A DNA stretch of 64,000 bases. Source: Moorena sp. SIOASIH (lineage in GTDB: Bacteria; Cyanobacteriota; Cyanobacteriia; Cyanobacteriales; Coleofasciculaceae). How positions within the stretch are numbered: the stretch's first letter is position 1; each line of letters opens with the position of its first letter. Made by a program: the position numbers and the translations under genes. The stretch covers positions 869,053-933,052 of the forward strand of contig NZ_JAAHIH010000001.1 in the NCBI RefSeq assembly GCF_010671925.1. The letters run 5' to 3'. Under the pieces are notes generated by a model. The model saw nothing but the letters and a program-made list of their open reading frames with translations, made no database searches and was not told the DNA's origin. Positions 1 to 64,000 of the stretch are shown here, one piece after another.

Positions 1-29
1 CCTTAATAGTTTTAGTAAGAAAAATCAAC

Positions 30-1238
30 ATGTACGACTTGGCGATTATTGGAGGAGGAATCATTGGCTTATCCACAGCCATGGCATTGGGTCAACGTTA
101 TCCAGATGCCAAAATTCTGGTACTGGAAAAAGAGAGCAGTTGGGCTGATCACCAAACTGGCAATAACAGTGGTGTGATTCATTCTGGAATCTACTACAAA
201 CCAGGGAGTTTCAAGGCTAGGTTTTGTTACGAAGGAAACCGCTCGATGGTGGCATTCTGCCAAAAGCATGGCATTGATTATGAAGTCTGCGGCAAAGTGA
301 TTGTAGCAACTGAACCAGAAGAACTACCATTGCTGGATAGTCTTTACCAAAGGGGTTTGGAAAATGGTATAGAGATTGCCAAGATTACTGGTGAAGAGGT
401 TAAGGAAATTGAACCCCATGTGCGCTGTTTAGCTGGAATTCGGGTTTATTCGACTGGGATAGTAAACTACAAGCAGGTCTGTGAAAAATACGTTGAACTG
501 GTTTGTGTCCAGGGAGGGGATTTACGTCTCAATACTAAGGTTGAAAAGATCCTGGAAACTGGGGATGGTTTAGTACTGGAAACCAACAATGGTGACTATC
601 CCACTCGCTTTGTGATCAACTGTGCTGGACTACATAGCGATCGCATTGCTAAGTTGGGTGATGCTGAGCCTCCAGCTAAAATCGTTCCTTTCCGGGGTGA
701 GTACTATGAACTCAAGCCAGAGAAACGCTACCTAGTCAAGCACCTAATTTATCCAGTTCCTAATCCGAATTTTCCTTTCCTAGGGGTTCATTTCACCCGC
801 ATGATTGATGGCAGTGTCCATGCTGGACCCAATGCTGTACTCAGTTTCAAGCGGGAAGGCTATCGAAAGACTGATTTTGACTTGCGAGATTTTGTGGAAG
901 TCATGACCTATCCCGGTTTCTGGAAACTAGCTGTCAAACATGGAGACGCAGGGATTCAGGAAATCATCCGCTCCTTCAGTAAAGCTGCGTTTGTTAAGAG
1001 TTTGCAACGGCTGATTCCTGAAATCCAAGCAGATGACTTAGTTCCCACCCATGCTGGGGTCAGAGCTCAAGCCTTGAAAAATGATGGCAAGCTGGTGGAT
1101 GATTTTTTAATTGTCAATGGTCCATTAGCAATGCATGTGTGTAACGCTCCCTCTCCTGGTGCTACGGCTTCTTTGGAGATTGGTAATGCGATCGCTAGTG
1201 AAATCCCGACACTGAAAACTCTCGAAAGGGTGATCTGA
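30..1238 (+). CDS. lhgO: L-2-hydroxyglutarate oxidase (FAD-dependent oxidoreductase)
   Basis: N-terminal dinucleotide-binding motif IIGGGIIG. Near colinear with E. coli LhgO/YgaF as I recall it (MYDxxIIGGGIIGxSTAM...HQTGHNSGVIHAGVYY...NAPSPAATSA). Confidence 0.85.
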   Translation: MYDLAIIGGGIIGLSTAMALGQRYPDAKILVLEKESSWADHQTGNNSGVIHSGIYYKPGSFKARFCYEGNRSMVAFCQKHGIDYEVCGKVIVATEPEELPLLDSLYQRGLENGIEIAKITGEEVKEIEPHVRCLAGIRVYSTGIVNYKQVCEKYVELVCVQGGDLRLNTKVEKILETGDGLVLETNNGDYPTRFVINCAGLHSDRIAKLGDAEPPAKIVPFRGEYYELKPEKRYLVKHLIYPVPNPNFPFLGVHFTRMIDGSVHAGPNAVLSFKREGYRKTDFDLRDFVEVMTYPGFWKLAVKHGDAGIQEIIRSFSKAAFVKSLQRLIPEIQADDLVPTHAGVRAQALKNDGKLVDDFLIVNGPLAMHVCNAPSPGATASLEIGNAIASEIPTLKTLERVI

Positions 1239-1343
1239 CCCAAGTTTAGTTCAAAGGTATCGCCATTGGCAATTAAGAGTGGCAATTAATAGGGGCAAGA
1301 TACTCGAATCTATAGCTGGCTTTGCTTTCCCTGTACTAGTCTA

Positions 1344-2549
1344 ATGGAGTTAAAACTTGAAATGAACACGTTATCTAACCACCACTGTCCTGTATGTGCC
1401 TCTGCCGATTTAGATGTGTTTTTTGAGATGTTGGCGGTGCCAGTTTACTGTAATCTCCTGTGGCGATCGCGTCAAACTGCTCAAAACTGTCCCAAGGGAG
1501 ATATCAAACTAGGGTTCTGTCCTAGCTGTGGTTTTATTAGCAACCTAGCCTTTGACTCTACTAAATTGGGTTATTCCCAGGACTATGAAAACTCCTTACA
1601 CTACTCTGCCCGATTTCAGGACTATGCCCAATCCCTTGCCGCTGGATTGGTTAAGCGCCACAATCTCTACAATAAAAACATTATTGAAATTGGTTGTGGC
1701 AAAGGGGATTTTCTTATAAGCCTGTGTGAACTAGGTAATAACCGAGGAGTAGGTTTTGACCCCAGCTATGTTCCTAGGTCAGAGCATCAACAACTCCAGA
1801 CTCAAGTCAAGTTTGTTCAAGATTTCTATTCACAGGTCTACCAAGAGTATCAAGCGGATCTAATTTGTTGTCGGCACACCCTAGAGCACATTTCCAATCC
1901 CGCAGATTTGCTCAAGCCACTGCGACAGGCCATCGGTTCTCGCCTTAATACCGTTGTTTTCTTTGAAGTCCCCAACGCCTTAGATACCTTTCGCAATCTA
2001 GCGGTGTGGGACATTATCTATGAACACTGCTGCTATTTCGCCCCCTCTTCTCTAGGGCAAGCTTTTGCCAATGCTGGGTTTCAAGTTAGTGAAATCAAGG
2101 AGGCGTTTGGTGGTCAGTTCCTGTGCCTGGAAGCAAAGCCAGTCCATGGGGAAATCCCCAACACCTATGGAAAACCGGATGAAATCGAGGTATTGACTCA
2201 GGATATTGCCAGCTTTACCGCTAGGTTTCAGGAGAAGTTAGAAAGCTGGCAGCACAAACTGACAACCATCGCTCAAACTGGGAAAAAAGCTGTAGCATGG
2301 GGTGCTGGCTCAAAAGGGGTTACTTTTTTGAATCTGCTCAAGTGCCAAGATGTGATTGATTACATCGTAGATCTCAATCCCCGCAAACAGGGGAAGTACG
2401 TTGCTGGAACGGGACAGGAAATTGTTCCACCAGAATTTCTCCAGGATTACCAACCTGATCTGGTTATTGTGATGAACCCTATCTATGAAGAGGAGATTAG
2501 ACAGTTATGCAAAAATCTAGGTTTAACTCCTGAGTTAATATGTGTTTGA
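1344..2549 (+). CDS. SAM-dependent C-methyltransferase with N-terminal Zn-ribbon (TylCIII / NDP-hexose C-methyltransferase-like)
   Basis: CPVC...CPSCGF zinc-binding pairs at the N-terminus, a class I MTase glycine motif (IIEIGCGKGDF), and a C-terminal C-methyltransferase-like domain. Confidence 0.65.
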   Translation: MELKLEMNTLSNHHCPVCASADLDVFFEMLAVPVYCNLLWRSRQTAQNCPKGDIKLGFCPSCGFISNLAFDSTKLGYSQDYENSLHYSARFQDYAQSLAAGLVKRHNLYNKNIIEIGCGKGDFLISLCELGNNRGVGFDPSYVPRSEHQQLQTQVKFVQDFYSQVYQEYQADLICCRHTLEHISNPADLLKPLRQAIGSRLNTVVFFEVPNALDTFRNLAVWDIIYEHCCYFAPSSLGQAFANAGFQVSEIKEAFGGQFLCLEAKPVHGEIPNTYGKPDEIEVLTQDIASFTARFQEKLESWQHKLTTIAQTGKKAVAWGAGSKGVTFLNLLKCQDVIDYIVDLNPRKQGKYVAGTGQEIVPPEFLQDYQPDLVIVMNPIYEEEIRQLCKNLGLTPELICV

Positions 2550-2851
2550 CTGTTTTTGACCGTTAGCTTTGGTGATATCACGTCCGGTTAAATACCCATC
2601 ATCAAGAAGATTGATGGAAAGATTTTCAAATGTAAGCATTCAGCCGTCAGCTGTCAGCCGTGAGCTAAAAGCTCACGCTACTTGAGGTGCTTAAAATAAA
2701 CCTCGAATGGGAGAATTTAATAGTTCGAGCGGGAAAAGCCCATCAAAGCATATGCGCTATGCCCATAAGCTGATAGCTGATAGCTGATACGCGACACGCT
2801 GATAGCTGATACCATTAGGCTGAATGCTTACTGTCAAATGGCTCCGAGAAT

Positions 2852-3079
2852 TCAACCGCCGCCAACAATCGTGACAATTTCGAGCTGGTCTCCCTCCTGA
2901 ATTTGAGTCTGGTTCCAAAACTGCCGATGGAGAATTTCACCATTATATTCTACTGCCACCAGGCGCGGATTTAAGCCTAGCTGTTCTAATAGCTGGGGTA
3001 GTTTAGTGTCACAAGAGCAGGTACGGGATTCACCATTAACTTCAAGGGTAATTTGAGTTGTGTTGTTAGAAATCATCAA
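2852..3079 (-). CDS. thiS: sulfur carrier protein ThiS
   Basis: 75 aa with a ubiquitin-like fold pattern, ending ...VTIVGGG (C-terminal GG). Sits immediately downstream of thiE on the same strand. Confidence 0.7.
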   Translation of the reverse strand: MMISNNTTQITLEVNGESRTCSCDTKLPQLLEQLGLNPRLVAVEYNGEILHRQFWNQTQIQEGDQLEIVTIVGGG

Positions 3080-3162
3080 TGAATATTCACCACCAAGCTG
3101 TTAAAAATTAGTCACCATTACTAAATACCTAACACCTCTAACTATTATCAAGTTTTATGACA

Positions 3163-4245
3163 TTAGGGTTTAGGAACCCCAGCTTCAAGAGATCGAAGAG
3201 TGTGCTCTCGTTTAAGCTGGGACAGAAAATATTGAGTCACTAGAGTTGGTTGTTCCGCCTCCATGATTCCCCGGACAACCGCCACTCGTTGAGCTCCGGC
3301 ATCCAAGACATAGTTTAAATTGTTTGGATCAATTCCCCCAATTGCAAACCATGGAATTGTAGCATGCTCTTTAGCATACTTGACATAATCCAAACCAGCA
3401 GCTGGCTTACTCGGTTTAGTAGGGGTTTCATAGACCGGTCCAACACCAATATAATCTGCTCCTTCAGCAATTGCCCGGTGTAGTTCATCAGGGTTAGTAG
3501 TCGAGCAACCAATGATACGCTGGGAGCCGAGTAGCTGCCGTGCTAAGGAAATTGGTACATCTTGTTGTCCGATATGAACCCCATCAGCCTCCACTGCCAG
3601 AGCTAAATCTACCCGGTCATTCATAATAAACAAAGCACCGTAGTGATGGCACAGCTGGCACAGTTTCTGAGCATCAGCCAGTTTGTCCCCATCATCTGCT
3701 TGTTTTTCCCGGTACTGTACCAAAGTTAGTCCACCTTGGAGGGCAGCCTCTACTTTGGCAAACCACTGGTCTGACAAGGATGTAATCAAGTAGAGATGCG
3801 ATCGCTCTAGCAACTGATGACGCTGATATCCCAGTAAATTGCTTTCCAGGCTGTAAACCCGATAGCGCATCTGCTTAAAGGCGATACCCATCTGAGCATC
3901 GTATAGCTTACCATATTCTTCCAACACCCGTAGTGCTTCTTGCACCCGACACAAATTAGCCTGTAAAAGCTGCTGAATGCTCGAACGTCGTTCTTCCTGG
4001 GGATGAGTTAGTCCAGTCCCTGGATCACCTGAGGTATCTCGGAAGATCCTGATTTCTGAGCTGTGCCAACGGGCTAATTCCTGGCGCATTTCCTTGCACT
4101 CCCCAGCCATCTGGGCGCTGTTGAGACCAAAGCGGCACCACTCCTCAATAATTCGCAAGCCTTCTCTAGCTCGGTCTAAATTTGCATCCAAAATTCGGCA
4201 AATCGCCGATTTTTGACCCATAATGCCGCTGTGTTGGTCATCCAT
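3163..4245 (-). CDS. thiE: thiamine-phosphate synthase (long cyanobacterial form with N-terminal extension)
   Basis: C-terminal TMP-TENI domain motifs (HIGQQD, GADYIGVGPVYETPTK, AIGGI). The ~360 aa length is typical of cyanobacterial ThiE. Confidence 0.85.
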   Translation of the reverse strand: MDDQHSGIMGQKSAICRILDANLDRAREGLRIIEEWCRFGLNSAQMAGECKEMRQELARWHSSEIRIFRDTSGDPGTGLTHPQEERRSSIQQLLQANLCRVQEALRVLEEYGKLYDAQMGIAFKQMRYRVYSLESNLLGYQRHQLLERSHLYLITSLSDQWFAKVEAALQGGLTLVQYREKQADDGDKLADAQKLCQLCHHYGALFIMNDRVDLALAVEADGVHIGQQDVPISLARQLLGSQRIIGCSTTNPDELHRAIAEGADYIGVGPVYETPTKPSKPAAGLDYVKYAKEHATIPWFAIGGIDPNNLNYVLDAGAQRVAVVRGIMEAEQPTLVTQYFLSQLKREHTLRSLEAGVPKP

Positions 4246-4450
4246 TACTAACTACTCCATTATTATCTATCCTAACAGTGGATGGAAAGCTTGTTTCTGT
4301 GGTCAGTAACCTTTAGCAACGGACACATTTCAAGTGATAAATGATTACAAATAGATTACAAATATCCTAGTTTATGGATACGATCAAGCTTGACATTCAA
4401 CTCAACTGTTATGTCAAATTCCATGAACATTGGACTAAAGGAGAACAGCC

Positions 4451-6724
4451 ATGAGTTTGATCAGAATTAACACCATAGAATTAACTATTTCCAATCCCGT
4501 AGCGTGGCCCAAGGCCAATCCCGTAGCGTGGCAAAAGGCCAATCATTCCCACTGCCATCACCAACATCACCAACATCAGCCTAGACCCTTTGATCTTGGG
4601 TTACCAGTGACAACGATTTTGCTGGGATTGACCTTTAGCGTCTTCAGCCAAGCTATCCCTTCAAGAATGGTGCCACTAGGATTAGGAGGAACCACAGCTT
4701 TAGCCCAATCAACTCAGGATGATAGGGGAAGGAACCTGGATCGTACCATAGAAAGAAAATTTTTGTTTGTAAACCCAGTTACCGGAAACGACAGTAGTGG
4801 TAATGGCACCCAGGATTCACCGTTGAAAACTATCACTCAGGCGCTACAAGCTGCCCAGCCCAATACTGTGATTGTACTCTCTAGGGGTATCTACAGCAGT
4901 GACATGGGTGAAACCTTCCCCCTACTTCTGAAACCCGGTATCAAGCTACAGGGCAATCCCCGCACTAGAGGTCACGATGTGGTGATTCGCGGCGGTGGTA
5001 CCTTTGTTAGTGCCACGGCTGCTAGTCACGATGTCCTAATCGTAGGTGCTGACCAAACAATTATTTCTGGCGTAACCCTTAACAATACTAATCCAGAAGG
5101 TTATGGTTTGTGGCTGGAAGTCGGTTCGGTTTTAGTGGAAGACAATACCTTAACTGGGAATAGCAAAAGCGGGATTGCTGTGGAGGGAAATAGTACACCA
5201 ACAATTCGCAGTAACTACTTCTACAAAAATAAAGGCAATGGCCTCAGCATTTACGGAACCTCAAACACTCAAGTGGATGACAATGTATTTGAAAATAATG
5301 ACTTAGGAATTCTGATTGCCGAAAACGTTGCACCCCATATCGTTAATAATCGCATCACTGGCAATAGAAATGGGGTAGTGGTTGAAACCAATGCTCAACC
5401 ATTTTTCCAGAATAACCTCATTGAAAATTCCCAACTGGATGGATTAGTCCTCAAGGTGGGAGCTAATCCGGATTGGGGAAATTCACCAGAATCAACAAAC
5501 AATACATTAAACAATAAATTAAACAATATATTTCGAGGGAATGGGCGGTTTGATATTAACAATCAGGACTCTGAGCCTACTGTGATCGCTTTTGGTAATC
5601 AGCTAGAAGAGGAAACTAACAGTGAGGTTAATTCAGGGGAAACTGAAAACGATATCATTCAAGAGTCGGAGGTTGAAACACCAGCTGTTAGTAAACCAGC
5701 TGTTAGTAAACCAGCTGTTAGTAAACCAGCTAGTGCTCCTGATGCTTCTGACAACCAAGCCGTTGTCATGGCAGAAAACTCTAATCACTCACAGAAGACT
5801 AAGCCTAATTCTCAGGAGAATCCAACCACCCCCAGCCAAGTCGTTCCATCCCAACCACCTGCCGAGAAGGAACCTACAAAGGAACCTACATCTGCTCAGG
5901 TCTCAGCAGCTTCATTTCCCGTTCCATCGAGTTTGGAGTCTCAGCCATCTACCTCGACTGATAACATCGGCAAAGACGCAGCACTAAATAATTCTGCCAG
6001 TACTGAATCTTCTAGACCAGCAGCAAGATCCCAAACTCAGAGTCAGGAAACCTCTGAAACCCAACAGCCTTCTGATCCTAGGACTCAACGTTCACATTCT
6101 GAACCCCTGACACCCCTAACTCTGAAAGTTATTCAAAACCAGGAGCAGTCCTCTTTTGAGGAACCAACATCTCCACCCAAACCAGGAGAGGATTCTAGCA
6201 GTTTTGCTCCGGCTTCACCGTCACAGGAAGTGATTGATGCGTCAAGTGACAGCTCAAAACCAACACCGGAAGCACCCTCGACTGAGGACGTTGACGTTAT
6301 GGTGTCAATGTCTAGTCAGATCAGTACACCGGTTAATCAAAATACTAGTAATCAAAATACTAGTAATCAAAATACTAGTAATCAAAATACTAGTAATCAA
6401 AATACTAGTGCTAGCTCTAATTCAGGTAGCTCAATTCCAGTGTTTTCTACAACTACCCAATCAAACTGGCAACAAAGGGTACCTCCAGGGAATAATCCTA
6501 CTTCAGCTCTACCCAGTCGGGGTTACCGGATTTTGGTAAATGCTGAGAGTGAGCAGCAACAAGATTTAATGCGATCGCTAATTCCCGATTCTTTCCTGAC
6601 CTCCTTTGAAGGAAGAACTGTGATGCAAGCGGGATTGTTCACAACCCTGGAAAATATTGATCGGGTTCTGAAATTACTCAGTAGTTATGGTTTGAGCACC
6701 ACTATTGTGCCTCTGAATTACTGA
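4451..6724 (+). CDS. secreted right-handed parallel beta-helix (DUF1565-like) protein with Pro/Ser/Thr-rich linker and C-terminal SPOR-like domain
   Basis: Repeated NxxxGNxxxGI beta-helix units. Low-complexity linker with in-frame 15-nt repeats (PAVSK x3, NQNTS x5). C-terminal ~75 aa resembles a SPOR peptidoglycan-binding fold. The first ~30 codons overlap a CCCGTAGCGTGGCC repeat, so the start is uncertain. Confidence 0.55.
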   Translation: MSLIRINTIELTISNPVAWPKANPVAWQKANHSHCHHQHHQHQPRPFDLGLPVTTILLGLTFSVFSQAIPSRMVPLGLGGTTALAQSTQDDRGRNLDRTIERKFLFVNPVTGNDSSGNGTQDSPLKTITQALQAAQPNTVIVLSRGIYSSDMGETFPLLLKPGIKLQGNPRTRGHDVVIRGGGTFVSATAASHDVLIVGADQTIISGVTLNNTNPEGYGLWLEVGSVLVEDNTLTGNSKSGIAVEGNSTPTIRSNYFYKNKGNGLSIYGTSNTQVDDNVFENNDLGILIAENVAPHIVNNRITGNRNGVVVETNAQPFFQNNLIENSQLDGLVLKVGANPDWGNSPESTNNTLNNKLNNIFRGNGRFDINNQDSEPTVIAFGNQLEEETNSEVNSGETENDIIQESEVETPAVSKPAVSKPAVSKPASAPDASDNQAVVMAENSNHSQKTKPNSQENPTTPSQVVPSQPPAEKEPTKEPTSAQVSAASFPVPSSLESQPSTSTDNIGKDAALNNSASTESSRPAARSQTQSQETSETQQPSDPRTQRSHSEPLTPLTLKVIQNQEQSSFEEPTSPPKPGEDSSSFAPASPSQEVIDASSDSSKPTPEAPSTEDVDVMVSMSSQISTPVNQNTSNQNTSNQNTSNQNTSNQNTSASSNSGSSIPVFSTTTQSNWQQRVPPGNNPTSALPSRGYRILVNAESEQQQDLMRSLIPDSFLTSFEGRTVMQAGLFTTLENIDRVLKLLSSYGLSTTIVPLNY

Positions 6725-7204
6725 TCAGACCAAGGCACAGGGAATGGGGAAGCTTTAACAGCAAGGGTTTGAGCGACTACAAGGGCTGGCAACTGTTAAG
6801 GATTTTCTCCAAGAATGTTGCACTATCTCCAAAGATGTGTTAGACTTTAAACATAGATTCAGTTTCATTAGAGATACTTTGCGACTTACATTAAAGCCGA
6901 AAACCAAGGGTTTAAGGGTTGCGTTTTTTGTCAATAGTGGAATCAAATTTATGCGCTAAGCCGGGCATAGTCCGGGTAATGCCTTGGGAGATACCCCCTG
7001 GCTGGCAAAATCCAGCTTGCATTAGTGAGCCTTAATCTGATTTGTAGATTTTGGTAGCTAAAAAGTATCGGAACTTAACACAGTTCATTGAATTTATCTG
7101 CACTTACTCTTGCCAAATTTCTGCCATCGTCAGCACAAAACCAGGTAAAACCGATTCACCACTAACCCTGGTAGGATTGTCTAGCTGCTCAACTAATGCA
7201 CCAG

Positions 7205-7830
7205 GGCGTTGACACTCCCCGGTCTAAAGACACGGGGATTCTTTGTTCGCAGACTCGACTTGCTCAACCAGGCCGGAACCAGGAAAAGTAGAGGTCAAAT
7301 CTCCCAAAGCGTTTGGATTTAAGATCCAGGTTCCGACGTGCCCCGCCGTACCCAAGGCTTGTTTAAGGATGTTGTTCGCGTAGCGTCGGCTTCGCCGAAT
7401 CGCGGCGTTATGATCTCTATCCAATTGACATCCACACTTACAGGCGTGAGTTCTAGTTGATAGGGATTTTTTAACAACTTCGCCACAATTAGAGCAATTT
7501 TGGCTTGTATAGGCAGGATTAACTGCAATAGTTATCTTGCCAAACTTGGTGCCAAAGTGCTCCATCCATTTCCTAAATTGATACCAACCTGCATCGTTAA
7601 TAGACTTAGCAAGACAATGGTTCTTTGCCAGATTCTTGACTCTCAAATCTTGCCTTACGGCACGCTTCGCGAACGTAAGCGATCAAGTCGTTAGACCGAA
7701 CTACGCAACGCGCCAGTCTCTTGGCGTGTTCTATGCGCTTCGCGCAGGCTACGCCAACACGTTGCCTACTTATTTTGAGATGTTGTCTCCCTAATCTATT
7801 AACCGCTTTCTTGCGAATTGATGTTTTTTG
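7205..7830 (-). pseudogene. tnpB: 5'-truncated tnpB (IS200/IS605-family) remnant; intact ORF portion 7224..7646
   Basis: The 140-aa ORF is ~80% identical to the C-terminal RuvC-III/Zn-finger part of the full-length TnpB at 58403..59599. Nucleotide similarity continues out of frame to ~7830. A right-end-type hairpin sits at 7215-7243. Confidence 0.7.
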
Positions 7831-8089
7831 CCTTTTGCCTTGAACTCCAAAATGATCATCAGTTTCGACCTCAACTGCTCTCTATTTTATTCTACAACAC
7901 TCAAACTAAAATTCCTGATTTCCCTAAAATATTTTTCTCACGGCGGCTTTAGCCGCTGTGAGCCTTCATCCTCGGTCTAAAGACACGATGTTTTCGGCTT
8001 TTTGGATTTTTATAATGTTTTTTATAATGTTATTTCTATTTTAAAGGTATTCCAGAGAAGTTAGTATATTGACCATCTCTCTCTGTTAA

Positions 8090-8725
8090 TTATCTATTTA
8101 AGAAAATAAATTCCCGGAGCAATTCTAAAAGCTCTAATGAAATCTCATGACCCATATCTAATTCTCTGTACTGCACTGCTGCTCCCAAGTTGAGCAAATA
8201 ATCTCGTAAGCGGTGAGCAGCACTTAAAGGAACAACCGTATCTTGTCTACCATGCACAATTAAAATGGACGGCAACGATGAATCAACCTTTTGAGGGGTT
8301 CGATGCATATAGCCACTCAAGGAGGCTAAACCTGCCAGGGGTAAGGTTAACCCTACATCCAGAGCCATTGCCCCACCTTGAGAAAAGCCACACAAAATCG
8401 TCGAAGATAGGGGAATACCTGTAAAACCTTGGAGAGAATTGAGCCAGTAGGTCAAGCGCTCTTCGCTTTCTTCTAATCCCCGATAGTCGTCTCTTGCCAA
8501 GTCGTACCACATTCTGCCACCATTTACCTGAGGGTGACTAAAAGGAGCATCGGGAATCAAAAATTGGGTATTGGGCAAGTTTAACGATGGCACTAGAGAT
8601 GCCACAGCTTGAGCATTAGCACCCCAACCGTGTAACGCTACGACCAATCGTGCTGGTCGTTGACCGTTTGCTGGTGGAATTGAAATCGCTTCGAGAGACA
8701 GGCCTCTTACTCCTGAAGAACACAA
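8090..8725 (-). CDS. alpha/beta hydrolase, phospholipase/carboxylesterase family
   Basis: Nucleophile elbow GFSQGG, plus HGWG and HGxxD motifs typical of Abhydrolase_2 esterases. Confidence 0.75.
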   Translation of the reverse strand: MCSSGVRGLSLEAISIPPANGQRPARLVVALHGWGANAQAVASLVPSLNLPNTQFLIPDAPFSHPQVNGGRMWYDLARDDYRGLEESEERLTYWLNSLQGFTGIPLSSTILCGFSQGGAMALDVGLTLPLAGLASLSGYMHRTPQKVDSSLPSILIVHGRQDTVVPLSAAHRLRDYLLNLGAAVQYRELDMGHEISLELLELLREFIFLNR

Positions 8726-9039
8726 GTGATCAGCATTCCAGATAGATGGGCTGAACTAGCGCACATTGAAGCTCTCCCCTAGGGAGTAGGTTTGAGGACT
8801 TAATCGGGGCTGCAACGCCACATCAGCCGAATAGCTAACTTACTTTATGGCGCGCTTTTCTGGTTTCAGCCCAAGATATCTGTTAATTTGAGAATGCTAT
8901 CACCAATCCGCTACATTTGTAAAGCTGTCGTGCTTTAGGATAATGTGGCGATCGCTATCAATAGTAATGGCTCCCTCATTCTTGAACTTGGTGACCAATT
9001 ACTAAACCTCAGCAAACCTGATCAAATCGGGTTTTCCCT

Positions 9040-9292
9040 GAGTTTTCAGATTGGTCAAGCTCACCTCTGTTGGTGCGCTTTCACGCTTGTCGGGAAACCC
9101 GACCGGGGTCGCACCGCAAATGGTAAACGCTATCAAGGTCACGATACCCTGGGGTGCTCGCCAGCTCCAGGCTCTATCGCTTCTGATTAAACAGGTGATG
9201 AGTTAATTTAGTGAAGCCAGTGTCAGAAGCCTAACAAGCTTTGATAGCCGAGCGAGGCACACTTTACCCTCAACGGGAGTAAACACAAAACC
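9040..9292 (+). ncRNA. putative IscB omega-RNA scaffold (guide expected at the 5' side)
   Basis: In IscB elements the omega-RNA is encoded directly 5' of iscB. This region has nested stems (9072-9115 GGTGCGCTTTC...TCGGGaaaCCCGA...GGGTCGCACC). The 81-aa ORF 8945..9190 is probably non-coding. Confidence 0.4.
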
Positions 9293-10582
9293 ATGTGTAA
9301 TTACGTCTTTGTTTTAGATGCAAGCCATAAACCCCTCAACCCCTGCCGTCCCGTTACCGCCAGGAAGCTGTTGACGGCTGGGAAGGCGGCTGTATATCGC
9401 CGTTACCCTTTCACAATCATCTTGAAAAAGCAGGTAGACGGCTCAGCTAAACCGATGTCCCTCAAGATCGATCCTGGCTCCAAGATTACTGGTCTAGCTG
9501 TTGTGTACAGTAATCAGGTGGTGTGGTCTGCTGAAATCGAACATCGTGGCTCCAAAATCAAATCAGCTCTCGACTATCGTCGAGGGGTTCGCCGTTCCCG
9601 TAGAAAGAGGAAATGCCGTTACCGAAAGCCACGTTTCAACAACCGGAAACGCCCAGAAGGTTGGTTGGCTCCGAGCCTACAACACAGAGTGGCAACCACT
9701 ATGACCTGGGTGCTGAGATTGATGAAACTCACCGCCATTGGTTCGATATCCCAGGAGCTAGTCCGCTTTGATACCCAAAAGCTCCAAAATCCGGAAATAT
9801 CTGGCATAGAGTATCAACAGGGGGAGCTGATGGGCTATGAAGTGCGGGAGTACTTGTATCAGAAATGGGGTCGCCAATGTGTCTACTGTGGGGCGAAGTC
9901 TGTCAAGCTAGAGGTGGAACACATAATCCCAAAATCCAAGGGGGGAACGAATCGTGTCAATAACCTCACCCTAGCCTGCCATCGGTGTAATCAGGCCAAA
10001 GGAAATCTTGATGCTCGGGATTTTTTATCGGGGAAACCCCATGTCCTAAAGCGGATTTTAGGTAGAGCAAAGCAACCACTATTAGATGCGGCGGCGGTCA
10101 ACTCCACCCGTTGGCAACTTTACCTTTGCTTGAAAGAAACTGGATTGTCCGTAGCAGTAGGAACTGGTGCCAGAACCAAGTACAACCGTATCAAGCTGGG
10201 ATTACCCAAGGGTCATTGGGTGGATGCCGCCTGTGTCGGGGAAGTGGCCACATTGAAGATTGTAACCAGACAGCCTCTTTTAATCAAAGCGATGGGTCAC
10301 GGTTGTCGTCAGGTAATACAGATGGACAAATACGGCTTTCCTCGCAAAGGGTACAAACCCAAGCATCCTGTGAAGGGATGGAAAACCGGGGATATCGTTA
10401 ATGTGGTAGCTGGGAAGAATGCTGGATTAAAAGGGGTTCGCATCAAGACCGTCAGAGCCAAAGGAAATTTTGATCTAATCGGGGCTGATCACGGTGTCTC
10501 CAAGAAGGTCAACAGCGCATCTCGCAACTACATTCAATGTGTCCATCGTCAGGATGGGTATTATTATAGTTTTGCTAAATGA
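9293..10582 (+). CDS. iscB: IscB, OMEGA RNA-guided nuclease (Cas9 ancestor; RuvC split by HNH)
   Basis: PLMP-like N-terminus (KPLNPC), RuvC-I IDPGSKITGLAV, Arg-rich bridge helix RRGVRRSRRKRKCRYRKPR, HNH CVYCG...EVEHIIPKSKGG...NLTLACHRCNQAKGN, RuvC-III GHWVDAACVG, and a C-terminal TI-like domain. 429 aa. Confidence 0.85.
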   Translation: MCNYVFVLDASHKPLNPCRPVTARKLLTAGKAAVYRRYPFTIILKKQVDGSAKPMSLKIDPGSKITGLAVVYSNQVVWSAEIEHRGSKIKSALDYRRGVRRSRRKRKCRYRKPRFNNRKRPEGWLAPSLQHRVATTMTWVLRLMKLTAIGSISQELVRFDTQKLQNPEISGIEYQQGELMGYEVREYLYQKWGRQCVYCGAKSVKLEVEHIIPKSKGGTNRVNNLTLACHRCNQAKGNLDARDFLSGKPHVLKRILGRAKQPLLDAAAVNSTRWQLYLCLKETGLSVAVGTGARTKYNRIKLGLPKGHWVDAACVGEVATLKIVTRQPLLIKAMGHGCRQVIQMDKYGFPRKGYKPKHPVKGWKTGDIVNVVAGKNAGLKGVRIKTVRAKGNFDLIGADHGVSKKVNSASRNYIQCVHRQDGYYYSFAK

Positions 10583-10741
10583 TAAGTAACTTTGATGAGC
10601 TTTTTTGTAGGAGGAGCAAGATCGATGTTACCTCTGAGTCATTGTCCTTAACCTGCCTACCACTAAATTGCCCCTTAATTACTTTAATAAGTATGTCAGT
10701 ATGACGTAGAAGTATGAGCTATGAATGATCAAGGATGAAGT

Positions 10742-11800
10742 ATGAAGATCGATGTCACAGATGAGTCATTGTCCCTATCTCCCCTACCGCTAAAACGCCC
10801 TTTATTAATGGTTGGTCACGGCACTAGAGACCCCGATGGGCGTCAGACTTTCCTTGATTTTGCCCAGACCTATCAAACCTTGAACCATTCTCGACCAGTA
10901 GTACCTTGTTTTTTAGAACTGACTGGTCCAACTATTCAACAGGGAGTAGAGAGTTGTGTCCAGCAGGGTTATACAGAACTCACTGTATTACCGATTTTAC
11001 TGTTTGCAGCTCGCCACAATAAATTTGATGTTACTAACGAGTTAGACCGGGCCAGGGCAAAATATCCCCAAGTCAAGTTTCACTACGGGCGTCATTTTGG
11101 AATTACTACGGGAATTCTGGATTTATGGCGGCAACGGCTTGCCAAACTTGACCAACCCCAAGCAGAGTTACCCGTTAGCCAATTGAAGGGTCAAGCTTCC
11201 AATCTAGAACCTTCCACAAAACAACCTTTACCCTTAAGAAAAGACACAGTACTTCTATTTGTTGGTCGTGGGTCGAGTGACCCTGATGCTAATGGTGATG
11301 TCTACAAAATGGCTCGCATGCTCTGGGAAGGCAGTGGCTATAAAACTGTGGAAACCTGCTTTATTGGCATTACCCATCCTCGGTTAGAAGAAGGGTTCCG
11401 TCGCGCCCGACTCTACCAACCTAAGCATATTATAGTACTTCCTTACTTCCTATTTACCGGGGCTTTAGTAAAAAAGATTTTTGAGATCACAGCTCAGCAG
11501 CAGAAACTTTATCCAGAGGTTCCCTTGACCTGTTTACCAGAAATGGGGATTCAACCTCAGCTGCTATCTGTGCTCAGGGACCGAGAAATCGAGGCTCAGT
11601 TAGGGCAAGTGCAGATGAATTGTGAGATGTGTAAGTTCCGGCTAGCAGCGATTGATAATGGTGCTGACAACGGACACTCCCACCACCATCACCACGGGCA
11701 TGACCATCACCACCACCACTCTCACCAGCATAATCACAATACCCCAGATCCCTATCAAGATTTGGAAAAATACCACCAGCGTATTTGGCAAGCACCCTAG
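10742..11800 (+). CDS. cbiX: sirohydrochlorin cobaltochelatase, long form CbiXL with His-rich tail and MxCxxC Fe-S motif
   Basis: Duplicated CbiX chelatase halves ([10 protein letters not shown] / [10 protein letters not shown]), MNCEMCKF, and a C-terminal [17 protein letters not shown] tail. Confidence 0.8.
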
Positions 11801-11805
11801 GGTTG

Positions 11806-12250
11806 GCCCCTTGAAGGTTAACAGGTTGAAGGTTAACAGGTTGGCCGGTTGAAGGTTGGCCGGTTGAAGGTTGGCCGGTTGAAGGTTGGAGGTTAACAGG
11901 TTGAAGGTTAACAGGTTGAAGGTTAATCCAGACAACTTCCAACCTATACTACAAGGGACGCCTGGGCAAGAACAACATTCAACCAAATAACATTCAACCA
12001 AACAACCTTCAACCTCCAACCCCATAACCTTCAACCTTCAACCCCATAACCTTCAACCTTCAACCCCATAACCTTCAACCTTCAACCCCATAACCTTCAA
12101 CCCCATAACCTTCAACCTTCAACCCCATAACCTTCAACCCCATAACCTTCAACCTTCAACCCCATAACCTTCAACCTTCAACCCCATAACCTTCAACCTT
12201 CAACCCCATAACCTTCAACCCCATAACCTTCAACCCCATAACCTTTTTTG
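11806..12250. repeat. STRR-like heptamer arrays arranged as inverted arms (GGTTGAAGGTTAACA... vs CCATAACCTTCAACC...)
   Basis: Tandem units read directly from the sequence. The downstream array is the reverse complement of the upstream array. Confidence 0.9.
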
Positions 12251-12258
12251 ACTGACCA

Positions 12259-12495
12259 ATGTCTAAAGACTTTAACGTTGGCGATCGCGTAAGAGTAATT
12301 ACATTACCACGCTACGTCAAAACTGCTGAACCAATGCCCATGCTGCGACCTCCTGATGTGATTAAAGTTGGGGAAGAGGGAGTAATCCTCGACCGACGTC
12401 CAGGAGGATACTGGGGTGTTCGCTTTTCTAGAGGAGCATTTCTGATCGATAGTCAGTACATTGAGTTAGTTCAGGAGGAAAATCCAAAGCCCTAA
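12259..12495 (+). CDS. small conserved cyanobacterial protein of unknown function
   Basis: 78-aa ORF with good coding character, in an intergenic position after the repeat array. Confidence 0.45.
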   Translation: MSKDFNVGDRVRVITLPRYVKTAEPMPMLRPPDVIKVGEEGVILDRRPGGYWGVRFSRGAFLIDSQYIELVQEENPKP

Positions 12496-12833
12496 CCCCT
12501 AATCCCGTAAGCATTCAGCTATCAGCGGTCAGCCGTCAGCTAATCAACAGTCGGTAGTAAAAAAGTTGGGGGGTGCTGGTACGGCTGGTTGAAAATCCAT
12601 GCTCGTTTTTCTGTACCCACCCCGTGCAGTTAAAGCGCCTGCTAACACCTCAAGTAGCCTGCGCGCAGGGCATTAGCACCTCAAGTAGCACCTCAAGTAG
12701 CGCATTAACTGACGGCTGAATGGTTACCATTACCCTAAGTGCTAATCGCTTTTTCCTGCTGATGTGCTTCTACCCATGTACCTTATTTACAAGATGAGCT
12801 TAATATTATCCATAGCGATTACAATTTTGCAGT

Positions 12834-13931
12834 GTGGACGTGACTTGGGAGATAGATGTGTACAGCTTCCTAGAGTCCCTCGGAATTGCCAACCCTAGGG
12901 GAAGTGGCTGGCTGGCAGTCATATTAACTTTCGGATTGGCATGGGCAGTGACTAGATGCTTGATGCCAACTTTACGCTCATTTGCCTTGGAGGTTGGTTG
13001 GGCTGACCAACCCAATGCTCGGCGGCTGAACCAAGAACCCTTACCTAATGCAGGAGGCTTAGCTATCTATACCGGAGTGGTAGCTGCACTGGTACTAGCT
13101 ACCCTCCTGAGACCGATTGTCATCGAAGGGGTGTTAGCTCAAGTTCTGACTATTCTCCTGGGGGGCTCGGTTCTGGTACTGGTAGGCTTTATTGATGATC
13201 AATTTGGTTTGCCTGCCTATGTACGCTTGTCGGTTCAAATTATTGCTGCCCTGTTGTTAGTGGCTAGTGGTGCAGGGATTAAAGCCACCTTTGGGACTCC
13301 GATTGATGTCCAACTCTCCATGTTACTTACGGTTCTATGGGTTGTGGGTATTACTAATGCCATTAACCTTATGGATGGGATGGATGGTTTAGCAGCAGGT
13401 GTCAGCTTTATTACTGCTATGAGCCTGTTAGCGGTTTCCGCTCAGTTTCCCAGTCGTGCGGCAGCAACGTTGCTTCTGGCAGCCCTAGGGGGATCAGCTC
13501 TTGGCTTTTTGCGCCATAACTTCCATCCTTCCCACATTATTATGGGAGATGCAGGTGCGTACTTTTTCGGCTATGTACTAGCTGCCAGCAGCATTTTAGG
13601 GTCTTTGAAAGTGACTACGGTATTTGCCCTAGTCCCCCCAGTAGTATTTTTGCTATTGCCAGTCCTAGATACTACTCAGGTATTTGTGCGACGGTTGATG
13701 AATGGTAAAAACCCTCTAACTACCCCAGGTAAAGACCACCTACATCACCGCTTGCTAGCCTTTGGTTTCTCCCAGCGCTATGTTGCCCTTATCCTTTGGG
13801 GCATTGCCTTAGTGTCTAACTGGTTAGCGATGAAACTGCAAGGTATGACTCCTACGGTGATCTATGCCACCACAGGGGGTATCATTTTGCTGTTAGGCAT
13901 TACTGTTTTGCAAAGAATTAGAGCAAAATAA
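12834..13931 (+). CDS. glycosyltransferase family 4 (MraY/WecA-like UDP-GlcNAc:undecaprenyl-phosphate sugar-1-phosphate transferase)
   Basis: Multiple TM helices, DDxxG-like motif region (GFIDDQFG), NAINLMDGMDGLA and HxxHH-type motifs characteristic of the MraY/WecA family. Confidence 0.8.
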   Translation: MDVTWEIDVYSFLESLGIANPRGSGWLAVILTFGLAWAVTRCLMPTLRSFALEVGWADQPNARRLNQEPLPNAGGLAIYTGVVAALVLATLLRPIVIEGVLAQVLTILLGGSVLVLVGFIDDQFGLPAYVRLSVQIIAALLLVASGAGIKATFGTPIDVQLSMLLTVLWVVGITNAINLMDGMDGLAAGVSFITAMSLLAVSAQFPSRAAATLLLAALGGSALGFLRHNFHPSHIIMGDAGAYFFGYVLAASSILGSLKVTTVFALVPPVVFLLLPVLDTTQVFVRRLMNGKNPLTTPGKDHLHHRLLAFGFSQRYVALILWGIALVSNWLAMKLQGMTPTVIYATTGGIILLLGITVLQRIRAK

Positions 13932-14504
13932 AGCGTTCCCCAATTGTGGAATGATTAAAGGTAATCGGTAATTGGTAATGGGTCATGGGTAATTTGTAAC
14001 TGACCCAACTCTACTTGATATCCCAAACGATAGTCAGCAATGCCCTGGTCAGTGCTGGTAAGGGCAGCATGTGCGTAGGGCCTAAGCTGAGGACTCTTGC
14101 TCTGGCCTTGAAATATTAAGATATATTAAATTGACATATTAATTGACATATTCTAAGAGACCCCTGCTAAAATTAGTTGGTGGGTCAAACCCCACATACC
14201 AGAATTGGTATTCAATGCTATAATGTCGAACCTATCTTCTGATCTCGATTTAATCACCTGCTTTGAGGCGATTTGCTAGCAACAAAGCCGCCCTCTTCAG
14301 TAAGCAGCAAGACTACCGCAATTGAACAATCCCTATCGTAAAGCTTGAGTCAGGCTCCATTTGTTGGAGATTCAAGCTCCATCTCTTGATGCAAAGCGTG
14401 AGTAGGGGTTTATCCCAAGACCGCTTAGGTGCGCTTTCCGTGATGGCGAGCAATCCCTCGCCATCACGGGTCGCACCTCTGCATCCCTTTACCCAATTTC
14501 TTGC

Positions 14505-15422
14505 TTGCAGCGGTTAAAGATGACCAATTATCACTTAATCAATATCTTACTACCAGCTGTAGTTATCTCCAGCACTATATTTTCCAGTTTGACCTTACCG
14601 TTTGTTTTCAACAAATCAAAACCCATCGAAGTTGGAATCAAACCGTTTTTCAGCCTCGAACTTAAACCCATCTTCCATGAAGACCATAAGGATTTGGCAA
14701 TTCCTTATCTTGGCTCTGCCATCCTAGTGAGTGTGTTAAGTGGCCTTCTCACTGTTGAAGTGGGAAGGCAATGGCAAAAATACCAAGCATCAGTCACAGA
14801 AAAAAAGAGACAACTCCTCCAGGACATCAAATCCCTCAACCAAGGCGAATCGGAACCAGAGGATCAACCAGATGTTCCAGAATACCAACCGGATGTTTCA
14901 GCAATAGCTCTTACCCAGACCGATGATTGGGTCAGGTATCGAGGACTAACTCCTCCTAACACTCAATCGTTTGCTGTTCAACAACCCCATGGTGTTGTTG
15001 ATAGCAATAATGTTATTGAGTTTAAACGGAATAGAGTAGCTAAAACTAGAGAGATGGCTGTAAATGCCAACCAACTCAAGTTTTACCCTGAATCCCAAAA
15101 CAATAATTCAGTTCAACTCGGAGCTTCCCCTGTTCCTGCTCTTGCTCTCCTTCAGGATTTGGAATTATCCTCCAGTCATATTATTAAATCCCGTCAGGAT
15201 TACCAAATCTGCTGGATTAACGTACCTCATTTAAGCAGACGCTTATTAGCCATTAAGGTTGATGGTCAATACTACAGTTTTTTACGATTAGAAAAAACTC
15301 AAGAAAAACTTATCAGTATCTTGTCTAAGGTAGCTGATCACCTGGATAAAATAGTAATTACTCATATCGATAAAGGTTATGTAATTTGGAATTGGGAACC
15401 GGAGGTATTATCTAATAATTAA
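14505..15422 (+). CDS. hypothetical membrane-anchored protein
   Basis: N-terminal TM segments. No recognisable catalytic motifs. Confidence 0.4.
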   Translation: MQRLKMTNYHLINILLPAVVISSTIFSSLTLPFVFNKSKPIEVGIKPFFSLELKPIFHEDHKDLAIPYLGSAILVSVLSGLLTVEVGRQWQKYQASVTEKKRQLLQDIKSLNQGESEPEDQPDVPEYQPDVSAIALTQTDDWVRYRGLTPPNTQSFAVQQPHGVVDSNNVIEFKRNRVAKTREMAVNANQLKFYPESQNNNSVQLGASPVPALALLQDLELSSSHIIKSRQDYQICWINVPHLSRRLLAIKVDGQYYSFLRLEKTQEKLISILSKVADHLDKIVITHIDKGYVIWNWEPEVLSNN

Positions 15423-15460
15423 TCCCTGATTATTTTAAAATTAAAACTGTTGGGCAACAT

Positions 15461-17305
15461 ATGAATACTGAGGAAATTCAGTCACAATATTCCCTTGGGG
15501 AAAGAGATTTTAGTGGAGCTGACTTAAGTCAAGTCAACCTCAGCCAGGTAAACCTGGAACGGGTAATTTTATGGCGAGCCGACCTCAGTCAGGCAATTCT
15601 TACTGGGACTAATCTCAGTAGCGCTGATCTCTGGGGAGCTAATTTGAGAGAAGCCAACTTAAGTCAAGCTGTTTTATGTGGTGCTAATCTGGGTGAGGCA
15701 GACTTGAGCGATGCTATTCTACACTTAACTAACCTCCATACTACACTATACAATTTTTCCACTAAGTTTCCCCCAAATTTCGACCCTACCAAGGCAGGAG
15801 CTTATTTAATTGCCCCCGAAGCTTTACTAACGGAAGCTAACTTGAGTGGGGTAGATCTCAGTCAGACCAATTTAAAGGGTGCGAATTTGACCAGAGCTGA
15901 CCTCTGGAAAACTAACCTCAAAGGCGCTGATCTCAAACAAGCTAATCTAACCCGTGCTTGCTTAATTGGGGCTGACTTGCAGGATGTTGACCTAACAGGA
16001 GCTAATTTGAACCGGTCCAATCTGATGGGGGCAAACCTGAAGGGTGCTAAGCTTCTAAATGCAACCCTGAGCGCTATACTCTACGACGAAACCACTCAGT
16101 TTCCTGAAGATTTTGATCCAGTTAAAACAGGAGGACATTTAATTGCTCCTGGTGTATCTCTACCAAGGGCTAACCTGAGTCAGTCAAACCTCAGTGGCGT
16201 GGATTTAAGTGAAGCAGACTTATCCCAAGTTGACCTAAGTCAGGGTCACTTTTTCGGTATATCTTTGCTCAGAGCTAATTTAAGGAAAGCCAATTTAAGA
16301 GGAGTTCAATTCTGGGAAGCGGATCTACGAGAAGCCGATCTACAGGAAGCGGATTTGCGGGGAGCGGACTTATGGTTGAGCCTAGTTAGTGGCGCGGATT
16401 TCAGGGGAGCAGATTTAAGGAGAGTTCACTTGTTTGGAGTAGATCTATCCGCCACTAATCTCGAAGGGGTTAACCTCAAAGGAGCAATTTATAACCAAGA
16501 GACTAAATTTCCTGAAGATTTTGACCCCACAGCCCATGGCGCATATCTAATTGCTCCGGATGTGTCTCTGTGTGGGCTAAATCTTCAGGGGGCTGACCTC
16601 AGAGGAGCTGACTTGAGTAGGGCAGATTTGAGGAAAGTTAGCCTGTTCGGGGCAGATCTTTTCTCGGTTAACCTTGAAGGAGTGAATTTGCTCGGAGCGC
16701 TCTACGACGAAGCCACTCGATTTCCAGAAGGGTTTGACCCCAGCCAACACGGAGCGTACTTAATTGCCCCCGGTGTATCATTTTCAGATCAAGAGTTCAG
16801 TGGGACTGATCTGGGGGGAGCTAACTTTAGTAAGGTGAATTTGCTTGGTGCAGATCTGCGCAGTGCTAATCTTGAGGATGCTAAATTTGAGCGATCGCTT
16901 TATAACCAAACTACTCAATTTCCGGAAGGGTTTGATCCTAGGAAGTTGGGAGCATATTGCATTGTCCCTCTTGCTTCCCTGTCAGGGCGAGATTTGAGTG
17001 GAGCCAACTTAGGAGGAGTAGACCTGAGTCAAGCTGACCTACGTGGGGCTAATCTGAGTCAAGTTGACCTTTGGGGGGCAAACCTCAGTCAGGCAAACTT
17101 GGCAGGGGCTAATTTGACAGGTGCTTATCTGTTAGGGGTAAATTTAATTGGTGCTGACTTAACCAAGGCAACCCTAAGTGGTGCTAATCTCCATGGGGCA
17201 GAACTTAAGGATACTAAACTGACTGGGGTAGACCTGAGTAATGTTGATTTGAGCAATACCTTTATGAGAGGGGCAATTATGCCTGATGGCACGCTTCACA
17301 ACTAA
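15461..17305 (+). CDS. pentapeptide-repeat protein with interspersed TQFPEDFDP...GAYLIAP modules
   Basis: Dozens of A(D/N)LxxANLxx pentapeptide units. Four to five repeats of a ~35-aa spacer module. Confidence 0.85.
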
Positions 17306-17512
17306 GCTGTTAGAAGGCAAAAGGCAAAAGGCAAAAGGCAAAAGGCAGAAGGCAAAAGGCAGAAGGCAAAAGGCAAAAGGCAAAAGGCAGAAGGCAGAAG
17401 GCAAAAGGCAAAAGGCAAAAGGCAAAAGGCAAAAGGCAAAAGGCAAAAGGCAGAAGGCAGAAGGCAAAAGGCAGAAGGCAAAAGGCAAAAGGCAAAATGC
17501 CAAAGTAGTTTA
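17290..17512. repeat. (AAGGCARA)n octamer tandem array, ~27 units
   Basis: Direct reading. Both frames give artefactual KAKGKRQ / AFCLLP ORFs. Confidence 0.95.
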
Positions 17513-18223
17513 GATGGGAAAACTCTGAACGAAGGTTGTCTGAAAGTCAGCGTTATAGGTGGCTTGGTGGAGATTTATCAGTACAACTATGTTCTGTCTA
17601 TTGGGGGATAAGCGAATTTCTCTGATCGAATATTTCCTGATAGCTTCACGGTAATTGTTTAGTTTACCTAGGGTGAGTTGGCGATAATTGTAATTAATCA
17701 CTAGCTGCATTGATGCCCGGTCTATATTAGACATTCCTCCAGATAAAACCGAGGGAATATAAATTTGTTCTAAACGAATCTCTAGTGGGTCTTTTTCTTT
17801 ATCCACCAATACCTTAACTGTTTCAGTGCCATTGGGTTGAATGGAACGCTCGATAATTGGCAGTTTTAGTCCTACTTTTAGTTGATTGAGTCCTAAGCTC
17901 CGTCTTATTCTTTGGGTTTTCCTGAGTAAGCTATCTTCAGCCTCTTTAGGAGTGAGATTGGAATCCGAGTAGTTATAGTTAGTTTCTAGACAACCCTTCT
18001 TGACACAAGCGTTAGTGGCTACATCGACAATTTGGATTTTGGCGGTAGGAACCTTTGTGACATGGTTTCTAGCACTTTCCAGATAAATATAGCTGCGGCT
18101 ATCTAGGGAAAAACCTGACAATCGACGATTGGTTTTGACAATAAGTGCTAATCCCTCCTCCCCAAGGAATAGTAGAAAGAAGCTAGCAACCAACAAACTT
18201 GAATATAAATAAAAGCGTTTCAT
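17510..18223 (-). CDS. hypothetical secreted protein (signal peptide)
   Basis: N-terminal hydrophobic leader [16 protein letters not shown]. No identifiable domain. Confidence 0.45.
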
Positions 18224-18324
18224 CCGACTTCCCTGATTTTTTAACCAGTGATGATGTTTGTCTGGAGTATAGCGTTTCCTAGTCTAATCAGGTAGATGGT
18301 CTAGTCAGGTAAGCTGTTACTAAA

Positions 18325-18741
18325 TCAAATTACTTTAAAATCAGAGATAGTCTCAATCCACACCCTTGCTCCACATTTGAGGGGATCATCGGGGCGATAC
18401 ATGACTCTACATGGTCCATTGACTTCCACGGTATGACCGTAAATATTCTGAGCACCCCGTTTTACGGTAATCACAGGGTTGCGCTCCCCGGTCTTGAGAT
18501 TGTTGCGAATTACCCTCTGGTTAACGTGAATCACAGCTTTAGTGTACTCTCTGCGCTTTGACCAATTCCGCTTGGGACCGCGAGTGCCAGGAGTGACTAC
18601 TGGCATGCCATCAAACAGAGGAATCACCCAAGTTCTACCCACTTTATAGGCTCCTTTAACTCTGCCTTTGCTCAGAAGGTAACGGACGCGAGTGGCGGAA
18701 ACACCTAGTAAATCAGCGGCTTGTGCGGTAGAAATCATCAT
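18325..18741 (-). CDS. helix-turn-helix (MerR/excisionase-like HTH_17) protein with uncharacterised C-terminal domain
   Basis: AADLLGVSATRVRYLLSKGRVKGAYKVGRTWVIP is a classic HTH_17. The basic C-terminal ~80 aa has no recognisable family. Confidence 0.55.
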   Translation of the reverse strand: MMISTAQAADLLGVSATRVRYLLSKGRVKGAYKVGRTWVIPLFDGMPVVTPGTRGPKRNWSKRREYTKAVIHVNQRVIRNNLKTGERNPVITVKRGAQNIYGHTVEVNGPCRVMYRPDDPLKCGARVWIETISDFKVI

Positions 18742-18937
18742 GGGGAGTTAACCATTGCGTTAACGATACTGTTATATTAACATAATTTTGGATAAGATGC
18801 AAGGAATGAGATTTTAGGTATTAATTACTAGGTGTAGTCAATTTGGTGAGCAGGGAACAGGGAACAGGGAACAGGGAACAGGGAACAGGGAATAGGGAAA
18901 AAATTCTGTATAGTGCGATCGCATGATTTGAACTCAC

Positions 18938-19127
18938 CTCAGTTCCAGGTTTCCAAAAAACTATTGCATTAGCGCACCGATAAGTCCAGTGGGTGCCGAT
19001 ATCTTTGGCTAATAGTATTAATAACTAGGACAGTAGGAGTGCTGGCATTCCAGGCATTACCCTAGTTCCAAGTTTCCAAAAAACTATTGCATTGGCGCAC
19101 CCATAAGTCAAATGGGTGGCGCTATAG
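18938..19127. repeat. two ~66-bp direct repeats (TTCCARGTTTCCAAAAAACTATTGCATTRGCGCACC..ATAAGTC..TGGGTG), each with an internal hairpin
   Basis: Copies at 18938-19008 and 19062-19127, upstream of the HTH gene at 18325..18741. Confidence 0.85.
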
Positions 19128-19305
19128 AAAATTTTCTCCAACCACTTTACAAATGGTTAAACTTACTATAATATCATAAATAGGTTGATACAGCAAGTCC
19201 ACCGAGACGAGCCGTAACCAACCGGGAGCGAGATGGCAGACCCATAGCTTTGCCCGGCAAGGTCTGCCACTGGCTCTTGGAATCAAGAAGGCCACTTCTA
19301 TAATA

Positions 19306-19893
19306 ATGACAAATTATCCAAACAACGATCCACAGACACACAACCAAAGCTGTGCCAAAGCCCAGGTCGATGGATACCAGCAAGCTCTTAACGACTTTGG
19401 CATCACTGAATTACTCGCGAAGCTCAGCCATTGCAGTGAAACTGGCTTCCATACCAGGCTACCGATCCAGCCCATTGAAGCTGATGCCATTGCTGCAGTA
19501 CTAATTCAGCAACTTACTACCAGTCTCAACCCTAGCTGGCTAGCTCCCTATCTCCATGGCTTTCATCACCAAGGAGACATCCTGAGTGACCTAGTTACTC
19601 TGGAACTCAAGCAGTTACCAAAGTCAACAGCACTGCCAGAAGACTTTCCGGATCATCCTCCTGCTTCCTGTTTTGATATTGGTGAACGCATCTACTGGAA
19701 AGCCCTAGCTCAGACTGATACTGACTTCGGTATCGTGATTGGCAAATTCTACAACTGGGCAAATCATTGTTGTTGCTGGATGTGGTGCTATCTGATTTTG
19801 CTGGATTCTGAATCTCCAAGTGCCCTTTGGACAGTAACAGATATAGCCTGGGAAAACCATTTGCTTTCTTTAGCGCTGGAGGTGGCATCATGA
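19306..19893 (+). CDS. hypothetical protein
   Basis: ORF only. Overlaps the next ORF by 67 nt in another frame. Confidence 0.35.
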   Translation: MTNYPNNDPQTHNQSCAKAQVDGYQQALNDFGITELLAKLSHCSETGFHTRLPIQPIEADAIAAVLIQQLTTSLNPSWLAPYLHGFHHQGDILSDLVTLELKQLPKSTALPEDFPDHPPASCFDIGERIYWKALAQTDTDFGIVIGKFYNWANHCCCWMWCYLILLDSESPSALWTVTDIAWENHLLSLALEVAS

Positions 19894-20201
19894 GTAAACC
19901 TGATTCGTCTTTAACTCAGGCAAAACAAGAGCTAATTAAACAATACAGCTCCTGTCAACTCGGGATGACACCAACGGAATTCTACAGCAAATGGCCAGTG
20001 ACTCACTCAATGATGGCCATGATTTGCTCTCGTTCGGTGGCGACAGTGGGACGGTGGTTTAGCCGAGGTCGTAATTATCTGCGGCCTCAACCATCGGACT
20101 TGCGTCATCTGGCTCTGATGGATTTTTTGTTGGAGCATTTTGAGGAGATTCCCGAAGAACTGCGGAACTTGCTTTGTCCCCCAAATCACGATCAGTGCTG
20201 A
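19827..20201 (+). CDS. hypothetical protein with HTH-like segment
   Basis: MTPTEFYSKWPVTHSMMAMICSRSVATVGRW resembles a helix-turn-helix. Confidence 0.35.
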   Translation: MDSNRYSLGKPFAFFSAGGGIMSKPDSSLTQAKQELIKQYSSCQLGMTPTEFYSKWPVTHSMMAMICSRSVATVGRWFSRGRNYLRPQPSDLRHLALMDFLLEHFEEIPEELRNLLCPPNHDQC

Positions 20202-20381
20202 CAGCTGACCGCTGAATGCTTACAATAAAACTTGTTAATTGTTAATGGTTTTTAAATTAACACTTAACAATTAGGTGCGACCCGTGGCGAATTTAATTCG
20301 CCAAGGTCAAGCGCACCTTTAACAAGTTAGATCGAGAGAGTTGGTAATTTGTATTACAAGGATAATCTAGCCCTAGAAAAA

Positions 20382-20795
20382 TCACCTTCCAAATCCGCCT
20401 TTACCTCGACGTGAGCGCATTTCTTGACGAATTTGTTGGCGCTGTTCCTCGGTGAGAATACCCCTCATATCTTCTCGTGCTGACTTGTGAATCTCGCGCA
20501 TTTGGTCTCGCTGCTCTTCAGAGAGATTCATACCCTCCCTTGCTTCTCGGAGTTGACGGCGCAGTGTTTTTATAGTTTGGAACCGCCGTTTTTGCTCGGG
20601 AGTGAGAATATCCTCAATTTTAGCTTCAGTATTGTTACGGATGTCCTCAAACTGCTCTTTTTGTTGGTCAGTGATGTTAAGTTTGGAGAAAAATGGAGGC
20701 ATTCCTTCGGCGTTAACTGCCATGGGAAAAGTAGTGAGGGTAATTGCTGCGATACCTGCAAATAGAGAAAAGCGCTTGATATTCATGATGTTCAT
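20382..20795 (-). CDS. periplasmic Spy/CpxP-family protein (LTxxQ repeats)
   Basis: Signal peptide, then four LTxxQ-type motifs (ITDQQKEQF, LTPEQKRRF, LSEEQRDQM, LTEEQRQQI). Confidence 0.7.
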   Translation of the reverse strand: MNIMNIKRFSLFAGIAAITLTTFPMAVNAEGMPPFFSKLNITDQQKEQFEDIRNNTEAKIEDILTPEQKRRFQTIKTLRRQLREAREGMNLSEEQRDQMREIHKSAREDMRGILTEEQRQQIRQEMRSRRGKGGFGR

Positions 20796-21008
20796 TTGTT
20801 TTTATTTTTAACTGTTTTGACGTGAGCTGATTTCTGTTTGATGTCTCTATCCTAAAAAGGGCTAGGGTGAAACCACATGAGGCAAAAGACCTGAATTCCT
20901 CTAGGACTTTAGTCCTAGGCTAGATATGACCAATGGGTCTTGCTTTACCTTTGACACATGGATTAAGGTTGTTGGTTGTTTGTTATTGGTTGTTTACAAC
21001 AATTGTGA

Positions 21009-22247
21009 ATGCGCCATCCTATTCAAATTACTAACCACCCAATTCGATTTTTGCTCTACCTGGAGTGGATACTGCTGATCATTACCGCTTTGGTGGAATT
21101 ACTAAAACTTCCTTTTCCCCCGCTACCTAGGTCGCCACTACTCAATTTAGTTTGCCTGGGAGTATTTGGGTTAATGGGATTGAGATTACCAACAAATCAG
21201 CCTATTTATAAGATACTTTACACCGCCGCCGAAATTGGGGTAATTATCTTAGCGTCCATAGTGGGACACATTCGGCTGTTGCAACTGATGTTAATTATAT
21301 TAGTTGTTCGCAACTGTTTTATCTTTGAGTTCCAAGGTCGCTTAGTGATGACTGGATTTGCGGTTATATTATTCCTAATGAGGCAAATGGTTCGATTTCA
21401 GCATCATGCTATGAGGCATCGTCCTCGGTTTAGACCACCTCCTGTGTTCAGAGAACCACCGACAGGGTTGATTCCGGAGCGATTACTATTTATATTATTG
21501 AGTTCTGTCTTGATATTTGTATTGGTCTTAATCGTTTTGCAGCTATTAGTGGATACTGTACTTTCAGAACGAAAAAGTCGGGAAGACCTGGCACAGGCTA
21601 ATGCTCAACTGCGTGACTATGCCCTCCGGATTGAAGATATTGCTACGCTGCAAGAACGTAACCGTATTGCTCGGGAAATTCATGACTCCTTAGGACATTC
21701 TTTAACTGTATTCAATTTACACCTGGAAGCGGCTTTAAGACTATTACAATCTGACCCTGCTGAAGCCAAAGAATTTATATTAGAAGCGAAACAACTGGGT
21801 AAAACTGCTCTGAAGGATGTACGTCAATCCGTTGCTTCCTTGCGTTTAAATCCGTTACAAGAGCAATCTCTAGAAAATGCGATCGCATCCCTAATCGACG
21901 ATTTCCAAAAGTCCACAGCCATCTCACCTACATGCCATCTTAACCTAAAGCGTTCAATCCCTGGCGACATCAAAATCGCAGTTTACCGTATTGTCCAAGA
22001 AGGGTTGACAAATATCTTTAAATATGCTAAGCCTACTGAAGTAGACATCCAAATTCAGACAGCAACAGATTTACAATTAATTATTAAAGACAACGGTATT
22101 GGATTTTCCCTCAACCAGAACACAACCGGTTTTGGTTTACAAGGAATGCGAGAACGCACCCAAGCCTTAGGAGGAACCTTTAAAATTGAGACAGCACCAG
22201 GAGCTGGCTGCAAAATTATCGCTCATTTTCCTTTACCAAAGGTTTAA
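21009..22247 (+). CDS. sensor histidine kinase (HisKA_3 / NarL-partner type)
   Basis: N-terminal TM bundle, H-box REIHDSLGHSLT, and HATPase_c G-boxes (DNGIGF, GFGLQGMRER). Confidence 0.8.
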   Translation: MRHPIQITNHPIRFLLYLEWILLIITALVELLKLPFPPLPRSPLLNLVCLGVFGLMGLRLPTNQPIYKILYTAAEIGVIILASIVGHIRLLQLMLIILVVRNCFIFEFQGRLVMTGFAVILFLMRQMVRFQHHAMRHRPRFRPPPVFREPPTGLIPERLLFILLSSVLIFVLVLIVLQLLVDTVLSERKSREDLAQANAQLRDYALRIEDIATLQERNRIAREIHDSLGHSLTVFNLHLEAALRLLQSDPAEAKEFILEAKQLGKTALKDVRQSVASLRLNPLQEQSLENAIASLIDDFQKSTAISPTCHLNLKRSIPGDIKIAVYRIVQEGLTNIFKYAKPTEVDIQIQTATDLQLIIKDNGIGFSLNQNTTGFGLQGMRERTQALGGTFKIETAPGAGCKIIAHFPLPKV

Positions 22248-22498
22248 GGTATAGCGTTTTTAGTTGAGATGTAACCATATCGCAAAGGGAACAGGGAACA
22301 GGGAACAGGGAACAGGGTAAAGAGTCAGGATTTTTATTGGAAAATAAAAAAATATCATACAGGTTTACATCTCAAATACAAACGCTATATCTAGCAATCA
22401 TAAATTAATTGCGATAATTTTTTACCCTACTCCCTACTCCCTACTCCCTAAAAATAAGTACCTCACAGAATTGACAACTACTATATAATTATTCATCC

Positions 22499-23134
22499 TT
22501 GATGATTCGTATTTTAATCGTAGATGACCAGAGTCTAATTCGGCGTGGATTAAAAGCCTTGCTGAAGTTAGAAGAAGACTTACAGGTAGTCGGTGAAGCC
22601 GAGAATGGACAAACGGCAATTAGTCTGGTAAAAACTTTACAGCCAGATGTTATACTAATGGATATTCGGATGCCTGTCATGGATGGCGTTGCTGCAACTC
22701 GGGAAATTTGTCAGCAATTCCCAGATACAAAGGTATTAGTACTAACTACTTTTGATGATGACCAGTACGTTACCCAAGCCATACAGTGCGGAGCAGCCGG
22801 ATATTTGCTGAAGGATACCCCTCCAGAAGAATTAGCTCAGTCAATTCGAGCGGTTCAAAAAGGGTATACTCAGTTAGGCCCTGGTATCGGCAAAAAAGTC
22901 GCTACTCAAATGCGAGACCCAACTCCTAGCCCACCTCCGGGTTGGGAGGAACTAACTCCCAGAGAGCAGGAAATTTTACGACTAATTGCTACCGGTGCTA
23001 GCAACCGAGAGATTGCTCAGACGTTGTATATTTCTGAGAAGACAGTGAAAAACCACGTTACTCATATTTTGAGTCGGTTGAATGTACGCGATCGCACTCA
23101 AGCAGCAATTTTAGCAAACTCTATGTTGGGGTAG
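22499..23134 (+). CDS. response regulator, NarL/FixJ family (REC + LuxR-type HTH)
   Basis: Receiver ILIVDDQ...D...K motifs and a C-terminal LuxR HTH LTPREQEILRLIATGASNREIAQTLYISEKTVKNH. Confidence 0.9.
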   Translation: MMIRILIVDDQSLIRRGLKALLKLEEDLQVVGEAENGQTAISLVKTLQPDVILMDIRMPVMDGVAATREICQQFPDTKVLVLTTFDDDQYVTQAIQCGAAGYLLKDTPPEELAQSIRAVQKGYTQLGPGIGKKVATQMRDPTPSPPPGWEELTPREQEILRLIATGASNREIAQTLYISEKTVKNHVTHILSRLNVRDRTQAAILANSMLG

Positions 23135-23139
23135 TTCAC

Positions 23140-23645
23140 TGATAATTGATTATGAGCTAGCATTTGTAAGCTGTCAGCCGTCAGCTGTCAGCTGTCAGCT
23201 TTATTAATTCCTGACAGCAGACCTAACAGAGATTAAACGAATGCTTACCTGTTTTATTCAAAAGCTCGCACCTAAAGTAGCGTGCCACAGGCCCAAAGCT
23301 GATAGCTGAATGCTTACTATAATTTATAAATAGCTGTAAGTATTCAGCCGTCAGCTATCAGCCGTCAGCTTATTTTATTCAAAAGCTGTTCGGTGTAGCG
23401 TGCGCTATGGGCAGAAAATGTTCCCGTAGCGTGGCCACAGACCTTTGGCTGAGAGCTGATAGCTGAGAGCTGATAGCTGAGAGCTGATAGCTGAGAGCTG
23501 ATAGCTGAATGCTTACAAATAGCTCATGAACAATATTGCTGATTTCTGATAACATCAAAATATTTATTACTGTTACCTGCTCCCTGTTCCCTGTTACCTG
23601 CTCCCTGTTCCCTGCTCCCTACTCACTACTCCCTACTCCCTACTC
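23140..23645. repeat. cluster of MITE-like elements and heptamer arrays (GTCAGCY, AGCTGAKAGCTGA; TIR GTAAGYATTCAGC)
   Basis: Direct reading. Internal segment TTATTTTATTCAAAAGCTGTTCGGTGTAGCGTGCGC is shared with copies at 24760 and (inverted) 41060. Confidence 0.8.
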
Positions 23646-23648
23646 CCT

Positions 23649-23855
23649 TTGCTATATATGAGTTCCTCTTCTCAATCTGAAACTTTAATAATTGCCTACT
23701 TTTTTGGCGCTCTTCTCGCTATCACCGTTATGGTTTACTTGCTCAGAGGTTTTGGTATTATTACCTTTCTTCCTGGTGGTATCCTGTGGCTATTGATATT
23801 GTTATCGATTGGTACAGGACTAGTTTACGGGGTTCAGAAAACTCGACGTTATTAG
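23649..23855 (+). CDS. small two-TM membrane protein (hypothetical)
   Basis: 68-aa ORF with two hydrophobic helices. Bracketed by inverted heptamer arrays (TACTCCC left, GGGAGTA right), so it may be fortuitous. Confidence 0.3.
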   Translation: MLYMSSSSQSETLIIAYFFGALLAITVMVYLLRGFGIITFLPGGILWLLILLSIGTGLVYGVQKTRRY

Positions 23856-24162
23856 GGGAATAGGGAGTAGGGAGTAGGGAGTAGGGAGTAGGGATAATAA
23901 AATGGACTGTAGCTTAGGTATCAGCATTTCGGGTATCAGCGTTTTGAGAGTTTTCCGTGAATACTCATGTACTAGCGACTTTCAGTTGATATGATCTCAC
24001 GATAATTACCCTTAATAAAAATTTCCCCATCTCCCCATCTCCCTATCTCCCCACACCTCCCAGCCTCCCTACCCTCCCCGCGCCTCCTTAATTATGGGTA
24101 TTCAACCAGACTTGAGATAAGTCTAAATATCGGTAAGGATTGACCCTAGTACGGCACGACGG

Positions 24163-24696
24163 AATTGACACTCCCCGTCTTAAAAGAACGGGGATTCCCA
24201 GATCTACGATCGGCCTTAAACCTTTGTGTCTTAATCTTTGACGCCGCCAAGAACTAAGCAGTATCTAAACCTGAATCCCGTCAAGACCAAGATTCTAGTT
24301 TAGTTCACAAAAGACCCAGCGGGCTAATCTCCTTGGGCGTTTAGTAACAAGCTTGAGAAGTGCCTTATGAAGTCCGTTTCTCCTCTGCTTCACCTGGTTC
24401 CGGCGTGCCCCGCCGTACCGTTTTATTCTCAAACTGTGATGCAGCTGGGTTCACACACCGATTGGTAGTCGTTCGCGTAGCGTGGCCTACGGCCAATGAT
24501 TGGGTTTTTAAGGAGGACTTTCCCTACCCTCCGGGCATTACTACTTTAAGGTCGAGCAGTGGCGGGTCTCTGACCCGGTTGCGCTTCGGTTTTTCAGCCT
24601 GTACCCTTTAACCATATTATACCAAATGAAATTGAAAAGTGCCAACTAAAAGCCGTCCTAGAAGGACGGGGTTTTAGACCCAAAGTTTTTGATAAA
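24163..24696. mobile_element. ORF-less mini derivative (PATE/MITE-like) of the tnpB-only IS200/IS605 element seen at 58354-59680
   Basis: Carries the same right-end hairpin (24171-24197 CTCCCCGTCTTAAAAGAACGGGGATTC) and left-end hairpin (24652-24671 GCCGTCCTAGAAGGACGGGG + TTTTAGACCCAAAGTTTTTG) as the full element. Internal remnant of the tnpB 3' end (GGTTCCGGCGTGCCCCGCCGTACC). Confidence 0.65.
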
Positions 24697-24702
24697 GATA
24701 CT

Positions 24703-24890
24703 GTAAGCATTCAGCGGTCAGCCGTCAGCCGTCAGCTTTCTGTGGTCAGCCGTCAGCTTATTTTATTCAAAAACTGTTCCCCTAGCGTGGCCAAGAGCTT
24801 ACCGTGGCCATAGGCCAAGGCCAAGCGTGTGCGTAGCGCATAACCTGAGAGCTAAGAGCTGATAGCTGAATGCTGATAGCTGAATGCTTA
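24703..24890. mobile_element. MITE-like element with terminal inverted repeats GTAAGCATTCAGC...GCTGAATGCTTAC
   Basis: TIRs read directly. Internal GTCAGCC heptamers and a conserved TTATTTTATTCAAAAACTGTTCCCCTAGCGTGGCC block. Confidence 0.7.
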
Positions 24891-25019
24891 CAAGATACTA
24901 TTGAAAAAAGCGAAAGGCTTATATAATAATAATTCTGCTCAGAGCTGATAGTTAAGGGCTGATCGCCCGTCCGCTGAGGGCTGACAGTAGAATCTATTGC
25001 GAAAATCCTTGACTACTAC

Positions 25020-25943
25020 GTGGTTATAAGCAATAGAGTTAGGTTAATCTTAAACAAAAGTGAGGTAACGACAATCAACATGGAAGCTATTGAACTCGAA
25101 GTCAGCCAACTAAAATTTTTACTGAAGCTACTGAGCAAACCGGATTATCGGGCATTGATTACGGAAGCGAAACCCAATTCTAAAACCTCAGCGGGGGAAC
25201 GAGATCGAATTTGTCGGGAGTTATGCGATCGCAATTTGATTGACTCTAATCAAGAAATCACAAAAATTCAGATCACTGATGCAGGCAAGGAACTTCTAAA
25301 CCAAGATCAGGCTGAAGTACCAATGAGCACGAAAGAACGCAAAATTATCAAAGCCTGTGAAACAGAACCGACTACTCCCGCCAAGACAAACGTTAAGCCT
25401 GCTAAGACCCGAAAGGAAATCATGGAAGGTTTGATAGAACGGGGTTATATCACAGTAGCAGAAACTAAATTCAAAGATGTCTGGATTACTGAAACCGGTA
25501 TTGAGTACCTATTAAATAATTATAAACCCGTTGGTCGTGGCAATATCAATCTGTCTAAAACCATGCTAGCGGATTATATTGATTTCCTGCGGAAACAGCT
25601 GCCAAACTCAACAACTACAAACTCAGAAACAATCTCAGAATCAGATGGCAATTCAGCTCCGACTCTAGTCAATGCCCCTAATAATGAAGAAATATTACAA
25701 ATTATCAAGGATTTAGACCAAGAACTGGGTACGGAAAACTATTTGCCACTGTTTCATTTGCGCCAAAAGTTACAACCGCCTTTGTCTAGGGAAGAATTAG
25801 ATAAAGCACTGTATAGCTTGCAAGCAGAGGATAAAATTGATCTGAGTGCTTTGGAAGAAGCTAACATGTATACAGAGGAACAAATTGAAGCTGGTATTCC
25901 TCAAAATACCGGGGGGAGGCTATTTTTCATTATGGTGCAGTAA
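25020..25943 (+). CDS. hypothetical protein with two tandem winged-helix-like modules (probable start at M21, MEAIELEV)
   Basis: Internal repeat R..I...L..R.LI.......I.ITD/E.G.E.L appears twice. No catalytic motifs. First gene of a co-oriented three-gene cluster. Confidence 0.5.
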   Translation: MVISNRVRLILNKSEVTTINMEAIELEVSQLKFLLKLLSKPDYRALITEAKPNSKTSAGERDRICRELCDRNLIDSNQEITKIQITDAGKELLNQDQAEVPMSTKERKIIKACETEPTTPAKTNVKPAKTRKEIMEGLIERGYITVAETKFKDVWITETGIEYLLNNYKPVGRGNINLSKTMLADYIDFLRKQLPNSTTTNSETISESDGNSAPTLVNAPNNEEILQIIKDLDQELGTENYLPLFHLRQKLQPPLSREELDKALYSLQAEDKIDLSALEEANMYTEEQIEAGIPQNTGGRLFFIMVQ

Positions 25944-26032
25944 AGTATGATAAACTAACCTAAGGCTTCAAGCTAAGGCTTCCCAATTGTTAATCCTCTA
26001 TCCTTTTCCACTCTATAGATCTAATTTTAGAG

Positions 26033-28045
26033 ATGGCAACGATCCAGGAAATAATTCAACAAGCTCCAAACCCGTTTGACACCGTGACCTTTACTACGGG
26101 TAATTTTTGGGAAGATCCAGACAATGGAGCTGTTAATGTCAAATCGATTCATCAAGATGAAATTAATCAGATAACCACCACCCTCAGTGCGGTGACTCAA
26201 GACCATCGACCCCGCACTATCTTACTGGCTGGTGATCCTGGTGCGGGGAAAAGTTATCTGTTAAAACGGCTCAAACAGCAGCTCAATCAAGACGCCTTTT
26301 TTGCTTATATCGGTCCTTGGGCAAATAGCGATCGCATCTGGCGCTATATCCTCAGGGAAACCGTTGAAAGTCTGCTCAAAATCCCAGAAGGAGAACAAGA
26401 GTCTCAGTTACTGCTGTGGCTCAAGAGTCTCCCGGTCTTTAAAAAAACCGGCTGGCTCCGGAATGAGCGACAACAGTTTATTGGTGACCTCAGAGCTACC
26501 TATCCAACCGGAATTCATAGAAATAAGGAATTTTTTGGAGTCCTCTATGAACTAACTAATCCAGAACGATATCACTTGGCTTATCAATGGTTAAGGGGAG
26601 AAGATTTAGATGAAGATGATTTGGAAACCCTTCGGGTCAGAGGCTCTATAGATAACGAAGACGATGCTCAGAACATCTTAATCAACTTCGGGAGAATTTC
26701 TTCATACACCAAGCCAATTGTGCTGTGTTTTGACCAATTGGATAATATTCCTCGTTTGCCTGATGGTTATCTGGATCTAGAAGCTCTGTTTAATGTCAAC
26801 TCTACCCTCCATACTCGCTATCCCAATAACATGCTGATTATAATCAGCATGATTAGCAATACCTTGAGACGGAATCAAAAACAAATTAAACCCGCTAATA
26901 TTGCTAGACTTAATCATAAAATTCTGCTCAAAAGGATTACCCTAGAGCAAGCAGAATCCCTTTGGGCAAACCGACTATATTCGTTACATCAGCAAGCTGA
27001 TCAAAAACCAATTTTACCGATTTATCCTTTAACTCGGCAAGACCTCGAAAAAGCATTTCCTGGTGGCAAAACTACTCCTCGGGAGACATTGACCCTGGGA
27101 AATCAGCTAATTGAAAGATATAAAACTCAGATAGTTAATAGTTCAGATCCATCAACCAAGACTAAATCAACTAGTCAAGATGATACCGCTGGTAAATCAA
27201 TACCGAGAGCAGAAAAAGCCTTAGCTTCATTTAAATGGAAGTGGCAAAAAGAATTTCAAAAAACTGAGCAGAAAATTACCCGAATCGGAACAAATTATGA
27301 ACCTGAATTGATTAAGATGTTACGAGAGGCATTAGAAGCTCTGGAGGTCAAGGATGTTAAATCAAACTTTTTGTCAGGTAGTTTTGCCAGTTATTCCCTA
27401 AGTTACCAGCTGCCATCATCCCAGGAACGGATCGGATTAGTCTGGGGAGAAACTACTAATGGTAACAGCTTTTATCATCTGATGAATGCCTGTGATAAAG
27501 CTATTCAAGGCAATCGCTGTCAAACCTTATACCTAATTCGCTATACAGAAGTTAAAAAACGTGGTCTTAAGGGGGACAAACTCTACAGCAAACTATTCAA
27601 TGGTTCTGGCCATATTCACCTCAAATTAGAAGACCTCTCCTCTGTCTATTACTTAGCTACTTATCATAGCTTAGTTAATCAAGCTTTTTCCCAAGAGTTA
27701 GTGCTTGCTGATACAATACTAACACTGCCAGAGTTACAAGATATAATCCGAAAATCGTTAATTTTGCAGGATTGTCCCTTACTACAAGAGTTGAATATTT
27801 TTCCTAGTAAGGTTAACGATACTCAACTTGTTACCAAGCCGGTTAAGGAATTTGTGATAAATCTGCTCAAACAGAATCAAATTATTGGTCATAATGTTTT
27901 AATTAAAACTACTCAGAATAAATTGACTTCCATCAAGGAAATAGCAATTCACCAAGGAATTAAGGAACTGTCTCAGGAAAATAAAATTAAACTTCTCCCT
28001 GTGGATGGTTCCCTAGATAAACAATTAGTATGTTTGGTACCGTAA
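26033..28045 (+). CDS. P-loop NTPase, NACHT-like STAND family
   Basis: Walker A GDPGAGKS. Walker B hhhhFDQLD resembles NACHT hhhhDGhDE. Long alpha-helical C-terminal region. Confidence 0.6.
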   Translation: MATIQEIIQQAPNPFDTVTFTTGNFWEDPDNGAVNVKSIHQDEINQITTTLSAVTQDHRPRTILLAGDPGAGKSYLLKRLKQQLNQDAFFAYIGPWANSDRIWRYILRETVESLLKIPEGEQESQLLLWLKSLPVFKKTGWLRNERQQFIGDLRATYPTGIHRNKEFFGVLYELTNPERYHLAYQWLRGEDLDEDDLETLRVRGSIDNEDDAQNILINFGRISSYTKPIVLCFDQLDNIPRLPDGYLDLEALFNVNSTLHTRYPNNMLIIISMISNTLRRNQKQIKPANIARLNHKILLKRITLEQAESLWANRLYSLHQQADQKPILPIYPLTRQDLEKAFPGGKTTPRETLTLGNQLIERYKTQIVNSSDPSTKTKSTSQDDTAGKSIPRAEKALASFKWKWQKEFQKTEQKITRIGTNYEPELIKMLREALEALEVKDVKSNFLSGSFASYSLSYQLPSSQERIGLVWGETTNGNSFYHLMNACDKAIQGNRCQTLYLIRYTEVKKRGLKGDKLYSKLFNGSGHIHLKLEDLSSVYYLATYHSLVNQAFSQELVLADTILTLPELQDIIRKSLILQDCPLLQELNIFPSKVNDTQLVTKPVKEFVINLLKQNQIIGHNVLIKTTQNKLTSIKEIAIHQGIKELSQENKIKLLPVDGSLDKQLVCLVP

Positions 28046-28320
28046 GCTATCAGCAATCAGCAATCAGCAATCAGCTATCAGCAATCAGCTATCAGCAATC
28101 AGCTATCAGTTATCAGTTATCAGCTATCAGCTATCAGCTATCAGCTATCAGCTATCAGCTATCAGCAATCAGCTATCAGCTATCAGCTATCACAGGCTAG
28201 AAGCCTGTGCCACACTACTTGAGGTGCCATTGGCCAAAGACTGACGGCTGACCGCTGACGGCTGACCGCTGACGGCTAAAGATTATTCTACCATAGCTAA
28301 AATTCGGATAACAAGCGCCA

Positions 28321-31062
28321 ATGTACCTGACTCAACCAGCCCAGATCCGAAAGTTAATCCTGAATTTATCAGCAGCAAAAATTCTCTGGTTAGATACAGA
28401 AATTGCTGATTGGGATACCCCTAATCCGAGATTATCTCTGATTCAGGTATTGGCTGATCCGACAGATACAAATGGTGAAAAAGCTTACATTTTAGATGTA
28501 TTAGACAAACCGGAAGTAGTGATAGACTTTGTTAACTATATTATGGTCAATCCTAACATTGAAAAAGTCTTTCACAACGCTAGTTTTGATTTACGGTATC
28601 TAGGGGGTAAAGAGCAAGCTAATAATGTTACCTGTACCTATAAAATAGCGAGAAAGCTGACCAATAAGAAACTGTCTAATCCATTAGAGGTATCCAATAG
28701 TAAATTAAAAACACTAGCGCTAGAACTATGCCATTTCGCCAATGTCGATACAGACGAACAAAGCAGTGATTGGGGCAAACGTCCGCTAACCGAAAAACAG
28801 CTAAAGTATGCAAAACTGGATACAGTGTATCTAGCCCATGTCCATCGCCGCTTACTAGAAATTGCCAAAAATAGCTCGAATCCAGAGCAGATGGTCACCA
28901 GAAAATCACGGACGCAACAATCAGAATCCCCTGGCTTCAGTGTTACCCAAGTTAGGGTAGCCCTTGAATGTCCTCGCTTATTTTATTTGAGTCATCACTT
29001 TGGTGGAAAAACCCTATTTATACCACCATCCAACTCACCAGGTATTGGGACAGTATTCCATCAGCTATGTCAACAGTCTACTGACACACTCCAGCAAGAT
29101 TCCCGATTTCAAGCTTTATTTTCTCCCACAGCAAGTCAGCTAGACCTAGGCCAGATTAGCTCTAAGATCCAAGCGCTACTGTATGAGCTAGTGGTTTTCC
29201 CTCAAATCGATGACTTAGAGATAGCCTCCCTACTTCCACTGTGGCAAGGATTAAAATCACTATTTCCCCATTGGACTCAACTGCTAGTTACTAATCGAGG
29301 CTATTGTCAGCCAGAGGAAGTAATTAGTAAAACCTTCGTTGCTCAAGAAATGAACCTCAGTTATAACTTCACTCTTCCTGATGGCACCGAGCAACACGTT
29401 AATGGAAAATTTGATAGCTTAATTTTCGACTGTGAACGCGATCGCTATTGTGTCGTAGACTATAAAACCTATCAACCGGTAGATCCATCCGCTAACCTAG
29501 CTCAAGTAGCTCTCTATAGTTACATGCTCCACCAAAAAAAAGGAGTAGCAATAGATGCAGCGGTTTATTGTGTTTTACCGGAATTCCAAAAACACTACTA
29601 TTCCCGGGAAGAGCTAGAGGATACAGTGCATCAGCTCATTCCCCATAAATTACAACAGATGCGGGAATGGCTGACTTGGAAACCTGCCCAGGTCGAAGAG
29701 GAGGGAGATGGAGAAAGTAGAAAAAACCATTGCACTCCAGCAATCGATAAGGGCAACCTGGAGCCACCACCACCGACACCACAGCTTCAGCTATGCAACA
29801 TTTGTCCCCAACAGCAGACCTGTCAAACCTTTTTTGAGGAGGTGAAAACTGAGCAAAAGCCAGTCAAGGCACCATCCCGCAAAATTCCTGAGACTGAGCA
29901 AAAGTCGGTTAAGCCACGTACCGCTAAAACTCGTAATCCTGAGCAAAAGCCAGTCAAGGCACCATCCCAAGCAACTCCTGAGACTGATCAGATCGGGCAA
30001 AAATTGGTGAGTACTCTAGAAGGCTTTAACATTAGTGTCGATTATGTCAACGCAACAGTTGCTCCAGCATTTGTCCGGATCAAGCTAAAACCCAATCGTG
30101 GGGTAAAAGTCATATCTATACAGAATCGCTCCAAGGATTTAAAAGTACACTTAGGTCTGGATAATCCTCCGCTGATTACTCCGAAAGCTGGGTATGTCAG
30201 TGTGGATTTACCACGGAAGGATGAGGATAGAGAAGTAGCTAGATTTGATGACTATATCCAGCTTACAGCAAATTCCGCCCCCCTAACCCCCCAATCTTGG
30301 GGGGAAATTGAGTTAAAGTCTCCCAGGATTGCGGTTGGAGTAAATTTAGATGGGAAATTGGTAGAGGCGGATTTATCGGATCCTAATACCTGTCACTTTT
30401 TGGTAGGGGGCACAACCGGAAGTGGCAAGAGTGAATTTTTGCGATCGCTTCTGCTATCCCTACTTTATAACCATTCTGCTGAACAGCTCAAAATTGCTCT
30501 AGTTGATCCCAAGCGCGTCACTTTCCCAGAATTTGAGCAAATGCCATGGTTGCTGTCACCAATCGTTAAAGATAGCGATCGCGCTATCGAACTGATGGAG
30601 CAATTAGTTGATGAAATGGAGCAGCGTTACCGGAAATTTGAACAAGCCAAGTGTCCTCACCTGGATGCTTATAATCAGCAATTGAGTAATAAACAAAACC
30701 TAGCTTTACCTCGGATAGTTTGTATTTTTGACGAATATGCTGACTTCATGGCAGAAAAAGAAATCCGCAAAGAGTTAGAATTAAGCATTAAGCGTTTAGG
30801 AGCCAAAGCTAGAGCAGCTGGGATTCATTTGATTGTTGCTACTCAACGGCCAGATGCTAACGTTGTTACTCCGATTATTCGCTCTAATTTACCAGGGCGA
30901 ATTGCTTTACGCACAGCGTCTGAAGCCGACTCAAAGATTATTTTTGGTGGCAGCAACACTGAAGCAGCTTATTTGTTGGGTAAGGGAGATTTATTATATC
31001 AAAAGGGTGGTAAGTTAGAGCGATTGCAGAGTTTGTTTGCTGAGACAATTAAATTGCCTTGA
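28321..31062 (+). CDS. three-domain fusion: DEDDy 3'-5' exonuclease + Cas4/RecB-like 4-Cys PD-(D/E)xK nuclease + FtsK/SpoIIIE-type DNA translocase ATPase (no gamma domain)
   Basis: ExoI LWLDTE, ExoII FHNASFDL, ExoIII YAKLDTVY. Cys...C-x2-C-x5-C (ECPRLF; CNICPQQQTC) with GKFDSL, VVDYK and QVALYSY nuclease motifs. FtsK beta-domain, Walker A GGTTGSGKSEFL, Walker B IVCIFDEYADF, and ATQRPDANVVTPIIRSNLPGRIALRTASEADSKIIFG. Confidence 0.75.
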   Translation: MYLTQPAQIRKLILNLSAAKILWLDTEIADWDTPNPRLSLIQVLADPTDTNGEKAYILDVLDKPEVVIDFVNYIMVNPNIEKVFHNASFDLRYLGGKEQANNVTCTYKIARKLTNKKLSNPLEVSNSKLKTLALELCHFANVDTDEQSSDWGKRPLTEKQLKYAKLDTVYLAHVHRRLLEIAKNSSNPEQMVTRKSRTQQSESPGFSVTQVRVALECPRLFYLSHHFGGKTLFIPPSNSPGIGTVFHQLCQQSTDTLQQDSRFQALFSPTASQLDLGQISSKIQALLYELVVFPQIDDLEIASLLPLWQGLKSLFPHWTQLLVTNRGYCQPEEVISKTFVAQEMNLSYNFTLPDGTEQHVNGKFDSLIFDCERDRYCVVDYKTYQPVDPSANLAQVALYSYMLHQKKGVAIDAAVYCVLPEFQKHYYSREELEDTVHQLIPHKLQQMREWLTWKPAQVEEEGDGESRKNHCTPAIDKGNLEPPPPTPQLQLCNICPQQQTCQTFFEEVKTEQKPVKAPSRKIPETEQKSVKPRTAKTRNPEQKPVKAPSQATPETDQIGQKLVSTLEGFNISVDYVNATVAPAFVRIKLKPNRGVKVISIQNRSKDLKVHLGLDNPPLITPKAGYVSVDLPRKDEDREVARFDDYIQLTANSAPLTPQSWGEIELKSPRIAVGVNLDGKLVEADLSDPNTCHFLVGGTTGSGKSEFLRSLLLSLLYNHSAEQLKIALVDPKRVTFPEFEQMPWLLSPIVKDSDRAIELMEQLVDEMEQRYRKFEQAKCPHLDAYNQQLSNKQNLALPRIVCIFDEYADFMAEKEIRKELELSIKRLGAKARAAGIHLIVATQRPDANVVTPIIRSNLPGRIALRTASEADSKIIFGGSNTEAAYLLGKGDLLYQKGGKLERLQSLFAETIKLP

Positions 31063-31141
31063 TCGTAAGCATTAAGCAGTCAGCCGTCAGCCGTCAGCTA
31101 ATAGCTCATGCTACGGGAACAACCGTCAGCCATAACACACC

Positions 31142-31870
31142 CTACTCAACACCCCGAGCCACACGAAAACCGACATTGGTTTTGATGGCATCGCGCGTGA
31201 AATTGTAGTCGCGTTGGGCAGAACGGCAATGAATAGGAGAGCTGGTCCAGGACCCGCCCCGCAGAATATATTTAGTATGATTACTAGTAGGTTTAGTCCA
31301 GACACTCCCATCTGTAGGAGGATCTCCTTTGTAATTATCATGCCTTGGATCCGCACACCACTCCCAAAGATTGCCGTGCATATCGTATAAGCCAAAGCCG
31401 TTGGGGGGAAAAATTCCTACGTCGGTGGTTTCTTCTCGATATTTCCATTCTTCTTCCTCTGCATAAGTAAAGTCACCGTTATAGTTAGCTAATTTACTGG
31501 TTATGGTCTCTCCATAATGGAATGGTGTGGTAGTTCCTGCTCTACAAGCGTATTCCCATTCCGCTTCACTGGGTAATCTGTATTCCGTTCCTGTATGTTT
31601 AGAGAGGCGATCGCAAAATTCCACCGCATCGTACCAGCTTACTTGCTCTACTGGTCGCTTCTCTCCTTTAAATATCGAAGGGTCTGGCTTTAAGTCCCGG
31701 TTAACTTTTGGGAGTTTGGCCACAGCTCGCCATTGCGCTTGGGTTACCAGATATTTGCCCAGGAAGAAGGGTTGGATGGTTACTTGGTGTTGAGGTCTTT
31801 CAGTTTCATCACTCCCCCTCTCAGTTTCCGGGGAACCCATTAAGAAGGTTCCGGCTGGGATATACACCAT
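31142..31870 (-). CDS. stand-alone formylglycine-generating-enzyme/sulfatase-modifying (FGE-sulfatase, FGS) domain protein; truncated tandem duplicate of the 3' half of 32680..34878
   Basis: ~70% aa identity to the C-terminal domain of the CHAT-FGS protein (MVYIPAG...RLPSEAEWEYACRAGTTTPFHYGETITS...YDMHGNLWEWC). Nucleotide similarity extends upstream to ~32010. Confidence 0.7.
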   Translation of the reverse strand: MVYIPAGTFLMGSPETERGSDETERPQHQVTIQPFFLGKYLVTQAQWRAVAKLPKVNRDLKPDPSIFKGEKRPVEQVSWYDAVEFCDRLSKHTGTEYRLPSEAEWEYACRAGTTTPFHYGETITSKLANYNGDFTYAEEEEWKYREETTDVGIFPPNGFGLYDMHGNLWEWCADPRHDNYKGDPPTDGSVWTKPTSNHTKYILRGGSWTSSPIHCRSAQRDYNFTRDAIKTNVGFRVARGVE

Positions 31871-32176
31871 GTCTAGGTCTACTCCATTCCCCAGATCTTG
31901 AGTGAAATAATCCGCTTGCTGGGATTTTCGGTTGATTATTGCTCCTCTACGGTTAACTGTTACTACTTGAAAGGAAAACTGCTTTAAACCTTTTGGCTCT
32001 GCCGTTTGTTTGTAAACTAATAAATTAGAAATGTCATTGGCATTTTTTTATAACCATTGCTTTAGTTGCTCAGCCTCTGACTTAGGAATATTTCCATTTA
32101 CTAATAAACGATCGACAAATTTTACAATAAATTTTTCATCATCATTTCGTTGATGTATATGTATATGATCCAAATT

Positions 32177-32581
32177 TTATAGAATTTCATAAAAAGTGTT
32201 AGGATTTTTATTTTGACAATCGGGACAACAATCTCTGTAAGACTTTTGCATTTGTTTTATCAAGTTTTTTTCTAAAGGAATCAATATATTGATTAAACTA
32301 GTGGTAATTTTGAAATTTTCCTCAATCGCTTTTAATTTAGCATTATTTTGATTTTGTTTAAGTGCTCTATCAATTAATTCTTCTAACTGATTGTAAGCCT
32401 GACAATACATTATTAATTTGTGAACTATTGCCTTTAAATTTCCACCGCTAGCAACCTCGTTCAGATTTATATTTAATTCAAAAAGCACCATCATTTCTAA
32501 GTCAGTTTTATCAGGAAAAGCACTACACAGTGCTTCGTTTATCTTTTTGAGTAGATAACCAAGGGTATGTCCAGTATTCAT
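32177..32581 (-). CDS. small alpha-helical protein of unknown function (AT-rich, ~30% GC)
   Basis: 134-aa ORF, C-terminal CCPDCQN. Lies in an AT-rich insert between the two FGS copies. Confidence 0.45.
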   Translation of the reverse strand: MNTGHTLGYLLKKINEALCSAFPDKTDLEMMVLFELNINLNEVASGGNLKAIVHKLIMYCQAYNQLEELIDRALKQNQNNAKLKAIEENFKITTSLINILIPLEKNLIKQMQKSYRDCCPDCQNKNPNTFYEIL

Positions 32582-32679
32582 TGATGGTTAGTTCAAGACC
32601 TTATTTTCCGGCGGGCAGGATGCCCGCTCTACTGCTATTAATTCAAAGACTGACGCAACGCCATAAAAAGGGCAAAGGG

Positions 32680-34878
32680 CTAAATCTTCCCAACACTCTG
32701 AGCCACACGAAATCCGACCTTGACGAAGATGAAAACGCTCAGTTTAAAGAGGTTAAAGTGGTCGGAGTAGTCGGAGCGGAAGGCAGAACGGCAATCCCCA
32801 GCCTCGGTGTTCCACGAGCCGCCCCGCATAATATAATAATTAAAAGGATTATGTTTTTTACTCCAGACACTCGCATCTGTAGGGGCTCCTTTGTAATTAT
32901 CATGGAAAGGATCCGCACACCATTCCCAAACATTTCCGTGCATATCGTATAAGCCAAAGCTGTTGGGAGGAAAACTTCTTACTGGGGTGGTTTTTCTTCG
33001 ATACTCCCCTTTTTTTTCCTTTGCATAAGTATCGGAAGCCTTATAATTAGCTAATTCACTGGTTATAGTCTCTCCATAATGGAATGGTGTGGTAGTTCCG
33101 GCTCTACAGGCATATTCCCATTCTGCTTCACTGGGTAATCTGTATTGCTTTCCTGTATATTTAGAAAGGCGATCGCAAAATTCCACTGCATCGAACCAGG
33201 TTACTCGCTCTACTGGTCGATTCTCTCCTTTAAATTCAGAGGGGTCTGGATCTAAGTCATGTTTAACTTTTGGGAGGTTTTGAACCACAGCTTTCCATTG
33301 CGCCTGGGTTACCTGATATTTCCCCAGGAAAAAGGGTGGGATGGTTACTTGGTGTTGAGGTCTTTCCCTGTCATCAATCCACCTCTCTCTTATCGAGGAA
33401 CCCATTGAGAAGCGTCCTGCTGGGATATACACCATATCTAGGGGGTCTACTCCATTGCCCAGATCTTGAGTAAAATAACTTGCTTGTTTATTTTCTCGCT
33501 CGCTTATTAATCCTTTACCGTTAACTGTTACTACTTCAAAGGAAAACTGCTTTAGACCTTCTGGATGTTGCCCATTACCAAATAACTTCCCCCCCTTTTT
33601 ATCAGACCAACGTAGGTAAAGCACTGGGCGATACCATTGGTTTCCCTCTCTACCCATTTGAGCCTGTCCCATACTAACAGCAGTAGTTAGGACTTTTTTG
33701 TTCCCTAATGCTCGATAAAACCGCTCTGCAAAAGCAGTTGCCCCTTTTACGGTAACATTGTATTGCATAGCTACCACTGCTGGAATCTGTTGCTCTATCA
33801 ATTTTTGAGCCACACCGTTGAACACAGAATCGCTTCCCAGTGCCTTCCCCGTTTGACAAGCACTCATAACCACCAAACGAATGCCTTGGTCTGGTTTTTG
33901 TTCTAAATCAAGATTACTTTTTTGAATCAGCTCACTAATTTCTGTAGCACTAATATAATCGGCCTCTTTAGTACTATCTTTTTGGTTAGGTTTAAACAGT
34001 AAGTAACCTTGGGGAGATGGATCTAAAGGATAGCCACATTTTCGGCATTCCTTCGCTGTGAGATCGTCATGGATAGTACGGCATTGCTCTTGATTGCAAC
34101 GTTTACCGAAAAAGCCATGACCATCGAAGTGAATGAGATGAGGCGTTTTGTCTTCAGAGATTTGGGTGAGGTAATCTCCAAATTCTTTGAAAGTCGGAGA
34201 TTTTAGGGTTTCTACCTCAATTGTGCCTTCTGCTTCAGCTTGTTTGAGTCCTCTTAGTATAGCTGTTTGCTCTTGATAGTCAAGGGAAACTAAACCCATA
34301 TCTGTATCGCCAACAGGGGATGAGACCAGGAAAACCTTGATTTTGTTTACTGGTGGAAGTTCAGGTATTTTTTGGACAAAGCCAATTAACCGTGAAAAAG
34401 TCACTTGTCGTCCAGCCAGAAATCCGCGATCGTCGCAAGCTAATTCCCAAGGATAATCCGGTAAACGTCCTCTCTGGTCAATTTTTTCATTAAATTGAAT
34501 TTGAATATGTAGTTGTTCCCCTTTATCAAGGCTCCCTAACATTATAGTTAATAAATCCCTGCCATCTCCTGGGGGAAAAAGAGTGTTATAGATATCTTTT
34601 CCAATCTTCTTTAATAGTTGGGTATCGAAATGATTACCCTCTGAAGTAAGCCACCCTTGCTTTTTCATCCATTCTACTTCTTCCTCATAAAAGTTATTGG
34701 ATTTAAAAGCTACAGCACCAAGGGCGTCAATCATAGTAGTTCGCCATTGCTTTCTATTTTCAAAAAAGGGTAAACGGGAATGATAATCTGCATGACCAGC
34801 TTCTCCATAGGCATAAATTTGGATTTCTCCTGGCTCTGCACTTCTGGGTACGGTTAAAAATAATGTCAGTAGTTTCAT
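32680..34878 (-). CDS. CHAT (caspase-like) peptidase fused to C-terminal FGE-sulfatase (FGS) domain
   Basis: Caspase-fold His/Cys dyad (HLIHFDGHGFF; LVVMSACQTG). C-terminal SUMF1/FGE motifs as above. Confidence 0.85.
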   Translation of the reverse strand: MKLLTLFLTVPRSAEPGEIQIYAYGEAGHADYHSRLPFFENRKQWRTTMIDALGAVAFKSNNFYEEEVEWMKKQGWLTSEGNHFDTQLLKKIGKDIYNTLFPPGDGRDLLTIMLGSLDKGEQLHIQIQFNEKIDQRGRLPDYPWELACDDRGFLAGRQVTFSRLIGFVQKIPELPPVNKIKVFLVSSPVGDTDMGLVSLDYQEQTAILRGLKQAEAEGTIEVETLKSPTFKEFGDYLTQISEDKTPHLIHFDGHGFFGKRCNQEQCRTIHDDLTAKECRKCGYPLDPSPQGYLLFKPNQKDSTKEADYISATEISELIQKSNLDLEQKPDQGIRLVVMSACQTGKALGSDSVFNGVAQKLIEQQIPAVVAMQYNVTVKGATAFAERFYRALGNKKVLTTAVSMGQAQMGREGNQWYRPVLYLRWSDKKGGKLFGNGQHPEGLKQFSFEVVTVNGKGLISERENKQASYFTQDLGNGVDPLDMVYIPAGRFSMGSSIRERWIDDRERPQHQVTIPPFFLGKYQVTQAQWKAVVQNLPKVKHDLDPDPSEFKGENRPVERVTWFDAVEFCDRLSKYTGKQYRLPSEAEWEYACRAGTTTPFHYGETITSELANYKASDTYAKEKKGEYRRKTTPVRSFPPNSFGLYDMHGNVWEWCADPFHDNYKGAPTDASVWSKKHNPFNYYIMRGGSWNTEAGDCRSAFRSDYSDHFNLFKLSVFIFVKVGFRVAQSVGKI

Positions 34879-35086
34879 TATCTAAGGTGTTTTGCCTGGG
34901 AACTAGATATGAATGAAATCAACTAAAAACTATAGATATCTATCAAATTTTGCCTTTTGCCTCTCGCTGAATCTCACTTCTGCTGTTTGACCCGAGCAAC
35001 TTTTTGACAAATGAATATAAGATGCACCCTTTGCTTTTTGCCTTTGGCCTTGCTAAAACGGATTTTAAATTTTCAGCTTAGCTTTT

Positions 35087-35461
35087 CTATATCGATTTTC
35101 CACTTTTACCTTTGATCGTTCCCTCTATACTGTTGTTGATTGAGGGAAGAACAGTTCCTGGATATAAATCTTGACAGTATCGCTTCATTTCCTCTTTACT
35201 ATACAACGGCGATAGTTTAACCTTCACTTTTTGAAGTGAATCCTGACCAACTCCACCACTAGCTTCTGCTCCACCAACGGATAAAACATTCATTTTAATG
35301 CCAGCTTTTCCTTCTCTTTTCAGGGTTACTTGAAGCTCTAGTTCAACTGATTCCACAAAAAGAAAAGGAGCTGTTTTATTTTTTGCAGGTGTTAGTAATT
35401 CCCCTTTGACTTGCTCAACCAATTCCGCAAGTCCAATCGAACTATTTCCGTTATCAGTCAT
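35087..35461 (-). CDS. trypco2-family small protein (trypsin/CHAT co-occurring domain)
   Basis: Pattern IGLAELVEQVKGEL...FLFVESVELELQVTLKREGKAGIKMNVL...KVKVKLSP matches the small proteins that accompany CHAT/trypsin effectors. Same strand and adjacent to the CHAT gene. Confidence 0.6.
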   Translation of the reverse strand: MTDNGNSSIGLAELVEQVKGELLTPAKNKTAPFLFVESVELELQVTLKREGKAGIKMNVLSVGGAEASGGVGQDSLQKVKVKLSPLYSKEEMKRYCQDLYPGTVLPSINNSIEGTIKGKSGKSI

Positions 35462-35699
35462 GACTATATTGTAGTTTAGTGTTTAAGGTGAATCTAAATT
35501 TTTCTAGATTAATGAGACCTTGATGTAACAGGCATCTTGCTTATTACAGCTAGGCCCAATGCAGTGCGTTACGGGATGGACTTTTGTAAAACTGGCTACC
35601 AATAAAATTCTGCGATCCCTTCCCTAACGCACCTAATGCACCCTATGCACCCTACGCACCTTACGAACAGCTGATAACAAATAGCTGATAGCTTAACTA

Positions 35700-36272
35700 T
35701 TACCCCCATACTAACACAGCATACACTCCATAGATAAAATAAACACTAAATACAATCGCAATAATAATTCGAGACTTCATGGAAGTGTGGCGTCTCCACA
35801 ATACAAAGCATCCCACTATAACAGCCAACACTTCTAGGGGAGCAAAGATATGACCATAATGACGAGAATCCCAATAAGACACAGGGCTTTCAAAGCGCCA
35901 GTTTGACAATGGAAAAAAGTGACGGTGGGCATCGTCAGCATGGAGAGGAAAATCTCCTAACCCATGAAGAGCCATGCTAACAAACATAGCAATCAGAAAC
36001 GTTTGACGAAAATAGTAGGCTAACAACCCACCTATTAGTATCAATGGAAAAGAATTGAAAATATCGAAAAATACTTGCCAGTTTGGGTTATAATAAGATT
36101 CAGACCAGATTACGTTTTCAGGAATTCCTCTGAGGAGTTTCTCATATACGTAAAAAATTACCATTGGTAAATCCGGTAACATGGCACCGAACACAATTGG
36201 AAAATTATTTTCGGGCTTTCTTTTTTTTCCTAAAATTAGGAGATTGACGATGGCGTGAGCAGGAGTATTCAC
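35700..36272 (-). CDS. integral membrane protein, possible membrane-bound metal-dependent hydrolase
   Basis: Five to six TM helices with conserved His/Asp (HGLGDFPLHADDAHRHF). Confidence 0.45.
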   Translation of the reverse strand: MNTPAHAIVNLLILGKKRKPENNFPIVFGAMLPDLPMVIFYVYEKLLRGIPENVIWSESYYNPNWQVFFDIFNSFPLILIGGLLAYYFRQTFLIAMFVSMALHGLGDFPLHADDAHRHFFPLSNWRFESPVSYWDSRHYGHIFAPLEVLAVIVGCFVLWRRHTSMKSRIIIAIVFSVYFIYGVYAVLVWG

Positions 36273-36760
36273 AAATAAGGGAGTAGGGAGTAGGGAGTAG
36301 GGAGTAGGGAGTAGGGAGTAGGGAGTAGGGAGTAGGGAGTAGGGAATCGGGAATCGGGAATCGGGAATCGGGAATCGGGAATTAAGAATTAAGAATTAAG
36401 AATTGGGAATTGGGAATCGGGAATCGGGAATCGGGAATAGAAATTATCACAATTTATTTAGGTTCCCTATAACTTTCAACTTTGAACTTTCAACTTTGAA
36501 CTTTCAACTTTCAACTTTCAACTTTGAACTTTCAACTTTGAACTTTCAACTTTCAACTTTCAACTTTCAACTTTCAACTTTCAACTTTCAACTTTCAACT
36601 TTCAACCTTCAACTTTCAACTTTCAACCTACTCTCAACCTTCAACCTTCAACCTTTCAACCTTCAACCTTCAACCAACCTTAAGCCTTCAACCTACTTTC
36701 AACCTTCAACCTACTTTAAACCTTCAACCAACTTTAAACCTTCAACTAACTTATACTTTT
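36270..36760. repeat. 490 bp of consecutive heptamer arrays (GGGAGTA, GGGAATC, AAGAATT, CAACTTT/GAACTTT, CAACCTT)
   Basis: Direct reading. ORF 36403..36843 is an artefact of the arrays. Confidence 0.95.
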
Positions 36761-39345
36761 CAGCTTATATTCAACGGATTAACATCAATAGTCAAGCTAA
36801 TATCTGGAGGACACATATCCTGCAATTCCCGCCAATTCAGTAACCTTGCGGGCACAGTAGGAGGAAACTTCAGCAAAATCTGCCATCGATAGCGACGAGC
36901 AACCCGGATTACACTAGCTGGTGCTGGTCCTAGGATATCGTATTCGGCTTCAGGAGTATCTAAGCTGTCGGCTAAATCCTCCGCTACCTTCTCTACGGCC
37001 ACAGGATCTAATCCACTTATGCGCAACAGAATCAAATCACCATAAGGGGGATAGTTCAGTGCTGCCCGTTGTTCCAATTCGTCCGAGATAAACGACTGAT
37101 AATTATGAGTTTTGACAGCCTGAATCACAGGATGCTCTGGGGAATAAGTTTGAATAATCACCTGACCAGGGTCATCCCCACGACCGGCACGACCTGCCAC
37201 CTGAGTTAAGGTTTGGAATGCCCGCTCGGATGCTCTATAGTCTGACAAATACAGTAGTCCATCTGCTGCTACTACTCCCACCAGTGTGACCTGAGCCAGA
37301 TCTAATCCTTTGGTCAGCATTTGGGTTCCCACCAACAAGTCAGCTTCCCGATTAGCGAATTGAGTTAACAAAGTGCGATGAGCATTCTTGGTACGAGTGG
37401 TATCACTATCAAATCGGATAATTCGCAACTCTGGAAACAGCTTCGCCAAATCTTGAACAACCCGCTGAGTACCACTACCGAAAAATTTCAGGTAGGGAGA
37501 ACTACATTCTGGACAACTACGGGGATGGAGTTGTCCGAAATTGCAATAGTGGCACCGCAATACTTGAGTAGCGCCTTCATGAGTATAGTGATAGGACAAG
37601 GAAACATCACAATTAGGGCATTCCAACACATGACCGCAACTACGACAAGACACAAAAGTACTATGTCCCCTGCGGGGGATAAATAAAATCCCTTGTTTCT
37701 CTTGTTCCTTTAGTCGTCTCAAGCGGTCTTGGAGAGAACGGCTAAAAATCGACCGATTCCCAGCTTGTAACTCCTGCCTCATATCCACAATTTCTACTGG
37801 TGGCAGGGGTCTTGATTGAATCCGTTCCGGTAGGGATAAGTAATGCGTGCTAAGTTCTGGATGCTGAGGAGGTGAACAGGTAAAGGGTTGAACCTCAGGA
37901 GCTGAAGAAGTCAGGGGATTAATTTCATTACCGATTTGACCATCTCTCGCTCCCCCCATCACCTTAAGACTGACCCAGCTTTCCACCGAAGGAGTAGCTG
38001 AACCTAAAATAAGGGGACAATTTTCTAATTCTGCTCGCCACTGGGCAACGGTGCGAGCGTGGTAGGTAGGAATAGGTTGGTCTTGCTTGAAGCTAGAGTC
38101 GTGTTCTTCATCTAAAACGATTAATCCCAACTGGGGCAAAGGGGCAAAAACAGCAGAACGAGTGCCAATCACCACTTGTGGCTCACCTGGGATCATCTGT
38201 CGCCAGGTATCATAGCGCTCCCCTTTATTCAAGGCACTGTGGTAAACCCGAACTTTGTCACCAAAGCGAGCCCGGAAACGGTCAGTAATTTGAGGAGTTA
38301 AACCAATTTCCGGCACCAACACCAAAGCGGATTTCCCTTGCGCTAGGATTGGTGCGATCGCTTGTAGATAGACCTCCGTTTTCCCAGACCCAGTCACCCC
38401 ATGCAACAGCACTTGGGCAAAGCCATCAATATTATTAATCAGGTCTAATGCATGGGATTGCGCATTTGTCAAGTTTTTTGGGGCATCTGTAGCCATGGTT
38501 GGTGAAGTAGCACTGCGCAATACTTCCCTAGGCTCAATCACCACATATCCCTTATCTTCCCATGAACTTATAGTTGAGGAACTAACATTACAAATTTGTG
38601 ATAGTTCACTCAACCACAAATCCCCCCCACGACGGCGTAGCACCTCCAATACTTCCCGTTGCCGTCGAGTCAGATCAGACCGATTGAGATTAGCCACCAG
38701 AGTCACAGCTTTCTTCAGCTTAGGACGAGTTGGCTTAGGAGCTTCCAGATAACTTTCCACCCAACCTCGCTTGAGCAGATGACGTAATCCTGCTTTAGCC
38801 CCCTTTACCTGACGTTGGAGGTATTGCCAGCTGTAATCCCCATGGGGTTTAGCCTGGAGAATCTCCAAAATCTTACTTGCGGCTGAATTATTGACGAAGA
38901 CATGAGCCTCTTTAGGCAAAACCGAGGAATTGAGGCGAATTCGACGCTGCGATCGCCCCAACAGTCCCGGAGGTAAAGCAGACCGAATCACTTGGATTAG
39001 AGGGGTGCAGTAGTACTGAGCCACCCGCTCTAACAGTTGGCAGTAGGAACTTGGAAAGAAACCGGGACTGATCACCTCCTCTACGTCCTTAATTTTCTCC
39101 AGTGGTAAGTTTGGGGGTGGAGAGTCTACAATCCGAATAGCGATCGCTCCTAGCTGTTGAGTCCCGAATGACACACTCAGAACATCTCCAGGATTGATTG
39201 AAACATCCAATGGATTACGATAAGTATATATACCTTGAACTCCTGGACAATCTACTAGGACTTCAACCCACTTTTCTTGGCCACCACCAGAAAAGTAAAG
39301 TGCTCTAGGCTCAGCTAACAGTAGACCTAAAGGAGGATTAGACAT
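36760..39345 (-). CDS. priA: primosomal protein N' (replication restart helicase PriA)
   Basis: Walker A LLHGVTGSGKTEVYL, DExH VLDEEHDSS, Cys4-Cys4 zinc-binding region (CRSCGHVLECPNCD...CHYCNF), helicase C motifs. Confidence 0.85.
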   Translation of the reverse strand: MSNPPLGLLLAEPRALYFSGGGQEKWVEVLVDCPGVQGIYTYRNPLDVSINPGDVLSVSFGTQQLGAIAIRIVDSPPPNLPLEKIKDVEEVISPGFFPSSYCQLLERVAQYYCTPLIQVIRSALPPGLLGRSQRRIRLNSSVLPKEAHVFVNNSAASKILEILQAKPHGDYSWQYLQRQVKGAKAGLRHLLKRGWVESYLEAPKPTRPKLKKAVTLVANLNRSDLTRRQREVLEVLRRRGGDLWLSELSQICNVSSSTISSWEDKGYVVIEPREVLRSATSPTMATDAPKNLTNAQSHALDLINNIDGFAQVLLHGVTGSGKTEVYLQAIAPILAQGKSALVLVPEIGLTPQITDRFRARFGDKVRVYHSALNKGERYDTWRQMIPGEPQVVIGTRSAVFAPLPQLGLIVLDEEHDSSFKQDQPIPTYHARTVAQWRAELENCPLILGSATPSVESWVSLKVMGGARDGQIGNEINPLTSSAPEVQPFTCSPPQHPELSTHYLSLPERIQSRPLPPVEIVDMRQELQAGNRSIFSRSLQDRLRRLKEQEKQGILFIPRRGHSTFVSCRSCGHVLECPNCDVSLSYHYTHEGATQVLRCHYCNFGQLHPRSCPECSSPYLKFFGSGTQRVVQDLAKLFPELRIIRFDSDTTRTKNAHRTLLTQFANREADLLVGTQMLTKGLDLAQVTLVGVVAADGLLYLSDYRASERAFQTLTQVAGRAGRGDDPGQVIIQTYSPEHPVIQAVKTHNYQSFISDELEQRAALNYPPYGDLILLRISGLDPVAVEKVAEDLADSLDTPEAEYDILGPAPASVIRVARRYRWQILLKFPPTVPARLLNWRELQDMCPPDISLTIDVNPLNIS

Positions 39346-39814
39346 AGGGCAGCTTTGGTTTGGGAAGGCTCCTATTCTATCACTATTGATAGATAGGAAA
39401 ATTTTAAAATATGTGAGATCCTGTTTCCAGAGTCAAAATAAATAATAAAAGCAATGGCAAGAGAATTATCTCTCCTGCTTTCACCCTAGAGTGTAACTAA
39501 AATATATGTAATTAAACATTTCGTAATTACAGATACAATTAGCCAAACTGCTTCTGGTAAGCTTAAAATCATTAATTTATAATCACGTCAATCACACATC
39601 AACTACTTGAAGCAGGTTGGGTCACTGAGCTTTGAGGGTATGGAGCGTGTTTTAGCTGCTCTGTCTAGAGTATTAACTTCTTTGTGAAACCAGCAACATC
39701 AATTTTTGATAATAGACTTCTCATTAACGGCCAATTTTCAGCAACAGACAGCCTCAATCCCTCAAGGCAAGGGTTTTAACAAACTTAAAATACACTTGCA
39801 AATCACACATCCCT

Positions 39815-40936
39815 ATGAATATTACAGAATTAAACCACACTCATACAATGCCGTCTACGGAAGAGAAGGATTTTTATGTTACTGACCACATTGAGCCAGA
39901 GGAAACAGATTTACAGCGTGTAGCGGTCGAATTCACCGAAGACGATGAACTAGTGGTCTCTACTTCCCATAATTTCCGGAAAAGCGGCTCTGATGACACA
40001 GTGGGTGCGTTCTTTAAGGAGATGGCTCGTTACCCATTGCTCAAGCCAGACGAAGAAGTAGATTTAGCCCGTCGGGTTAAGTTCCTAGTAGAAATCGACC
40101 AACTCCGGAACGGCTTACAGGAAAAATTAGACCGTAAACCAACCAAGGCGGAGGTAGCTACAGCGGTCGAGATGACAGAACGTCAGTTGGAGGGGAATTT
40201 ATATCGCGGTCGTGTGGCAAAACGCAAGATGATTCGCTCGAACTTGCGCTTAGTGGTTTCAATTGCTAAACGATATATTAATCGCGGTGTACCATTTCTA
40301 GATTTGATTCAAGAAGGTGCCTTGGGCTTAAACCGAGCAGCAGAAAAGTTTGACCCAGATAAGGGTTACAAGTTTTCTACCTATGCTTATTGGTGGATTC
40401 GTCAAGCGATTACTCGTACTATTGCCAATGATGCCCGAACTATTCGTCTACCAATCCACATTGTAGAAAAGCTCAATAAACTTAAAAAAGCTCAGCGGGA
40501 ACTTAAACAACAACTGCAGCGCAATCCTAATGAAATAGAACTTGCTCAAGCGCTAGAAATTTCTCCCTCCCATTTGCGTCAGTTACTAGAATTGCGTAGG
40601 CGCTCCCTTTCTTTGAATCACAGAGTCGGTAAAGGGGAAGACACAGAACTGATGGATTTACTCGAAGACAATGATCTACGATTGCCCGAAGATAAGATGA
40701 ATGAATCCATGATGCGCCAGGAGATTTGGGAAGTTCTCAGTGATGTTCTGACTGAGCGGGAAAAAGATGTGATTTCTCTACGCTATGGTTTAGCCAGCAG
40801 TGAACCCTACACCCTAGAAGAAGTAGGAGGCATGTTCAATCTCTCTCGGGAACGGGTGCGTCAGATTCAAAGCAAAGCAATGCGTAAGCTACGCCGTCCC
40901 CAAGTGGCTCGACGGCTTAGAGACTGGTTGACCTAG
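39815..40936 (+). CDS. RNA polymerase sigma factor, sigma-70 family group 2
   Basis: Regions 2-4 present: FLDLIQEGALGLNRAAEKFDPDKGYKFSTYAYWWIRQAITR and an HTH near the C-terminus (LEEVGGMFNLSRERVRQIQSKAMRKLR). Confidence 0.85.
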   Translation: MNITELNHTHTMPSTEEKDFYVTDHIEPEETDLQRVAVEFTEDDELVVSTSHNFRKSGSDDTVGAFFKEMARYPLLKPDEEVDLARRVKFLVEIDQLRNGLQEKLDRKPTKAEVATAVEMTERQLEGNLYRGRVAKRKMIRSNLRLVVSIAKRYINRGVPFLDLIQEGALGLNRAAEKFDPDKGYKFSTYAYWWIRQAITRTIANDARTIRLPIHIVEKLNKLKKAQRELKQQLQRNPNEIELAQALEISPSHLRQLLELRRRSLSLNHRVGKGEDTELMDLLEDNDLRLPEDKMNESMMRQEIWEVLSDVLTEREKDVISLRYGLASSEPYTLEEVGGMFNLSRERVRQIQSKAMRKLRRPQVARRLRDWLT

Positions 40937-40977
40937 TGCAGTAGGTCTTAGGTCAGCTCGTGACTCCTGGATAAAGG

Positions 40978-41215
40978 GTAAGCTATCAGCTATCAGCTAT
41001 CAGCTATCAGCTATCAGCTATCAGCTATCAGCGCTGTAGCCACGCTACCGGAACAGTTTATGCCCATAACCAAAGCTACACCGAACAGCTTTTGAATAAA
41101 ATAAACTGACGGCTGATGAATAAAATAAGCTGACGGCTGACGGCTGACGGCTGTTGGCGTAGCCTGCGCGTAGCGCATATGCTTACGATAAAGGTTATGT
41201 CGAAATCAGGTAATT
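40978..41215. mobile_element. MITE-like element (AGCTATC array + inverted copy of the conserved CTGTTCGGTGTAGC...AATAAAATAA block + GCTGACG array)
   Basis: Reverse complement of the internal block found at 23380-23420 and 24760-24800. Confidence 0.65.
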
Positions 41216-41297
41216 CCAGTTAATTAGTTACCCATTACCCAAGAAGGTATATGATAATTAATCAAATTGTCTTTTTGATTGTCCCTTTGCCAGCACT

Positions 41298-41801
41298 ATG
41301 GGTAACTTTACCTTAAGACCAGCCACAGAAGCTGATGTAGCGATTCTGTTTAATTTAATTAAGGCTCTAGCAGAGTATGAGAAACTCTCCGACGCTGTAA
41401 CTGGTAATGCTGATGACCTGAAAGAACACCTGTTCGGCCCTAAACCCTATGTAGAAGCGATTATCGTTGAACAGGGTGGTCAAAAAGTGGGATTTGCACT
41501 GTTTTTTAACAACTATTCCACATTTCTAACTAAGCCGGGAATTTATCTAGAAGATTTATTTGTATTACCGGAATTTCGCCGCCAAGGTATCGGTAAAGCC
41601 ATACTCAGTTACCTGGCTCAGCTAGCAGTGGAGCGTGGCTATGGGCGTTTAGAATGGAGTGTACTGGATTGGAATGAACCTGCGATCGCATTTTATGAAC
41701 GTATGGGAGCAGCAGTATTGCCAGACTGGAGAATTTGTCGAGTTACTGGAACGGCTCTCAATCAGCTAGCTGAGTTTACCGATCCAGCTTCGACTGACTA
41801 A
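41298..41801 (+). CDS. GNAT family N-acetyltransferase
   Basis: Acetyl-CoA binding motif RRQGIGKAIL. ~165 aa. Confidence 0.8.
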   Translation: MGNFTLRPATEADVAILFNLIKALAEYEKLSDAVTGNADDLKEHLFGPKPYVEAIIVEQGGQKVGFALFFNNYSTFLTKPGIYLEDLFVLPEFRRQGIGKAILSYLAQLAVERGYGRLEWSVLDWNEPAIAFYERMGAAVLPDWRICRVTGTALNQLAEFTDPASTD

Positions 41802-41922
41802 TGTTGCTCAAATGCTATACTACGATGTATATACAGCTGCGATCCTAAACGCCTAGTTGCAGGTGAACTGCAAAAAGGACATAGGGTAAATCACATCTTG
41901 GTTTATATTAAAATAATCACTA

Positions 41923-42129
41923 ATGACTATTTGGGTAAACGAGCAGATTGATCCATCAGGTCTTCTATACTCTTGTATTGCTACATGCAACGAAGAGCAG
42001 GCTAGGGATTGCCACGAGTCGTTTCAGAACAACTTGACTGATCAGCAAAAAGCAGCGGGTTGGGTTGCCCGATTACGCACAGTTAATTCTTGGGATGAAG
42101 TGCCCGTGAATACCTTGAAACTTAATTAG
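41923..42129 (+). CDS. small hypothetical protein
   Basis: 68-aa ORF. No motif. Confidence 0.3.
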   Translation: MTIWVNEQIDPSGLLYSCIATCNEEQARDCHESFQNNLTDQQKAAGWVARLRTVNSWDEVPVNTLKLN

Positions 42130-42650
42130 AATGTAGAATGAAGAATTAAGAATCAAGAATTGAGAATTGAGAATCAAGAATTGAGAATTGAGAATCAAGA
42201 ATTGAGAATTAAGAATTAAGAATTAAGAATTAAGAATTAAGAATTAAGAATTAAGAATTAAGAATTAAGAATTAAGAATTAAGAATTAAGAATTAAGAAT
42301 TAAGAATTAAGAATTAAGAATTAAGAATTAAGAATTGAGAATGAAGAATTAAGAATTGAGAATGAAGAATGAAGAATGAAGAATTAAGAATTAAGAATTA
42401 AGAATTAAGAATTGAGAATTCTGCCTTCTACATTCTACATTCTACATTCTGCATTCATTCTACATTCTGCATTCATTCTACATTCTACATTCTACATTGT
42501 ACATTCTACATTGTACATTCTACATTCTTCATTCTTCATTCTTCATTCTTCATTCTTCATTCTTCATTCATTCTTCATTCTTCATTCATTCTTCATTCTA
42601 CATTCTTAATTCTTCATTCTTCATTCTTCATACTGACCTTCTAAGCCCAA
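42130..42650. repeat. inverted heptamer arrays (AAGAATT / GAGAATT ... then CATTCTA / CATTCTT)
   Basis: Direct reading. The arms are partially complementary. Confidence 0.9.
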
Positions 42651-42653
42651 GAT

Positions 42654-43718
42654 CTATTTGGGCTTTGGCAGTCGTAGCAAATTGGAACGGATTGGACCAA
42701 GAATCTGGTTTAGCTCACGCAATTGATCAGCTGTCCCCATACAAATCAGTAGGTCTCCTGGTATGAGTTTAGTGTCACCGTCTGGTCCAGCAATCAGACG
42801 ACCGGAATCCCGGCGAATTGCTAGGACCATAGCACCAGTTTGCGATCGCAGTCGGGCATCCCTGAGGGTTTTGCCCACGCAAGGACAGGTTTCCGGGTCT
42901 AGCAGAAACTCTTCCATATAAAAAGACCGATCAGTTCCGGTTAGAATCCCATCCACAAAATCCATGACTTGGGGTCTAAGGGCTGCAGCTGCCAAGCGTC
43001 TACCACCAGTAATGTAGGGAGAGACTACAGCATCTGCACCAGCTCGCTGCAACTTTTGAACAGCTTCTTCGGTGCTAGCACGAGCGATGGCTCGAATTTT
43101 GGGATTGAGAGTTTTGGCAGACAAGATAATATAGAGATTTTCGGCATCTGAGGGCAGGGCAGCCACCAGACAAATTGCCCGTTCAATCCCCACATTTAGC
43201 AAAGTTTCATCCAAGGTGGCATCTCCTTGTACAGAAATACAACCCATTTCCTGGACAGCCTGAACCTGTTCCAATCGGGAGTCAATTGTTACAAATGGAA
43301 TTCCCTCAGCCTTAAATTCCAGAGCAATCTGACGCCCAGTCCGTCCAAACCCACACAAAATGTAGTGTTTCGTCAAACTATCTAGCAAGCGCTTCTGTTG
43401 CCTCATGCGAATTCCATCTTGAAAGTAGCCTTGAATTAGGGCTTCTGTAAACCGGTTAACAATGTAACCGATACTAATAATGCCCATAAAAATCAGAGAA
43501 ATGCTGAATAGTCTTGCCCGATCTCCCATTGGCCGTACTTCTTGATAGCCCACTGTCGAAAGGGTGATTACCGTCATGTAGGCTGAATCCAACCAGCCCC
43601 AGCCTTCAACCACCCGATACCACAGAGTTCCAAGCAGAAATACACCCCCGAGAGTGATCCCACCGGCAATCAGCTCTTGGCGAAGACGTCGATATTTTTG
43701 CTCAAGGGTTGAATACAC
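42654..43718 (-). CDS. potassium channel protein with RCK (TrkA-N/TrkA-C) domains
   Basis: 2-TM pore with selectivity-like TLSTVGYQE. Rossmann GFGRTGRQIA and a TrkA-C domain. Confidence 0.8.
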   Translation of the reverse strand: MYSTLEQKYRRLRQELIAGGITLGGVFLLGTLWYRVVEGWGWLDSAYMTVITLSTVGYQEVRPMGDRARLFSISLIFMGIISIGYIVNRFTEALIQGYFQDGIRMRQQKRLLDSLTKHYILCGFGRTGRQIALEFKAEGIPFVTIDSRLEQVQAVQEMGCISVQGDATLDETLLNVGIERAICLVAALPSDAENLYIILSAKTLNPKIRAIARASTEEAVQKLQRAGADAVVSPYITGGRRLAAAALRPQVMDFVDGILTGTDRSFYMEEFLLDPETCPCVGKTLRDARLRSQTGAMVLAIRRDSGRLIAGPDGDTKLIPGDLLICMGTADQLRELNQILGPIRSNLLRLPKPK

Positions 43719-43839
43719 CGTTGCTTGTCATGGGTTAACTTAACTTAATACCTAGAGAAAATTCCGGTCAAACTGGCAACACCGACAGATGACAGTGGTT
43801 TTTAATATTACATATATGAATATGATTAAGTGTATTGGT

Positions 43840-44140
43840 TTGCTATCGGTATAGTTCACAAATATAGTTGACAGATATAGTTCACAAATATAGTTCACAA
43901 ATATAGTTCACAAATATAGTTTACATATATAGTTCACAAATATAGTTCACAAATATAATATAGTTTACAAATATAGTTCACATATATATAGTTCACATAT
44001 ATAATATAGTTCACAAATATAGTTCACAGATATATAGTTCACAGATCTAGTTCACAAATATAATATATAGTTCACAGATCTAGTTCACAGATCTAGTTCA
44101 CAGATATATAGTTCACAGATCTAGTTCACAGATCTAGTAA
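43840..44140. repeat. tandem 13-mer array (TAGTTCACAAATA and variants, ~22 units)
   Basis: Direct reading. Contiguous units with no spacers. Confidence 0.9.
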
Positions 44141-44145
44141 AGTGT

Positions 44146-44721
44146 TCAAGACATATGAAACCAGGCGGTCAATGCTACGGCCAAGGCATCTGCTAAATCA
44201 TCTGGTTTGGGGATGGTGTCTAAGTTTAACTCCCGCATAACAGCCTGCTGAACCTCATATTTATCCGCATTACCATATCCTGTCAAAGCCTGTTTAATCT
44301 GACCCGGTGTAAACTCTACCATTGGAACTTCATGTTGTGCTGTTACTAACACCACAACACCCCGTGCCTGAGCTACGGAGATCGTAGTACTCATACGGTA
44401 GAAAAAAAGTTTTTCAATCGCCACCAGATCCGGTTGGCAGTGTTCCAGCAGGGTGTGTAAATCCTCGTAAATCGTACACAGTCGTGAGCCGTAATCAGTC
44501 TTGGCAGGGGTTTGGATGATGCCAAAATCTAGCAACTGCAATGGTTCAGGGGTTGCCTGTATTGGTGACTGGCTAGAACGCTTTGCCACTCCTAAGGAGC
44601 TTTTTGTGTTTCCTGACTTACTAATTTGGGTTGTTTGGCAACTAATTGCCCCAAAACCTAAAATAGCTAGTCCTGGGTCAATTCCCAAAATTCGCTTTTC
44701 CATCTGCCTCACTGCAGTCAA
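44146..44721 (-). CDS. ruvC: crossover junction endodeoxyribonuclease RuvC
   Basis: [17 protein letters not shown]-terminus and downstream catalytic Asp/Glu pattern. Length includes the cyanobacterial insertion. Confidence 0.8.
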
Positions 44722-45318
44722 TCCCTGTCCAGTCTAATAACTAGATTAGATTAATGGTGTTAGTGCTATCATCCCTAATCCCTAGTGCTATCATCCCTAA
44801 TCCCTAGTGCTATCATCCCTAGTACCTAGGCAAGCGTTCCCCATTAAGTCATGAGCTGTAAGCAGCTACACTTGTCACAGGAATCACAAAAGTCTGGTGT
44901 AGCTGACTAATTGGGATTATTCTCTTTCACCCCGTATTTTTTGGGGTTACGCGACTACTCTCATACCCTAAATGGGAACTCAACCGACCTCACCGCTTTC
45001 CGCATATCGACGGGTAAATTCTGATCATAACGTCTAGGTACCGGATATTGTATTAATCACACCTTAGCCTAATTATCTGAAACTGTCGTGATCAGTACCA
45101 GCTTCATGGTGAATTCACCATTGAGGTGCGACCCAAGGGCGCGAGCAATCCCTCGCGCCCTTGGAGGCGCGCACTTTGATCAGTAATATCAATGAAAACC
45201 GCTATACCTGAAAGGTGAGCGGCTGTCTGAATCAAGCGCTTTTCACACGAATGTTTGATTAGGCGAAGAAAGTACCAATCTGACAGGCACTTCCGGAGCC
45301 TTACCCGTTCCTCACTAC

Positions 45319-46767
45319 ATGCATCGCCTCCTTGTCAAGTGCTGGAGTTCGACCAGCCATGTCTATCCGGCTTTTGTAGTTACCATACTCAGTGTAGTTA
45401 TGTCCTCAATCAGTCTTTTCAAAAGAGCTCTACGTACCCTACAAAATGAATCGAGAGGTCGAATTCCTCAGCGGGTCAACCGTTGGTTTAAGTGGTTAGC
45501 CCCTGGATTACTGGTGAAGCGTTGGATACTTTTAAGTGCTGGTGGTGTAGTGCTAACAAGTTTGGGATTAGCGATTTGGGTAAAGCTGACCCCAGTTTTT
45601 TACATCATTAAATTCACAGCCCAAGTTTTAGAGAAAATTACCACCATTATTCCTAACCATGTGTCTGGTCCAATTGCGCTGATCTTGGGTCTGGTTTTCA
45701 TCTTCTGGGGGCAAACCCGGACGGTAGGTTCAATTACGGAAGTTTTAAAACCCGACCACGATCGAAAACTGATTGATGTGCTGATGGATCATCGTCGGTT
45801 AAACCGGGGACCGAAAATTGTAGTAGTTGGCGGTGGCACTGGTCTTTCTAGCTTACTTAGAGGACTAAAGGTTTATAGTGCTAATATCACTGCTATTGTT
45901 ACGGTAGCTGATGATGGCGGTTCCAGTGGACGGCTGCGACGGGAAATTGGAGTGCTACCACCGGGGGATATTCGTCACTGTTTAACGGCACTGGCAGACC
46001 AAGAAAAGTTGTTAACCGAACTGTTTGAATACCGTTTTCGAGCTGGTAGTGGTTTAGTCGGTCACAGTTTTGGAAACCTCTTCCTGACCGCAATGAGTGA
46101 TATTACTGGCGATCTAGAACAAGCTGTTGCTGCTAGTTCTCAGGTATTAGCAGTGCGAGGAAGAGTGTTGCCAGCTACCCTAACTGATGTCAGCCTTTGG
46201 GCTGAATTAGCTGATGGACGTCGCATCGAAGGAGAGTCTAATATTACTGATGCTCGGGGAGTGATCAAAAAAATTGGTTGTACTCCCGAACATCCACCTG
46301 CTTTACCAGCAGCACTCAAGGCAATTCAGGAAGCAGATTATATTATAATAGGACCCGGTAGCCTCTATACCAGCATTATTCCCAATCTGTTGGTGCCAGA
46401 AATTACCGATGCGATCGCAGCTTGCTTGATACCCCGCATCTACGTTTGTAATATCATGACCCAGCCAGGGGAAACCGATGGATATAGTGTCTCTGACCAT
46501 ATAAAAGCCATTGATAAAGCCTGTGGTAAAAGGCTATTTAACGCGGTACTTGTGAATCGAAAATACCCCTCAGCTGGGTCACTGATTAAGTATGCTCAAG
46601 TTAAGTCTCATCCAGTATTTCTAGATCGAGAAGAAACTTCTAAATTAGGGCGTCGGATTGTAGTGACCAATGTAATGTATGAAGATGAGGAAACTCATTT
46701 AGTGCGGCACAATTCTGAAAGGCTGGCACGGGTTTTATTACGGTGGTATAGTCGAGCACATGCTTAG
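45319..46767 (+). CDS. YvcK/CofD-like (UPF0052, gluconeogenesis factor family) with N-terminal membrane extension
   Basis: [18 protein letters not shown]...[14 protein letters not shown] motif block. Confidence 0.8.
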
Positions 46768-46864
46768 ATAACGCGAGTCCGAGGAAAATTTTTAAAGGAA
46801 AAGAAAAGCTGAGATATTAACTCAGAATAACCATAATTCGAGGTACTCTATTGCTAAATAACTA

Positions 46865-47359
46865 ATGACCAAAATTTTTCTAGCTGATGCTAAAGCAACG
46901 CGATCGCTAGGTGTGGAATTGGGGAAGTCTCTCCCAGCTAGTAGCATCATTTTGCTGGAGGGAGACTTAGGGGCTGGCAAAACAACCCTAGTTCAGGGTA
47001 TTGGTGAGGGACTAGGCATTACTGATGCCATTGTTAGTCCCACCTTTACTCTGATCAATGAGTACACAGAGGGACGTATCCCCCTGTATCACCTCGATTT
47101 GTACCGCTTATCCACCTCAGAAGTAGAGTCATTAAACCCAGAACACTACTGGGAGGAAATTGAGGTGGCTCCGGGAATTGTCGCAATCGAGTGGGCTGAA
47201 CGTCTACACTATTTGCCACCCAGTTATCTACATCTGACACTAACCTATTCCCAGGACGGTGGACGTCAGGCTCAATTCACCTGTAACGGTAAGTTTGATT
47301 TAACTTGGCTGTTGGATAGGTTATCTGGTTGTTCGCCCTTGGCGTCGAGTGTAGAGTAG
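46865..47359 (+). CDS. tsaE: tRNA threonylcarbamoyladenosine biosynthesis ATPase TsaE
   Basis: LEGDLGAGKTTLVQGI Walker A, SPTFTLINEY, DLYRL motifs. Confidence 0.8.
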   Translation: MTKIFLADAKATRSLGVELGKSLPASSIILLEGDLGAGKTTLVQGIGEGLGITDAIVSPTFTLINEYTEGRIPLYHLDLYRLSTSEVESLNPEHYWEEIEVAPGIVAIEWAERLHYLPPSYLHLTLTYSQDGGRQAQFTCNGKFDLTWLLDRLSGCSPLASSVE

Positions 47360-47718
47360 GTTAAAGGTTAGTGGGATTGAGGTTGCCTGTTTGATAAGTT
47401 AGAAGGTTTAAGGTTGAACGCGATCGCGTGGCCGAAAGGCCAAGGTTAGAAAAGTTTAAGGTTAAGTACCTCGACATAAATTCCGTTAAGTGTGTTAACT
47501 TGATTAGAATTGCTCAACCCCTTTCTGTTACCTGATCCGAAGTTCCCTATTTCCTGATATCAACAGTCAACTTTAATTTTTTCCCACTTCCGCTTAAATC
47601 CGATATAGTACTACGCATTAAGGTAAGGTTAGGACATTGATAAAAGTTGAAAAGCTAATGCACGTCAACTTTTGCCTCTTGCCTCTTGCCTCTTGCCTTG
47701 CGCGTAGCCCTATAGTGC

Positions 47719-49068
47719 TTAACTGGTAAAAGTTAAAGCTTCACCTCGCACGTCTGTGTTCAATTTTCCTCTGTCGTAGACTACTTGACCACCAACAATG
47801 GTCATCACTGGCCATCCGGTTAAGTTCCAACCTTCAAAAGGACTCCAGCCGCATTTGGTTAAAAGTTCTTCCCGTAACACTGGGTGGTAATTTTCCAAAT
47901 CTACCAGTACCAAATCCGCATCATAGCCAGGAGCGATCGCACCTTTGTTGGGAATTCCATAGGCCAATGCAACTGCTGTAGACATCCAGTCAGATACTTG
48001 AGCCACACTACACCGTCCCTCTATGGCTTGAGTCAGCATCAGTGGCAGAGATGTTTCTACTCCAGGCATTCCCGAAGGAGTGTGGGGGTACCCTTTCGCT
48101 TTTTCCTCCAAGGTATGAGGAGCATGGTCTGTGGCGATAAAATCAATGACACCATCGAGTAGAGCTTGCCAAAGAACTTCGTTGTCGTGGCAGGAGCGCA
48201 AAGGCGGATTCATCTGTGCCAGGGTACCAATCTCTGCATAAGCATCGGTATTTAGTAAGAGGTGCTGGGGAGTCACTTCCGCCGTCACCCAGCTAGGTTT
48301 GTCTTCCCTAAGCAATTCAGCTTCTTCAGCTGTGGATAGGTGCAAGATATGCAAGCGCCGCTGATATTTTTTAGACAACTTCAGAGCTAACTTGGTGGCA
48401 TTAAGGGCAGCTTGATTGTCCTGAATCTTAGAGTGAACAGCAGGGTCAGTAATTCCAGCAAATTCCTTACGCCGCTGATTAATTCTAGCTTGGTCTTCAG
48501 CGTGTACTGCAATTAAGCGATTGTACTTCCCTTCGCTAAAACCTTCAGCAAAAATTGGTTCTATCACTGCTTCATGATCTACCAATAGTGCACCATGAGC
48601 TGAACCCATGAATATCTTAATCCCACAAGTCGGCTGGGCATTGTGCAAATCTGGCTGATTTGCTGGTGTTGCGCCGATAAAAAAGCCATAATTAACTAAG
48701 CACTTATCTGCCGCTCGTTTGAGCTTGTCATCCAGTGGGGCTTGGGTCGTCGTCGGAGGACGAGTATTCGGCATCTCTAAAAAGGACGTCACTCCACCCT
48801 TGGCACAGGCACAACTGGCAGTAAATAAGTCTTCCTTATGTTCTAGACCTGGTTCCCGAAAATGGACTTGGGGATCAATTACCCCTGGCAACAAAGTTAA
48901 GCCTTGAGCGTCTATTTCTTTATATGCCGTAACGTCCGTTGGCACTGGGATGTCTGGGGCAACCTGAACAATCCTTCGACCGCAGGTGTGGATATCCCCC
49001 AGTAAAAATTCACCAGAGGGCAATAGAATACGAGCATGGCGGATAAACAAGCAAAAGTCAGACAACAT
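47719..49068 (-). CDS. pyrC: dihydroorotase (cyclic amidohydrolase)
   Basis: Metal-binding DPQVHFREPG (HxH), plus downstream His and the catalytic Asp region. Confidence 0.7.
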   Translation of the reverse strand: MLSDFCLFIRHARILLPSGEFLLGDIHTCGRRIVQVAPDIPVPTDVTAYKEIDAQGLTLLPGVIDPQVHFREPGLEHKEDLFTASCACAKGGVTSFLEMPNTRPPTTTQAPLDDKLKRAADKCLVNYGFFIGATPANQPDLHNAQPTCGIKIFMGSAHGALLVDHEAVIEPIFAEGFSEGKYNRLIAVHAEDQARINQRRKEFAGITDPAVHSKIQDNQAALNATKLALKLSKKYQRRLHILHLSTAEEAELLREDKPSWVTAEVTPQHLLLNTDAYAEIGTLAQMNPPLRSCHDNEVLWQALLDGVIDFIATDHAPHTLEEKAKGYPHTPSGMPGVETSLPLMLTQAIEGRCSVAQVSDWMSTAVALAYGIPNKGAIAPGYDADLVLVDLENYHPVLREELLTKCGWSPFEGWNLTGWPVMTIVGGQVVYDRGKLNTDVRGEALTFTS

Positions 49069-49384
49069 AGGAGGATGTTATAATTTGACAGTTTCCCTGC
49101 TCGGTGTCTAGGTAGATACAGTAGATACAAACCTGATATATAGCTAAATACAGACAACCGCAGCTAACCTACCACCATGGCACAAATAAACAGGGTTGTC
49201 CTGCCAAATTGACATTATTGACAAAACTTTACATAATCTTGATTTAGGCTCCCCTACTAACTTTAAATTTTTAAGATCTAGCTAGAAAACCCCAGACGTT
49301 TAAATTTGCTGTTAAACTTGCTGATAATTTCCCAATCAGCTATTTGTTGAAATTTCCTCAAACTTGTGTATCGGTAGTAGTTGA

Positions 49385-50011
49385 ATGGATATGAGTCGTG
49401 TACCAGATAAAAGACCAGAAAAAAAACCTACACAGCCTTCTAAAGACAATGCTTGGGTAGAAGGAATCAAAACGATTAGCTTGAGTGCTGTTCTTGCCTT
49501 TGGGATTCGCACGTTTGTGGCTGAAGCGCGATACATCCCATCGGGATCAATGCTACCGACACTACAGCTTTACGACCGCTTGATTATTGATAAGATAAGT
49601 TATCGCTTTTTCCAAGACCCACAACGAGGAGAAATTGTGGTATTTGCTCCCACTGAAAGGCTCAAAGAGCAAAATTTCAAAGAGGCTTTTATCAAGCGCA
49701 TAATTGGGTTACCCGGTGACAAGGTTGTGGTGGAAAATGGGCGAGTTTATATCAATGATCAAGAAATAGAGGAAAAGTATATCGAAGAAGCACCACAGTA
49801 CGATTTTGGACCGGCAACAGTACCACCAGACCAATACCTAGTACTGGGAGATAACCGTAACAATAGCTACGACTCTCACCACTGGGGGTTTGTCCCTCGT
49901 GACAAAATTATCGGTCGTGCTGTATTGCGGTTTTGGCCGTTAAATCGAATGGGGAAATTGAAACCAAATCCGATTTATCCTGAAGGGTTGAATCAGTCAA
50001 CTGACTTATGA
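49385..50011 (+). CDS. lepB: signal peptidase I
   Basis: Catalytic Ser box GSMLPTL, Lys box, and [17 protein letters not shown]. Confidence 0.85.
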
Positions 50012-50026
50012 AGTATCAGTACTTCA

Positions 50027-51322
50027 TTATTGATATTTTCGACTTGCTGGACACCAAGTTTGCACGACACGACCAATTAATTCTTGCCCTAGCCAGGGGG
50101 TATTACTAGAAAGGGATTTGAGGTTTTTTTGGTGAACAATCCAAGGGGATTGAGGATTGAATAAGACTAATTCAGCCGATTGACCAGGAGCAGTGCTAGG
50201 GGGGTCTTGCTGTAGACAAATAGCAGGATTTGTGCTAAGACTTTTCCAAAGTTCTAAGGCTGACCAATCCCCTGTCTCGACTAGAGTATGCCAGAGCAGG
50301 GGTAGGGCTAGCTCTAAACCAATCACTCCTGGTGGTGCTTCAGCAAAGGCAACAGTTTTTTCTTCATAAGTGTAGGGAGCGTGGTCAATTGCGATCGCAT
50401 CAATAATCCCCTCCCGAACACCTCGGATCAGTGCGGCTTGGTCAACTGGGTTTCCCAACGGGGGTTCCAAGCGCAAATTGGAGTTGTAACTGCATAAGTC
50501 TTCCGTATTGAGCAATAGATGCATCCAAGTGGTACTGGCTGTTACTGGCAACCCCGCTGCTTTGGCTGATTCAATCAATTGCACAGCGCGACTGGTGGAG
50601 ATACGCATGAGATGGACTGGCGTGCCAGTGGTTGCTACAACTTCTAATAAGGCAGCGATAGCGGATGATTCTGCGATCGCAGGATTCCCTGGCAAACCCA
50701 AACCAATTGACTGGATACCTTCTCGCATCACTCCCCCATTTGCCAACTTAGGGTCACAAGCCCAAAGTGCTACTGGTTTACCCAAGGGTTGTAGGTATTC
50801 CAACAACCGTCGAACTAGTCCTAAATTACATAAAGGACGTTCATCGGTAAAGCCCACTACTCCCCCTAGAGCTAGTTCCGCTAATTCAGTCATTTGCTGT
50901 CCTTCTAACCCGATGGTAAAGGCACCCCAGTAATAGAGTTGAGGTGAAGAAGGTGGGAGGGTCAGATGCGGAGAGTTTTGGAGTTCTTGCCGTTGTGCTA
51001 AAACAGCAGAATTGTCTAGGGGGGGTTTAGTGTCAGGCAAAATGGCTAAGCGAGTAAAGCCTCCATTTGCCGCTGCTGCCAGTAGTGAAGACCAGGTTTC
51101 CCGCTGCTCATGTCCTGGTGCACCAGAATGGCTGTAGAGGTCTACTAGTCCTGGTCCTAAAATGTGTCCCTGACAATCTTGCACCACTGTATCGCTAGAG
51201 ATTTCCTTGATGTGAGTTTCCACTGCCGTGATTACACCATCAGTAATCAGCACATCAGCGACTTGGTCAATTCCAGAAACTGGGTCTAAAACCCGGACTT
51301 GTTGAAGTAGTTTACTATTCAT
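50027..51322 (-). CDS. dihydroorotase-like amidohydrolase-fold protein, probably non-catalytic (metal-ligand His replaced)
   Basis: Amidohydrolase fold but DLYSHSG replaces the DxHxH metal site. Paralogous to 47719..49068. Confidence 0.6.
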   Translation of the reverse strand: MNSKLLQQVRVLDPVSGIDQVADVLITDGVITAVETHIKEISSDTVVQDCQGHILGPGLVDLYSHSGAPGHEQRETWSSLLAAAANGGFTRLAILPDTKPPLDNSAVLAQRQELQNSPHLTLPPSSPQLYYWGAFTIGLEGQQMTELAELALGGVVGFTDERPLCNLGLVRRLLEYLQPLGKPVALWACDPKLANGGVMREGIQSIGLGLPGNPAIAESSAIAALLEVVATTGTPVHLMRISTSRAVQLIESAKAAGLPVTASTTWMHLLLNTEDLCSYNSNLRLEPPLGNPVDQAALIRGVREGIIDAIAIDHAPYTYEEKTVAFAEAPPGVIGLELALPLLWHTLVETGDWSALELWKSLSTNPAICLQQDPPSTAPGQSAELVLFNPQSPWIVHQKNLKSLSSNTPWLGQELIGRVVQTWCPASRKYQ

Positions 51323-51439
51323 TGGGGAAAGGGAAAAGGAAAAATAATTGGCTTTTAACTCAATCCCCCTTTCTAGCTACTCATGTCTAAATTACTTGTT
51401 ATGACTACTTATTTTTTACCTTACTACGTACAATTGTGA

Positions 51440-52870
51440 ACTACCCCGGCCTACTTCGTTGTTCGCGAAGCGTGGCCTACGGCCAGGCCGGGGCTTCCAG
51501 CTTCACGGAAGAACGCCTTAGCTTAGACGGGCGTCCTCGCTTTGGTCTTACTTCTTCGACCCTGGCGTTGACCTCCCCCGTCCCAGAGGAGGATAGCATT
51601 CTGATCCCTTCTGCCCTAATATTCTTGGCCGCATTACCGTCTCTATCGTGGTGAGTTCCGCAACTTGGACAAACCCAAGTCCTTACATCTAGCGGCAACT
51701 CCTTGATACGGTAATGACAACTAGAGCAGGTCTTAGAGCTGGGGAACCACCGGTTTATTTCTACTAAAACTTTCCCTTCTTTTTCGCATTTATAGGAAAG
51801 GAAGTTTACAAAGGTTCCCCAGCCTAGATCAGAAATTGCTTTAGCTAGTTTGTGGTTACGAACCATGCCCTTGACGTTTAGGTTTTCGACTACCACTACC
51901 TGATTCTGGTCTACAATTTTTCTAGATAGTTTGTGCAGGTAGTCTTGGCGGACATTTCCAATACGTTCATATACCTTAGCTACAATCTTACGAGCCTTTT
52001 TGCGTCCACTGCTGCCCTTCTTCTTTCGGGCTGCAATGCGTTGTTTTTTGGCTAGTTTTTTCTCGGATCTATCTATAGGCTTGGGATTGCCAAATTTAGA
52101 GGTCTTTTCGCCGTCATAGGTAATAGCAAAATCCTTGATACCCAAATCAATCCCTATCACCTTTCCCTTCGTTGATGGCTTTACACTATCGGATTCGTAT
52201 TCCATCAAAACAGAAGCGTAATATTTGCCAGAAGGTGCTTTGCTGACTGTTACAGTTTTTATTTCCCCATCTAGTGGTTGATGAATTACAGCCTTGACAA
52301 CTCCTAATTTTCCAGGGAACTTTAGGCAATCACCCACCTGTTTAACATTTTGGGGATACTGAATTGATTGGCGATGATGATACGATTTAAATTTGGGATA
52401 TTTAGCTCTACCTTGGCCTATTGGCCACGCTACGCGAACAAAAAAGTTTTGATATGCACGACTAAGGTTTAGACTCACAGATTGCCAGACCTGGGAGTAA
52501 CAATCCTTTAGCCATTCAGTCTCCTTTTCTTTCTTGAGTTTTGGAAGCATAGAGTTGAGTGCAGATTGTTTCAAGCCTTTGCCAGTTTCCTTGTAAGTTT
52601 CTATGCACTGATTCAAGGCATAGTTCCACCACCAGCGAGCACATCCAAAGTGCTGGGCTAGTATCATTACTTGTTCTTGTGTGGGATAGATTCTGACTTT
52701 GACGGCTTTATGTTTCACTGCACTCAACCTTTTTATCGACCTGGATTACTATTATATAAGTTTTGTATTAAGACGTCAAGGTATAAAGTCAATTTTCTGG
52801 CTCGCTATCCATCCCCAACCTACTTGGCCGTAGGCCACGCTACGCGAACGTAGAGGTTGGGGAATTCCGC
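51440..52870. mobile_element. tnpB-only IS200/IS605-family element (IS1341-like)
   Basis: Terminal hairpins: RE 51445-51492 CCCCGGCCT...AGGCCGGGG and LE 52815-52862 CCAACCTAC...GTAGAGGTTGG. Both ends carry the inverted motif CGCGAAGCGTGGCCTACGGCC. Confidence 0.7.
51477..52727 (-). CDS. tnpB: TnpB (OMEGA RNA-guided RuvC-like nuclease, OrfB_IS605 family)
   Basis: N-terminal VRIYPTQEQ...ARWWWNYAL, RuvC triad (IGIDLGIKDF, ENLNVKGM, DRDGNAAKNI), and Zn ribbon CSSC...CPSCG. Confidence 0.85.
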   Translation of the reverse strand: MSAVKHKAVKVRIYPTQEQVMILAQHFGCARWWWNYALNQCIETYKETGKGLKQSALNSMLPKLKKEKETEWLKDCYSQVWQSVSLNLSRAYQNFFVRVAWPIGQGRAKYPKFKSYHHRQSIQYPQNVKQVGDCLKFPGKLGVVKAVIHQPLDGEIKTVTVSKAPSGKYYASVLMEYESDSVKPSTKGKVIGIDLGIKDFAITYDGEKTSKFGNPKPIDRSEKKLAKKQRIAARKKKGSSGRKKARKIVAKVYERIGNVRQDYLHKLSRKIVDQNQVVVVENLNVKGMVRNHKLAKAISDLGWGTFVNFLSYKCEKEGKVLVEINRWFPSSKTCSSCHYRIKELPLDVRTWVCPSCGTHHDRDGNAAKNIRAEGIRMLSSSGTGEVNARVEEVRPKRGRPSKLRRSSVKLEAPAWP

Positions 52871-53087
52871 GAGTTTTGTTAACATACCACTTTGCCAGAT
52901 TATGTCAGACCTCTGAAGAGGTGACGAAATAGCCGGAAACCCTTTACGCTTAAAGGGGACTGAATCATTGCAGGCTTTCTGGGAGCATCCCAATTTGGCA
53001 TAAATATACCACATTAAGCTGTATGAACTCGATGTTAATGCCCATATCAAAAGATATATTTTCCAAAATGGGATGCTCCCGAATTTA

Positions 53088-53534
53088 TTAATTTTTATTG
53101 GCAGCAAATACGTTAACCAATTTGACCACTTGTGCGGGTCTATGATAAAATGTCCAATGCTGCGGAGACTCTGTTATAGCGTCAGTGTTGGATATTTTCA
53201 GCGTTTTTGTGATGTCTTCACTATTGGAAAACGTGGCTAAGTAAGTTGTTATTTCGCTAGCGCTGTAAGTCACATAATCATCATCATTTTCTATTTTGCC
53301 GTTTCTATCTCCTGGAGCATCATTTTTCAAAAGAAGAAATGAGATATGGTTAGGGGGAGCAATAAGTTCCACATATTGCGTCGGCAACAGATCACGGTCA
53401 CAAAATGAATGTAGAGTTAAGTCACATATTTCCATCTCAGTTTCACTACTTGCCAGGGCATTCATCACATTTAACGTTAGCACTAGCATACAGGTTACTA
53501 ACGTTACAAAACAAGTTTTGATCATTTTTTCCAT
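53088..53534 (-). CDS. hypothetical secreted protein
   Basis: Signal peptide (MEKMIKTCFVTLVTCMLVLTLNVMNALA). No domain. Confidence 0.4.
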   Translation of the reverse strand: MEKMIKTCFVTLVTCMLVLTLNVMNALASSETEMEICDLTLHSFCDRDLLPTQYVELIAPPNHISFLLLKNDAPGDRNGKIENDDDYVTYSASEITTYLATFSNSEDITKTLKISNTDAITESPQHWTFYHRPAQVVKLVNVFAANKN

Positions 53535-53732
53535 TTCTTTTTTGCTTCTCCTAAGTCTGGCATAATGTAGTCAATTAACTACTTTTTTAGTACTACTAGG
53601 CTTTCTAGCTTAAAGTTAAGCTAAAAAACCTCTTTATTGGAGGCTAAACTCTATCAATGTTATACTTTTATCAGTATAAACGACTTGTTCGAGTTTAAAA
53701 CCACTCGCTGCAAATAAGTCCTCAGCTGACTT

Positions 53733-54659
53733 TCAACCTCTTTTCAAATTAGATCCATAAACCGCTACTGCCACCCCAACTAACAATACCACGGCACCTA
53801 CGAGCACTAATACCCCTGGCACTTCCTGAAAAATCAGATAGCCCAAAAAACAAGCACCAACGGGTTCAAACAAAATAGCTAGGGTCACCAGGGTAGGATT
53901 AATCCAGCGTACCAACCAGTTAAAACTGGTATGTCCTACCATTTGGGGGAAAAGCGCCAATAACAAGATGTAGACGTAAACTCCTACCGGATAATTGATA
54001 TAACTGACACCCCAGAGTAAGGATAACAGTAACAACACCAACGCCCCCATACTGTAGGCGACAGCACTATAGCTACCGATACTCAAACCCCGCTGCTGTG
54101 CTTCACGTCCCCAAAGTACATACAAACTTGCTATCACTGCTGCCATCAATGCTAGAGAATTCCCCAACAGAGGATTACTCCCACCACTGAGAGCACCCCC
54201 ATCCCCCAAACTAATCAGCACAGCACCTACAAAGGCCACACCAATTCCCAAAACCGTCAGCCTAGTTAGTTTTTCCTTGAACCACAGCCAAGAAACTAGA
54301 GCAACCCAAATCGGAGTTGTGGTAACTAACGTAGTAGATGCCGCAATGGAGGTAAAAGACAAGGAAGTAATCCAAGCCACAAAGTGTAGCGCTAAACAAA
54401 TACCAGCCCCACTGGCATAGAGTAATGCACCTGGACCTAGCTGAGCTTGCCTGAGATTGCGCCAAGCTGGTAACAGTAGCATAGACGCAATAGTAAGGCG
54501 AGACCCAGCCACGAACAGGCTAAACCCTACCCCACTCACCCCAGCGGATGCGATCGCTAATCGCGCAAAAATAGCTGATGTGGAAATCGCCAACACACCA
54601 GCCAAGAAAACCAATCCCACCTGCCACCGCAGCGGCTGCTTTATAATTTTCATAGCCAT
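53733..54659 (-). CDS. EamA/DMT-family transporter
   Basis: Ten predicted TM helices in two EamA-like halves. Confidence 0.75.
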   Translation of the reverse strand: MAMKIIKQPLRWQVGLVFLAGVLAISTSAIFARLAIASAGVSGVGFSLFVAGSRLTIASMLLLPAWRNLRQAQLGPGALLYASGAGICLALHFVAWITSLSFTSIAASTTLVTTTPIWVALVSWLWFKEKLTRLTVLGIGVAFVGAVLISLGDGGALSGGSNPLLGNSLALMAAVIASLYVLWGREAQQRGLSIGSYSAVAYSMGALVLLLLSLLWGVSYINYPVGVYVYILLLALFPQMVGHTSFNWLVRWINPTLVTLAILFEPVGACFLGYLIFQEVPGVLVLVGAVVLLVGVAVAVYGSNLKRG

Positions 54660-54788
54660 ACAGCTTCAATCCCTAACCATTACCATTATTCCGGGAGAAG
54701 TACTAGGATAAAGGTGAAAAAGCCCAGATAGTCTAACTGTATCTAAAATCTACTTAATCCTTGAAAATTCATAATTGATAATTCAACT

Positions 54789-55160
54789 ATGTTTGAACTA
54801 CCGCCACTCAATACTAATACAATTTGGTCAATTTTAAACGAAGAAATTGATGACGATACCGTTAATAAACTACTCTGGTACTATCTAGGTTATCGTTATA
54901 ACTCAACTACCGGGCAGTGGGATATAACTGAGGTTAATCCTGAATGGCAAGAAGACTATCCCGAGCCACCCAATTTCCTAGAAAGCCGCCCTGCTACCGT
55001 AAAACTAACCCGTTCAATTCCCAAAGAAAATAAACAGCTATTGAAAGAAAAATTAGGTTTCAAAGGTTACAAAATCGGGGAATTTGGTCCTCGACAAACT
55101 CGCCGAGCTACAGCCGCAAACTGGTTACTGAATTATATGGAACAAAACGACATTAAATGA
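54789..55160 (+). CDS. conserved cyanobacterial hypothetical protein
   Basis: ORF with good coding character. No motif recognised. Confidence 0.45.
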   Translation: MFELPPLNTNTIWSILNEEIDDDTVNKLLWYYLGYRYNSTTGQWDITEVNPEWQEDYPEPPNFLESRPATVKLTRSIPKENKQLLKEKLGFKGYKIGEFGPRQTRRATAANWLLNYMEQNDIK

Positions 55161-55292
55161 ATGAATTGTGATAATTTTTGATGCCATATTCCCTACGCCC
55201 TACTCTCTGTTCCCTGTTCCCTGTTCCCTGTTCCCTGTTCCCTGCTCCCTCAAACCGAGGACTTTTTACCTCAACCAATTGTATAAAATACT

Positions 55293-58259
55293 TCATCCTT
55301 CAACCGTACTAGATAAGTCAGTAGGAACAACTACACACTCCAACTCCGCCTTGTGACTCTCCTGCTGGTTCTCCAAATTAATTGCGATCGCTTCAATTCT
55401 GATTTGAGTCGTGCCTTGGGGTATAACTAATTGAGTCATTGCCTCCAGCTCCCCAGCCGCATTGGGGAGTAAATCTATAATAGAACGGGTTTCCTGGAGC
55501 AGAGAGCGAGTTTGGACGTCTTTAACCCACAATTTAATACATAAACGAGATTGACTAGGAGGAAGTTTTATGGTAACCATTACCTTTTCTCCAGCAACTA
55601 ACTCCCTCGTAGTCGGTATTGATAAAGTGGGTGCTGCTAAGGTCGCATCCAACTCTAGGGATGAAAGATTCTCCAGTTTAGCCTTCAAGTCATGTTGCTT
55701 GGTTGCTTTAGGTTTTGTCGGTTGTGGGGCTATTTCTCGATCGTCCACTACAATTTCCTGAGTCGTCCAATCGTGACTAGTAATACCAACTCTAGGGGGT
55801 GTTTCTGGCGTTGCTAATTCTGAAGGAACTAGGGGCAAATCCTGAGATTCTGTCATTGACTCCAAGACCTTTTCTGGAAATTCCCTAACCTCTCCTTGAT
55901 TGCTAGCCTTTTGATTCCTCTGTTCATTTTCCACTGCTGATTGCTCTTCCCCAGCAGGATTACTCTCTGGGGATAATTCTAACCTCAGCAATTCCAACAA
56001 TTCATGATCTTCAGCTAAAGCACTCAACCGTGACCAAAAACGCTCTTCCATGTTTAAGGCTCGGAAAGATTCTTCTAAACCGAGCGACTCAGGATCTTGT
56101 ACAGACTCTAGAGTCTTCGTAGTATTGAATAATTGGTTTAGTTTGGAATTATTGAGCTGGGTATCAACTGATTCTGAATCCTCTAACTGATCATCTGTCT
56201 CAGATTCGTCAATTTCACTAATCTCAATAGTTTGGATTGGCTCAGATTCCATTAGGGAATTAATCAGCACTTCAGAAGCATCATTAGAATTAGATAAGAC
56301 CTCGGACTTTATCTCTAAAGTACTATCTTCAGTACTATCTTCCGACTGTTCTACTGTGTCTTGAACTACTGTGTCTTGAACTACTGTGTCTTGAACTACT
56401 GTGTCTTGAACTACTGTGTCTTGAACTACTGTGTCTTGAACTACTGTGTCTTGAGGCTGTAACTCTGACCCAGTATCTTTATCCCCATGCTCTAGTTCTG
56501 GATTGGCTGTAGTGGAGGAATCTTGATCATCTAGGGAAACTGACTCAGATACTTTAGACTGATCTTGGACATCTTCGTGCTGTGCCTCAGGGTCAGCCAC
56601 CGACTCGATTGTAGGCAAATTGGGCAATTGGATAGATTTAAAAGTTGTGTCACTCAGCTGATGGTGGTACAGTTTTGGTGGTAAAGAGCGTTTAGAGATA
56701 GGTTGCAAGAACAGAGATGGATGGTTTTGGGGTAGCTCAACCAGATCCAGGGGAGTCTGCTCTAAGGGGTCTTCATCTAATAATAGAAGGTCTTGATCAG
56801 GTTGATCAGATTTTGCAGATGCAGCGATCCGATTAGCCAGTACTACCATGGTTTCCATTGGCATCCCCTGATTCCCTGGCACAATTACTTCTAATAAATC
56901 CTCTACATTAGCTGTAACCGTAAATTGTTGAGTGGCTAAAGGAGTTGATTTTGAGTTATAAAGGGTTATTTTTCCTAAAATTAGACCACTTTGGCAATCC
57001 GTTGGAATATCTAGACTATGGCTAAACCCCAAAGATAACTCCTGTTGAGATAGGGAGTACTCAACATCTAACAAACGTTTTCCTGTTTGAGGAAACCGCA
57101 ATTGATAGCGTAGGGTAGCAGGAAATAAGTTTTCTAAAACACTATCTAAAACACTAACCGTTATCCCATCACCATTATTATAATTATCATTATCTAATAA
57201 CAATTCCCCTTTGATAGTCAAAGACTCTCCTCGCCTTGCCAGGAAAATTTCCTTATCTAGTCTTAGGGTTAAACCGTACTTATTAACCTCTGTATCTGAA
57301 ACCCAATCTGAATCAGAAGTTTTTCTTAGCTGTTGGTTATCTTCAGATTCCCTATCTTCCAACTCATCCAATACTGGCTGAAGGACCTGTTGTAGTAGTT
57401 GCTCCAAAGTCTCCAGAGATTCCTCCATGATGGAATTCTCAACAGTCGATTGGAGTGGTAAGTTTTCCGATATAGTTGCTGTTGGTTGTTGGTTGCTTTC
57501 AGGATTAACAGGTGCCTCTGGGTAAACCTCTTCTACCCCTTGCAAAACCGTCTCTTGGCTAGGACTAGATTCCTCTTGGCTAACCCCCATTGCTGCTTGG
57601 GCTTGGTCAACAGGTAACTCTGGCGCAGCAATGGTTATGGGTTGTTCTTCTGGTGGTGTTATCTGACTCTGGTACTCCTGAGGGTTAGAAAACTCTGAGC
57701 TAGCATCTGTTGCTTTCAGGTCATTAGCAATAGTATTGGTGGAGGGAGAATCAACAGCTAGCTCAGGTGTAGTCAAGGAATTGTCTATTTGAGGCGACTG
57801 AGTATCAGTTTGGGTTGCTTCTACTGGGGTGGATTCTACTGGGGTGGATTCTACTGGGGTGGATACAGAGGTTTTAAGGGGTGTCTCTACATCTTTGACC
57901 TTGGGTATGACTTGTAGCGCTAAGGATTTTCGCCATGACTCACCCAGAAAATCGTCCATGATATCGTTACTGCAACGTAACTTCCACAGACCAGGTTTAA
58001 GCTTGGTGAAAGGAATCACCACCATTAACCCTTCTGAGTTGGTGCGACGCCATCGTTTCTGGGACTTGCGTTTGGGTGGCACTTGCTCTGTGCTATCATA
58101 GGTGACGCAAATTTCTACATCAGTATTGGGCAAGTTGGAACGAGCCACTATCCGATACCGACCAGATTCAATTTCCATCTCAGAAGACTTGATTGGCTTC
58201 CAGGAGCGCTCTCCCTCTTTCTGTAGTAGAAATTCCCAGTACTTCTTAGGCATTGTCAA
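55293..58259 (-). CDS. large acidic low-complexity protein with in-frame tandem repeats (DTVVQ x7)
   Basis: 988-aa ORF. Globular N- and C-termini, and a central Glu/Asp/Ser/Thr/Pro-rich region with 15-nt perfect repeats at 56356-56455. Confidence 0.5.
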   Translation of the reverse strand: MTMPKKYWEFLLQKEGERSWKPIKSSEMEIESGRYRIVARSNLPNTDVEICVTYDSTEQVPPKRKSQKRWRRTNSEGLMVVIPFTKLKPGLWKLRCSNDIMDDFLGESWRKSLALQVIPKVKDVETPLKTSVSTPVESTPVESTPVEATQTDTQSPQIDNSLTTPELAVDSPSTNTIANDLKATDASSEFSNPQEYQSQITPPEEQPITIAAPELPVDQAQAAMGVSQEESSPSQETVLQGVEEVYPEAPVNPESNQQPTATISENLPLQSTVENSIMEESLETLEQLLQQVLQPVLDELEDRESEDNQQLRKTSDSDWVSDTEVNKYGLTLRLDKEIFLARRGESLTIKGELLLDNDNYNNGDGITVSVLDSVLENLFPATLRYQLRFPQTGKRLLDVEYSLSQQELSLGFSHSLDIPTDCQSGLILGKITLYNSKSTPLATQQFTVTANVEDLLEVIVPGNQGMPMETMVVLANRIAASAKSDQPDQDLLLLDEDPLEQTPLDLVELPQNHPSLFLQPISKRSLPPKLYHHQLSDTTFKSIQLPNLPTIESVADPEAQHEDVQDQSKVSESVSLDDQDSSTTANPELEHGDKDTGSELQPQDTVVQDTVVQDTVVQDTVVQDTVVQDTVVQDTVEQSEDSTEDSTLEIKSEVLSNSNDASEVLINSLMESEPIQTIEISEIDESETDDQLEDSESVDTQLNNSKLNQLFNTTKTLESVQDPESLGLEESFRALNMEERFWSRLSALAEDHELLELLRLELSPESNPAGEEQSAVENEQRNQKASNQGEVREFPEKVLESMTESQDLPLVPSELATPETPPRVGITSHDWTTQEIVVDDREIAPQPTKPKATKQHDLKAKLENLSSLELDATLAAPTLSIPTTRELVAGEKVMVTIKLPPSQSRLCIKLWVKDVQTRSLLQETRSIIDLLPNAAGELEAMTQLVIPQGTTQIRIEAIAINLENQQESHKAELECVVVPTDLSSTVEG

Positions 58260-58329
58260 TATCTATGACCCAAAGACCTGCTAATTGACTTGATTGCTTT
58301 TCCAATTAGCTTACACTTTAAGTCGAGTA

Positions 58330-58520
58330 TTTTGCTTATTCCCACCCTCGGGATTTTTGACACTCCCCGTCCTAGAAGAACGGGGATTCTTTAATCAACG
58401 AGTCAGCGTGGCTCTTCCAGACCGGAATCAGGAAGAGTAGAGGCTGATTCTCCTAAAGCGTTCGGATCTATGATCCAGGTTCCGGTATGCCCTACCGTAC
58501 CCAAGGCTCTTTTTAGAATA
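58330..58520 (-). ncRNA. putative TnpB omega-RNA (reRNA) overlapping the tnpB 3' end and RE hairpin
   Basis: By analogy to characterised TnpB systems. The conserved 3'-end hairpin is shared by all three copies. Confidence 0.3.
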
Positions 58521-59680
58521 TTAATGGCTGCATTATGGTCGCGATCCAACACACACCCACACGAGCAAGTATGCGTTCTGGTTGATAGCGATTTTTTGAC
58601 AACTTCACCACATTTTGAACAGTTCTGACTAGTATAAGCAGGGTTAACGGCTATTGTTTGCCTGCCAAACTTTTGTCCAAAATATTCCAGCCATTTTCTA
58701 AATTGATACCAACCTGCATCATTAATAGACTTGGCAAGACAATGATTTTTTACCAAATTTTTTACCCTCAAGTCTTCGTAAGCGACCACGTCGTTAGAGT
58801 GGATTACGCAGCGCGCCAGTCTCTTGGCGTGCTCTTCACGCTGCCTACTTATCTTAAGGTGTGTTCTACCTAGTCTATTAATGGCTTTTTTGCGATTGAC
58901 TGAGCCTTTCTTTTTGCGAAAAACCCGACGTTGATAAAACTTAAGCAGTTTCTCACCCTTACGATAAAACCTTGGATTTGTCTCTACACCTCCCTTGGAG
59001 TCGGTATAAAACTCCTTAAGTCCAACGTCTAAACCAACGTTGGTGTGCGAAGGCTCTAAAGGTTTGCTAATATCAACTTTGATACAAAACTGAACATAAT
59101 AGCCATCCGCTCGGCGCACTAATCTAACTCGTTTTATCAGCGTCTGATCGTAACGCCATAACTCCCAGGTTCCTTTTAGTTTTAGTTTCCCAATACCTTT
59201 TTTGTCTAAAAAATTTATTGATTTAGTATCGGGGGATAGTTTCCAGCCAGATGTTTTATACTCAACTGACCTAGAAAACTTCTTAAACTTAGGATATCCC
59301 TTTTTACCAGGGACTTGTTTTTTACATTTATCGTAAAATCTAGAAATTGAGTTGTAAGCTCTTTCAACTGAAGCTTGACAGGCATGAGAATTTAAGGCTT
59401 TAACAAAGGGATACTCAGACCTGAGCCACGTATTATGACGATACAAGTCTTTTTGTCCTATACCTTTATTGTCCATCCAGTAACGGATGCACTTGTTCCG
59501 AACAAACTGACCGGTGCGAATCGCCTCATCAATCGCAGCATATTGAGTTTTATTCCCTTTGACCTTAAATTCTAAGACTATCATTTTGACGTGGAACAAC
59601 TCTACGTAATATTATAGCACGAAAAAAATAAAGCCGTCCTTCTAGGACGGGGCTTGAGGCCCAAATTTTTGGTCAACCAC
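58354..59680. mobile_element. tnpB-only IS200/IS605-family element, full length
   Basis: RE hairpin 58362-58389 (CTCCCCGTCCTAGAAGAACGGGGATTC) and LE hairpin 59632-59652 (GCCGTCCTTCTAGGACGGGGC). Same ends as the mini element at 24163-24696 and the truncated copy at 7205. Confidence 0.7.
58403..59599 (-). CDS. tnpB: TnpB (RuvC-like RNA-guided nuclease)
   Basis: RuvC triad VGLDVGLKEF / EDLRVKNL / DRDHNAAINI, and Zn finger CSKCG...CSCGC. Confidence 0.85.
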   Translation of the reverse strand: MFHVKMIVLEFKVKGNKTQYAAIDEAIRTGQFVRNKCIRYWMDNKGIGQKDLYRHNTWLRSEYPFVKALNSHACQASVERAYNSISRFYDKCKKQVPGKKGYPKFKKFSRSVEYKTSGWKLSPDTKSINFLDKKGIGKLKLKGTWELWRYDQTLIKRVRLVRRADGYYVQFCIKVDISKPLEPSHTNVGLDVGLKEFYTDSKGGVETNPRFYRKGEKLLKFYQRRVFRKKKGSVNRKKAINRLGRTHLKISRQREEHAKRLARCVIHSNDVVAYEDLRVKNLVKNHCLAKSINDAGWYQFRKWLEYFGQKFGRQTIAVNPAYTSQNCSKCGEVVKKSLSTRTHTCSCGCVLDRDHNAAINILKRALGTVGHTGTWIIDPNALGESASTLPDSGLEEPR

Positions 59681-59922
59681 CGGATTCGACAGAGTGACTG
59701 AGATCTACTCCGTTTAAGGGGATATGAAAGCAATACCACAAAATTTACCCTTAAGATGTGCCTGTTGATACTAAATTTTAGGGCTAATCTTAAGCAGTAA
59801 GCAGTAAGCTATCAGTTATCAGCTATCAGCATTCAGCCGTGAATGCTGACCTTAAGGATTCTTCTAAGCCTGAGATATCGCCTGTTTGTGGCATTGCTGA
59901 ACGCCACTTTGAGAGCTATAAT

Positions 59923-60282
59923 TTACCAATTCATCAGTTCATCTATTACAGTGCGAATACGATAAGTGTTCCGGTCACAAGTATTGACACAAATAACATC
60001 TACCCTGACATAATCACCTTTGGGAGCACATACAAGATTAAAAATAACGTTATTTCCTCTTTTATAGCGCCATGCGTGAAATTCAGTTTTTTCGATTTCT
60101 CCTCCATTTACAAGAATATCCATTTTTTTTATAGCTATATTGTTACAGCTTGTCTCACTCCCACTACTAACGGCATGCCAACCTGTACTACCTCCCTCTC
60201 CGGTTATTGCATTAGCTAATCCTTGGTTTAGGGTCATACTTACAATAGTTGCAACAGATAAAATGCTTAATTTCTTTAACAT
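59923..60282 (-). CDS. small secreted Cys-containing protein (signal peptide) in an AT-rich cassette
   Basis: Leader MLKKLSILSVATIVSMTLNQGLANA and six Cys residues. Local GC is far below the window average. Confidence 0.45.
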   Translation of the reverse strand: MLKKLSILSVATIVSMTLNQGLANAITGEGGSTGWHAVSSGSETSCNNIAIKKMDILVNGGEIEKTEFHAWRYKRGNNVIFNLVCAPKGDYVRVDVICVNTCDRNTYRIRTVIDELMNW

Positions 60283-60318
60283 CGTGATTCCTCCTTATCT
60301 CTTGTTAACTAATTTTAG

Positions 60319-60369
60319 AACATCTTATTTTTATTGATTATTCTTAATAATCAATAAAAATAAGATGTT
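60319..60369. promoter_or_regulatory. perfect 24-bp-arm palindrome (AACATCTTATTTTTATTGATTATT ctt AATAATCAATAAAAATAAGATGTT) immediately upstream of 59923..60282
   Basis: Direct reading. Candidate operator or bidirectional terminator. Confidence 0.6.
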
Positions 60370-60772
60370 TTTTGAAAACTTAAAATTACTTAATATTTAT
60401 TGTGTATCAATTTAAGGCATTGCTGAATTAAAATAGATAATAGCGTTTTCAAACGAGTTGTAAAGTCATAGATTGTCGAAAAAGGCAAGAGACAAGAGGC
60501 AAAAGGCAAGAGGGAAAAGAGCTCCAGAGTTTTATAGCAAACTCAAAAAAGACCTTTTCAGTTTACATCTCAAATACAAATGCTATAAAACCGTAGGGGG
60601 TAAATCTCAATGCATGCTGTTTGCTCCGGTGGGTGGAATAGGCATCTTGCCCGTGGGTGGAACGGGCATCTTGCCCGTGGGTGGAACGGGGCGGGTTGTC
60701 TCAACCCTGGCTACGAGGCGGAACATGAATGCTCCCCTAACGCACCCTACTGGGCTAATCTTAAGGATTCAT

Positions 60773-61354
60773 CTAAGCCTCACAGATAGCCTGTCTGAAG
60801 TACCTAATCGCTTCAACTTTGGAAGCCATCATCACACACCGAGACAATAAGTCAAGATCTAAATCTGGCAAGACTTCACTCTGGGAAATTTTTTCGTAAC
60901 CATCAGAGCGCAAGTGATACAAAGCAAATACACCATCCTCCCAAAACCAAACTTCGGGTACTCCTAATGCTTGGTAACGACTTAGTTTGCTCTGATTACC
61001 ACTGGTAAAGACAACTTCAATAGAGAGGTCTGCAATCACTCCTGAGGATCTACCAATTAGGTAAGATTGGTCTGCTTGTGCAGATGCTTCCCCTTCCTTC
61101 TCTTGGGTAAAGCTACCGGTTGGAGTAAACTCAATTTGTTTTTCAACAAAATAAGTACCCAGCAACAGTGCTATGACACCACTGAAGACTTCATGGTCTT
61201 GGGAAACTGCCAATATTTCTACCTCACCCCTGTAGTAGAACAGTCGAATTCCTGGGGAGTTGACGAACCCCGCTTGAATTGATTTGAAGTTATCCCAACT
61301 TACCCCGGAGTGGACTAGCCGTTGGTCTTTTTGTTTATCTACGACATAGGTCAT
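60773..61354 (-). CDS. Uma2-family (DUF820) PD-(D/E)xK endonuclease-like protein
   Basis: Characteristic EVxS/ExxD...EY/WxxD core (VEILAVSQD...GVPEVWFWEDG). Confidence 0.8.
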   Translation of the reverse strand: MTYVVDKQKDQRLVHSGVSWDNFKSIQAGFVNSPGIRLFYYRGEVEILAVSQDHEVFSGVIALLLGTYFVEKQIEFTPTGSFTQEKEGEASAQADQSYLIGRSSGVIADLSIEVVFTSGNQSKLSRYQALGVPEVWFWEDGVFALYHLRSDGYEKISQSEVLPDLDLDLLSRCVMMASKVEAIRYFRQAICEA

Positions 61355-61522
61355 GGCGATTATTCCTTGTTCACCATAGAAAGCCTAATCAATAAGTTTG
61401 CGATCGCAAATTCATTACTACCATCTTTGTAACCATTCAGCTGACAGCTGAGGGCTGACAGCTGAGGGCTGACAGCTGACGCATCTTTCCTTACCAGATT
61501 AGCGAGATTTTACCCCCTTCAG

Positions 61523-62377
61523 CTATTGAACATTTGTCACCCTACCGAGACGAGTAAAGCGAATTTCAATTCTGCGCCTAGTTTGATCATCCTTTAAACT
61601 AATCGGAGCAATTTGCCCATTAGGTAAAATTAACTGGGCTGCAGAATAAGCTCGAAATTGCAGCCCCTTGAGCCGCCCTTCTTTAGCTTGAATCTCACGC
61701 AGTAATTGCACAACTGCCAAAGCTCGCATCAGTCCTAAATCAGCATTAGATCCTGGTCTAAGTTGACTGATAGAGGAATTTTTATTAACCACATTCCCAA
61801 TAGTTTGGTCGATATTGCTACCACCAAGATTAGGTTGACCATCGGTGTGACCAATTAGTTCTACTACATTAATTTCATAGTCCTTGGCATTGCTTTCAAT
61901 AGCAGGGACAATTTGCTGCCGAATATAATCCTTCATCGCTGAGGGAATTTCCGCACTGCCGGAATCAAATCGGTAATTCCCCTGATCTTTGATTACAATA
62001 ATCGGAGGTGTATCTGGTGGTTTTGGTGCTGCAGCAATCTGTACCTGCAAAGACCTAACCTGCTGTTCTAGTGCCTTTTGGCGGTCAGTTGAGCGCTTTG
62101 CCCTAGCTCTCCAAACCGCCACACCACGCTCAAGTTGATCAACCCGAGCTGCCTTAGCTCGTAATTCCGCATTCTCCCTTGCTAATTGCACCACTTCATC
62201 TTCACTTCTGGTGAGATCATCAATGGTTGATTCCAAGGAAGTTTGTGCCAGCACAGACTTCAAAATAGACAGCAACAAAAATAAGATCAGGATCATGAAG
62301 GCATTAGACATTAAGTCTGTAAAGGCTGGCCAGAGATTTATCTCTTCATTCCAATCATTATTTCGTGAACGACGCAT
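61523..62377 (-). CDS. MotB/ZorB-like protein: N-terminal TM with conserved Asp, coiled coil, C-terminal OmpA-like peptidoglycan-binding domain
   Basis: LWPAFTDLMSNAFMILILF (MotB plug/TM with D). OmpA-like VELIGHTDGQP...NADLGLMRALAVVQLL...RRIEIRF. Confidence 0.75.
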   Translation of the reverse strand: MRRSRNNDWNEEINLWPAFTDLMSNAFMILILFLLLSILKSVLAQTSLESTIDDLTRSEDEVVQLARENAELRAKAARVDQLERGVAVWRARAKRSTDRQKALEQQVRSLQVQIAAAPKPPDTPPIIVIKDQGNYRFDSGSAEIPSAMKDYIRQQIVPAIESNAKDYEINVVELIGHTDGQPNLGGSNIDQTIGNVVNKNSSISQLRPGSNADLGLMRALAVVQLLREIQAKEGRLKGLQFRAYSAAQLILPNGQIAPISLKDDQTRRRIEIRFTRLGRVTNVQ

Positions 62378-62693
62378 TTTATCAATTCTCTGTCAATTTT
62401 CTAGTTATTATTCTTCATTTGCCGTAAGCATTCAGCTATCAGCTATCAGCTATCAGCTATCAGCTATCAGCTATCAGCTATCAGCTATCAGCTATCAGCT
62501 ATCAGCTATCAGCTATCAGTTATCAGCTATCAGCTTATGGGCTACGGGCATAAGCTTAGATGGGCAAATCCCCAGACTTTAAATTCTCATTAATCTCGAA
62601 CTATTAAATTCTCCCCTCCGAGGTTTATTTTAAGCTGACTGCTGACAGCTGACTGCTGACAGCTGACGGCTGACAGCTAACGATTTGCCAGGT

Positions 62694-64000
62694 TTATCGT
62701 TCACTGCTCAAACGCCTGACTAGCTCTCCTACAGTCATATCTTGGGTTATGCGAGTTGAACCATCAACTTGATTGGACTCAGTCATTTTTGTGCTAATCT
62801 TAGCAATTTCTTGATTGGTGTTATTGAGATGATTGACAACTTTTTCAAGATTGTGTCGCATAATTTCATAATTATGCTGGTCAGTATTAGCTTGCTGAGT
62901 AAGACTTTCATCAAGGCGATCGCCTAAAGCCTGAATTCCCAGACTTACTCCTTCGGTATAGCTTTTAACATTGGACACTAACTTAGCCAATTCAGCCTGA
63001 ACGTCACTCAAGCTATCGCTTCGAGAAACAATCCGTTGCTCTAATTGATCAAGCCGAGCGATCGCTGACTGAAATCCCTGTGCTCCTTGCTGAAGTTGGG
63101 GGATAATCTTCCCTAGGGCTTGTTGACTGTGATGATGCTGTTTCACTACATCTAGAGAAGATTGTCTGAGGGCACTGATTTCTTCTGCCAATTTTACCAA
63201 CTTAACCCCATGACGTTGAAGTTCAGCCATTGCTACTCCCATCCCTTGGACTGATTGCGATAGCATACTAGCTGACTCAGAGAAACTGCTTTGGGTTCTG
63301 GTTAAATCTACTGTAGCCTTAGATAATTTTTGAGGAAACTGGCTATGCTCAAAGGTTTGAGCAACTTGGGTAAATTGAGCAGCAGCTAACTGAAATTCCT
63401 CAGCACTTCTGGCGATCGTACTAGCAGCTTGGAAGAATCTATTGTAAGAATTTTCGGCTAGTTTAAGCACTTGAGTGTTAGCATCAGCAATTTCTTGCAC
63501 TTTTTCTCGTAGTGAGGATTCCACTGCCTCTCGAACAGTCTGACCAAATCTCGCCAAAAAGCTTTCAAAAATATTGGACATCCCCTGAACCAATATATCC
63601 AGGCGTGTTTGCCCTACTAAAGTGGGCTGATAAATATTATCCAAGTAGTCCTCTAAGTAACTAATTAGATTATTTTTGGCTAGCCCTGTATTGAAGGCGA
63701 CGTTAACTACGGTTAAGACAGCACTAAAAAAGATAGCGGTTAAGCTAGTGGTAAAAGCAATCCCCATCCCTTCTAGGGGTTGCTGTAATTGGTTAACTAA
63801 AGTATTGATATCGGTAGCATCAGACTGACTGATTGTTTGACTCAGTGCTAACAAATTGATGGTGATGCCGATAAAGGTACCTAGTAAGCCAAACGATAGC
63901 AGTAAGCTAGGCATAATCCGACCAATGTAATCAATTTGGTCACAAGATATGCCAACAACTTTCTCGTGGCTGTAGGCTTGGTCAATTAATGCGCCTGTAT
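62694..64000 (-). CDS. MotA/TolQ/ExbB-family proton-channel protein with ~310-aa C-terminal coiled-coil tail (ZorA-like); N-terminus lies beyond the window edge
   Basis: Signature TM3/TM4 motifs GLLGTFIGI and EGMGIAFTTSLTAIFFSAVL, then a long heptad-rich tail. The ORF is open to the window end. Confidence 0.7.
   Translation of the reverse strand, partial: TGALIDQAYSHEKVVGISCDQIDYIGRIMPSLLLSFGLLGTFIGITINLLALSQTISQSDATDINTLVNQLQQPLEGMGIAFTTSLTAIFFSAVLTVVNVAFNTGLAKNNLISYLEDYLDNIYQPTLVGQTRLDILVQGMSNIFESFLARFGQTVREAVESSLREKVQEIADANTQVLKLAENSYNRFFQAASTIARSAEEFQLAAAQFTQVAQTFEHSQFPQKLSKATVDLTRTQSSFSESASMLSQSVQGMGVAMAELQRHGVKLVKLAEEISALRQSSLDVVKQHHHSQQALGKIIPQLQQGAQGFQSAIARLDQLEQRIVSRSDSLSDVQAELAKLVSNVKSYTEGVSLGIQALGDRLDESLTQQANTDQHNYEIMRHNLEKVVNHLNNTNQEIAKISTKMTESNQVDGSTRITQDMTVGELVRRLSSER

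Follow-up and report, generated by a model that had tools for sequence, protein, structure and literature searches.

The 913-residue open reading frame that joins two nucleases to an FtsK-type motor in the window, i.e. in the whole stretch of 64,000 nucleotides of Moorena DNA analysed here, is the third gene (gene C) of an operon. In our judgement there is an even chance that this gene acts as the effector in an ATP-driven system of three proteins that targets DNA, and whose most likely role would be the elimination of invading or linear DNA. A preliminary description of this DNA had treated the protein as a single-chain machine. It is not self-contained: the gene is accompanied by gene A, the orthologue of RcaD, and gene B, at the RcaG position. 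Nor is the architecture rare; hundreds of cyanobacterial species have it as their standard form, under the annotation 'DNA translocase FtsK', and an exonuclease-less core is found in other phyla. The domain combination of gene C was already described computationally in 2024 (PMC10853773). The new element of the finding is the link of this predicted capture system to RcaD and RcaG.

Domain architecture of gene C

Gene C (28321–31062, forward strand, as are all its domains; ATG start, 913 aa) matched four Pfam families, each above its curated cut-off. A DEDDy 3'-5' exonuclease occupies aa 3-180 (28327–28860; DNA_pol_A_exo1, PF01612, E = 4e-29), followed by a Cas4/AddB-like PD-(D/E)XK nuclease with four cysteines at aa 206-502 (28936–29826; PDDEXK_1, PF12705, E = 2.7e-15), an FtsK alpha domain at aa 548-631 (29962–30213; FtsK_alpha, PF17854, E = 5e-9) and an FtsK beta (RecA-like) motor at aa 669-905 (30325–31035; FtsK_SpoIIIE, PF01580, E = 1.3e-39 over aa 669-844, together with a match to PDB 2iuu). 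The domain calls of the preliminary description (DEDDy, four-Cys PD-(D/E)XK and FtsK motor) are thereby borne out, and every motif string quoted in it is present in the translation.

In the case of the exonuclease, these strings are LWLDTE, FHNASFDL and YAKLDTVY, and the motifs Exo I (DxE), Exo II (Nx3D) and Exo III (Yx3D) are all present, with D25, E27, N86, D90, Y163 and D167 as the DEDDy residues. The closest solved sequences to this domain are diDNase, NrnC and RNase D. In the middle nuclease we found ECPRLFY...CNICPQQQTC, GKFDSL, VVDYK and QVALYSY. Its cysteines (C217, C492, C495 and C501) are spaced C...C-x2-C-x5-C and, together with D...(D/E)xK...QxxxY (D365, D380, K382, Q395, Y399), form the Cas4/AddB-type pattern. 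The TIGR00372 Cas4 model gave E = 9e-5, which is below its curated cut-off, and PADLOC Cas4 models reached up to 9e-8 on short-form relatives. A profile of the nuclease domain found no match by sequence among solved structures.

The motor contains GGTTGSGKSEF, CIFDEYADF, ATQRPDANVV and RIALRTASEADSKIIFG, with GGTTGSGKS as Walker A and FDEYAD as Walker B. The alignment with Pseudomonas aeruginosa FtsK (2iuu) spans both alpha and beta (E = 8e-49), the alpha domain aligning with residues 85-182 of that protein. Gene C ends about 15 residues past the last beta-domain block aligned to 2iuu and begins with the exonuclease, without a membrane anchor. FtsK_gamma (PF09397) and FtsK_4TM (PF13491) gave no match at E <= 0.1, in agreement with the gamma domain having been described as missing. 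The PADLOC SspH model PDLC02806 matched aa 429-894 through the motor with E = 8e-70, giving 234 bits against 157 bits on the NCBIfam FtsK model, two values that come from different libraries.

Conservation across cyanobacteria

An alignment of 84 cyanobacterial orthologues was used to describe conservation at the residue level. Each of the six DEDDy residues is kept in at least 83 of the 84 sequences, and so are the middle nuclease positions C217, D365, D/E380, K382, Q395, Y399, C492, C495 and C501 and the motor positions K703, S704, D804 and E805; D365, D/E380 and K382 are found in all 84. The catalytic motifs had been called intact by eye, and these counts confirm it. The protein ends directly past the beta domain in 84/84 orthologues. 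The motor is the best-conserved part, with 77% identity across genera of different cyanobacterial orders. The domains and active sites of gene C are intact and under purifying selection, and because of the E-values and the residue conservation the domain observation stands far above chance.

The linker between nuclease and motor is a hypervariable, low-complexity tether with 17% identity between genera. In the window it holds an in-frame 45-bp tandem repeat (29848–29987, forward strand; Tandem Repeats Finder) with a 15-aa unit, TEQKPVKAPSRKIPE. The repeat reported earlier is thus real, but as the 45-bp unit is present in 3.1 copies, the linker contains three copies of the 15-aa unit and not two.

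Genes A and B and the three-gene operon

Gene A (25080–25943, forward strand; 287 aa from a conserved Met) consists of three winged-helix (wHTH) modules. The mechanical open reading frame of this gene begins at a GTG at 25020 and is 307 aa long. Gene B (26033–28045, forward strand) encodes an AAA+ ATPase with Walker A GDPGAGKS and Walker B VLCFDQLD, which is structurally nearest to ORC/Cdc6, TnsC, MuB, DnaC and BrxC. Its aa 602-668 are predicted to be a C-terminal winged helix, on the topology (H-E-H-H-E-E, pLDDT ~85) alone. A middle alpha/beta domain lies at about aa 420-600, and its order of secondary structure elements is compatible with an REase fold; a PDB profile search with this domain gave no match, and hhalign against the nuclease domain of gene C returned a probability of 0.9%.

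In 73 of the 77 testable cyanobacterial loci, gene C is the third gene after two same-strand genes A and B, colinear, and B and C are separated by 47 bp in the median. The GT2 and ParA-like genes that flank the operon are syntenic across cyanobacterial orders, and the identity ranking of gene C relatives tracks taxonomy within the cyanobacteria. Taken together with the 77% motor identity, this indicates that the operon is inherited vertically in cyanobacteria. The best 80 carriers are all non-picocyanobacterial and mostly filamentous.

Within about 10 kb in the window the operon is surrounded by a two-component system, a pentapeptide-repeat protein, FGE-sulfatase/CHAT, EAD1 and Trypco2 genes, with no phosphorothioate modification genes (sspBCD / dndABCDE) among them. 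Genes for transfer, such as an integrase or a relaxase, are absent beside the operon both in the window and in the cyanobacterial loci inspected, and none of the examined loci links it to a modification gene or another self/non-self marker. PADLOC defence models gave no match to A or B, cyanobacterial or from Myxococcota, at E <= 0.01-0.1; this includes the SspF, SspG, DndF and DndG models.

Identity with RcaD and RcaG

NCBI and UniRef give the name RcaD to gene A of Tolypothrix tenuis PCC 7101, which is followed by B and C, and gene A of the window is 44% identical to this protein. Jones et al. (PMC2799420) report that Moorena 7968 is 43% identical to RcaD and that 7969, the Moorena orthologue of gene B, is 49% identical to RcaG. 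The named PCC 7101 gene and these reported identities establish gene A as the RcaD orthologue and place gene B at the RcaG position.

According to PMC2799420, DNA binding was shown experimentally for RcaD of Calothrix/Tolypothrix/Fremyella PCC 7601 and for Moorena 7968. In Moorena, the orthologue was recovered in a pull-down with the jamaicamide promoter, which it also shifts in EMSA. RcaD was obtained by purification as a promoter-binding protein. When it is lost, red-light operons are expressed differently in the course of chromatic acclimation, a phenotype cited there as kinetic and mild; RcaG was proposed to aid RcaD in promoter binding. Only phycobiliprotein gene expression is cited there as a published phenotype of A and B. 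This literature describes a transcription co-regulator and a helper ATPase, and its RcaD/RcaG passages make no mention of the downstream nuclease-FtsK gene.

Relatives outside the cyanobacterial chromosomal form

Homologous A-B-C operons without the exonuclease were detected in Myxococcota, in other phyla and on a plasmid of Pseudanabaena. Overlapping stop and start codons link the A-B-C genes of a Myxococcota MAG, of unassigned metagenome contigs and of the Pseudanabaena PCC 7367 plasmid, which is conjugative; Candidatus Magnetomorum carries the B-C pair. In two proteins (P0176 and P0192), a B-like protein is naturally joined to an FtsK alpha/beta motor. On the same motor clade several heads are swapped, namely PD-(D/E)XK, DEDDy, HNH and a kinase insert. 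The neighbours of the non-cyanobacterial operons are of defence type (Cas6, Cas2 and RT; a PIN/Phd toxin-antitoxin pair; MazG). A close motor relative, an FtsK-HNH protein, is the neighbour of an ERF single-strand-annealing recombinase on a contig of phage-like character. Plasmids and phages commonly carry FtsK-like pumps. One contig with a distant relative (L087) also has, as a separate gene, a canonical FtsK that comprises the 4TM, alpha, beta and gamma domains.

Comparison with known systems

The closest counterpart is found in the 'Orc/CDC6 - HerA/FtsK capture' neighbourhoods, an in-silico prediction of counter-invader systems (PMC10853773; NAR 2024;52:1005) that is presented there in one paragraph and a figure. 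Their domain inventory equals that of the A-B-C operon. The active REase-fold nuclease corresponds to the PDDEXK_1 domain of gene C, the HerA/FtsK ATPase, which in one subset follows an FtsK-alpha domain, to PF17854 and PF01580, and the Orc/CDC6 protein with a C-terminal wHTH to gene B, where the helix at aa 602-668 is predicted from topology only. The optional components, a protein with 2-4 wHTH and a 3'-5' exonuclease fused to the FtsK-alpha-containing component, correspond to the three wHTH of gene A and the N-terminal DEDDy domain of gene C. The Orc/CDC6 proteins of the capture systems are described as having an inactive REase between AAA+ core and wHTH; gene B has its alpha/beta domain at this place, compatible with such a fold in the order of its elements but with no profile match to one. 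The capture loci are called 'mobile gene neighborhoods', whereas the cyanobacterial operon is syntenic and vertically inherited; it is plasmid-borne in Pseudanabaena and stands beside CRISPR or toxin-antitoxin genes in other phyla. Cyanobacteria, RcaD and RcaG are unmentioned in the main text and in the supplement examined. As to whether the architecture is the known form of a characterised family, the family is indeed known and common in cyanobacteria, but in the literature searched it is known from prediction.

Several other machines share parts of this arrangement. The alpha and beta domains of gene C, Walker A and B motifs included, are homologous to those of FtsK/SpoIIIE from E. coli and P. 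aeruginosa; gene C differs in lacking the N-terminal 4TM and the gamma domain and in adding two N-terminal nucleases and the partners A and B. By analogy, gene C would form a hexameric pump for double-stranded DNA. SspFGH and DndFGH resemble A-B-C in that three genes encode a P-loop protein, a small DNA-binding protein and a large effector combining a nuclease with an FtsK-like domain. DndG is a triple wHTH protein, and the C-terminal part of SspH and DndH is an FtsK/HerA-like ATPase. Their nuclease is a type II REase with an inactive methylase, in contrast to the Cas4-like nuclease of gene C, and gene C is half the size of SspH or DndH. SspFGH damages DNA and stops phage replication (PMC8092258).

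The principle of motor plus nuclease is common to gene C, HerA-NurA, AddAB, RecBCD and AdnAB. HerA belongs to the FtsK-HerA superfamily, like the gene C motor, and the AddB nuclease is of the same four-Cys PD-(D/E)XK type. However, there is no whole-length homology to any of these, and gene C differs in its motor, which is of the FtsK clade and not HerA or an SF1 helicase, in its single fused chain and in its ORC-like partner. The folds and all catalytic residues of Cas4 and of DEDDy exonucleases of the RNase D, NrnC, diDNase and WRN type are retained in gene C, which unlike Cas4 has no cas1/cas2 context and is fused to a translocase.

Proposed mechanism

Starting from the domain identities, intact active sites, operon conservation and B-motor fusions in our data, and from the DNA binding of A in the literature, we infer a scheme of hexamer formation, loading by A and B, polarity of degradation and biological target. 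Protein A, of the RcaD type with three winged helices, would bind duplex DNA. Protein B, which carries a winged helix itself, would act as an AAA+ switch similar to ORC/Cdc6 and, together with A, would recruit, load or license C on A-bound DNA. ORC/Cdc6, DnaC, TnsC and MuB load or recruit partner enzymes and offer a general model for B. The FtsK alpha/beta module of C may then assemble as a ring that pumps double-stranded DNA, with the two nuclease heads attached through the flexible linker. The pumped DNA would be cut and degraded by the Cas4/AddB-like nuclease (predicted to be an Fe-S enzyme, acting on the 5' strand or endonucleolytically) and the DEDDy 3'-5' exonuclease. A and B would replace in trans the gamma/KOPS steering module of a true FtsK. 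The role would be that of a restriction-like counter-invader system of the 'Orc/CDC6 - HerA/FtsK capture' class, the cyanobacterial form being a stably inherited chromosomal operon with an added exonuclease head. The suggestion of a processive machine for DNA destruction or processing probably describes the mechanism best and agrees with the in-silico prediction (PMC10853773), but such a machine would not stand alone.

Counted for this reading were the intact domains, the conservation of the operon and its spread beyond cyanobacteria, the B-motor fusions, the ORC/Cdc6 likeness of B, the DNA binding of A, the swappable heads, the defence-type neighbours, the SspH score and the independent prediction. 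Counted against it were the absence of a linked self/non-self marker and of PADLOC matches for A and B, the cited phenotypes, which concern only phycobiliprotein expression, and the behaviour of the cyanobacterial operon as a vertically inherited gene, unlike a mobile defence island. Moreover, the substrates of Cas4/AddB-type and DEDDy enzymes are single strands or ends, as opposed to the duplex in a pumping ring.

Alternative explanations

It is possible, though we hold it only tentatively, that the cyanobacterial RcaD-RcaG-C operon is a domesticated, vertically inherited machine that works on the cell's own DNA, either as a RecBCD/AddAB-type end processor in large-genome, polyploid cells or as a site-directed device guided by RcaD. 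The role of a housekeeping processor of double-strand breaks, a RecBCD/AddAB substitute and fused analogue of the archaeal HerA-NurA, seems rather unlikely. Here, the FtsK ring would feed ends to the 5'-3' Cas4/AddB-type nuclease and the 3'-5' exonuclease to give recombinogenic ends, and destruction of foreign linear DNA may be incidental, as with RecBCD. Nucleases of opposite polarity on one motor recall AddAB and RecBCD, and the vertical, syntenic operon with its strongly conserved motor, the place of the HNH-fused relative beside ERF, usual for a recombination exonuclease, and the non-picocyanobacterial best 80 carriers fit as well: recBCD occurs in marine Prochlorococcus/Synechococcus and is often missing from larger cyanobacterial genomes (review PMC5101192). 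However, RecBCD-like enzymes need neither an ORC-like loader nor a sequence-reading wHTH partner, exonuclease-less relatives occur in defence-type or plasmid settings, and the distribution looks patchy, as the BLAST table of Jones et al. (PMC2799420) lists no RcaD-type match in Nostoc PCC 7120, A. variabilis or N. punctiforme. Improbable, in our view, is a transcription or chromatin device in which RcaD binds phycobiliprotein and other promoters, RcaG assists and gene C remodels or clears promoter DNA, its nucleases being minor or regulatory. The reported promoter binding, the expression phenotype, the proposed help of RcaG and the jamaicamide pull-down and shift would all suit it, and A, B and C are co-operonic. 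Yet A-B-C also occurs in non-photosynthetic Myxococcota and unassigned metagenome contigs; in Lyngbya majuscula (= Moorena), an operon carrier, chromatic adaptation was not observed according to Jones et al.; the rcaD phenotype is cited as mild; and both reported RcaD-type identifications used linear DNA probes, open to any abundant DNA- or end-binding protein. Because both nuclease active sites are strictly conserved, a purely regulatory role of gene C is hard to reconcile with the data.

A module of a mobile element, in which ORC-like initiator, wHTH protein and FtsK pump would help an integrated element or plasmid to replicate or transfer, is very improbable. TraB-type FtsK pumps act in conjugation, and the conjugative plasmid of Pseudanabaena, the phage-like contig with FtsK-HNH, the frequency of such pumps on plasmids and phages and the 'mobile' wording in PMC10853773 all point this way; against it stand the lack of transfer genes beside the operon in the window and the inspected cyanobacterial loci, its stable, syntenic chromosomal place across orders and the two nucleases, active by motif, whose fusion to the pump is incompatible with delivery of intact DNA. 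An ordinary FtsK/SpoIIIE orthologue that segregates chromosomes and resolves dimers at the septum, as the FtsK annotations in NCBI, UniRef and JGI would have it, is hardly credible. The match to P. aeruginosa FtsK is strong, and the ftsK-named Npun_R4092, only a possible orthologue of gene C, co-varies with division genes of Nostoc punctiforme. However, a canonical identity is contradicted by the absence of the defining 4TM anchor and gamma (KOPS/XerD) domain, and the fused nucleases, the partners A and B and the separate canonical FtsK on the L087 contig also speak against it, as the preliminary description had argued in part.

Implications

If the three-protein targeting model is true, gene C would be a DNA-destroying or DNA-resecting engine based on an FtsK pump and not a helicase, in which an ORC-like loader and a separate DNA reader take the place of the gamma steering domain. 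It would then be a compact and tractable case of ring-translocase targeting and nuclease coupling. If instead the operon acts on the cell's own DNA, the 'transcription factor' RcaD and the 'helper ATPase' RcaG, so named for two decades, would be the subunits that target and load a nuclease driven by an FtsK motor, and the results on chromatic acclimation and promoter pull-downs would need reinterpreting. Two separate literatures are joined, on RcaD/RcaG in chromatic acclimation and at natural-product cluster promoters and on in-silico 'HerA/FtsK capture' defence, and the 'FtsK / cell division' annotation of gene C relatives is misleading in hundreds of cyanobacterial genomes. Tolypothrix/Fremyella strains are genetically tractable.

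Repeats in the B-C spacer

The spacer between genes B and C is unusually long in the window (275 bp; median in other genera 47 bp). Heptamer tandem repeats were read directly from its sequence (28048–28276): AGCTATC/AGCAATC occurs about 20 times and is followed by GACGGCT/GACCGCT.

Domain architecture and conservation of C

Gene C (28321..31062, plus strand, ATG start, 913 aa) had been read in the preliminary description as a single-chain fusion of an exonuclease, a PD-(D/E)XK nuclease and an FtsK-type motor. This open reading frame and its three-part reading were borne out by Pfam, where four domains exceeded the curated thresholds: the DNA_pol_A_exo1 3'-5' exonuclease (aa 3-180, 4e-29), PDDEXK_1 (aa 206-502, 2.7e-15), FtsK_alpha (aa 548-631, 5e-9) and FtsK_SpoIIIE (aa 669-844, 1.3e-39). 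The middle domain gave further weak matches to Cas4 (NCBIfam, PADLOC), and its profile had no significant match among PDB sequences. The catalytic motifs quoted earlier were all located in the sequence. According to an alignment of 84 cyanobacterial orthologues, at least 83 keep the residues concerned, i.e. D25, E27, N86, D90, Y163 and D167 of the DEDDy exonuclease, D365, D/E380, K382, Q395 and Y399 of the PD-(D/E)XK nuclease, the cysteines C217, C492, C495 and C501, and the Walker residues K703, S704, D804 and E805.

The linker is hypervariable, with 17% identity between genera; the other parts reach 55% (nuclease), 57% (alpha domain), 64% (exonuclease) and 77% (motor). Within the linker lies the in-frame repeat that had been pointed out before, which consists of 3.1 copies of a 45-bp unit. 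Compared to orthologues of other genera, Moorena C carries two additional insertions. One is an acidic stretch of 22-26 aa (aa 456-481, window ~29686..29763) directly N-terminal to the PPPPT...CxxCx5C element, and the other, of 13 aa (aa 647-659, window ~30259..30297), separates the alpha from the beta domain.

Neither the 4TM anchor nor the gamma domain of FtsK was detected in C by Pfam. The alignment to the solved FtsK of P. aeruginosa spans the alpha and beta domains, and C ends about 15 residues further on. Moreover, the contig of a distant relative (L087) carries, within 5 kb of its B-C genes, the gene of a full canonical FtsK with 4TM, alpha, beta and gamma domains, so that C is not the FtsK of that organism. 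The canonical FtsK reading of C was thus rejected, in agreement with the earlier argument from the missing gamma domain against a chromosome-segregation FtsK.

Organization of the A-B-C operon

Upstream of C and on the same strand lie A (25080..25943), a triple winged-helix DNA-binding protein, and B (26033..28045), an ORC/Cdc6-like AAA+ ATPase. By tblastn, the order A-B-C was colinear in 73 of the 77 cyanobacterial loci with sufficient upstream sequence. The gap between B and C has a median of 47 bp in the cyanobacterial loci; that of Moorena is unusual, with 275 bp filled with heptamer repeats (28048..28276), namely about 20 tandem copies of AGCTATC/AGCAATC and then GACGGCT/GACCGCT heptamers. 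Comparable heptamers (CAGCCGT, GCTGATA) are found 5' of A (~24715..24965), and the heptamers around the operon are cyanobacterial STRR-type repeats. No paralogues of A, B or C were found within the 64-kb window, a scan for promoters and terminators gave counts no different from those of shuffles, and Rfam had no match in or near the operon.

A gene for a well-conserved ParA/MinD-type ATPase (CbiA/AAA_31) is located 3' of C, on the same strand and within 500 bp, in 29 of the 77 loci, and elsewhere within the locus in 23 more. Examples are 8720..9604 in locus L051 and 10783..11667 in locus L001. Its identity between genera amounts to 47-99%, or 61-99% where it is directly adjacent to C. In Moorena, no ParA-like gene adjoins the operon. 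This gene may be an old neighbour retained by synteny, or it may work with A, B and C as a fourth partner.

Further operons homologous to A-B-C were confirmed with BLAST and profile HMMs, with overlapping stop and start codons in several of them. Their carriers are a Myxococcota MAG (L086), an unassigned metagenome contig (L088), a Pseudanabaena PCC 7367 conjugative plasmid (L090) and a kinase-variant locus (L092), and the pair B-C is present in Candidatus Magnetomorum (L085) and on L087. In the kinase-variant locus (1418..9366), the gene order is a stand-alone PDDEXK_1 gene, A, B, a DUF29 gene and then a C of 1121 aa, which holds a Ser/Thr kinase domain between the exonuclease and the remaining protein.

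Spread and modularity of the C family

An identical C protein is found in GenBank for Moorea (Moorena) sp. SIOASIH, annotated as 'cell division protein FtsK', and the four-domain architecture recurs across cyanobacteria at 55-62% identity. With each species represented by a single genome, relatives of C were detected in 326 species. The best 80 of these are cyanobacteria without exception, comprising Nostocales, Coleofasciculales, Oscillatoriales, Pleurocapsales and Leptolyngbya-like forms. When 1.8 billion cluster representatives were searched exhaustively with HMMER, a wider family appeared, of about 650-690 aa with a PD-(D/E)XK nuclease, FtsK-alpha and FtsK motor and without the exonuclease, including proteins of the Myxococcota MAG and Candidatus Magnetomorum. 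A cyanobacterial FtsK with fused nucleases may already be mentioned by Iyer et al. 2004 on the FtsK-HerA superfamily.

The motor clade of C is modular. Among its members, an HNH nuclease stands at the C-terminus (P0136), a Ser/Thr kinase is inserted behind the exonuclease (P0126), or a YbjN-like head is present (P0131). In two further relatives (P0176, P0192), a whole B-like ATPase is fused N-terminally; these fusions align to residues 64-604 of B and then run on into FtsK alpha/beta. By the Rosetta-stone argument, this points to joint action of B with the C motor, and from the two fusions B is predicted to dock close to the alpha domain.

In the phage collection, matches were confined to the motor of C and the fusion was carried by no phage. 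In the plasmid collection, the sole near-full match was the exonuclease-less operon of the Pseudanabaena plasmid. The Anabaena 'FtsK' of the literature, all7666 (L089, plasmid beta of Nostoc PCC 7120), is surrounded by transfer-type genes, its plasmid being conjugative. This protein was rejected as a counterpart of C, being a different conjugation-type FtsK-like paralogue with 38% identity in the motor only. The phage-like contig L091 encodes (6001..8214) a 737-aa FtsK alpha/beta protein with a C-terminal HNH domain, whose motor is 60% identical to that of C. This gene adjoins genes for an ERF recombinase, KilA-N, MazG and a giant tape-measure protein, and the contig holds no homologue of A or B. 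Npun_R4092 of Nostoc punctiforme, called ftsK in a study of diel expression, may be an orthologue of C or another FtsK-like gene; its expression varies together with that of genes for cell division and peptidoglycan.

Relation of A and B to RcaD and RcaG

An orthologue of A carries the database name 'transcription factor RcaD'. The gene of this name in Tolypothrix tenuis PCC 7101 stands directly in front of B (annotated 'Orc1-like AAA ATPase') and C ('cell division FtsK/SpoIIIE' or 'PD-(D/E)XK nuclease family protein'). Jones et al. 2009 (PMC2799420), who studied Lyngbya majuscula (now Moorena), pulled down a 'protein 7968' with the jamaicamide promoter and observed that it shifted DNA in EMSA. 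They give its identity to RcaD of Tolypothrix PCC 7601, a strain for which an rcaD mutant exists, as 43%. For its downstream neighbour, 7969, they give 49% identity to RcaG, described as 'a putative ATPase' that supposedly assists the DNA binding of RcaD. From the database name and these identities, A is orthologous to RcaD, and B occupies the RcaG position. As far as the RcaD/RcaG literature is accessible, the third gene, C, is not mentioned there.

A table of the same paper lists no RcaD-type match by BLAST for Nostoc PCC 7120, A. variabilis and N. punctiforme. Its authors also report that Moorena has a second RcaD-like/RcaG-like pair, 5335/5336 of the All4300 family. This pair is more distant, has homologues in Nostoc PCC 7120 (all4300) and falls outside the 64-kb window. 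No defence model of PADLOC was matched by A or B, whether of cyanobacteria or of Myxococcota.

Comparison with predicted HerA/FtsK capture systems

A comparative genomics study of Dnd systems (PMC10853773, 2024) describes 'HerA/FtsK capture' systems. One class combines an Orc/CDC6 AAA+ protein, in which an inactive REase is inserted ahead of the C-terminal wHTH, with an active REase and a HerA/FtsK ATPase, which in one subset is preceded by an FtsK-alpha 'captured from the cellular versions'. A counter-invader role was predicted, in which the pump delivers DNA to the restriction domain. The domain inventory of A-B-C is that of this class, and all of the listed class features are found apart from the inactive REase, which may or may not be present in B: its middle domain gave no clear REase match by hhalign against the nuclease domain of C or by PDB profile search. 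RcaD, RcaG and cyanobacteria are absent from the main text and the supplement examined.

The architecture is real and the domain reading of the preliminary description is accurate. C is also widespread, already stands in databases under a misleading FtsK name and falls within a class predicted in silico in 2024. New, as judged from the searchable literature, are that the experimentally studied RcaD/RcaG would form the recognition and loader half of a nuclease-translocase system, that the cyanobacterial version of this system is stably inherited, and that B is found naturally fused to the motor, in favour of B and C being physically coupled.

Proposed mechanism and alternative explanations

We propose that A would recognise duplex DNA, DNA binding by A having been published (PMC2799420). 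B, an ATP switch of the ORC/Cdc6 type that has a winged helix of its own, would respond to this recognition by recruiting or loading C. C would then act as an FtsK-type ring pumping the duplex, and its flexibly tethered Cas4-like and DEDDy nucleases would break down the pumped DNA. A and B would in this way take over in trans the role that the gamma domain and KOPS have in FtsK. C would presumably form a hexamer loaded by A/B, and its strand polarity and natural target are likewise putative. Overall, we hold this mechanism, with a counter-invader role, at about even odds.

A conflict role is indicated by the swappable nuclease heads of the motor clade, by the plasmid-borne operon of Pseudanabaena and by defence-type neighbours outside cyanobacteria: Cas6, Cas2 and RT in the Myxococcota MAG, a PIN/Phd toxin-antitoxin pair and a second AAA_16 gene on L088, and MazG on L087. 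It is further indicated by a match of the C motor to the PADLOC model of SspH, SspFGH being known for DNA damage and a block of phage replication (PMC8092258), and by a distribution that appears patchy in the table of PMC2799420. A domesticated or housekeeping role in cyanobacteria is favoured by other observations. The ranking by identity in the one-genome-per-species scan tracks taxonomy, the synteny of the operon with an upstream GT2 gene and the downstream ParA-like gene is kept across orders, motor conservation is very strong, and in no locus examined was a modification gene linked to the operon. Larger cyanobacterial genomes often are without recBCD (PMC5101192), and the close HNH-fused motor relative adjoins an ERF recombinase on a phage-like contig, the usual place of a recombination exonuclease. 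That the A-B-C machine is mainly a RecBCD-like repair enzyme is a lesser possibility. A transcription-centred reading of RcaD/RcaG, with which the promoter pull-down would fit, seems unlikely. The 'mobile' character of the published class does not apply to the cyanobacterial operon, and a mobile-element function of A-B-C is highly improbable. An ordinary FtsK, the name under which C is annotated, is the least credible reading of all.

Other elements in the window

Ordinary regulator genes lie upstream of the operon. Just downstream of C, on the minus strand (31142..35461), conflict-type genes encode four proteins: one with FGE-sulfatase, one with the effector-associated domain EAD1, one with CHAT + FGE-sulfatase and one with Trypco2; such domain types are known from the conflict systems of multicellular prokaryotes (PMC7159879). 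Further away, a HEARO RNA (Rfam RF02033, 88 bits, 9089..9267) is positioned directly upstream of a 429-aa open reading frame with RRXRR and HNH domains (9293..10582). The two together are an IscB/OMEGA-type element.

Follow-up and report, generated by a model that had tools for sequence, protein, structure and literature searches.

Among the closest described systems are those built around Pepco, which Evans et al. 2025 (bioRxiv 10.1101/2025.11.14.688446) equate with Trypco1/Trypco2. In that study, SsPepco formed SDS-resistant 9-10-mer barrels, cleavage at Ile97/Arg98 removed a 2-kDa charged tail and was followed by cell killing, and the natural partners listed for Pepco included cysteine proteases and FGE sensors. 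An amphipathic N-terminal helix is a Pepco feature required for toxicity. The EACC1-caspase system ("System 4" of Kaur et al. 2020; KrAvs12 in Evans et al. 2025) likewise places a small constant gene 5′ of a caspase-superfamily protease whose C-terminus is highly variable, and the EACC1 protein is also a protease-activated pore former; however, it is an autoinhibited monomer that is cleaved mid-chain rather than a pre-formed barrel, and the system occurs mainly in actinobacteria. VMAP (MoxR-vWA) ternary systems (Kaur et al. 2020, 2021) share FGS, EAD1, VMAP-M1, Trypco2, and caspase-like peptidase domains with the locus described here, as well as its cyanobacterial, multicellular distribution. 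In the scheme of Kaur et al. 2020, Trypco2 pairs with trypsin and caspases pair with alpha/beta hydrolase.

The present study followed up a sequence-only reading of a 64,000-nucleotide stretch of the Moorena sp. SIOASIH genome (hereafter the window), in which a CHAT::FGS protein and a neighboring Trypco2-like small protein had been singled out. Both open reading frames were confirmed on the minus strand, with coordinates exactly as given there:

35087..35461, minus strand: Trypco2/Pepco gene, 124 aa (Pfam PF19631, AF2 model), a predicted pre-toxin and beta-barrel pore former
34879..35086, minus strand: Trypco2-CHAT spacer, 208 nt, unusually long, the gap at other loci being mostly 20-30 nt
32680..34878, minus strand: CHAT::FGS gene, 732 aa (Pfam CHAT and FGE-sulfatase)

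Since both genes lie on the minus strand, Trypco2 (35461 to 35087) is transcribed first and ends 208 nt before CHAT begins (34878); the sequence-only reading thus had the shared strand right, but not the placement of Trypco2 immediately downstream. We read the locus, with a probability of roughly 0.6, as a Pepco-protease death module whose protease is fused to a lectin-fold sensor. By analogy with the Streptomyces system, FGS is likely the sensor, CHAT the activating protease, and Trypco2 the killing effector.

The domain assignments of the sequence-only reading held throughout. Pfam CHAT (PF12770) matches aa 135-410 of the larger protein (E 1.1e-20), FGE-sulfatase (PF03781) matches aa 481-705 (E 3.9e-60), and Trypco2 (PF19631) matches the small protein over model positions 1-78 of 78 with 63.5 bits against a cut-off of 24.2 (E 2.2e-17). 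Exact-sequence look-ups of the two proteins gave no record; a Trypco2 entry 100% identical to the small protein carries the name Moorea sp. SIOASIH. The larger protein consists of an N-terminal alpha+beta domain (aa 1-130), the CHAT protease (approximately aa 135-434), a disordered linker (aa 435-478), and the C-terminal FGS domain. Its protease half has the profile match and the caspase-hemoglobinase fold of a clan CD cysteine protease, and carries the following features, for which the homologues counted are the 66 Trypco2-linked CHAT proteins:

34117..34119, minus strand: codon of catalytic His254, HFDGHG motif, His in 66/66 homologues
33856..33858, minus strand: codon of catalytic Cys341, SACQTG motif, Cys in 66/66 homologues
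34036..34098, minus strand: four-cysteine insert C261, C266, C278, C281 (CX4C...CX2C), directly after the catalytic His

The catalytic dyad is therefore intact, as had been claimed, and with the profile match to Trypco2 this means that neither of the two faults the sequence-only reading had allowed for, a small protein foreign to the Trypco2 profile or mispredicted dyad residues, was found. Each of the four cysteines of the insert is at least 95% conserved, and the insert is probably a zinc ribbon. No match to the CHAT half was returned by a PDB sequence search. PADLOC did not recognize the Trypco2-CHAT pair as a defence system, giving only a weak SAVED_CHAT match for CHAT (1e-5) and none for Trypco2. 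SAVED-CHAT and the Craspase TPR-CHAT (Csx29) differ from the protein described here in being triggered by a cyclic oligonucleotide or by target-RNA-bound Cas7-11 rather than by a fused lectin domain, in acting on other substrates, and in having no four-cysteine insert.

The arrangement resembles that of SsPepco and SsAvs4 from Streptomyces subrutilus in that a small Trypco-family protein, non-enzymatic and here 124 aa long, is encoded 5′ of a sensor-fused protease on the same strand. The partner in Streptomyces is a trypsin-like serine protease with Avs4, whereas here it is a CHAT cysteine protease with FGS and no STAND ATPase, a pairing that also departs from the Trypco2-trypsin pairing of Kaur et al. 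2020. The 5′ gene encodes Trypco2, not EACC1, and membership in the EACC1-caspase two-gene system was rejected; Trypco2 was the sole domain reported for the small protein, which had no EACC1 match even at E ≤ 10. The two genes are tightly coupled: a CHAT reading frame lies directly downstream of Trypco2 in 68 of 80 cyanobacterial Trypco2 loci, mostly after a 20-30 nt gap, and seven of the 12 loci without one are cut by a contig end. The 208-nt spacer of the window is 97% identical in loci L001-L004 and L006 and holds short copies of a GGCAAAA-type repeat; it contains no terminator-like site on the minus strand, promoter-like matches within it are at chance level, and no Rfam family or tRNA was found in or near the locus, the spacer included.

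The AF2 monomer model of Trypco2 (mean pLDDT 68) has a helix at residues 11-23, strands at 39-50, 54-62, and 76-83, helices at 89-116, and predicted disorder at residues 118-124. Strand 1 alternates between a hydrophobic face (VLLVL) and a charged one (EEQTKE), as does strand 3 (QVVL and LKKK), which is what would be expected if the barrel enclosed a charged lumen; the model thus shows the Pepco feature of a beta-strand core whose exterior is hydrophobic and whose lumen face is charged. A Foldseek search with the model found no fold match in the PDB (best E 1.1). The N-terminal helix, in which L11, V18, L22, and L23 are near-invariant in the family alignment, has a hydrophobic moment of 0.23-0.36 that does not exceed that of shuffled sequences (0.23 against a shuffle mean of 0.22).

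The C-terminus of the small protein bears a conserved motif, Ile116-Lys117-Gly118, immediately before a short disordered tail, with K117 and G118 each conserved in 117 of 119 sequences. Among close homologues, 117/120 have a hydrophobic-[K/R]-G motif near the C-terminus; among distant representatives the count is 70/128, as against 15.6/128 in shuffled controls. SsPepco, compared by its published description, has a hydrophobic-basic pair in the same position before the tail (Ile97-Arg98, as against Ile116-Lys117 here), although its tail is 20 residues long and charged and proline-rich, compared with a basic tail of 7-8 residues here. Tails following the motif in Trypco2 homologues have a median length of 12 aa and are 42% Asp+Glu, so that the window protein, with a basic tail of six residues after the motif (KSGKSI) in place of the usual acidic tail of about 12, is atypical. 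When trypsin-linked tails were sought for comparison, the distant Trypco2 representatives proved to lie on short contigs or to be CHAT-linked again. The conserved motif before the tail fits a candidate substrate or pre-toxin rather than an adaptor.

These features bear on who does the killing. The sequence-only reading, like the 2020 view, made CHAT itself the terminal effector, which would degrade cellular proteins upon sensing by FGS, and gave Trypco2 the part of an adaptor or regulator that is itself not toxic. Trypco2 entered the literature (Kaur et al. 2020) simply as a domain co-occurring with trypsin, Dore et al. 2023 treat it as an EAD-like adaptor, and both the intact dyad and the N-terminal helix without measurable amphipathicity agree with that assignment. 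We nevertheless regard it as unlikely, because in the tested relative it is Pepco/Trypco2 that causes death, the role of the protease being only to license it: deletion of Pepco abolished toxicity, and truncated Pepco alone killed cells (Evans et al. 2025). The strand alternation and the pre-tail motif also fit a pre-toxin and not an adaptor, and, unlike the EADs, Trypco2 has no second copy fused to a partner in the same locus.

In the death module, the C-terminal FGS domain, with its C-type-lectin fold, would bind an invader- or stress-derived molecule by means of a hypervariable loop, and ligand binding would switch on the CHAT cysteine protease, probably through the association of protease domains. 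CHAT would then clip the short C-terminal tail of Trypco2/Pepco at a scissile bond that we infer to lie at Ile116-Lys117-Gly118. The beta-barrel oligomer, already assembled but harmless until then, would thereby become a membrane pore, and the infected cell would be killed before the invader could move on through the filament. In this scheme, the formation of the barrel, the cleavage of its tail, and the toxicity of the pore are carried over from SsPepco and trypsin-Avs4 of Streptomyces, the tested Pepco being trypsin-linked, whereas CHAT-linked and cyanobacterial Pepco is known here from sequence alone. An abortive-infection-type role for the Trypco2-CHAT::FGS module, as the sequence-only reading had it, is plausible.

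The proposed sensor half was examined for enzymatic alternatives. Catalytic FGE holds copper with a cysteine pair, CxxxxC, located after a GGS motif (Cys336/Cys341 in the human enzyme). In the window protein the stretch following RGGSW is NTEAGDCRSAFR, which has a single Cys and no CxxxxC, and HMMER alignments to human FGE stop before this region; an active formylglycine-generating enzyme was therefore ruled out, leaving a lectin-fold module. NCBIfam matches for PvdO, GldK, and EgtB all fell far below their cut-offs, and none of the three functions was assigned. The PF03781 match, the C-terminal position, and a lectin fold with a TvpA-type N-terminal beta extension are those of an FGS sensor, the nearest folds being PvdO and the DGR variable protein TvpA. 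Its most variable part is the following:

32700..32817, minus strand: FGS1 hypervariable loop, from RGGSW to VGFRV, the predicted ligand-contacting region, resembling a DGR variable region (VR)

Across three FGS copies the loop is 40-65% identical, compared with 80-98% over most of the remaining domain, and differences fall on 44-48% of first and second codon positions as opposed to 20% of third positions; AF2 pLDDT is below 50 at aa 706-714. The sensing role proposed for FGS in the sequence-only reading is in line with Kaur et al. 2021 and with this loop. The loop DNA contains the motif TCNTGG-N18-TGCCGTTCTGCC-N3-CGC, which is common to canonical cyanobacterial DGR template repeats (TRs), and together the scaffold and the codon-position bias resemble those of DGR targets. 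DGR variable proteins (Treponema TvpA; cyanobacterial targets in Vallota-Eastman 2020 and Dore 2023) share the C-type-lectin/FGS fold; however, DGR target genes have a reverse transcriptase and a cognate TR differing only at adenines, neither of which was found within the 64-kb window, where the TR was sought by BLAST with short words and by an adenine-tolerant sliding comparison. A metagenome scan for the VR/TR scaffold recovered many canonical DGR repeats and no cognate TR among 153 motif matches, all of which had at least 47 non-A mismatches to the loop. The copies also differ by indels, a kind of change that DGR mutagenesis does not produce.

The same wiring might instead serve developmental or stress-related cell death, or signalling, within the filament, in which case FGS would sense a glycan or metabolite of endogenous origin. 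All 80 related Trypco2 loci are on cyanobacterial-type contigs, mostly of filamentous forms, sister CHAT proteins bear CHASE2 small-molecule sensor domains, no phage gene lies near the locus, and Evans et al. 2025 note fusions of EACC1-proteases to DnaK-like chaperones that suggest stress roles. This nonetheless appears quite unlikely to us: a loop hypervariable among genomes that are nearly identical, with changes clustering in the first two codon positions, fits an arms race and not a fixed self-ligand, and both rapid swapping of sensor modules and the adjoining SspH-like gene cluster are typical of defence loci. The adjoining 913-aa protein matches PADLOC SspH at 8e-70, and its block is syntenic in a sister genome; the "defence island" of the sequence-only reading is thus plausible, on light support.

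Sensor exchange is apparent across the family. The C-termini of the 66 Trypco2-linked CHAT proteins include EAD9 (20), NB-ARC (13), EAD1 (8), CHASE2 (4), NACHT (4), and FGS (2), as would be expected if sensors were exchanged on a constant protease-effector core. The module had been described as NTP-independent, which is true of the domain content of CHAT::FGS and of the 64-kb window, among whose reading frames no MoxR, vWA, VMAP-C, or STAND gene was found. It does not follow for the system, given the sister CHAT proteins with NB-ARC (13/66) or NACHT (4/66); many sister CHAT proteins also carry EAD adaptors, and EAD1 and VMAP-M1, the hallmarks of NTP-dependent VMAP systems, are present in a neighboring pseudogene, the next gene downstream of CHAT::FGS, which the sequence-only reading had overlooked:

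31142..32581, minus strand: EAD1-VMAP-M1-FGS2 pseudogene, with in-frame TAA at 32177-32179 and 32048-32050, both inside VMAP-M1

Here two reading frames, 32177-32581 (EAD1) and 31142-31870 (FGE-sulfatase), form a single frame split by the two TAA codons, whose read-through product would contain EAD1 (aa 11-89), VMAP-M1 (aa 99-188), and FGS (aa 237-476); intact homologues of 470-510 aa occur in Moorena, including at locus L005. Membership in a VMAP ternary system was rejected for the window, which has this pseudogenised EAD1-VMAP-M1-FGS and no MoxR, vWA, or VMAP-C; among related loci, TCAD3 is found in homologue L010 and an EAD1-VMAP-C gene adjoins sister locus L025. We also weighed the 190-aa YdjM-like gene upstream as a possible third component and dismissed it: the gene is confined to Moorena loci and, in L005, is separated from Trypco2 by 8 kb, and is therefore a synteny anchor.

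The CHAT half is closest to CHAT-EAD1 proteins (79% identity) and the FGS half to EAD1-VMAP-M1-FGS proteins (76-77% identity), two kinds of protein that share one locus in Moorena sp. SIO4G3, where a much larger island is found at the same anchor gene. EAD adaptors are bypassed in the window by the direct CHAT-FGS fusion. In a sister genome the same CHAT is fused to the neighboring FGS2 instead of FGS1, a difference that looks like the swap of a sensor cassette. It is possible, and we put it forward tentatively, that a sensor swap is in progress on a single Trypco2-CHAT core, with FGS1 and FGS2 both carrying DGR-like loops and cassettes being exchanged by recombination between tandem paralogues, possibly with additional hypermutation of the cassettes by a DGR located elsewhere in the genome.

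The two in-frame stops of the pseudogene also allow for the locus being a decaying, non-functional remnant of a larger VMAP-type island. The atypical Trypco2 tail and the long spacer suit that history, as do 64 kb without a MoxR, vWA, or VMAP-C partner, where the island of Moorena sp. SIO4G3 is much larger, and dN/dS values against the closest relative of approximately 1.0 for Trypco2, on only 13 substitutions, and 0.72 for CHAT, on 29 substitutions. These values could reflect relaxed constraint, but rest on very few changes. Both reading frames are full length and keep every invariant family residue (the CHAT dyad, the four cysteines, and QWYRPVLYLRW; the Trypco2 core and K117-G118), and the two-gene block is intact, with 96.6% DNA identity, in an independent lineage; decay is thus very unlikely in our view.

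The death module is supported by the Trypco2-to-CHAT coupling, the swappable CHAT C-terminus, the hypervariable loop, and the C-terminal motif. The 208-nt spacer, the basic tail, the helix moment near the shuffle mean, the lack of recognition by PADLOC, and the dN/dS values count against it.

We conclude that the module is a real and fairly ordinary instance of a type whose mechanism was resolved in 2025, and that it adds no new category. For the CHAT-linked Pepco clade, the locus offers a concrete predicted cleavage site. It also provides two matched genomes that differ only in the sensor, and a natural "Rosetta-stone" fusion in support of the proposal that CHAT proteases and FGS sensors are normally linked through EAD1 adaptors. 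If the sensor-swap reading is true, the candidate Ile/Leu-Lys-Gly cleavage motif and the zinc-ribbon-bearing CHAT clade would both be new ground, and the locus would be a minimal system in which a diversifying, antibody-like lectin receptor is wired directly to a protease-gated pore without any NTPase. If the death-module reading is right, a multicellular bacterium would have, in compact form and in a single operon, an analogue of the animal pathway from sensor to caspase to gasdermin, with a receptor that is diversifying rapidly.

Both genes of the module lie on the minus strand exactly where the sequence-only reading had placed them, and their domain assignments held in Pfam: in the CHAT::FGS protein, aa 135-410 match CHAT (E 1.1e-20) and aa 481-705 match FGE-sulfatase (FGS; E 3.9e-60), and the smaller protein covers the whole Trypco2 model at 63.5 bits (gathering score 24.2). 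The catalytic dyad is intact, with His254 in HFDGHG and Cys341 in SACQTG invariant across 66 homologues, so the proposal came through at the two points named beforehand as its possible refutations, the Trypco2 profile and the dyad residues. The gene order had to be corrected: Trypco2, described as immediately downstream, is transcribed first and sits on the 5' side of CHAT, separated from the CHAT start codon by a 208-nt spacer in which no terminator-like site was found.

Features of the module and its surroundings
7224-7646, minus: TnpB fragment, Cas12f1-like TNB domain only
9293-10582, plus: 429-aa protein of IscB-like OMEGA nuclease architecture, RRXRR (E 2.6e-73) and HNH domains
17310-17500: tandem heptamer array, GGCAAAA-type, STRR-like
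25020-31062, plus: three-gene cluster convergent to the module, syntenic in the related contig L001
31142-31870: second FGE-sulfatase-domain ORF (FGS2), in the reading frame of the EAD1 ORF
32048-32050 and 32177-32179: in-frame TAA codons interrupting the frame shared by the EAD1 and FGS2 ORFs
32177-32581: EAD1 ORF, directly 3' of the CHAT::FGS gene
32680-34878, minus: CHAT::FGS, 732 aa
34036-34098, minus: four-cysteine insert, CX4C...CX2C (C261, C266, C278, C281), directly after the catalytic His
35087-35461, minus: Trypco2, 124 aa
51477-52727 and 58403-59599, minus: two full-length TnpB/IS605 OrfB genes

The AF2 model of CHAT::FGS (mean pLDDT 79.6) is confident over an N-terminal alpha+beta domain, and the linker preceding the FGS (residues 435-478) is disordered; the nearest solved protease folds are SAVED-CHAT, Csx29, and separase. 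The four-cysteine insert, which the Pfam CHAT model handles as an insertion, is present in every Trypco2-linked CHAT protein and is probably a zinc ribbon.

A Trypco2 alignment, scanned against one genome per species, matched 80 loci; practically all are cyanobacterial, and most come from filamentous taxa. In 68 of them Trypco2 is followed directly by a CHAT ORF, mostly with a gap of 20-30 nt, compared with which the 208-nt spacer is atypical; seven of the other 12 are cut by a contig end, leaving CHAT at about 68 of 73 evaluable loci. The CHAT region, conserved N-terminal domain included, is constant among these proteins, and the part beyond it varies (n = 66: EAD9 in 20, NB-ARC in 13, usually with TPRs, EAD1 in eight, CHASE2 and NACHT in four each, and FGE-sulfatase in only two). 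These architectures point to an invariable core of protease and partner on which different sensor or adaptor modules can be swapped. In this they parallel the EACC1-caspase system (Kaur et al. 2020); that paper gave trypsin-like peptidases as the partners of Trypco2 and an alpha/beta hydrolase as that of caspases. The CHAT-FGS fusion itself arises again, independently, in Symplocastrum (TCAD3-CHAT-FGS) and in several metagenomic proteins.

FGE enzymes carry a CxxxxC copper site; downstream of RGGSW the window FGS has a single cysteine and no CxxxxC, and its sequence indicates that it is not an FGE enzyme. The segment running from RGGSW to VGFRV is hypervariable, with 40-65% identity among three related FGS copies versus 80-98% over most of the remaining domain, and between orthologues 44-48% of its first and second codon positions differ, as against 20% of third positions. 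Its DNA scaffold, TCNTGG-N18-TGCCGTTCTGCC-N3-CGC, is that of the template repeats of canonical cyanobacterial diversity-generating retroelements, which encode SWNNNPRNCRSANRNNN...NNNIGFRV. Targeting of the loop by such an element is unproven, because neither a template repeat nor a reverse transcriptase was found within the window, a metagenome search for a cognate repeat found none, and the loop copies differ from one another by indels.

The EAD1 and FGS2 ORFs read through as one product comprising EAD1 (aa 11-89), VMAP-M1 (aa 99-188), and FGS (aa 237-476). Both TAA stops fall inside VMAP-M1, and intact EAD1-VMAP-M1-FGS proteins of 470-510 aa are common in Moorena, which together argue that this gene is either pseudogenised or misassembled. 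The same block, made up of a 190-aa gene, Trypco2, and CHAT aa 1-434, is found on metagenomic contigs L001-L004 and L006, with 96.6% DNA identity as far as window position 33575; beyond that point their FGS aligns best to FGS2 (95-98% identity in the core, 90% in the 3' intergenic region), not to the fused FGS, and they lack the ~1.6 kb holding the fused FGS, EAD1, and VMAP-M1. The two halves of the window's fused protein have different closest relatives, CHAT-EAD1 proteins (79% identity) for CHAT and EAD1-VMAP-M1-FGS proteins (76-77%) for FGS, and both kinds occur together in one island of Moorena sp. SIO4G3 at the same anchor gene. The fusion is thus a 'Rosetta stone', supporting the idea (Kaur 2020) that EAD1 is what ordinarily links CHAT proteases with FGS sensors, and it looks like a case of sensors traded when tandem cassettes recombine.

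The SIO4G3 island (L005, 1-12430) is larger, with three tandem EAD1-VMAP-M1-FGS genes, an fvmRadSAM-pep peptide, a ThiF-like E1, Trypco2, CHAT-EAD1, and EAD1-YukD-like ubiquitin-like genes beside the 190-aa anchor. Between window 33575-36272 and L001 8597-11304, synonymous divergence is ~0.03 for Trypco2 and CHAT, and the neighbouring 190-aa membrane-protein gene stands at 0.21; exchange or conversion may have affected the module at a later date than its flank.

The sequence-only reading had cast CHAT::FGS as the effector, an assignment that is reversed by analogy with a November 2025 preprint (Evans et al., 10.1101/2025.11.14.688446), in which Trypco1/2, renamed 'Pepco', adjoin proteases of the serine or cysteine type that carry fused sensors, 'including formylglycine-generating enzymes'. 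There, a Streptomyces Pepco first assembles into SDS-resistant 9-10-mer beta-barrels, and its protease partner cuts off a charged tail of 2 kDa at Ile97/Arg98; Pepco ending exactly at that site is lethal to E. coli, and toxicity is lost without Pepco. The window Trypco2 fits this anatomy, with a predicted helix at 11-23, three strands, two helices, and disorder from residue 118, alternating hydrophobic and charged residues in strands 1 and 3, and a hydrophobic-Lys-Gly motif (Ile116-Lys117-Gly118) before the tail. K117 and G118 are each kept in 117 of 119 homologues, whose tails beyond the motif have a median of 12 residues and 42% Asp+Glu, and the motif recurs in 70 of 128 distant family representatives (15.6 expected by shuffling). 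Trypco2 is most likely the effector, and we read the module as one in which the FGS would act as sensor, the CHAT protease would act between it and Trypco2, and a Trypco2 pore would be the final step. The weak points of this reading are the window Trypco2's short, basic tail, its N-terminal helix, which is not measurably amphipathic, the 208-nt spacer, and dN/dS values against the nearest relative of ~1 for Trypco2 and 0.72 for CHAT, based on few substitutions.

Around the module lie housekeeping genes, TnpB copies, the IscB-like gene, and the convergent cluster, which encodes a 307-aa protein with weak winged-helix matches, a 670-aa AAA_16/KAP-like P-loop protein, and a 913-aa protein in which a DEDD 3'-5' exonuclease, PD-(D/E)XK, and an FtsK/HerA-type ATPase are joined. 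The 913-aa protein matches SspH at 8e-70 (PADLOC), over the C-terminal part of that profile only. Short copies of the GGCAAAA-type unit also occur in the Trypco2-CHAT spacer and near 7822-7842. A 988-aa ORF (55293-58259, minus) has no Pfam match at E<=1e-4. No MoxR, vWA, VMAP-C, STAND NTPase, or reverse-transcriptase genes occur anywhere in the 64 kb; the label 'NTP-independent' describes only the local gene content, and 'defence island' is plausible on thin support.

Apart from gene order, the original observation is real, and its interpretation was partly right, the sensor idea for FGS and the theme of programmed death having held. The Trypco2-CHAT::FGS module belongs to an already known, recently characterised kind, to which this locus adds only two modestly new points: its local history of sensor swapping and the predicted cleavage motif in Trypco2.

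Follow-up and report, generated by a model that had tools for sequence, protein, structure and literature searches.

ZorA and ZorB of the Zorya anti-phage systems are the nearest characterised relatives of the gene pair described here, examples in the PDB being the type I pairs of E. coli (8QYD) and Shewanella (8VVN) and the type II pair of Sulfuricurvum (8VVI). In Zorya, a MotA/ExbB-like ZorA with a long C-terminal helical tail is combined with a ZorB that carries a single transmembrane (TM) helix, an essential aspartate and a periplasmic peptidoglycan-binding domain; ZorC and ZorD, ZorE, or ZorF and ZorG are encoded beside zorAB, and the distribution is patchy and strain-variable, as is usual for defence genes. 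Flagellar stators are characterised by a four-TM MotA with a large cytoplasmic torque loop between TM2 and TM3 and by a flagellar gene context. Operons of the tubulin homologue FtsZl1 (Tubulin_2, PF13809) have been reported to include OmpA-like genes and to be passed on vertically among cyanobacteria (Makarova and Koonin 2010, PMC2875224). No description of the cyanobacterial pair treated here was found in the literature searched.

The window, i.e., the whole stretch of 64,000 nucleotides from Moorena sp. SIOASIH that was analysed, ends with three minus-strand genes, referred to as A (ZorA-like), B (ZorB/MotB-like) and Uma2 (Table 1). All three had been listed in a first-pass annotation of the same DNA and were recovered by ORF calling at the same positions; they stand far beyond chance, because orthologues are known in hundreds of genomes. 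Scans for promoters and terminators near A, B and Uma2 did not rise above chance level and are uninformative on co-transcription. Of the 509 residues of A, 434 are visible in the window; the length of the whole protein was derived from Moorena orthologues (96–99% identical).

Table 1. Positions of the genes, motifs and inserted elements in the window.
Feature	Position	Strand	Remarks
A, ZorA-like subunit	62694..64000	-	residues 76–509 of 509; gene runs on (>64000), TM1 beyond window
A, TM2 GLLGTFIGI	63864-63890	-	contains Thr116
A, TM3 GMGIAFTTSL	63741-63770	-	contains Ser160
A, tail	62697-63626	-	predicted helical, ~310 aa, after TM3
A–B spacer, 316 bp	62378..62693	.	heptamer arrays 62432-62535 and 62633-62678
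B, ZorB/MotB-like subunit	61523..62377	-	284 aa; one TM helix, linker, OmpA-like domain
B, Asp21 codon	62315-62317	-	in WPAFTDLMS, TM helix; invariant in family
B, periplasmic linker			~70 aa, coiled-coil; between TM helix and OmpA-like domain
Third heptamer tandem array	61438-61480		
Uma2/DUF820 gene	60773..61354	-	193 aa; assigned as accessory insertion, Moorena only, strain-variable
AT-rich cassette	59838..60752	-	119-aa ORF 59923..60282; perfect 24-nt hairpin 60319-60369
TnpB-only IS200/605-type element	~58357-59667	-	TnpB ORF 58403..59599; inverted repeats 58365-58383 / 59634-59652
p988	55293..58259	-	988 aa; acidic repeat protein, conserved N- and C-terminal domains

Both TM motifs of A and the long tail after them, which the first-pass annotation had pointed out, are present, and the tail is helical in the AF2 prediction. 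In this model, which is a monomer with a tail part of low confidence, the motor domain (pLDDT 80–90) is built from TM1, two helices, a beta-hairpin, TM2, TM3 and a long helix. The A family shows no variation at Thr116 and Ser160, which line up with the GTF and S positions in TM2 and TM3 of E. coli ZorA; the role of the corresponding residues in ZorAB has been described (PMC11946911). Together with the TM aspartate of B, this polar Thr/Ser pair is a feature of the 5:2 ion-driven motor superfamily (MotAB, ExbBD, TolQR, ZorAB). The aspartate of B had been correctly recognised as conserved (Asp21); the label "plug" attached to it was dropped, as the residue corresponds to the ion-carrying TM aspartate (cf. 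MotB D32 and ZorB D26). The OmpA domain attributed to B is likewise present in divergent form: the Pfam OmpA model stays below threshold with the window protein (E=0.032) and is matched by 18 of the 27 B-family members (best 2.3e-7), the motifs GHTD and SNADLGLMR(A) of this domain are invariant across the family, and the family profile matches the peptidoglycan-binding domains of PomB, MotB and ZorB in the PDB (1.2e-5 to 4.5e-5).

The view that the pair is ZorAB-like, and not a flagellar or Ton/Tol stator, was borne out by PADLOC, by PDB sequence searches and by Foldseek. With the window proteins, PADLOC returned ZorA1 for A (3.3e-13) and ZorB1 for B (4e-9); within the families, ZorA models were matched by 43 of 45 A members (best 1.7e-17) and ZorB1 models by 26 of 27 B members. 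The motor part of A retrieved only ZorA proteins from the PDB by sequence, the PDB E-values being marginal (1e-3 to 1e-4), and in Foldseek the A model found E. coli ZorA in the first four places, with ExbB and TolQ next. The profile check proposed in the first-pass annotation thus succeeded with the PADLOC models; it failed with the curated NCBIfam models (antiphage_ZorA_* and anti-phage_ZorB1), with 31.3 bits for ZorA_2 (cut-off 100) and 15.8 bits for ZorB1 (cut-off 400). Since these scores lie far under the cut-offs, the family is a distant relative. Pfam MotA_ExbB (PF01618) gave no match to the window A protein at E<=0.1 and weak, sub-threshold matches in three of the 45 A-family members (best E 0.0054).

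At least 299 species genomes carry a relative of the pair. Among these, the 80 best matches come without exception from cyanobacteria and nearly all from filamentous genera, and the family includes Moorena, Trichodesmium, Dolichospermum, Planktothrix and Arthrospira. The tree of the pair sorts by genus, the A–B gap has a median of 57 bp across the family, and the neighbours in the looked-up loci are housekeeping genes (HisRS, SecA, GlnA, holB, tmk). In place of the patchy, strain-variable occurrence of Zorya, a presence across filamentous cyanobacterial genera with conserved synteny was observed; judged by tree and gene order, the pair has been inherited vertically among housekeeping genes, which sets it apart from a defence island. 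About half of the surveyed pairs (43 of 85) lie directly downstream of a conserved 370-residue protein (p370) and of Tub2, a giant Tubulin_2 (FtsZl1) protein of ~1080 residues (PF13809, 1.9e-106) with 55–85% identity across cyanobacterial orders, in an operon-like arrangement. The ancestral cluster is reconstructed as p347 (a lipoprotein), p92, p370, the FtsZl1/Tubulin_2 GTPase, A and B. Inspection of p347 by eye suggests a PilP-like protein (lipoprotein, GRNDPF motif), and a MIDAS-like motif (VVLAIDLTESVG) was noted by eye at the N-terminus of p370.

At the Moorena loci the flanking order p347-p92-HisRS-A-B-p988 is kept without the tubulin module. No PF13809 gene was found in the 64-kb window or, for eight Moorena loci, in the 7–10 kb around the pair, and no Moorena or Trichodesmium protein was among the best 120 relatives in two homology searches with Tub2, which suggests that Tub2 is absent from both genera; it may therefore be that this Moorena genome lacks the proposed tubulin partner. 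A second A–B pair occurs in Okeania SIO3I5 (where it is tubulin-linked) and in Hormoscilla, so that the pair in the window could be a paralogue whose role has diverged.

A and B are probably ZorAB-like members of the 5:2 ion-driven motor superfamily with a conserved, core-like role, the Uma2 gene being incidental to it. In such a machine, a B2 dimer would be held on the peptidoglycan by its OmpA-like domain, with Asp21 in the TM helix as the putative proton-binding residue, and an A5 ring (three TM helices per subunit, Thr116 and Ser160 presumably lining the ion path) would turn or switch around it. The five C-termini of A would combine into a cytoplasmic coiled-coil tail, for which a length of ~43 nm is estimated by scaling from E. 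coli ZorA, and through this tail partners in the cytoplasm could receive a signal from the envelope, or a torque. The ancestral linkage to p370 and FtsZl1/Tubulin_2 makes a cytoskeletal or membrane-remodelling partner class, and not a nuclease, most likely. As a working model, offered tentatively, this vertically inherited ZorAB-like branch would be a core machine, mainly of filamentous cyanobacteria, ancestrally working with FtsZl1 and p370 and linking peptidoglycan and inner membrane with an assembly in the cytoplasm that is cytoskeletal or remodels membranes. Moorena, where the p370–tubulin module is missing at the locus and the pair is flanked by p347-p92-HisRS upstream and p988 downstream, would have kept a derivative that functions without linked tubulin.

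An unlikely alternative to the core machine is that p370, FtsZl1, A and B ancestrally form a fixed conflict or immunity system of multicellular cyanobacteria that is inherited with the chromosome, in which the motor would be the sensor at the envelope, the polymerising tubulin-like GTPase would act as effector or set a threshold, and Moorena would have kept the sensor pair only. Clusters of tubulin, GTPase and vWA genes enriched in multicellular prokaryotes have been read as conflict systems (Kaur et al. 2020, PMC7159879), and such a reading accords with the anti-phage function of the nearest characterised relatives, with the almost exclusive occurrence of the A–B family in filamentous genera and with the MIDAS-like start of p370. 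However, the identity of Tub2 across orders (55–85%) and the stable housekeeping synteny are unusual for defence genes, Tub2, p370, p347, p92 and p988 match no PADLOC model, effector domains and GTPase or HSP70 partners were not seen, and neither the profile search nor the PDB sequence search supported p370 as a vWA protein.

Quite improbable is a motility stator with which filamentous cyanobacteria would drive or control gliding or the movement of hormogonia, even though most of the family is found in filamentous genera, many of them gliding, B is recorded as "flagellar motor protein" in NCBI and UniProt, and the upstream p347 looks PilP-like. The AF2 model of A shows three TM helices and a ZorA-type cytoplasmic domain instead of the four-TM MotA fold, the MotA_ExbB results given above point the same way, and the PilP likeness of p347 found no profile support (a search of the p347 profile against the PDB gave nothing usable). 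Cyanobacterial surface motility is driven by type IV pili, and neither pil nor hmp genes were found in the looked-up neighbourhoods; flagellar genes were not found there either, and to our knowledge cyanobacteria have no flagella.

The reading given in the first-pass annotation was that of a Zorya variant with a non-canonical nuclease partner; spelled out, ZorAB would sense phage entry and recruit or activate the adjacent Uma2 PD-(D/E)xK nuclease as effector. Besides the ZorAB likeness of the pair, its observational basis held: the Uma2 gene follows B on the same strand (gap 168 bp), it is an ordinary Uma2/DUF820 member (PF05685, 35.2 bits, cut-off 27; nothing usable in the PDB sequence search), it matches the PADLOC phage-defence candidate PDC-S17 over its full length (1.8e-67, 224.7 bits), and it is intact at this position in six of nine Moorena genomes. 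The adjacency is not conserved, however, which the first-pass annotation itself had named as refuting its reading: Uma2 follows B in none of more than 75 non-Moorena loci, it is truncated in Moorena SIO3I8, and it is absent from SIO3H5 and from the complete genome of M. producens PAL, with A and B intact in all three. PDC-S17, moreover, is a single-gene candidate. None of the genes that accompany zorAB in Zorya was found: the PADLOC scan of Uma2, the 119-aa ORF, p988, p347, p92, p370 and Tub2 gave no Zor match, and no ZorC, D, E, F or G was present among the called genes and Pfam families of nine loci; the phmmer survey of 87 loci was run with neighbourhood-derived queries only, no Zor effector being included as a query.

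The position of Uma2 also speaks against an effector. In Moorena sp. SIO3H5, the conserved p988 gene follows B directly; Anabaena sp. 4-3, Iningainema and others also have a p988 homologue downstream of B. Depending on the strain, the B–p988 interval holds varied cargo (MerR, DUF6326, IS elements, a methyltransferase, TnpB). The IS and the AT-rich cassette mentioned in the first-pass annotation were both confirmed, the latter with a GC content of 0.32 at 60000-60499; the TnpB IS is missing at this site in the four Moorena loci whose alignment spans it (L008–L011), and the cassette occurs in some Moorena strains and is absent in PNG, SIO3H5 and PAL. From the strain comparison, the interval is an insertion hotspot that received Uma2, the cassette and the IS independently, and Uma2 is a strain-variable insertion and not a partner of A–B. 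With the adjacency not conserved, a hotspot position and a vertically inherited pair, the Zorya-variant reading fails and is considered very unlikely.

A 29-nt imperfect inverted repeat around Uma2 (60576-60604 / 61509-61537, 76% complementary) is treated as chance, because it runs into the end of B and the inter-strain indel boundaries lie elsewhere. The supposed MITE insertions between the genes turned out to be heptamer tandem arrays, which fill intergenic DNA throughout the window; terminal inverted repeats flanking the A–B spacer blocks were not found. The A–B spacer block (62422-62683) is nonetheless strain-polymorphic: three Moorena genomes have it and four lack it.

A Ton/Tol-like energiser, i.e., an ExbBD/TolQR analogue that would pass proton-motive force to an outer-membrane process, is highly improbable as well: A shares its three-TM topology with ExbB and TolQ, which are the next-best structural matches after ZorA (target-normalised TM-scores up to ~0.5), but B carries a peptidoglycan-binding domain of the MotB/PomB/ZorB type and not the ExbD/TolR fold, no TonB- or TolA-like gene was found near the pair in the looked-up loci, and the 310-residue cytoplasmic tail of A points to an output directed into the cytoplasm.

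Since a Zorya type with an Uma2 effector is not supported, no new defence system is recorded here, and a ZorA/ZorB profile match in a cyanobacterium should not be taken to indicate a defence system. What is obtained is a family of ZorAB-like motors, well defined and still uncharacterised, that is conserved across bloom-forming and natural-product-rich cyanobacteria and frequently clustered with the enigmatic FtsZl1, and that offers a testable entry to the function of FtsZl1 and to the origin of the Zorya sensor motor. If the core-machine reading is true, long-tailed ZorAB-like 5:2 motors would be more than parts of phage defence, a "housekeeping" relative of the Zorya motor would be known for the first time, and the orphan FtsZl1 family would gain a function-bearing partner.

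In comparison with the known systems, B resembles MotAB/PomAB in its TM Asp motif and OmpA-like domain, for which PomB is the best PDB profile match, whereas A has neither the four-TM MotA topology nor the FliG-contacting loop. The position of A–B after p370 and the PF13809 protein is that of the FtsZl1 operons, for which neither a motor nor a partner of the MotA/ZorA type was recognised in the 2010 paper (PMC2875224); no clear vWA, kinase or GTPase gene was seen, and the tubulin module was either lost from the window locus or never there. By sequence and by fold, ZorA and ZorB of Zorya remain the best matches; with them the pair shares three TM helices in A, a small cytoplasmic domain (two helices and a beta-hairpin) that separates TM1 from TM2, polar Thr and Ser in TM2 and TM3, a long C-terminal helical tail of variable length, and the TM aspartate and peptidoglycan-binding domain of B. 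Unlike Zorya ZorAB, to which it is only 16–18% identical, the pair has a shorter tail (~310 residues, against ~500 in E. coli ZorA), is by its synteny vertically inherited, mainly in filamentous cyanobacteria, and has a tubulin-like GTPase and p370 as its ancestral neighbours.

The pair formed by A (ZorA-like) and B (ZorB/MotB-like) belongs to a ZorAB-like family that is conserved in cyanobacteria and uncharacterised. The ORF list and its translation confirmed the first-pass annotation in placing A, B and Uma2 (Uma2/DUF820 nuclease family) on the minus strand. By exact-sequence look-up the window comes from Moorena sp. SIOASIH. Relatives of the pair were found by genome scan in at least 299 species genomes, and the best 80 of these were without exception cyanobacterial and nearly throughout from filamentous genera (Moorena, Hormoscilla, Okeania, Trichodesmium, Dapis, Lyngbya, Limnoraphis, Arthrospira, Planktothrix, Microcoleus, Kamptonema, Nostoc, Anabaena, Dolichospermum, Fischerella, Calothrix, Stigonema, and others). 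All related loci were annotated with phmmer, with queries drawn from the neighbourhoods. A was followed by B at every locus (median gap 57 bp, n=85 pairs), and directly upstream of 43 of the 85 pairs lay genes for a conserved protein of about 370 aa (p370) and one of about 1080 aa (Tub2). The latter matches Pfam Tubulin_2 (PF13809) at 1.9e-106 and falls in the FtsZl1 family, for which Makarova and Koonin (2010) described OmpA-like neighbours and vertical inheritance in cyanobacteria (PMC2875224); the motor in these operons went unrecognised in that work, and no description of the motor genes of p370-Tub2-A-B operons was found in the literature. Tub2 identity between orders is 55–85%, a conservation far above that of A.

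The operon-like p370-Tub2-A-B cluster occurs in Nostocales, Microcoleus, Kamptonema, Aerosakkonema, Stigonema and others, and is extended to p347-p92-p370-Tub2-A-B at several Nostocales loci (p347 and p92, like p370, are conserved neighbours named by length). The order in Aerosakkonema is p347-p92-HisRS-p370-p329-Tub2-...-A-B, and that in Moorena is p347-p92-HisRS-A-B, that is, the same block minus the p370-tubulin module. In a neighbour-joining tree of A, sequences cluster by genus and family, and all tubulin-less pairs form one clade, sister to the tubulin-linked pairs of Microcoleus, Kamptonema and Aerosakkonema. Additional copies accompany the p92-linked pairs in two cases. In Okeania sp. 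SIO3I5 a paralogous A-B pair (42–43% identical to the window pair) stands straight after the Tub2 gene; Hormoscilla has a further A gene whose only partner is a B-like fragment, and Tub2 does not adjoin it at the locus where it was seen. The best 120 matches of the Tub2 homology searches included no Moorena tubulin-like protein, a result only suggestive of the absence of Tub2 from this genus.

The pair is tightly coupled, vertically conserved and frequently linked to FtsZl1 in operon-like fashion, and a constitutive envelope-to-cytoskeleton or membrane-remodelling function is favoured for it. Chief among the alternatives is a conflict system fixed in multicellular cyanobacteria, clusters of tubulin and vWA genes having been read in this way by Kaur et al. 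(PMC7159879). Apart from the conserved proteins, the neighbours of the pair are housekeeping genes. The locus is of moderate interest, chiefly through its link to FtsZl1.

Many genera have the p92 and p347 genes upstream of the pair; in Nostocales both precede p370-Tub2-A-B. Neither protein gave a match in Pfam, PADLOC or PDB. The p92 proteins of Moorena and Trichodesmium share 60% identity; p347 is a lipoprotein (Cys20, GRNDPF motif, conserved C-terminal domain) that by eye resembles PilP. The N-terminus of p370 in the family alignment, VVLAIDLTESVG...VVWITDAPL, looks by eye like a vWA MIDAS motif and vWA beta4 strand, a likeness without support in Pfam or PDB searches; if real, it would agree with the vWA/FtsZl1 operons that Makarova and Koonin reported.

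Coordinates of the features in the window and, where preceded by an L number, in separately numbered loci
Feature	Coordinates	Strand	Remarks
A	62694–64000	minus	ORF open at window edge
Block of A-B spacer	62422–62683		260 bp, polymorphic between Moorena strains
B	61523–62377	minus	284-aa ORF; NEO35529.1
Uma2	60773–61354	minus	193-aa ORF; NEO35528.1
24-nt unit, x2.6	60629–60690		GGGCAAGATGCCCGTTCCACCCAC; immediately downstream of Uma2
AT-rich cassette	59838–60752		GC about 0.32
Perfect 24-nt inverted repeat	60319–60369		ahead of 119-aa ORF
TnpB-only IS200/605-type element	58357–59667		inverted repeats 58365–58383 and 59634–59652
Related TnpB ORFs	51477–52727; 7224–7646		second is a fragment
p988	55293–58259	minus	988 aa, acidic, Pro/Gln/Glu-rich
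In-frame 15-nt tandem repeats in p988 gene	56351–56454; 57819–57864		first encodes VVQDT x7
Period-7 arrays (examples)	17314–17505; 28045–28192; 36278–36674; 42124–42643		long, intergenic
p92	L001:8132–8410		just past window end in SIOASIH genome
p347	L001:6910–7953		just past window end in SIOASIH genome
p370 (example)	L006:1296–2408
p370-Tub2-A-B clusters (examples)	L003:3528–10638; L006:1296–10331; L088:6798–14759
Second A-B pair, Okeania sp. SIO3I5	L088:12256–14759
Second A copy, Hormoscilla	L015:18636–20950
B-p988 interval (examples)	L089:8739–12081; L090:8183–12803

The first proposal, a Zorya variant with a Uma2 nuclease, is less likely and is refuted by the criterion given with it, a Uma2 adjacency that is not conserved. 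By PADLOC, none of ZorC, D, E, F or G was found among the neighbours or conserved cluster proteins. Uma2, identified like B in public records by exact-sequence look-up, is unremarkable within its family (Pfam 35.2 bits, cut-off 27) and matches PADLOC PDC-S17, a single-gene candidate. Its adjacency is not conserved: Uma2 stands directly after B solely in Moorena and at none of more than 75 loci of other genera. Of nine Moorena genomes, all with A and B intact, six have a complete Uma2, one (SIO3I8, with an adjoining TnpB remnant) has a truncated copy and two have none. Homologues of p988 (no family match found; N- and C-terminal domains conserved) occur downstream of B in other genera too, immediately after it in Anabaena sp. 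4-3 and also in Iningainema and others. Uma2 therefore breaks into an older synteny. The content of the B-p988 interval differs among strains, as seen from blastn alignments of the window with six Moorena loci and from two complete genomes (JHB and PAL-8-15-08-1). The interval is empty in SIO3H5; it holds Uma2 in M. bouillonii PNG, Uma2 and the AT-rich 119-aa cassette in M. producens 3L and one MAG, and these two plus a TnpB IS in the window (SIOASIH); JHB has Uma2, MerR, DUF6326, ..., and the 119-aa ORF, and PAL-8-15-08-1 has MerR, DUF6326, a DDE IS, a methyltransferase and TnpB, without Uma2. The interval is an insertion hotspot in Moorena, with cargo varying by strain (MerR, DUF6326, DDE and TnpB IS elements, methyltransferase, Uma2, 119-aa cassette), and Uma2 is incidental to the A-B pair.

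The IS and AT-rich cassette noted earlier beside the locus were both located. The TnpB element is missing at this site from all four Moorena loci whose alignment spans it (L008–L011). The cassette, present in some Moorena strains only and elsewhere inside the same hotspot in JHB, codes for a 119-aa protein with a hydrophobic, signal-like N-terminal segment. The 24-nt unit contains a short palindrome and has no copy elsewhere in the window. MITE insertions had been proposed between the genes; flanking inverted repeats were not found, and the A-B-Uma2 spacers hold heptamer tandem arrays of a kind common in intergenic regions throughout the window. These arrays resemble cyanobacterial STRR repeats, with AGCTATC/GATAGCT-type units at several sites.

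A and B are homologous to ZorAB; all matches are distant (16–18% identity), and the scores fall well under the NCBIfam curated ZorA and ZorB cut-offs. B relatives matched ZorB1 models in 26 of 27 cases and Pfam OmpA in 18 of 27, and the family profile matched the PomB peptidoglycan-binding domain (1.2e-5), Shewanella ZorB (4.5e-5, starting at the TM helix) and also MotB. The conserved Asp of B noted earlier, Asp21, is the TM ion-binding residue and not a plug residue. Invariant in B are W16, FTDLM (with Asp21), GHTD, SNADLGLMR and RRRIExRF. Peptidoglycan-binding as well as ion-path residues are conserved in the pair. Outside Moorena, the closest relatives of its B are tubulin-linked Nostocales B proteins, which have a C-terminal ...FTRLGxVxxV in common with it, whereas Moorena A falls in the tubulin-less Oscillatoriales clade; rate differences or an old recombination inside the pair could account for this mismatch.

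In A, the helices GLLGTFIGI and GMGIAFTTSL precede a stretch of about 310 residues; the full-length protein has 509 aa in other Moorena genomes, so only TM1 and about 45 more residues lie outside the window. The label 'ZorA-like' was borne out by PADLOC, PDB and Foldseek alike. PADLOC ZorA1 and ZorA2 models match A across TM2-TM3 and further (3.3e-13), and ZorA models match 43 of 45 A-family members (best 1.7e-17); Pfam MotA_ExbB gave no match to the window protein at E<=0.1 and matched three of the 45 weakly. When the motor part (residues 1–238) was searched against all PDB sequences, ZorA chains alone matched among motor proteins (Shewanella type I, E=0.0016; Sulfuricurvum type II, 0.0068; E. 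coli, 0.03 to 0.44), the sole other match being a weak one to ClpX (E=0.35). Public records label B 'flagellar motor protein' or 'hypothetical protein'. A motility stator and a Ton/Tol analogue are less likely readings of the pair. Four E. coli ZorA entries, then ExbB and TolQ, head the Foldseek ranking of the AlphaFold model of A.

This model, built from an alignment of 45 homologues, is confident at residues 1–230 (pLDDT about 80–90) and starts with TM1, after which come a pair of short helices and a beta-hairpin, then TM2 and TM3, and finally long helices up to residue 484; this cytoplasmic 'two helices plus beta-sheet' element has been reported as Zorya-specific (PMC12505986). Thr116 and Ser160, invariant across the A family, align in the PDB sequence alignment with the ZorA TM2 'GTF' and TM3 Ser positions, which Hu et al. 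describe as the ion filter (PMC11946911). Conserved tail motifs (e.g., NQTSxQVLELHQxNQ, with His363 and Gln367 invariant) suggest, from sequence, that the tail binds specifically and is not just a passive spacer. A and B would form a peptidoglycan-anchored, proton-driven A5B2 complex, in which the pentameric A tail may hand on torque, or a signal derived from the envelope, to partners in the cytoplasm. Scaled from its 310 aa to the tail of E. coli ZorA, which measures about 70 nm (PMC11946911), the A tail would be about 43 nm long.
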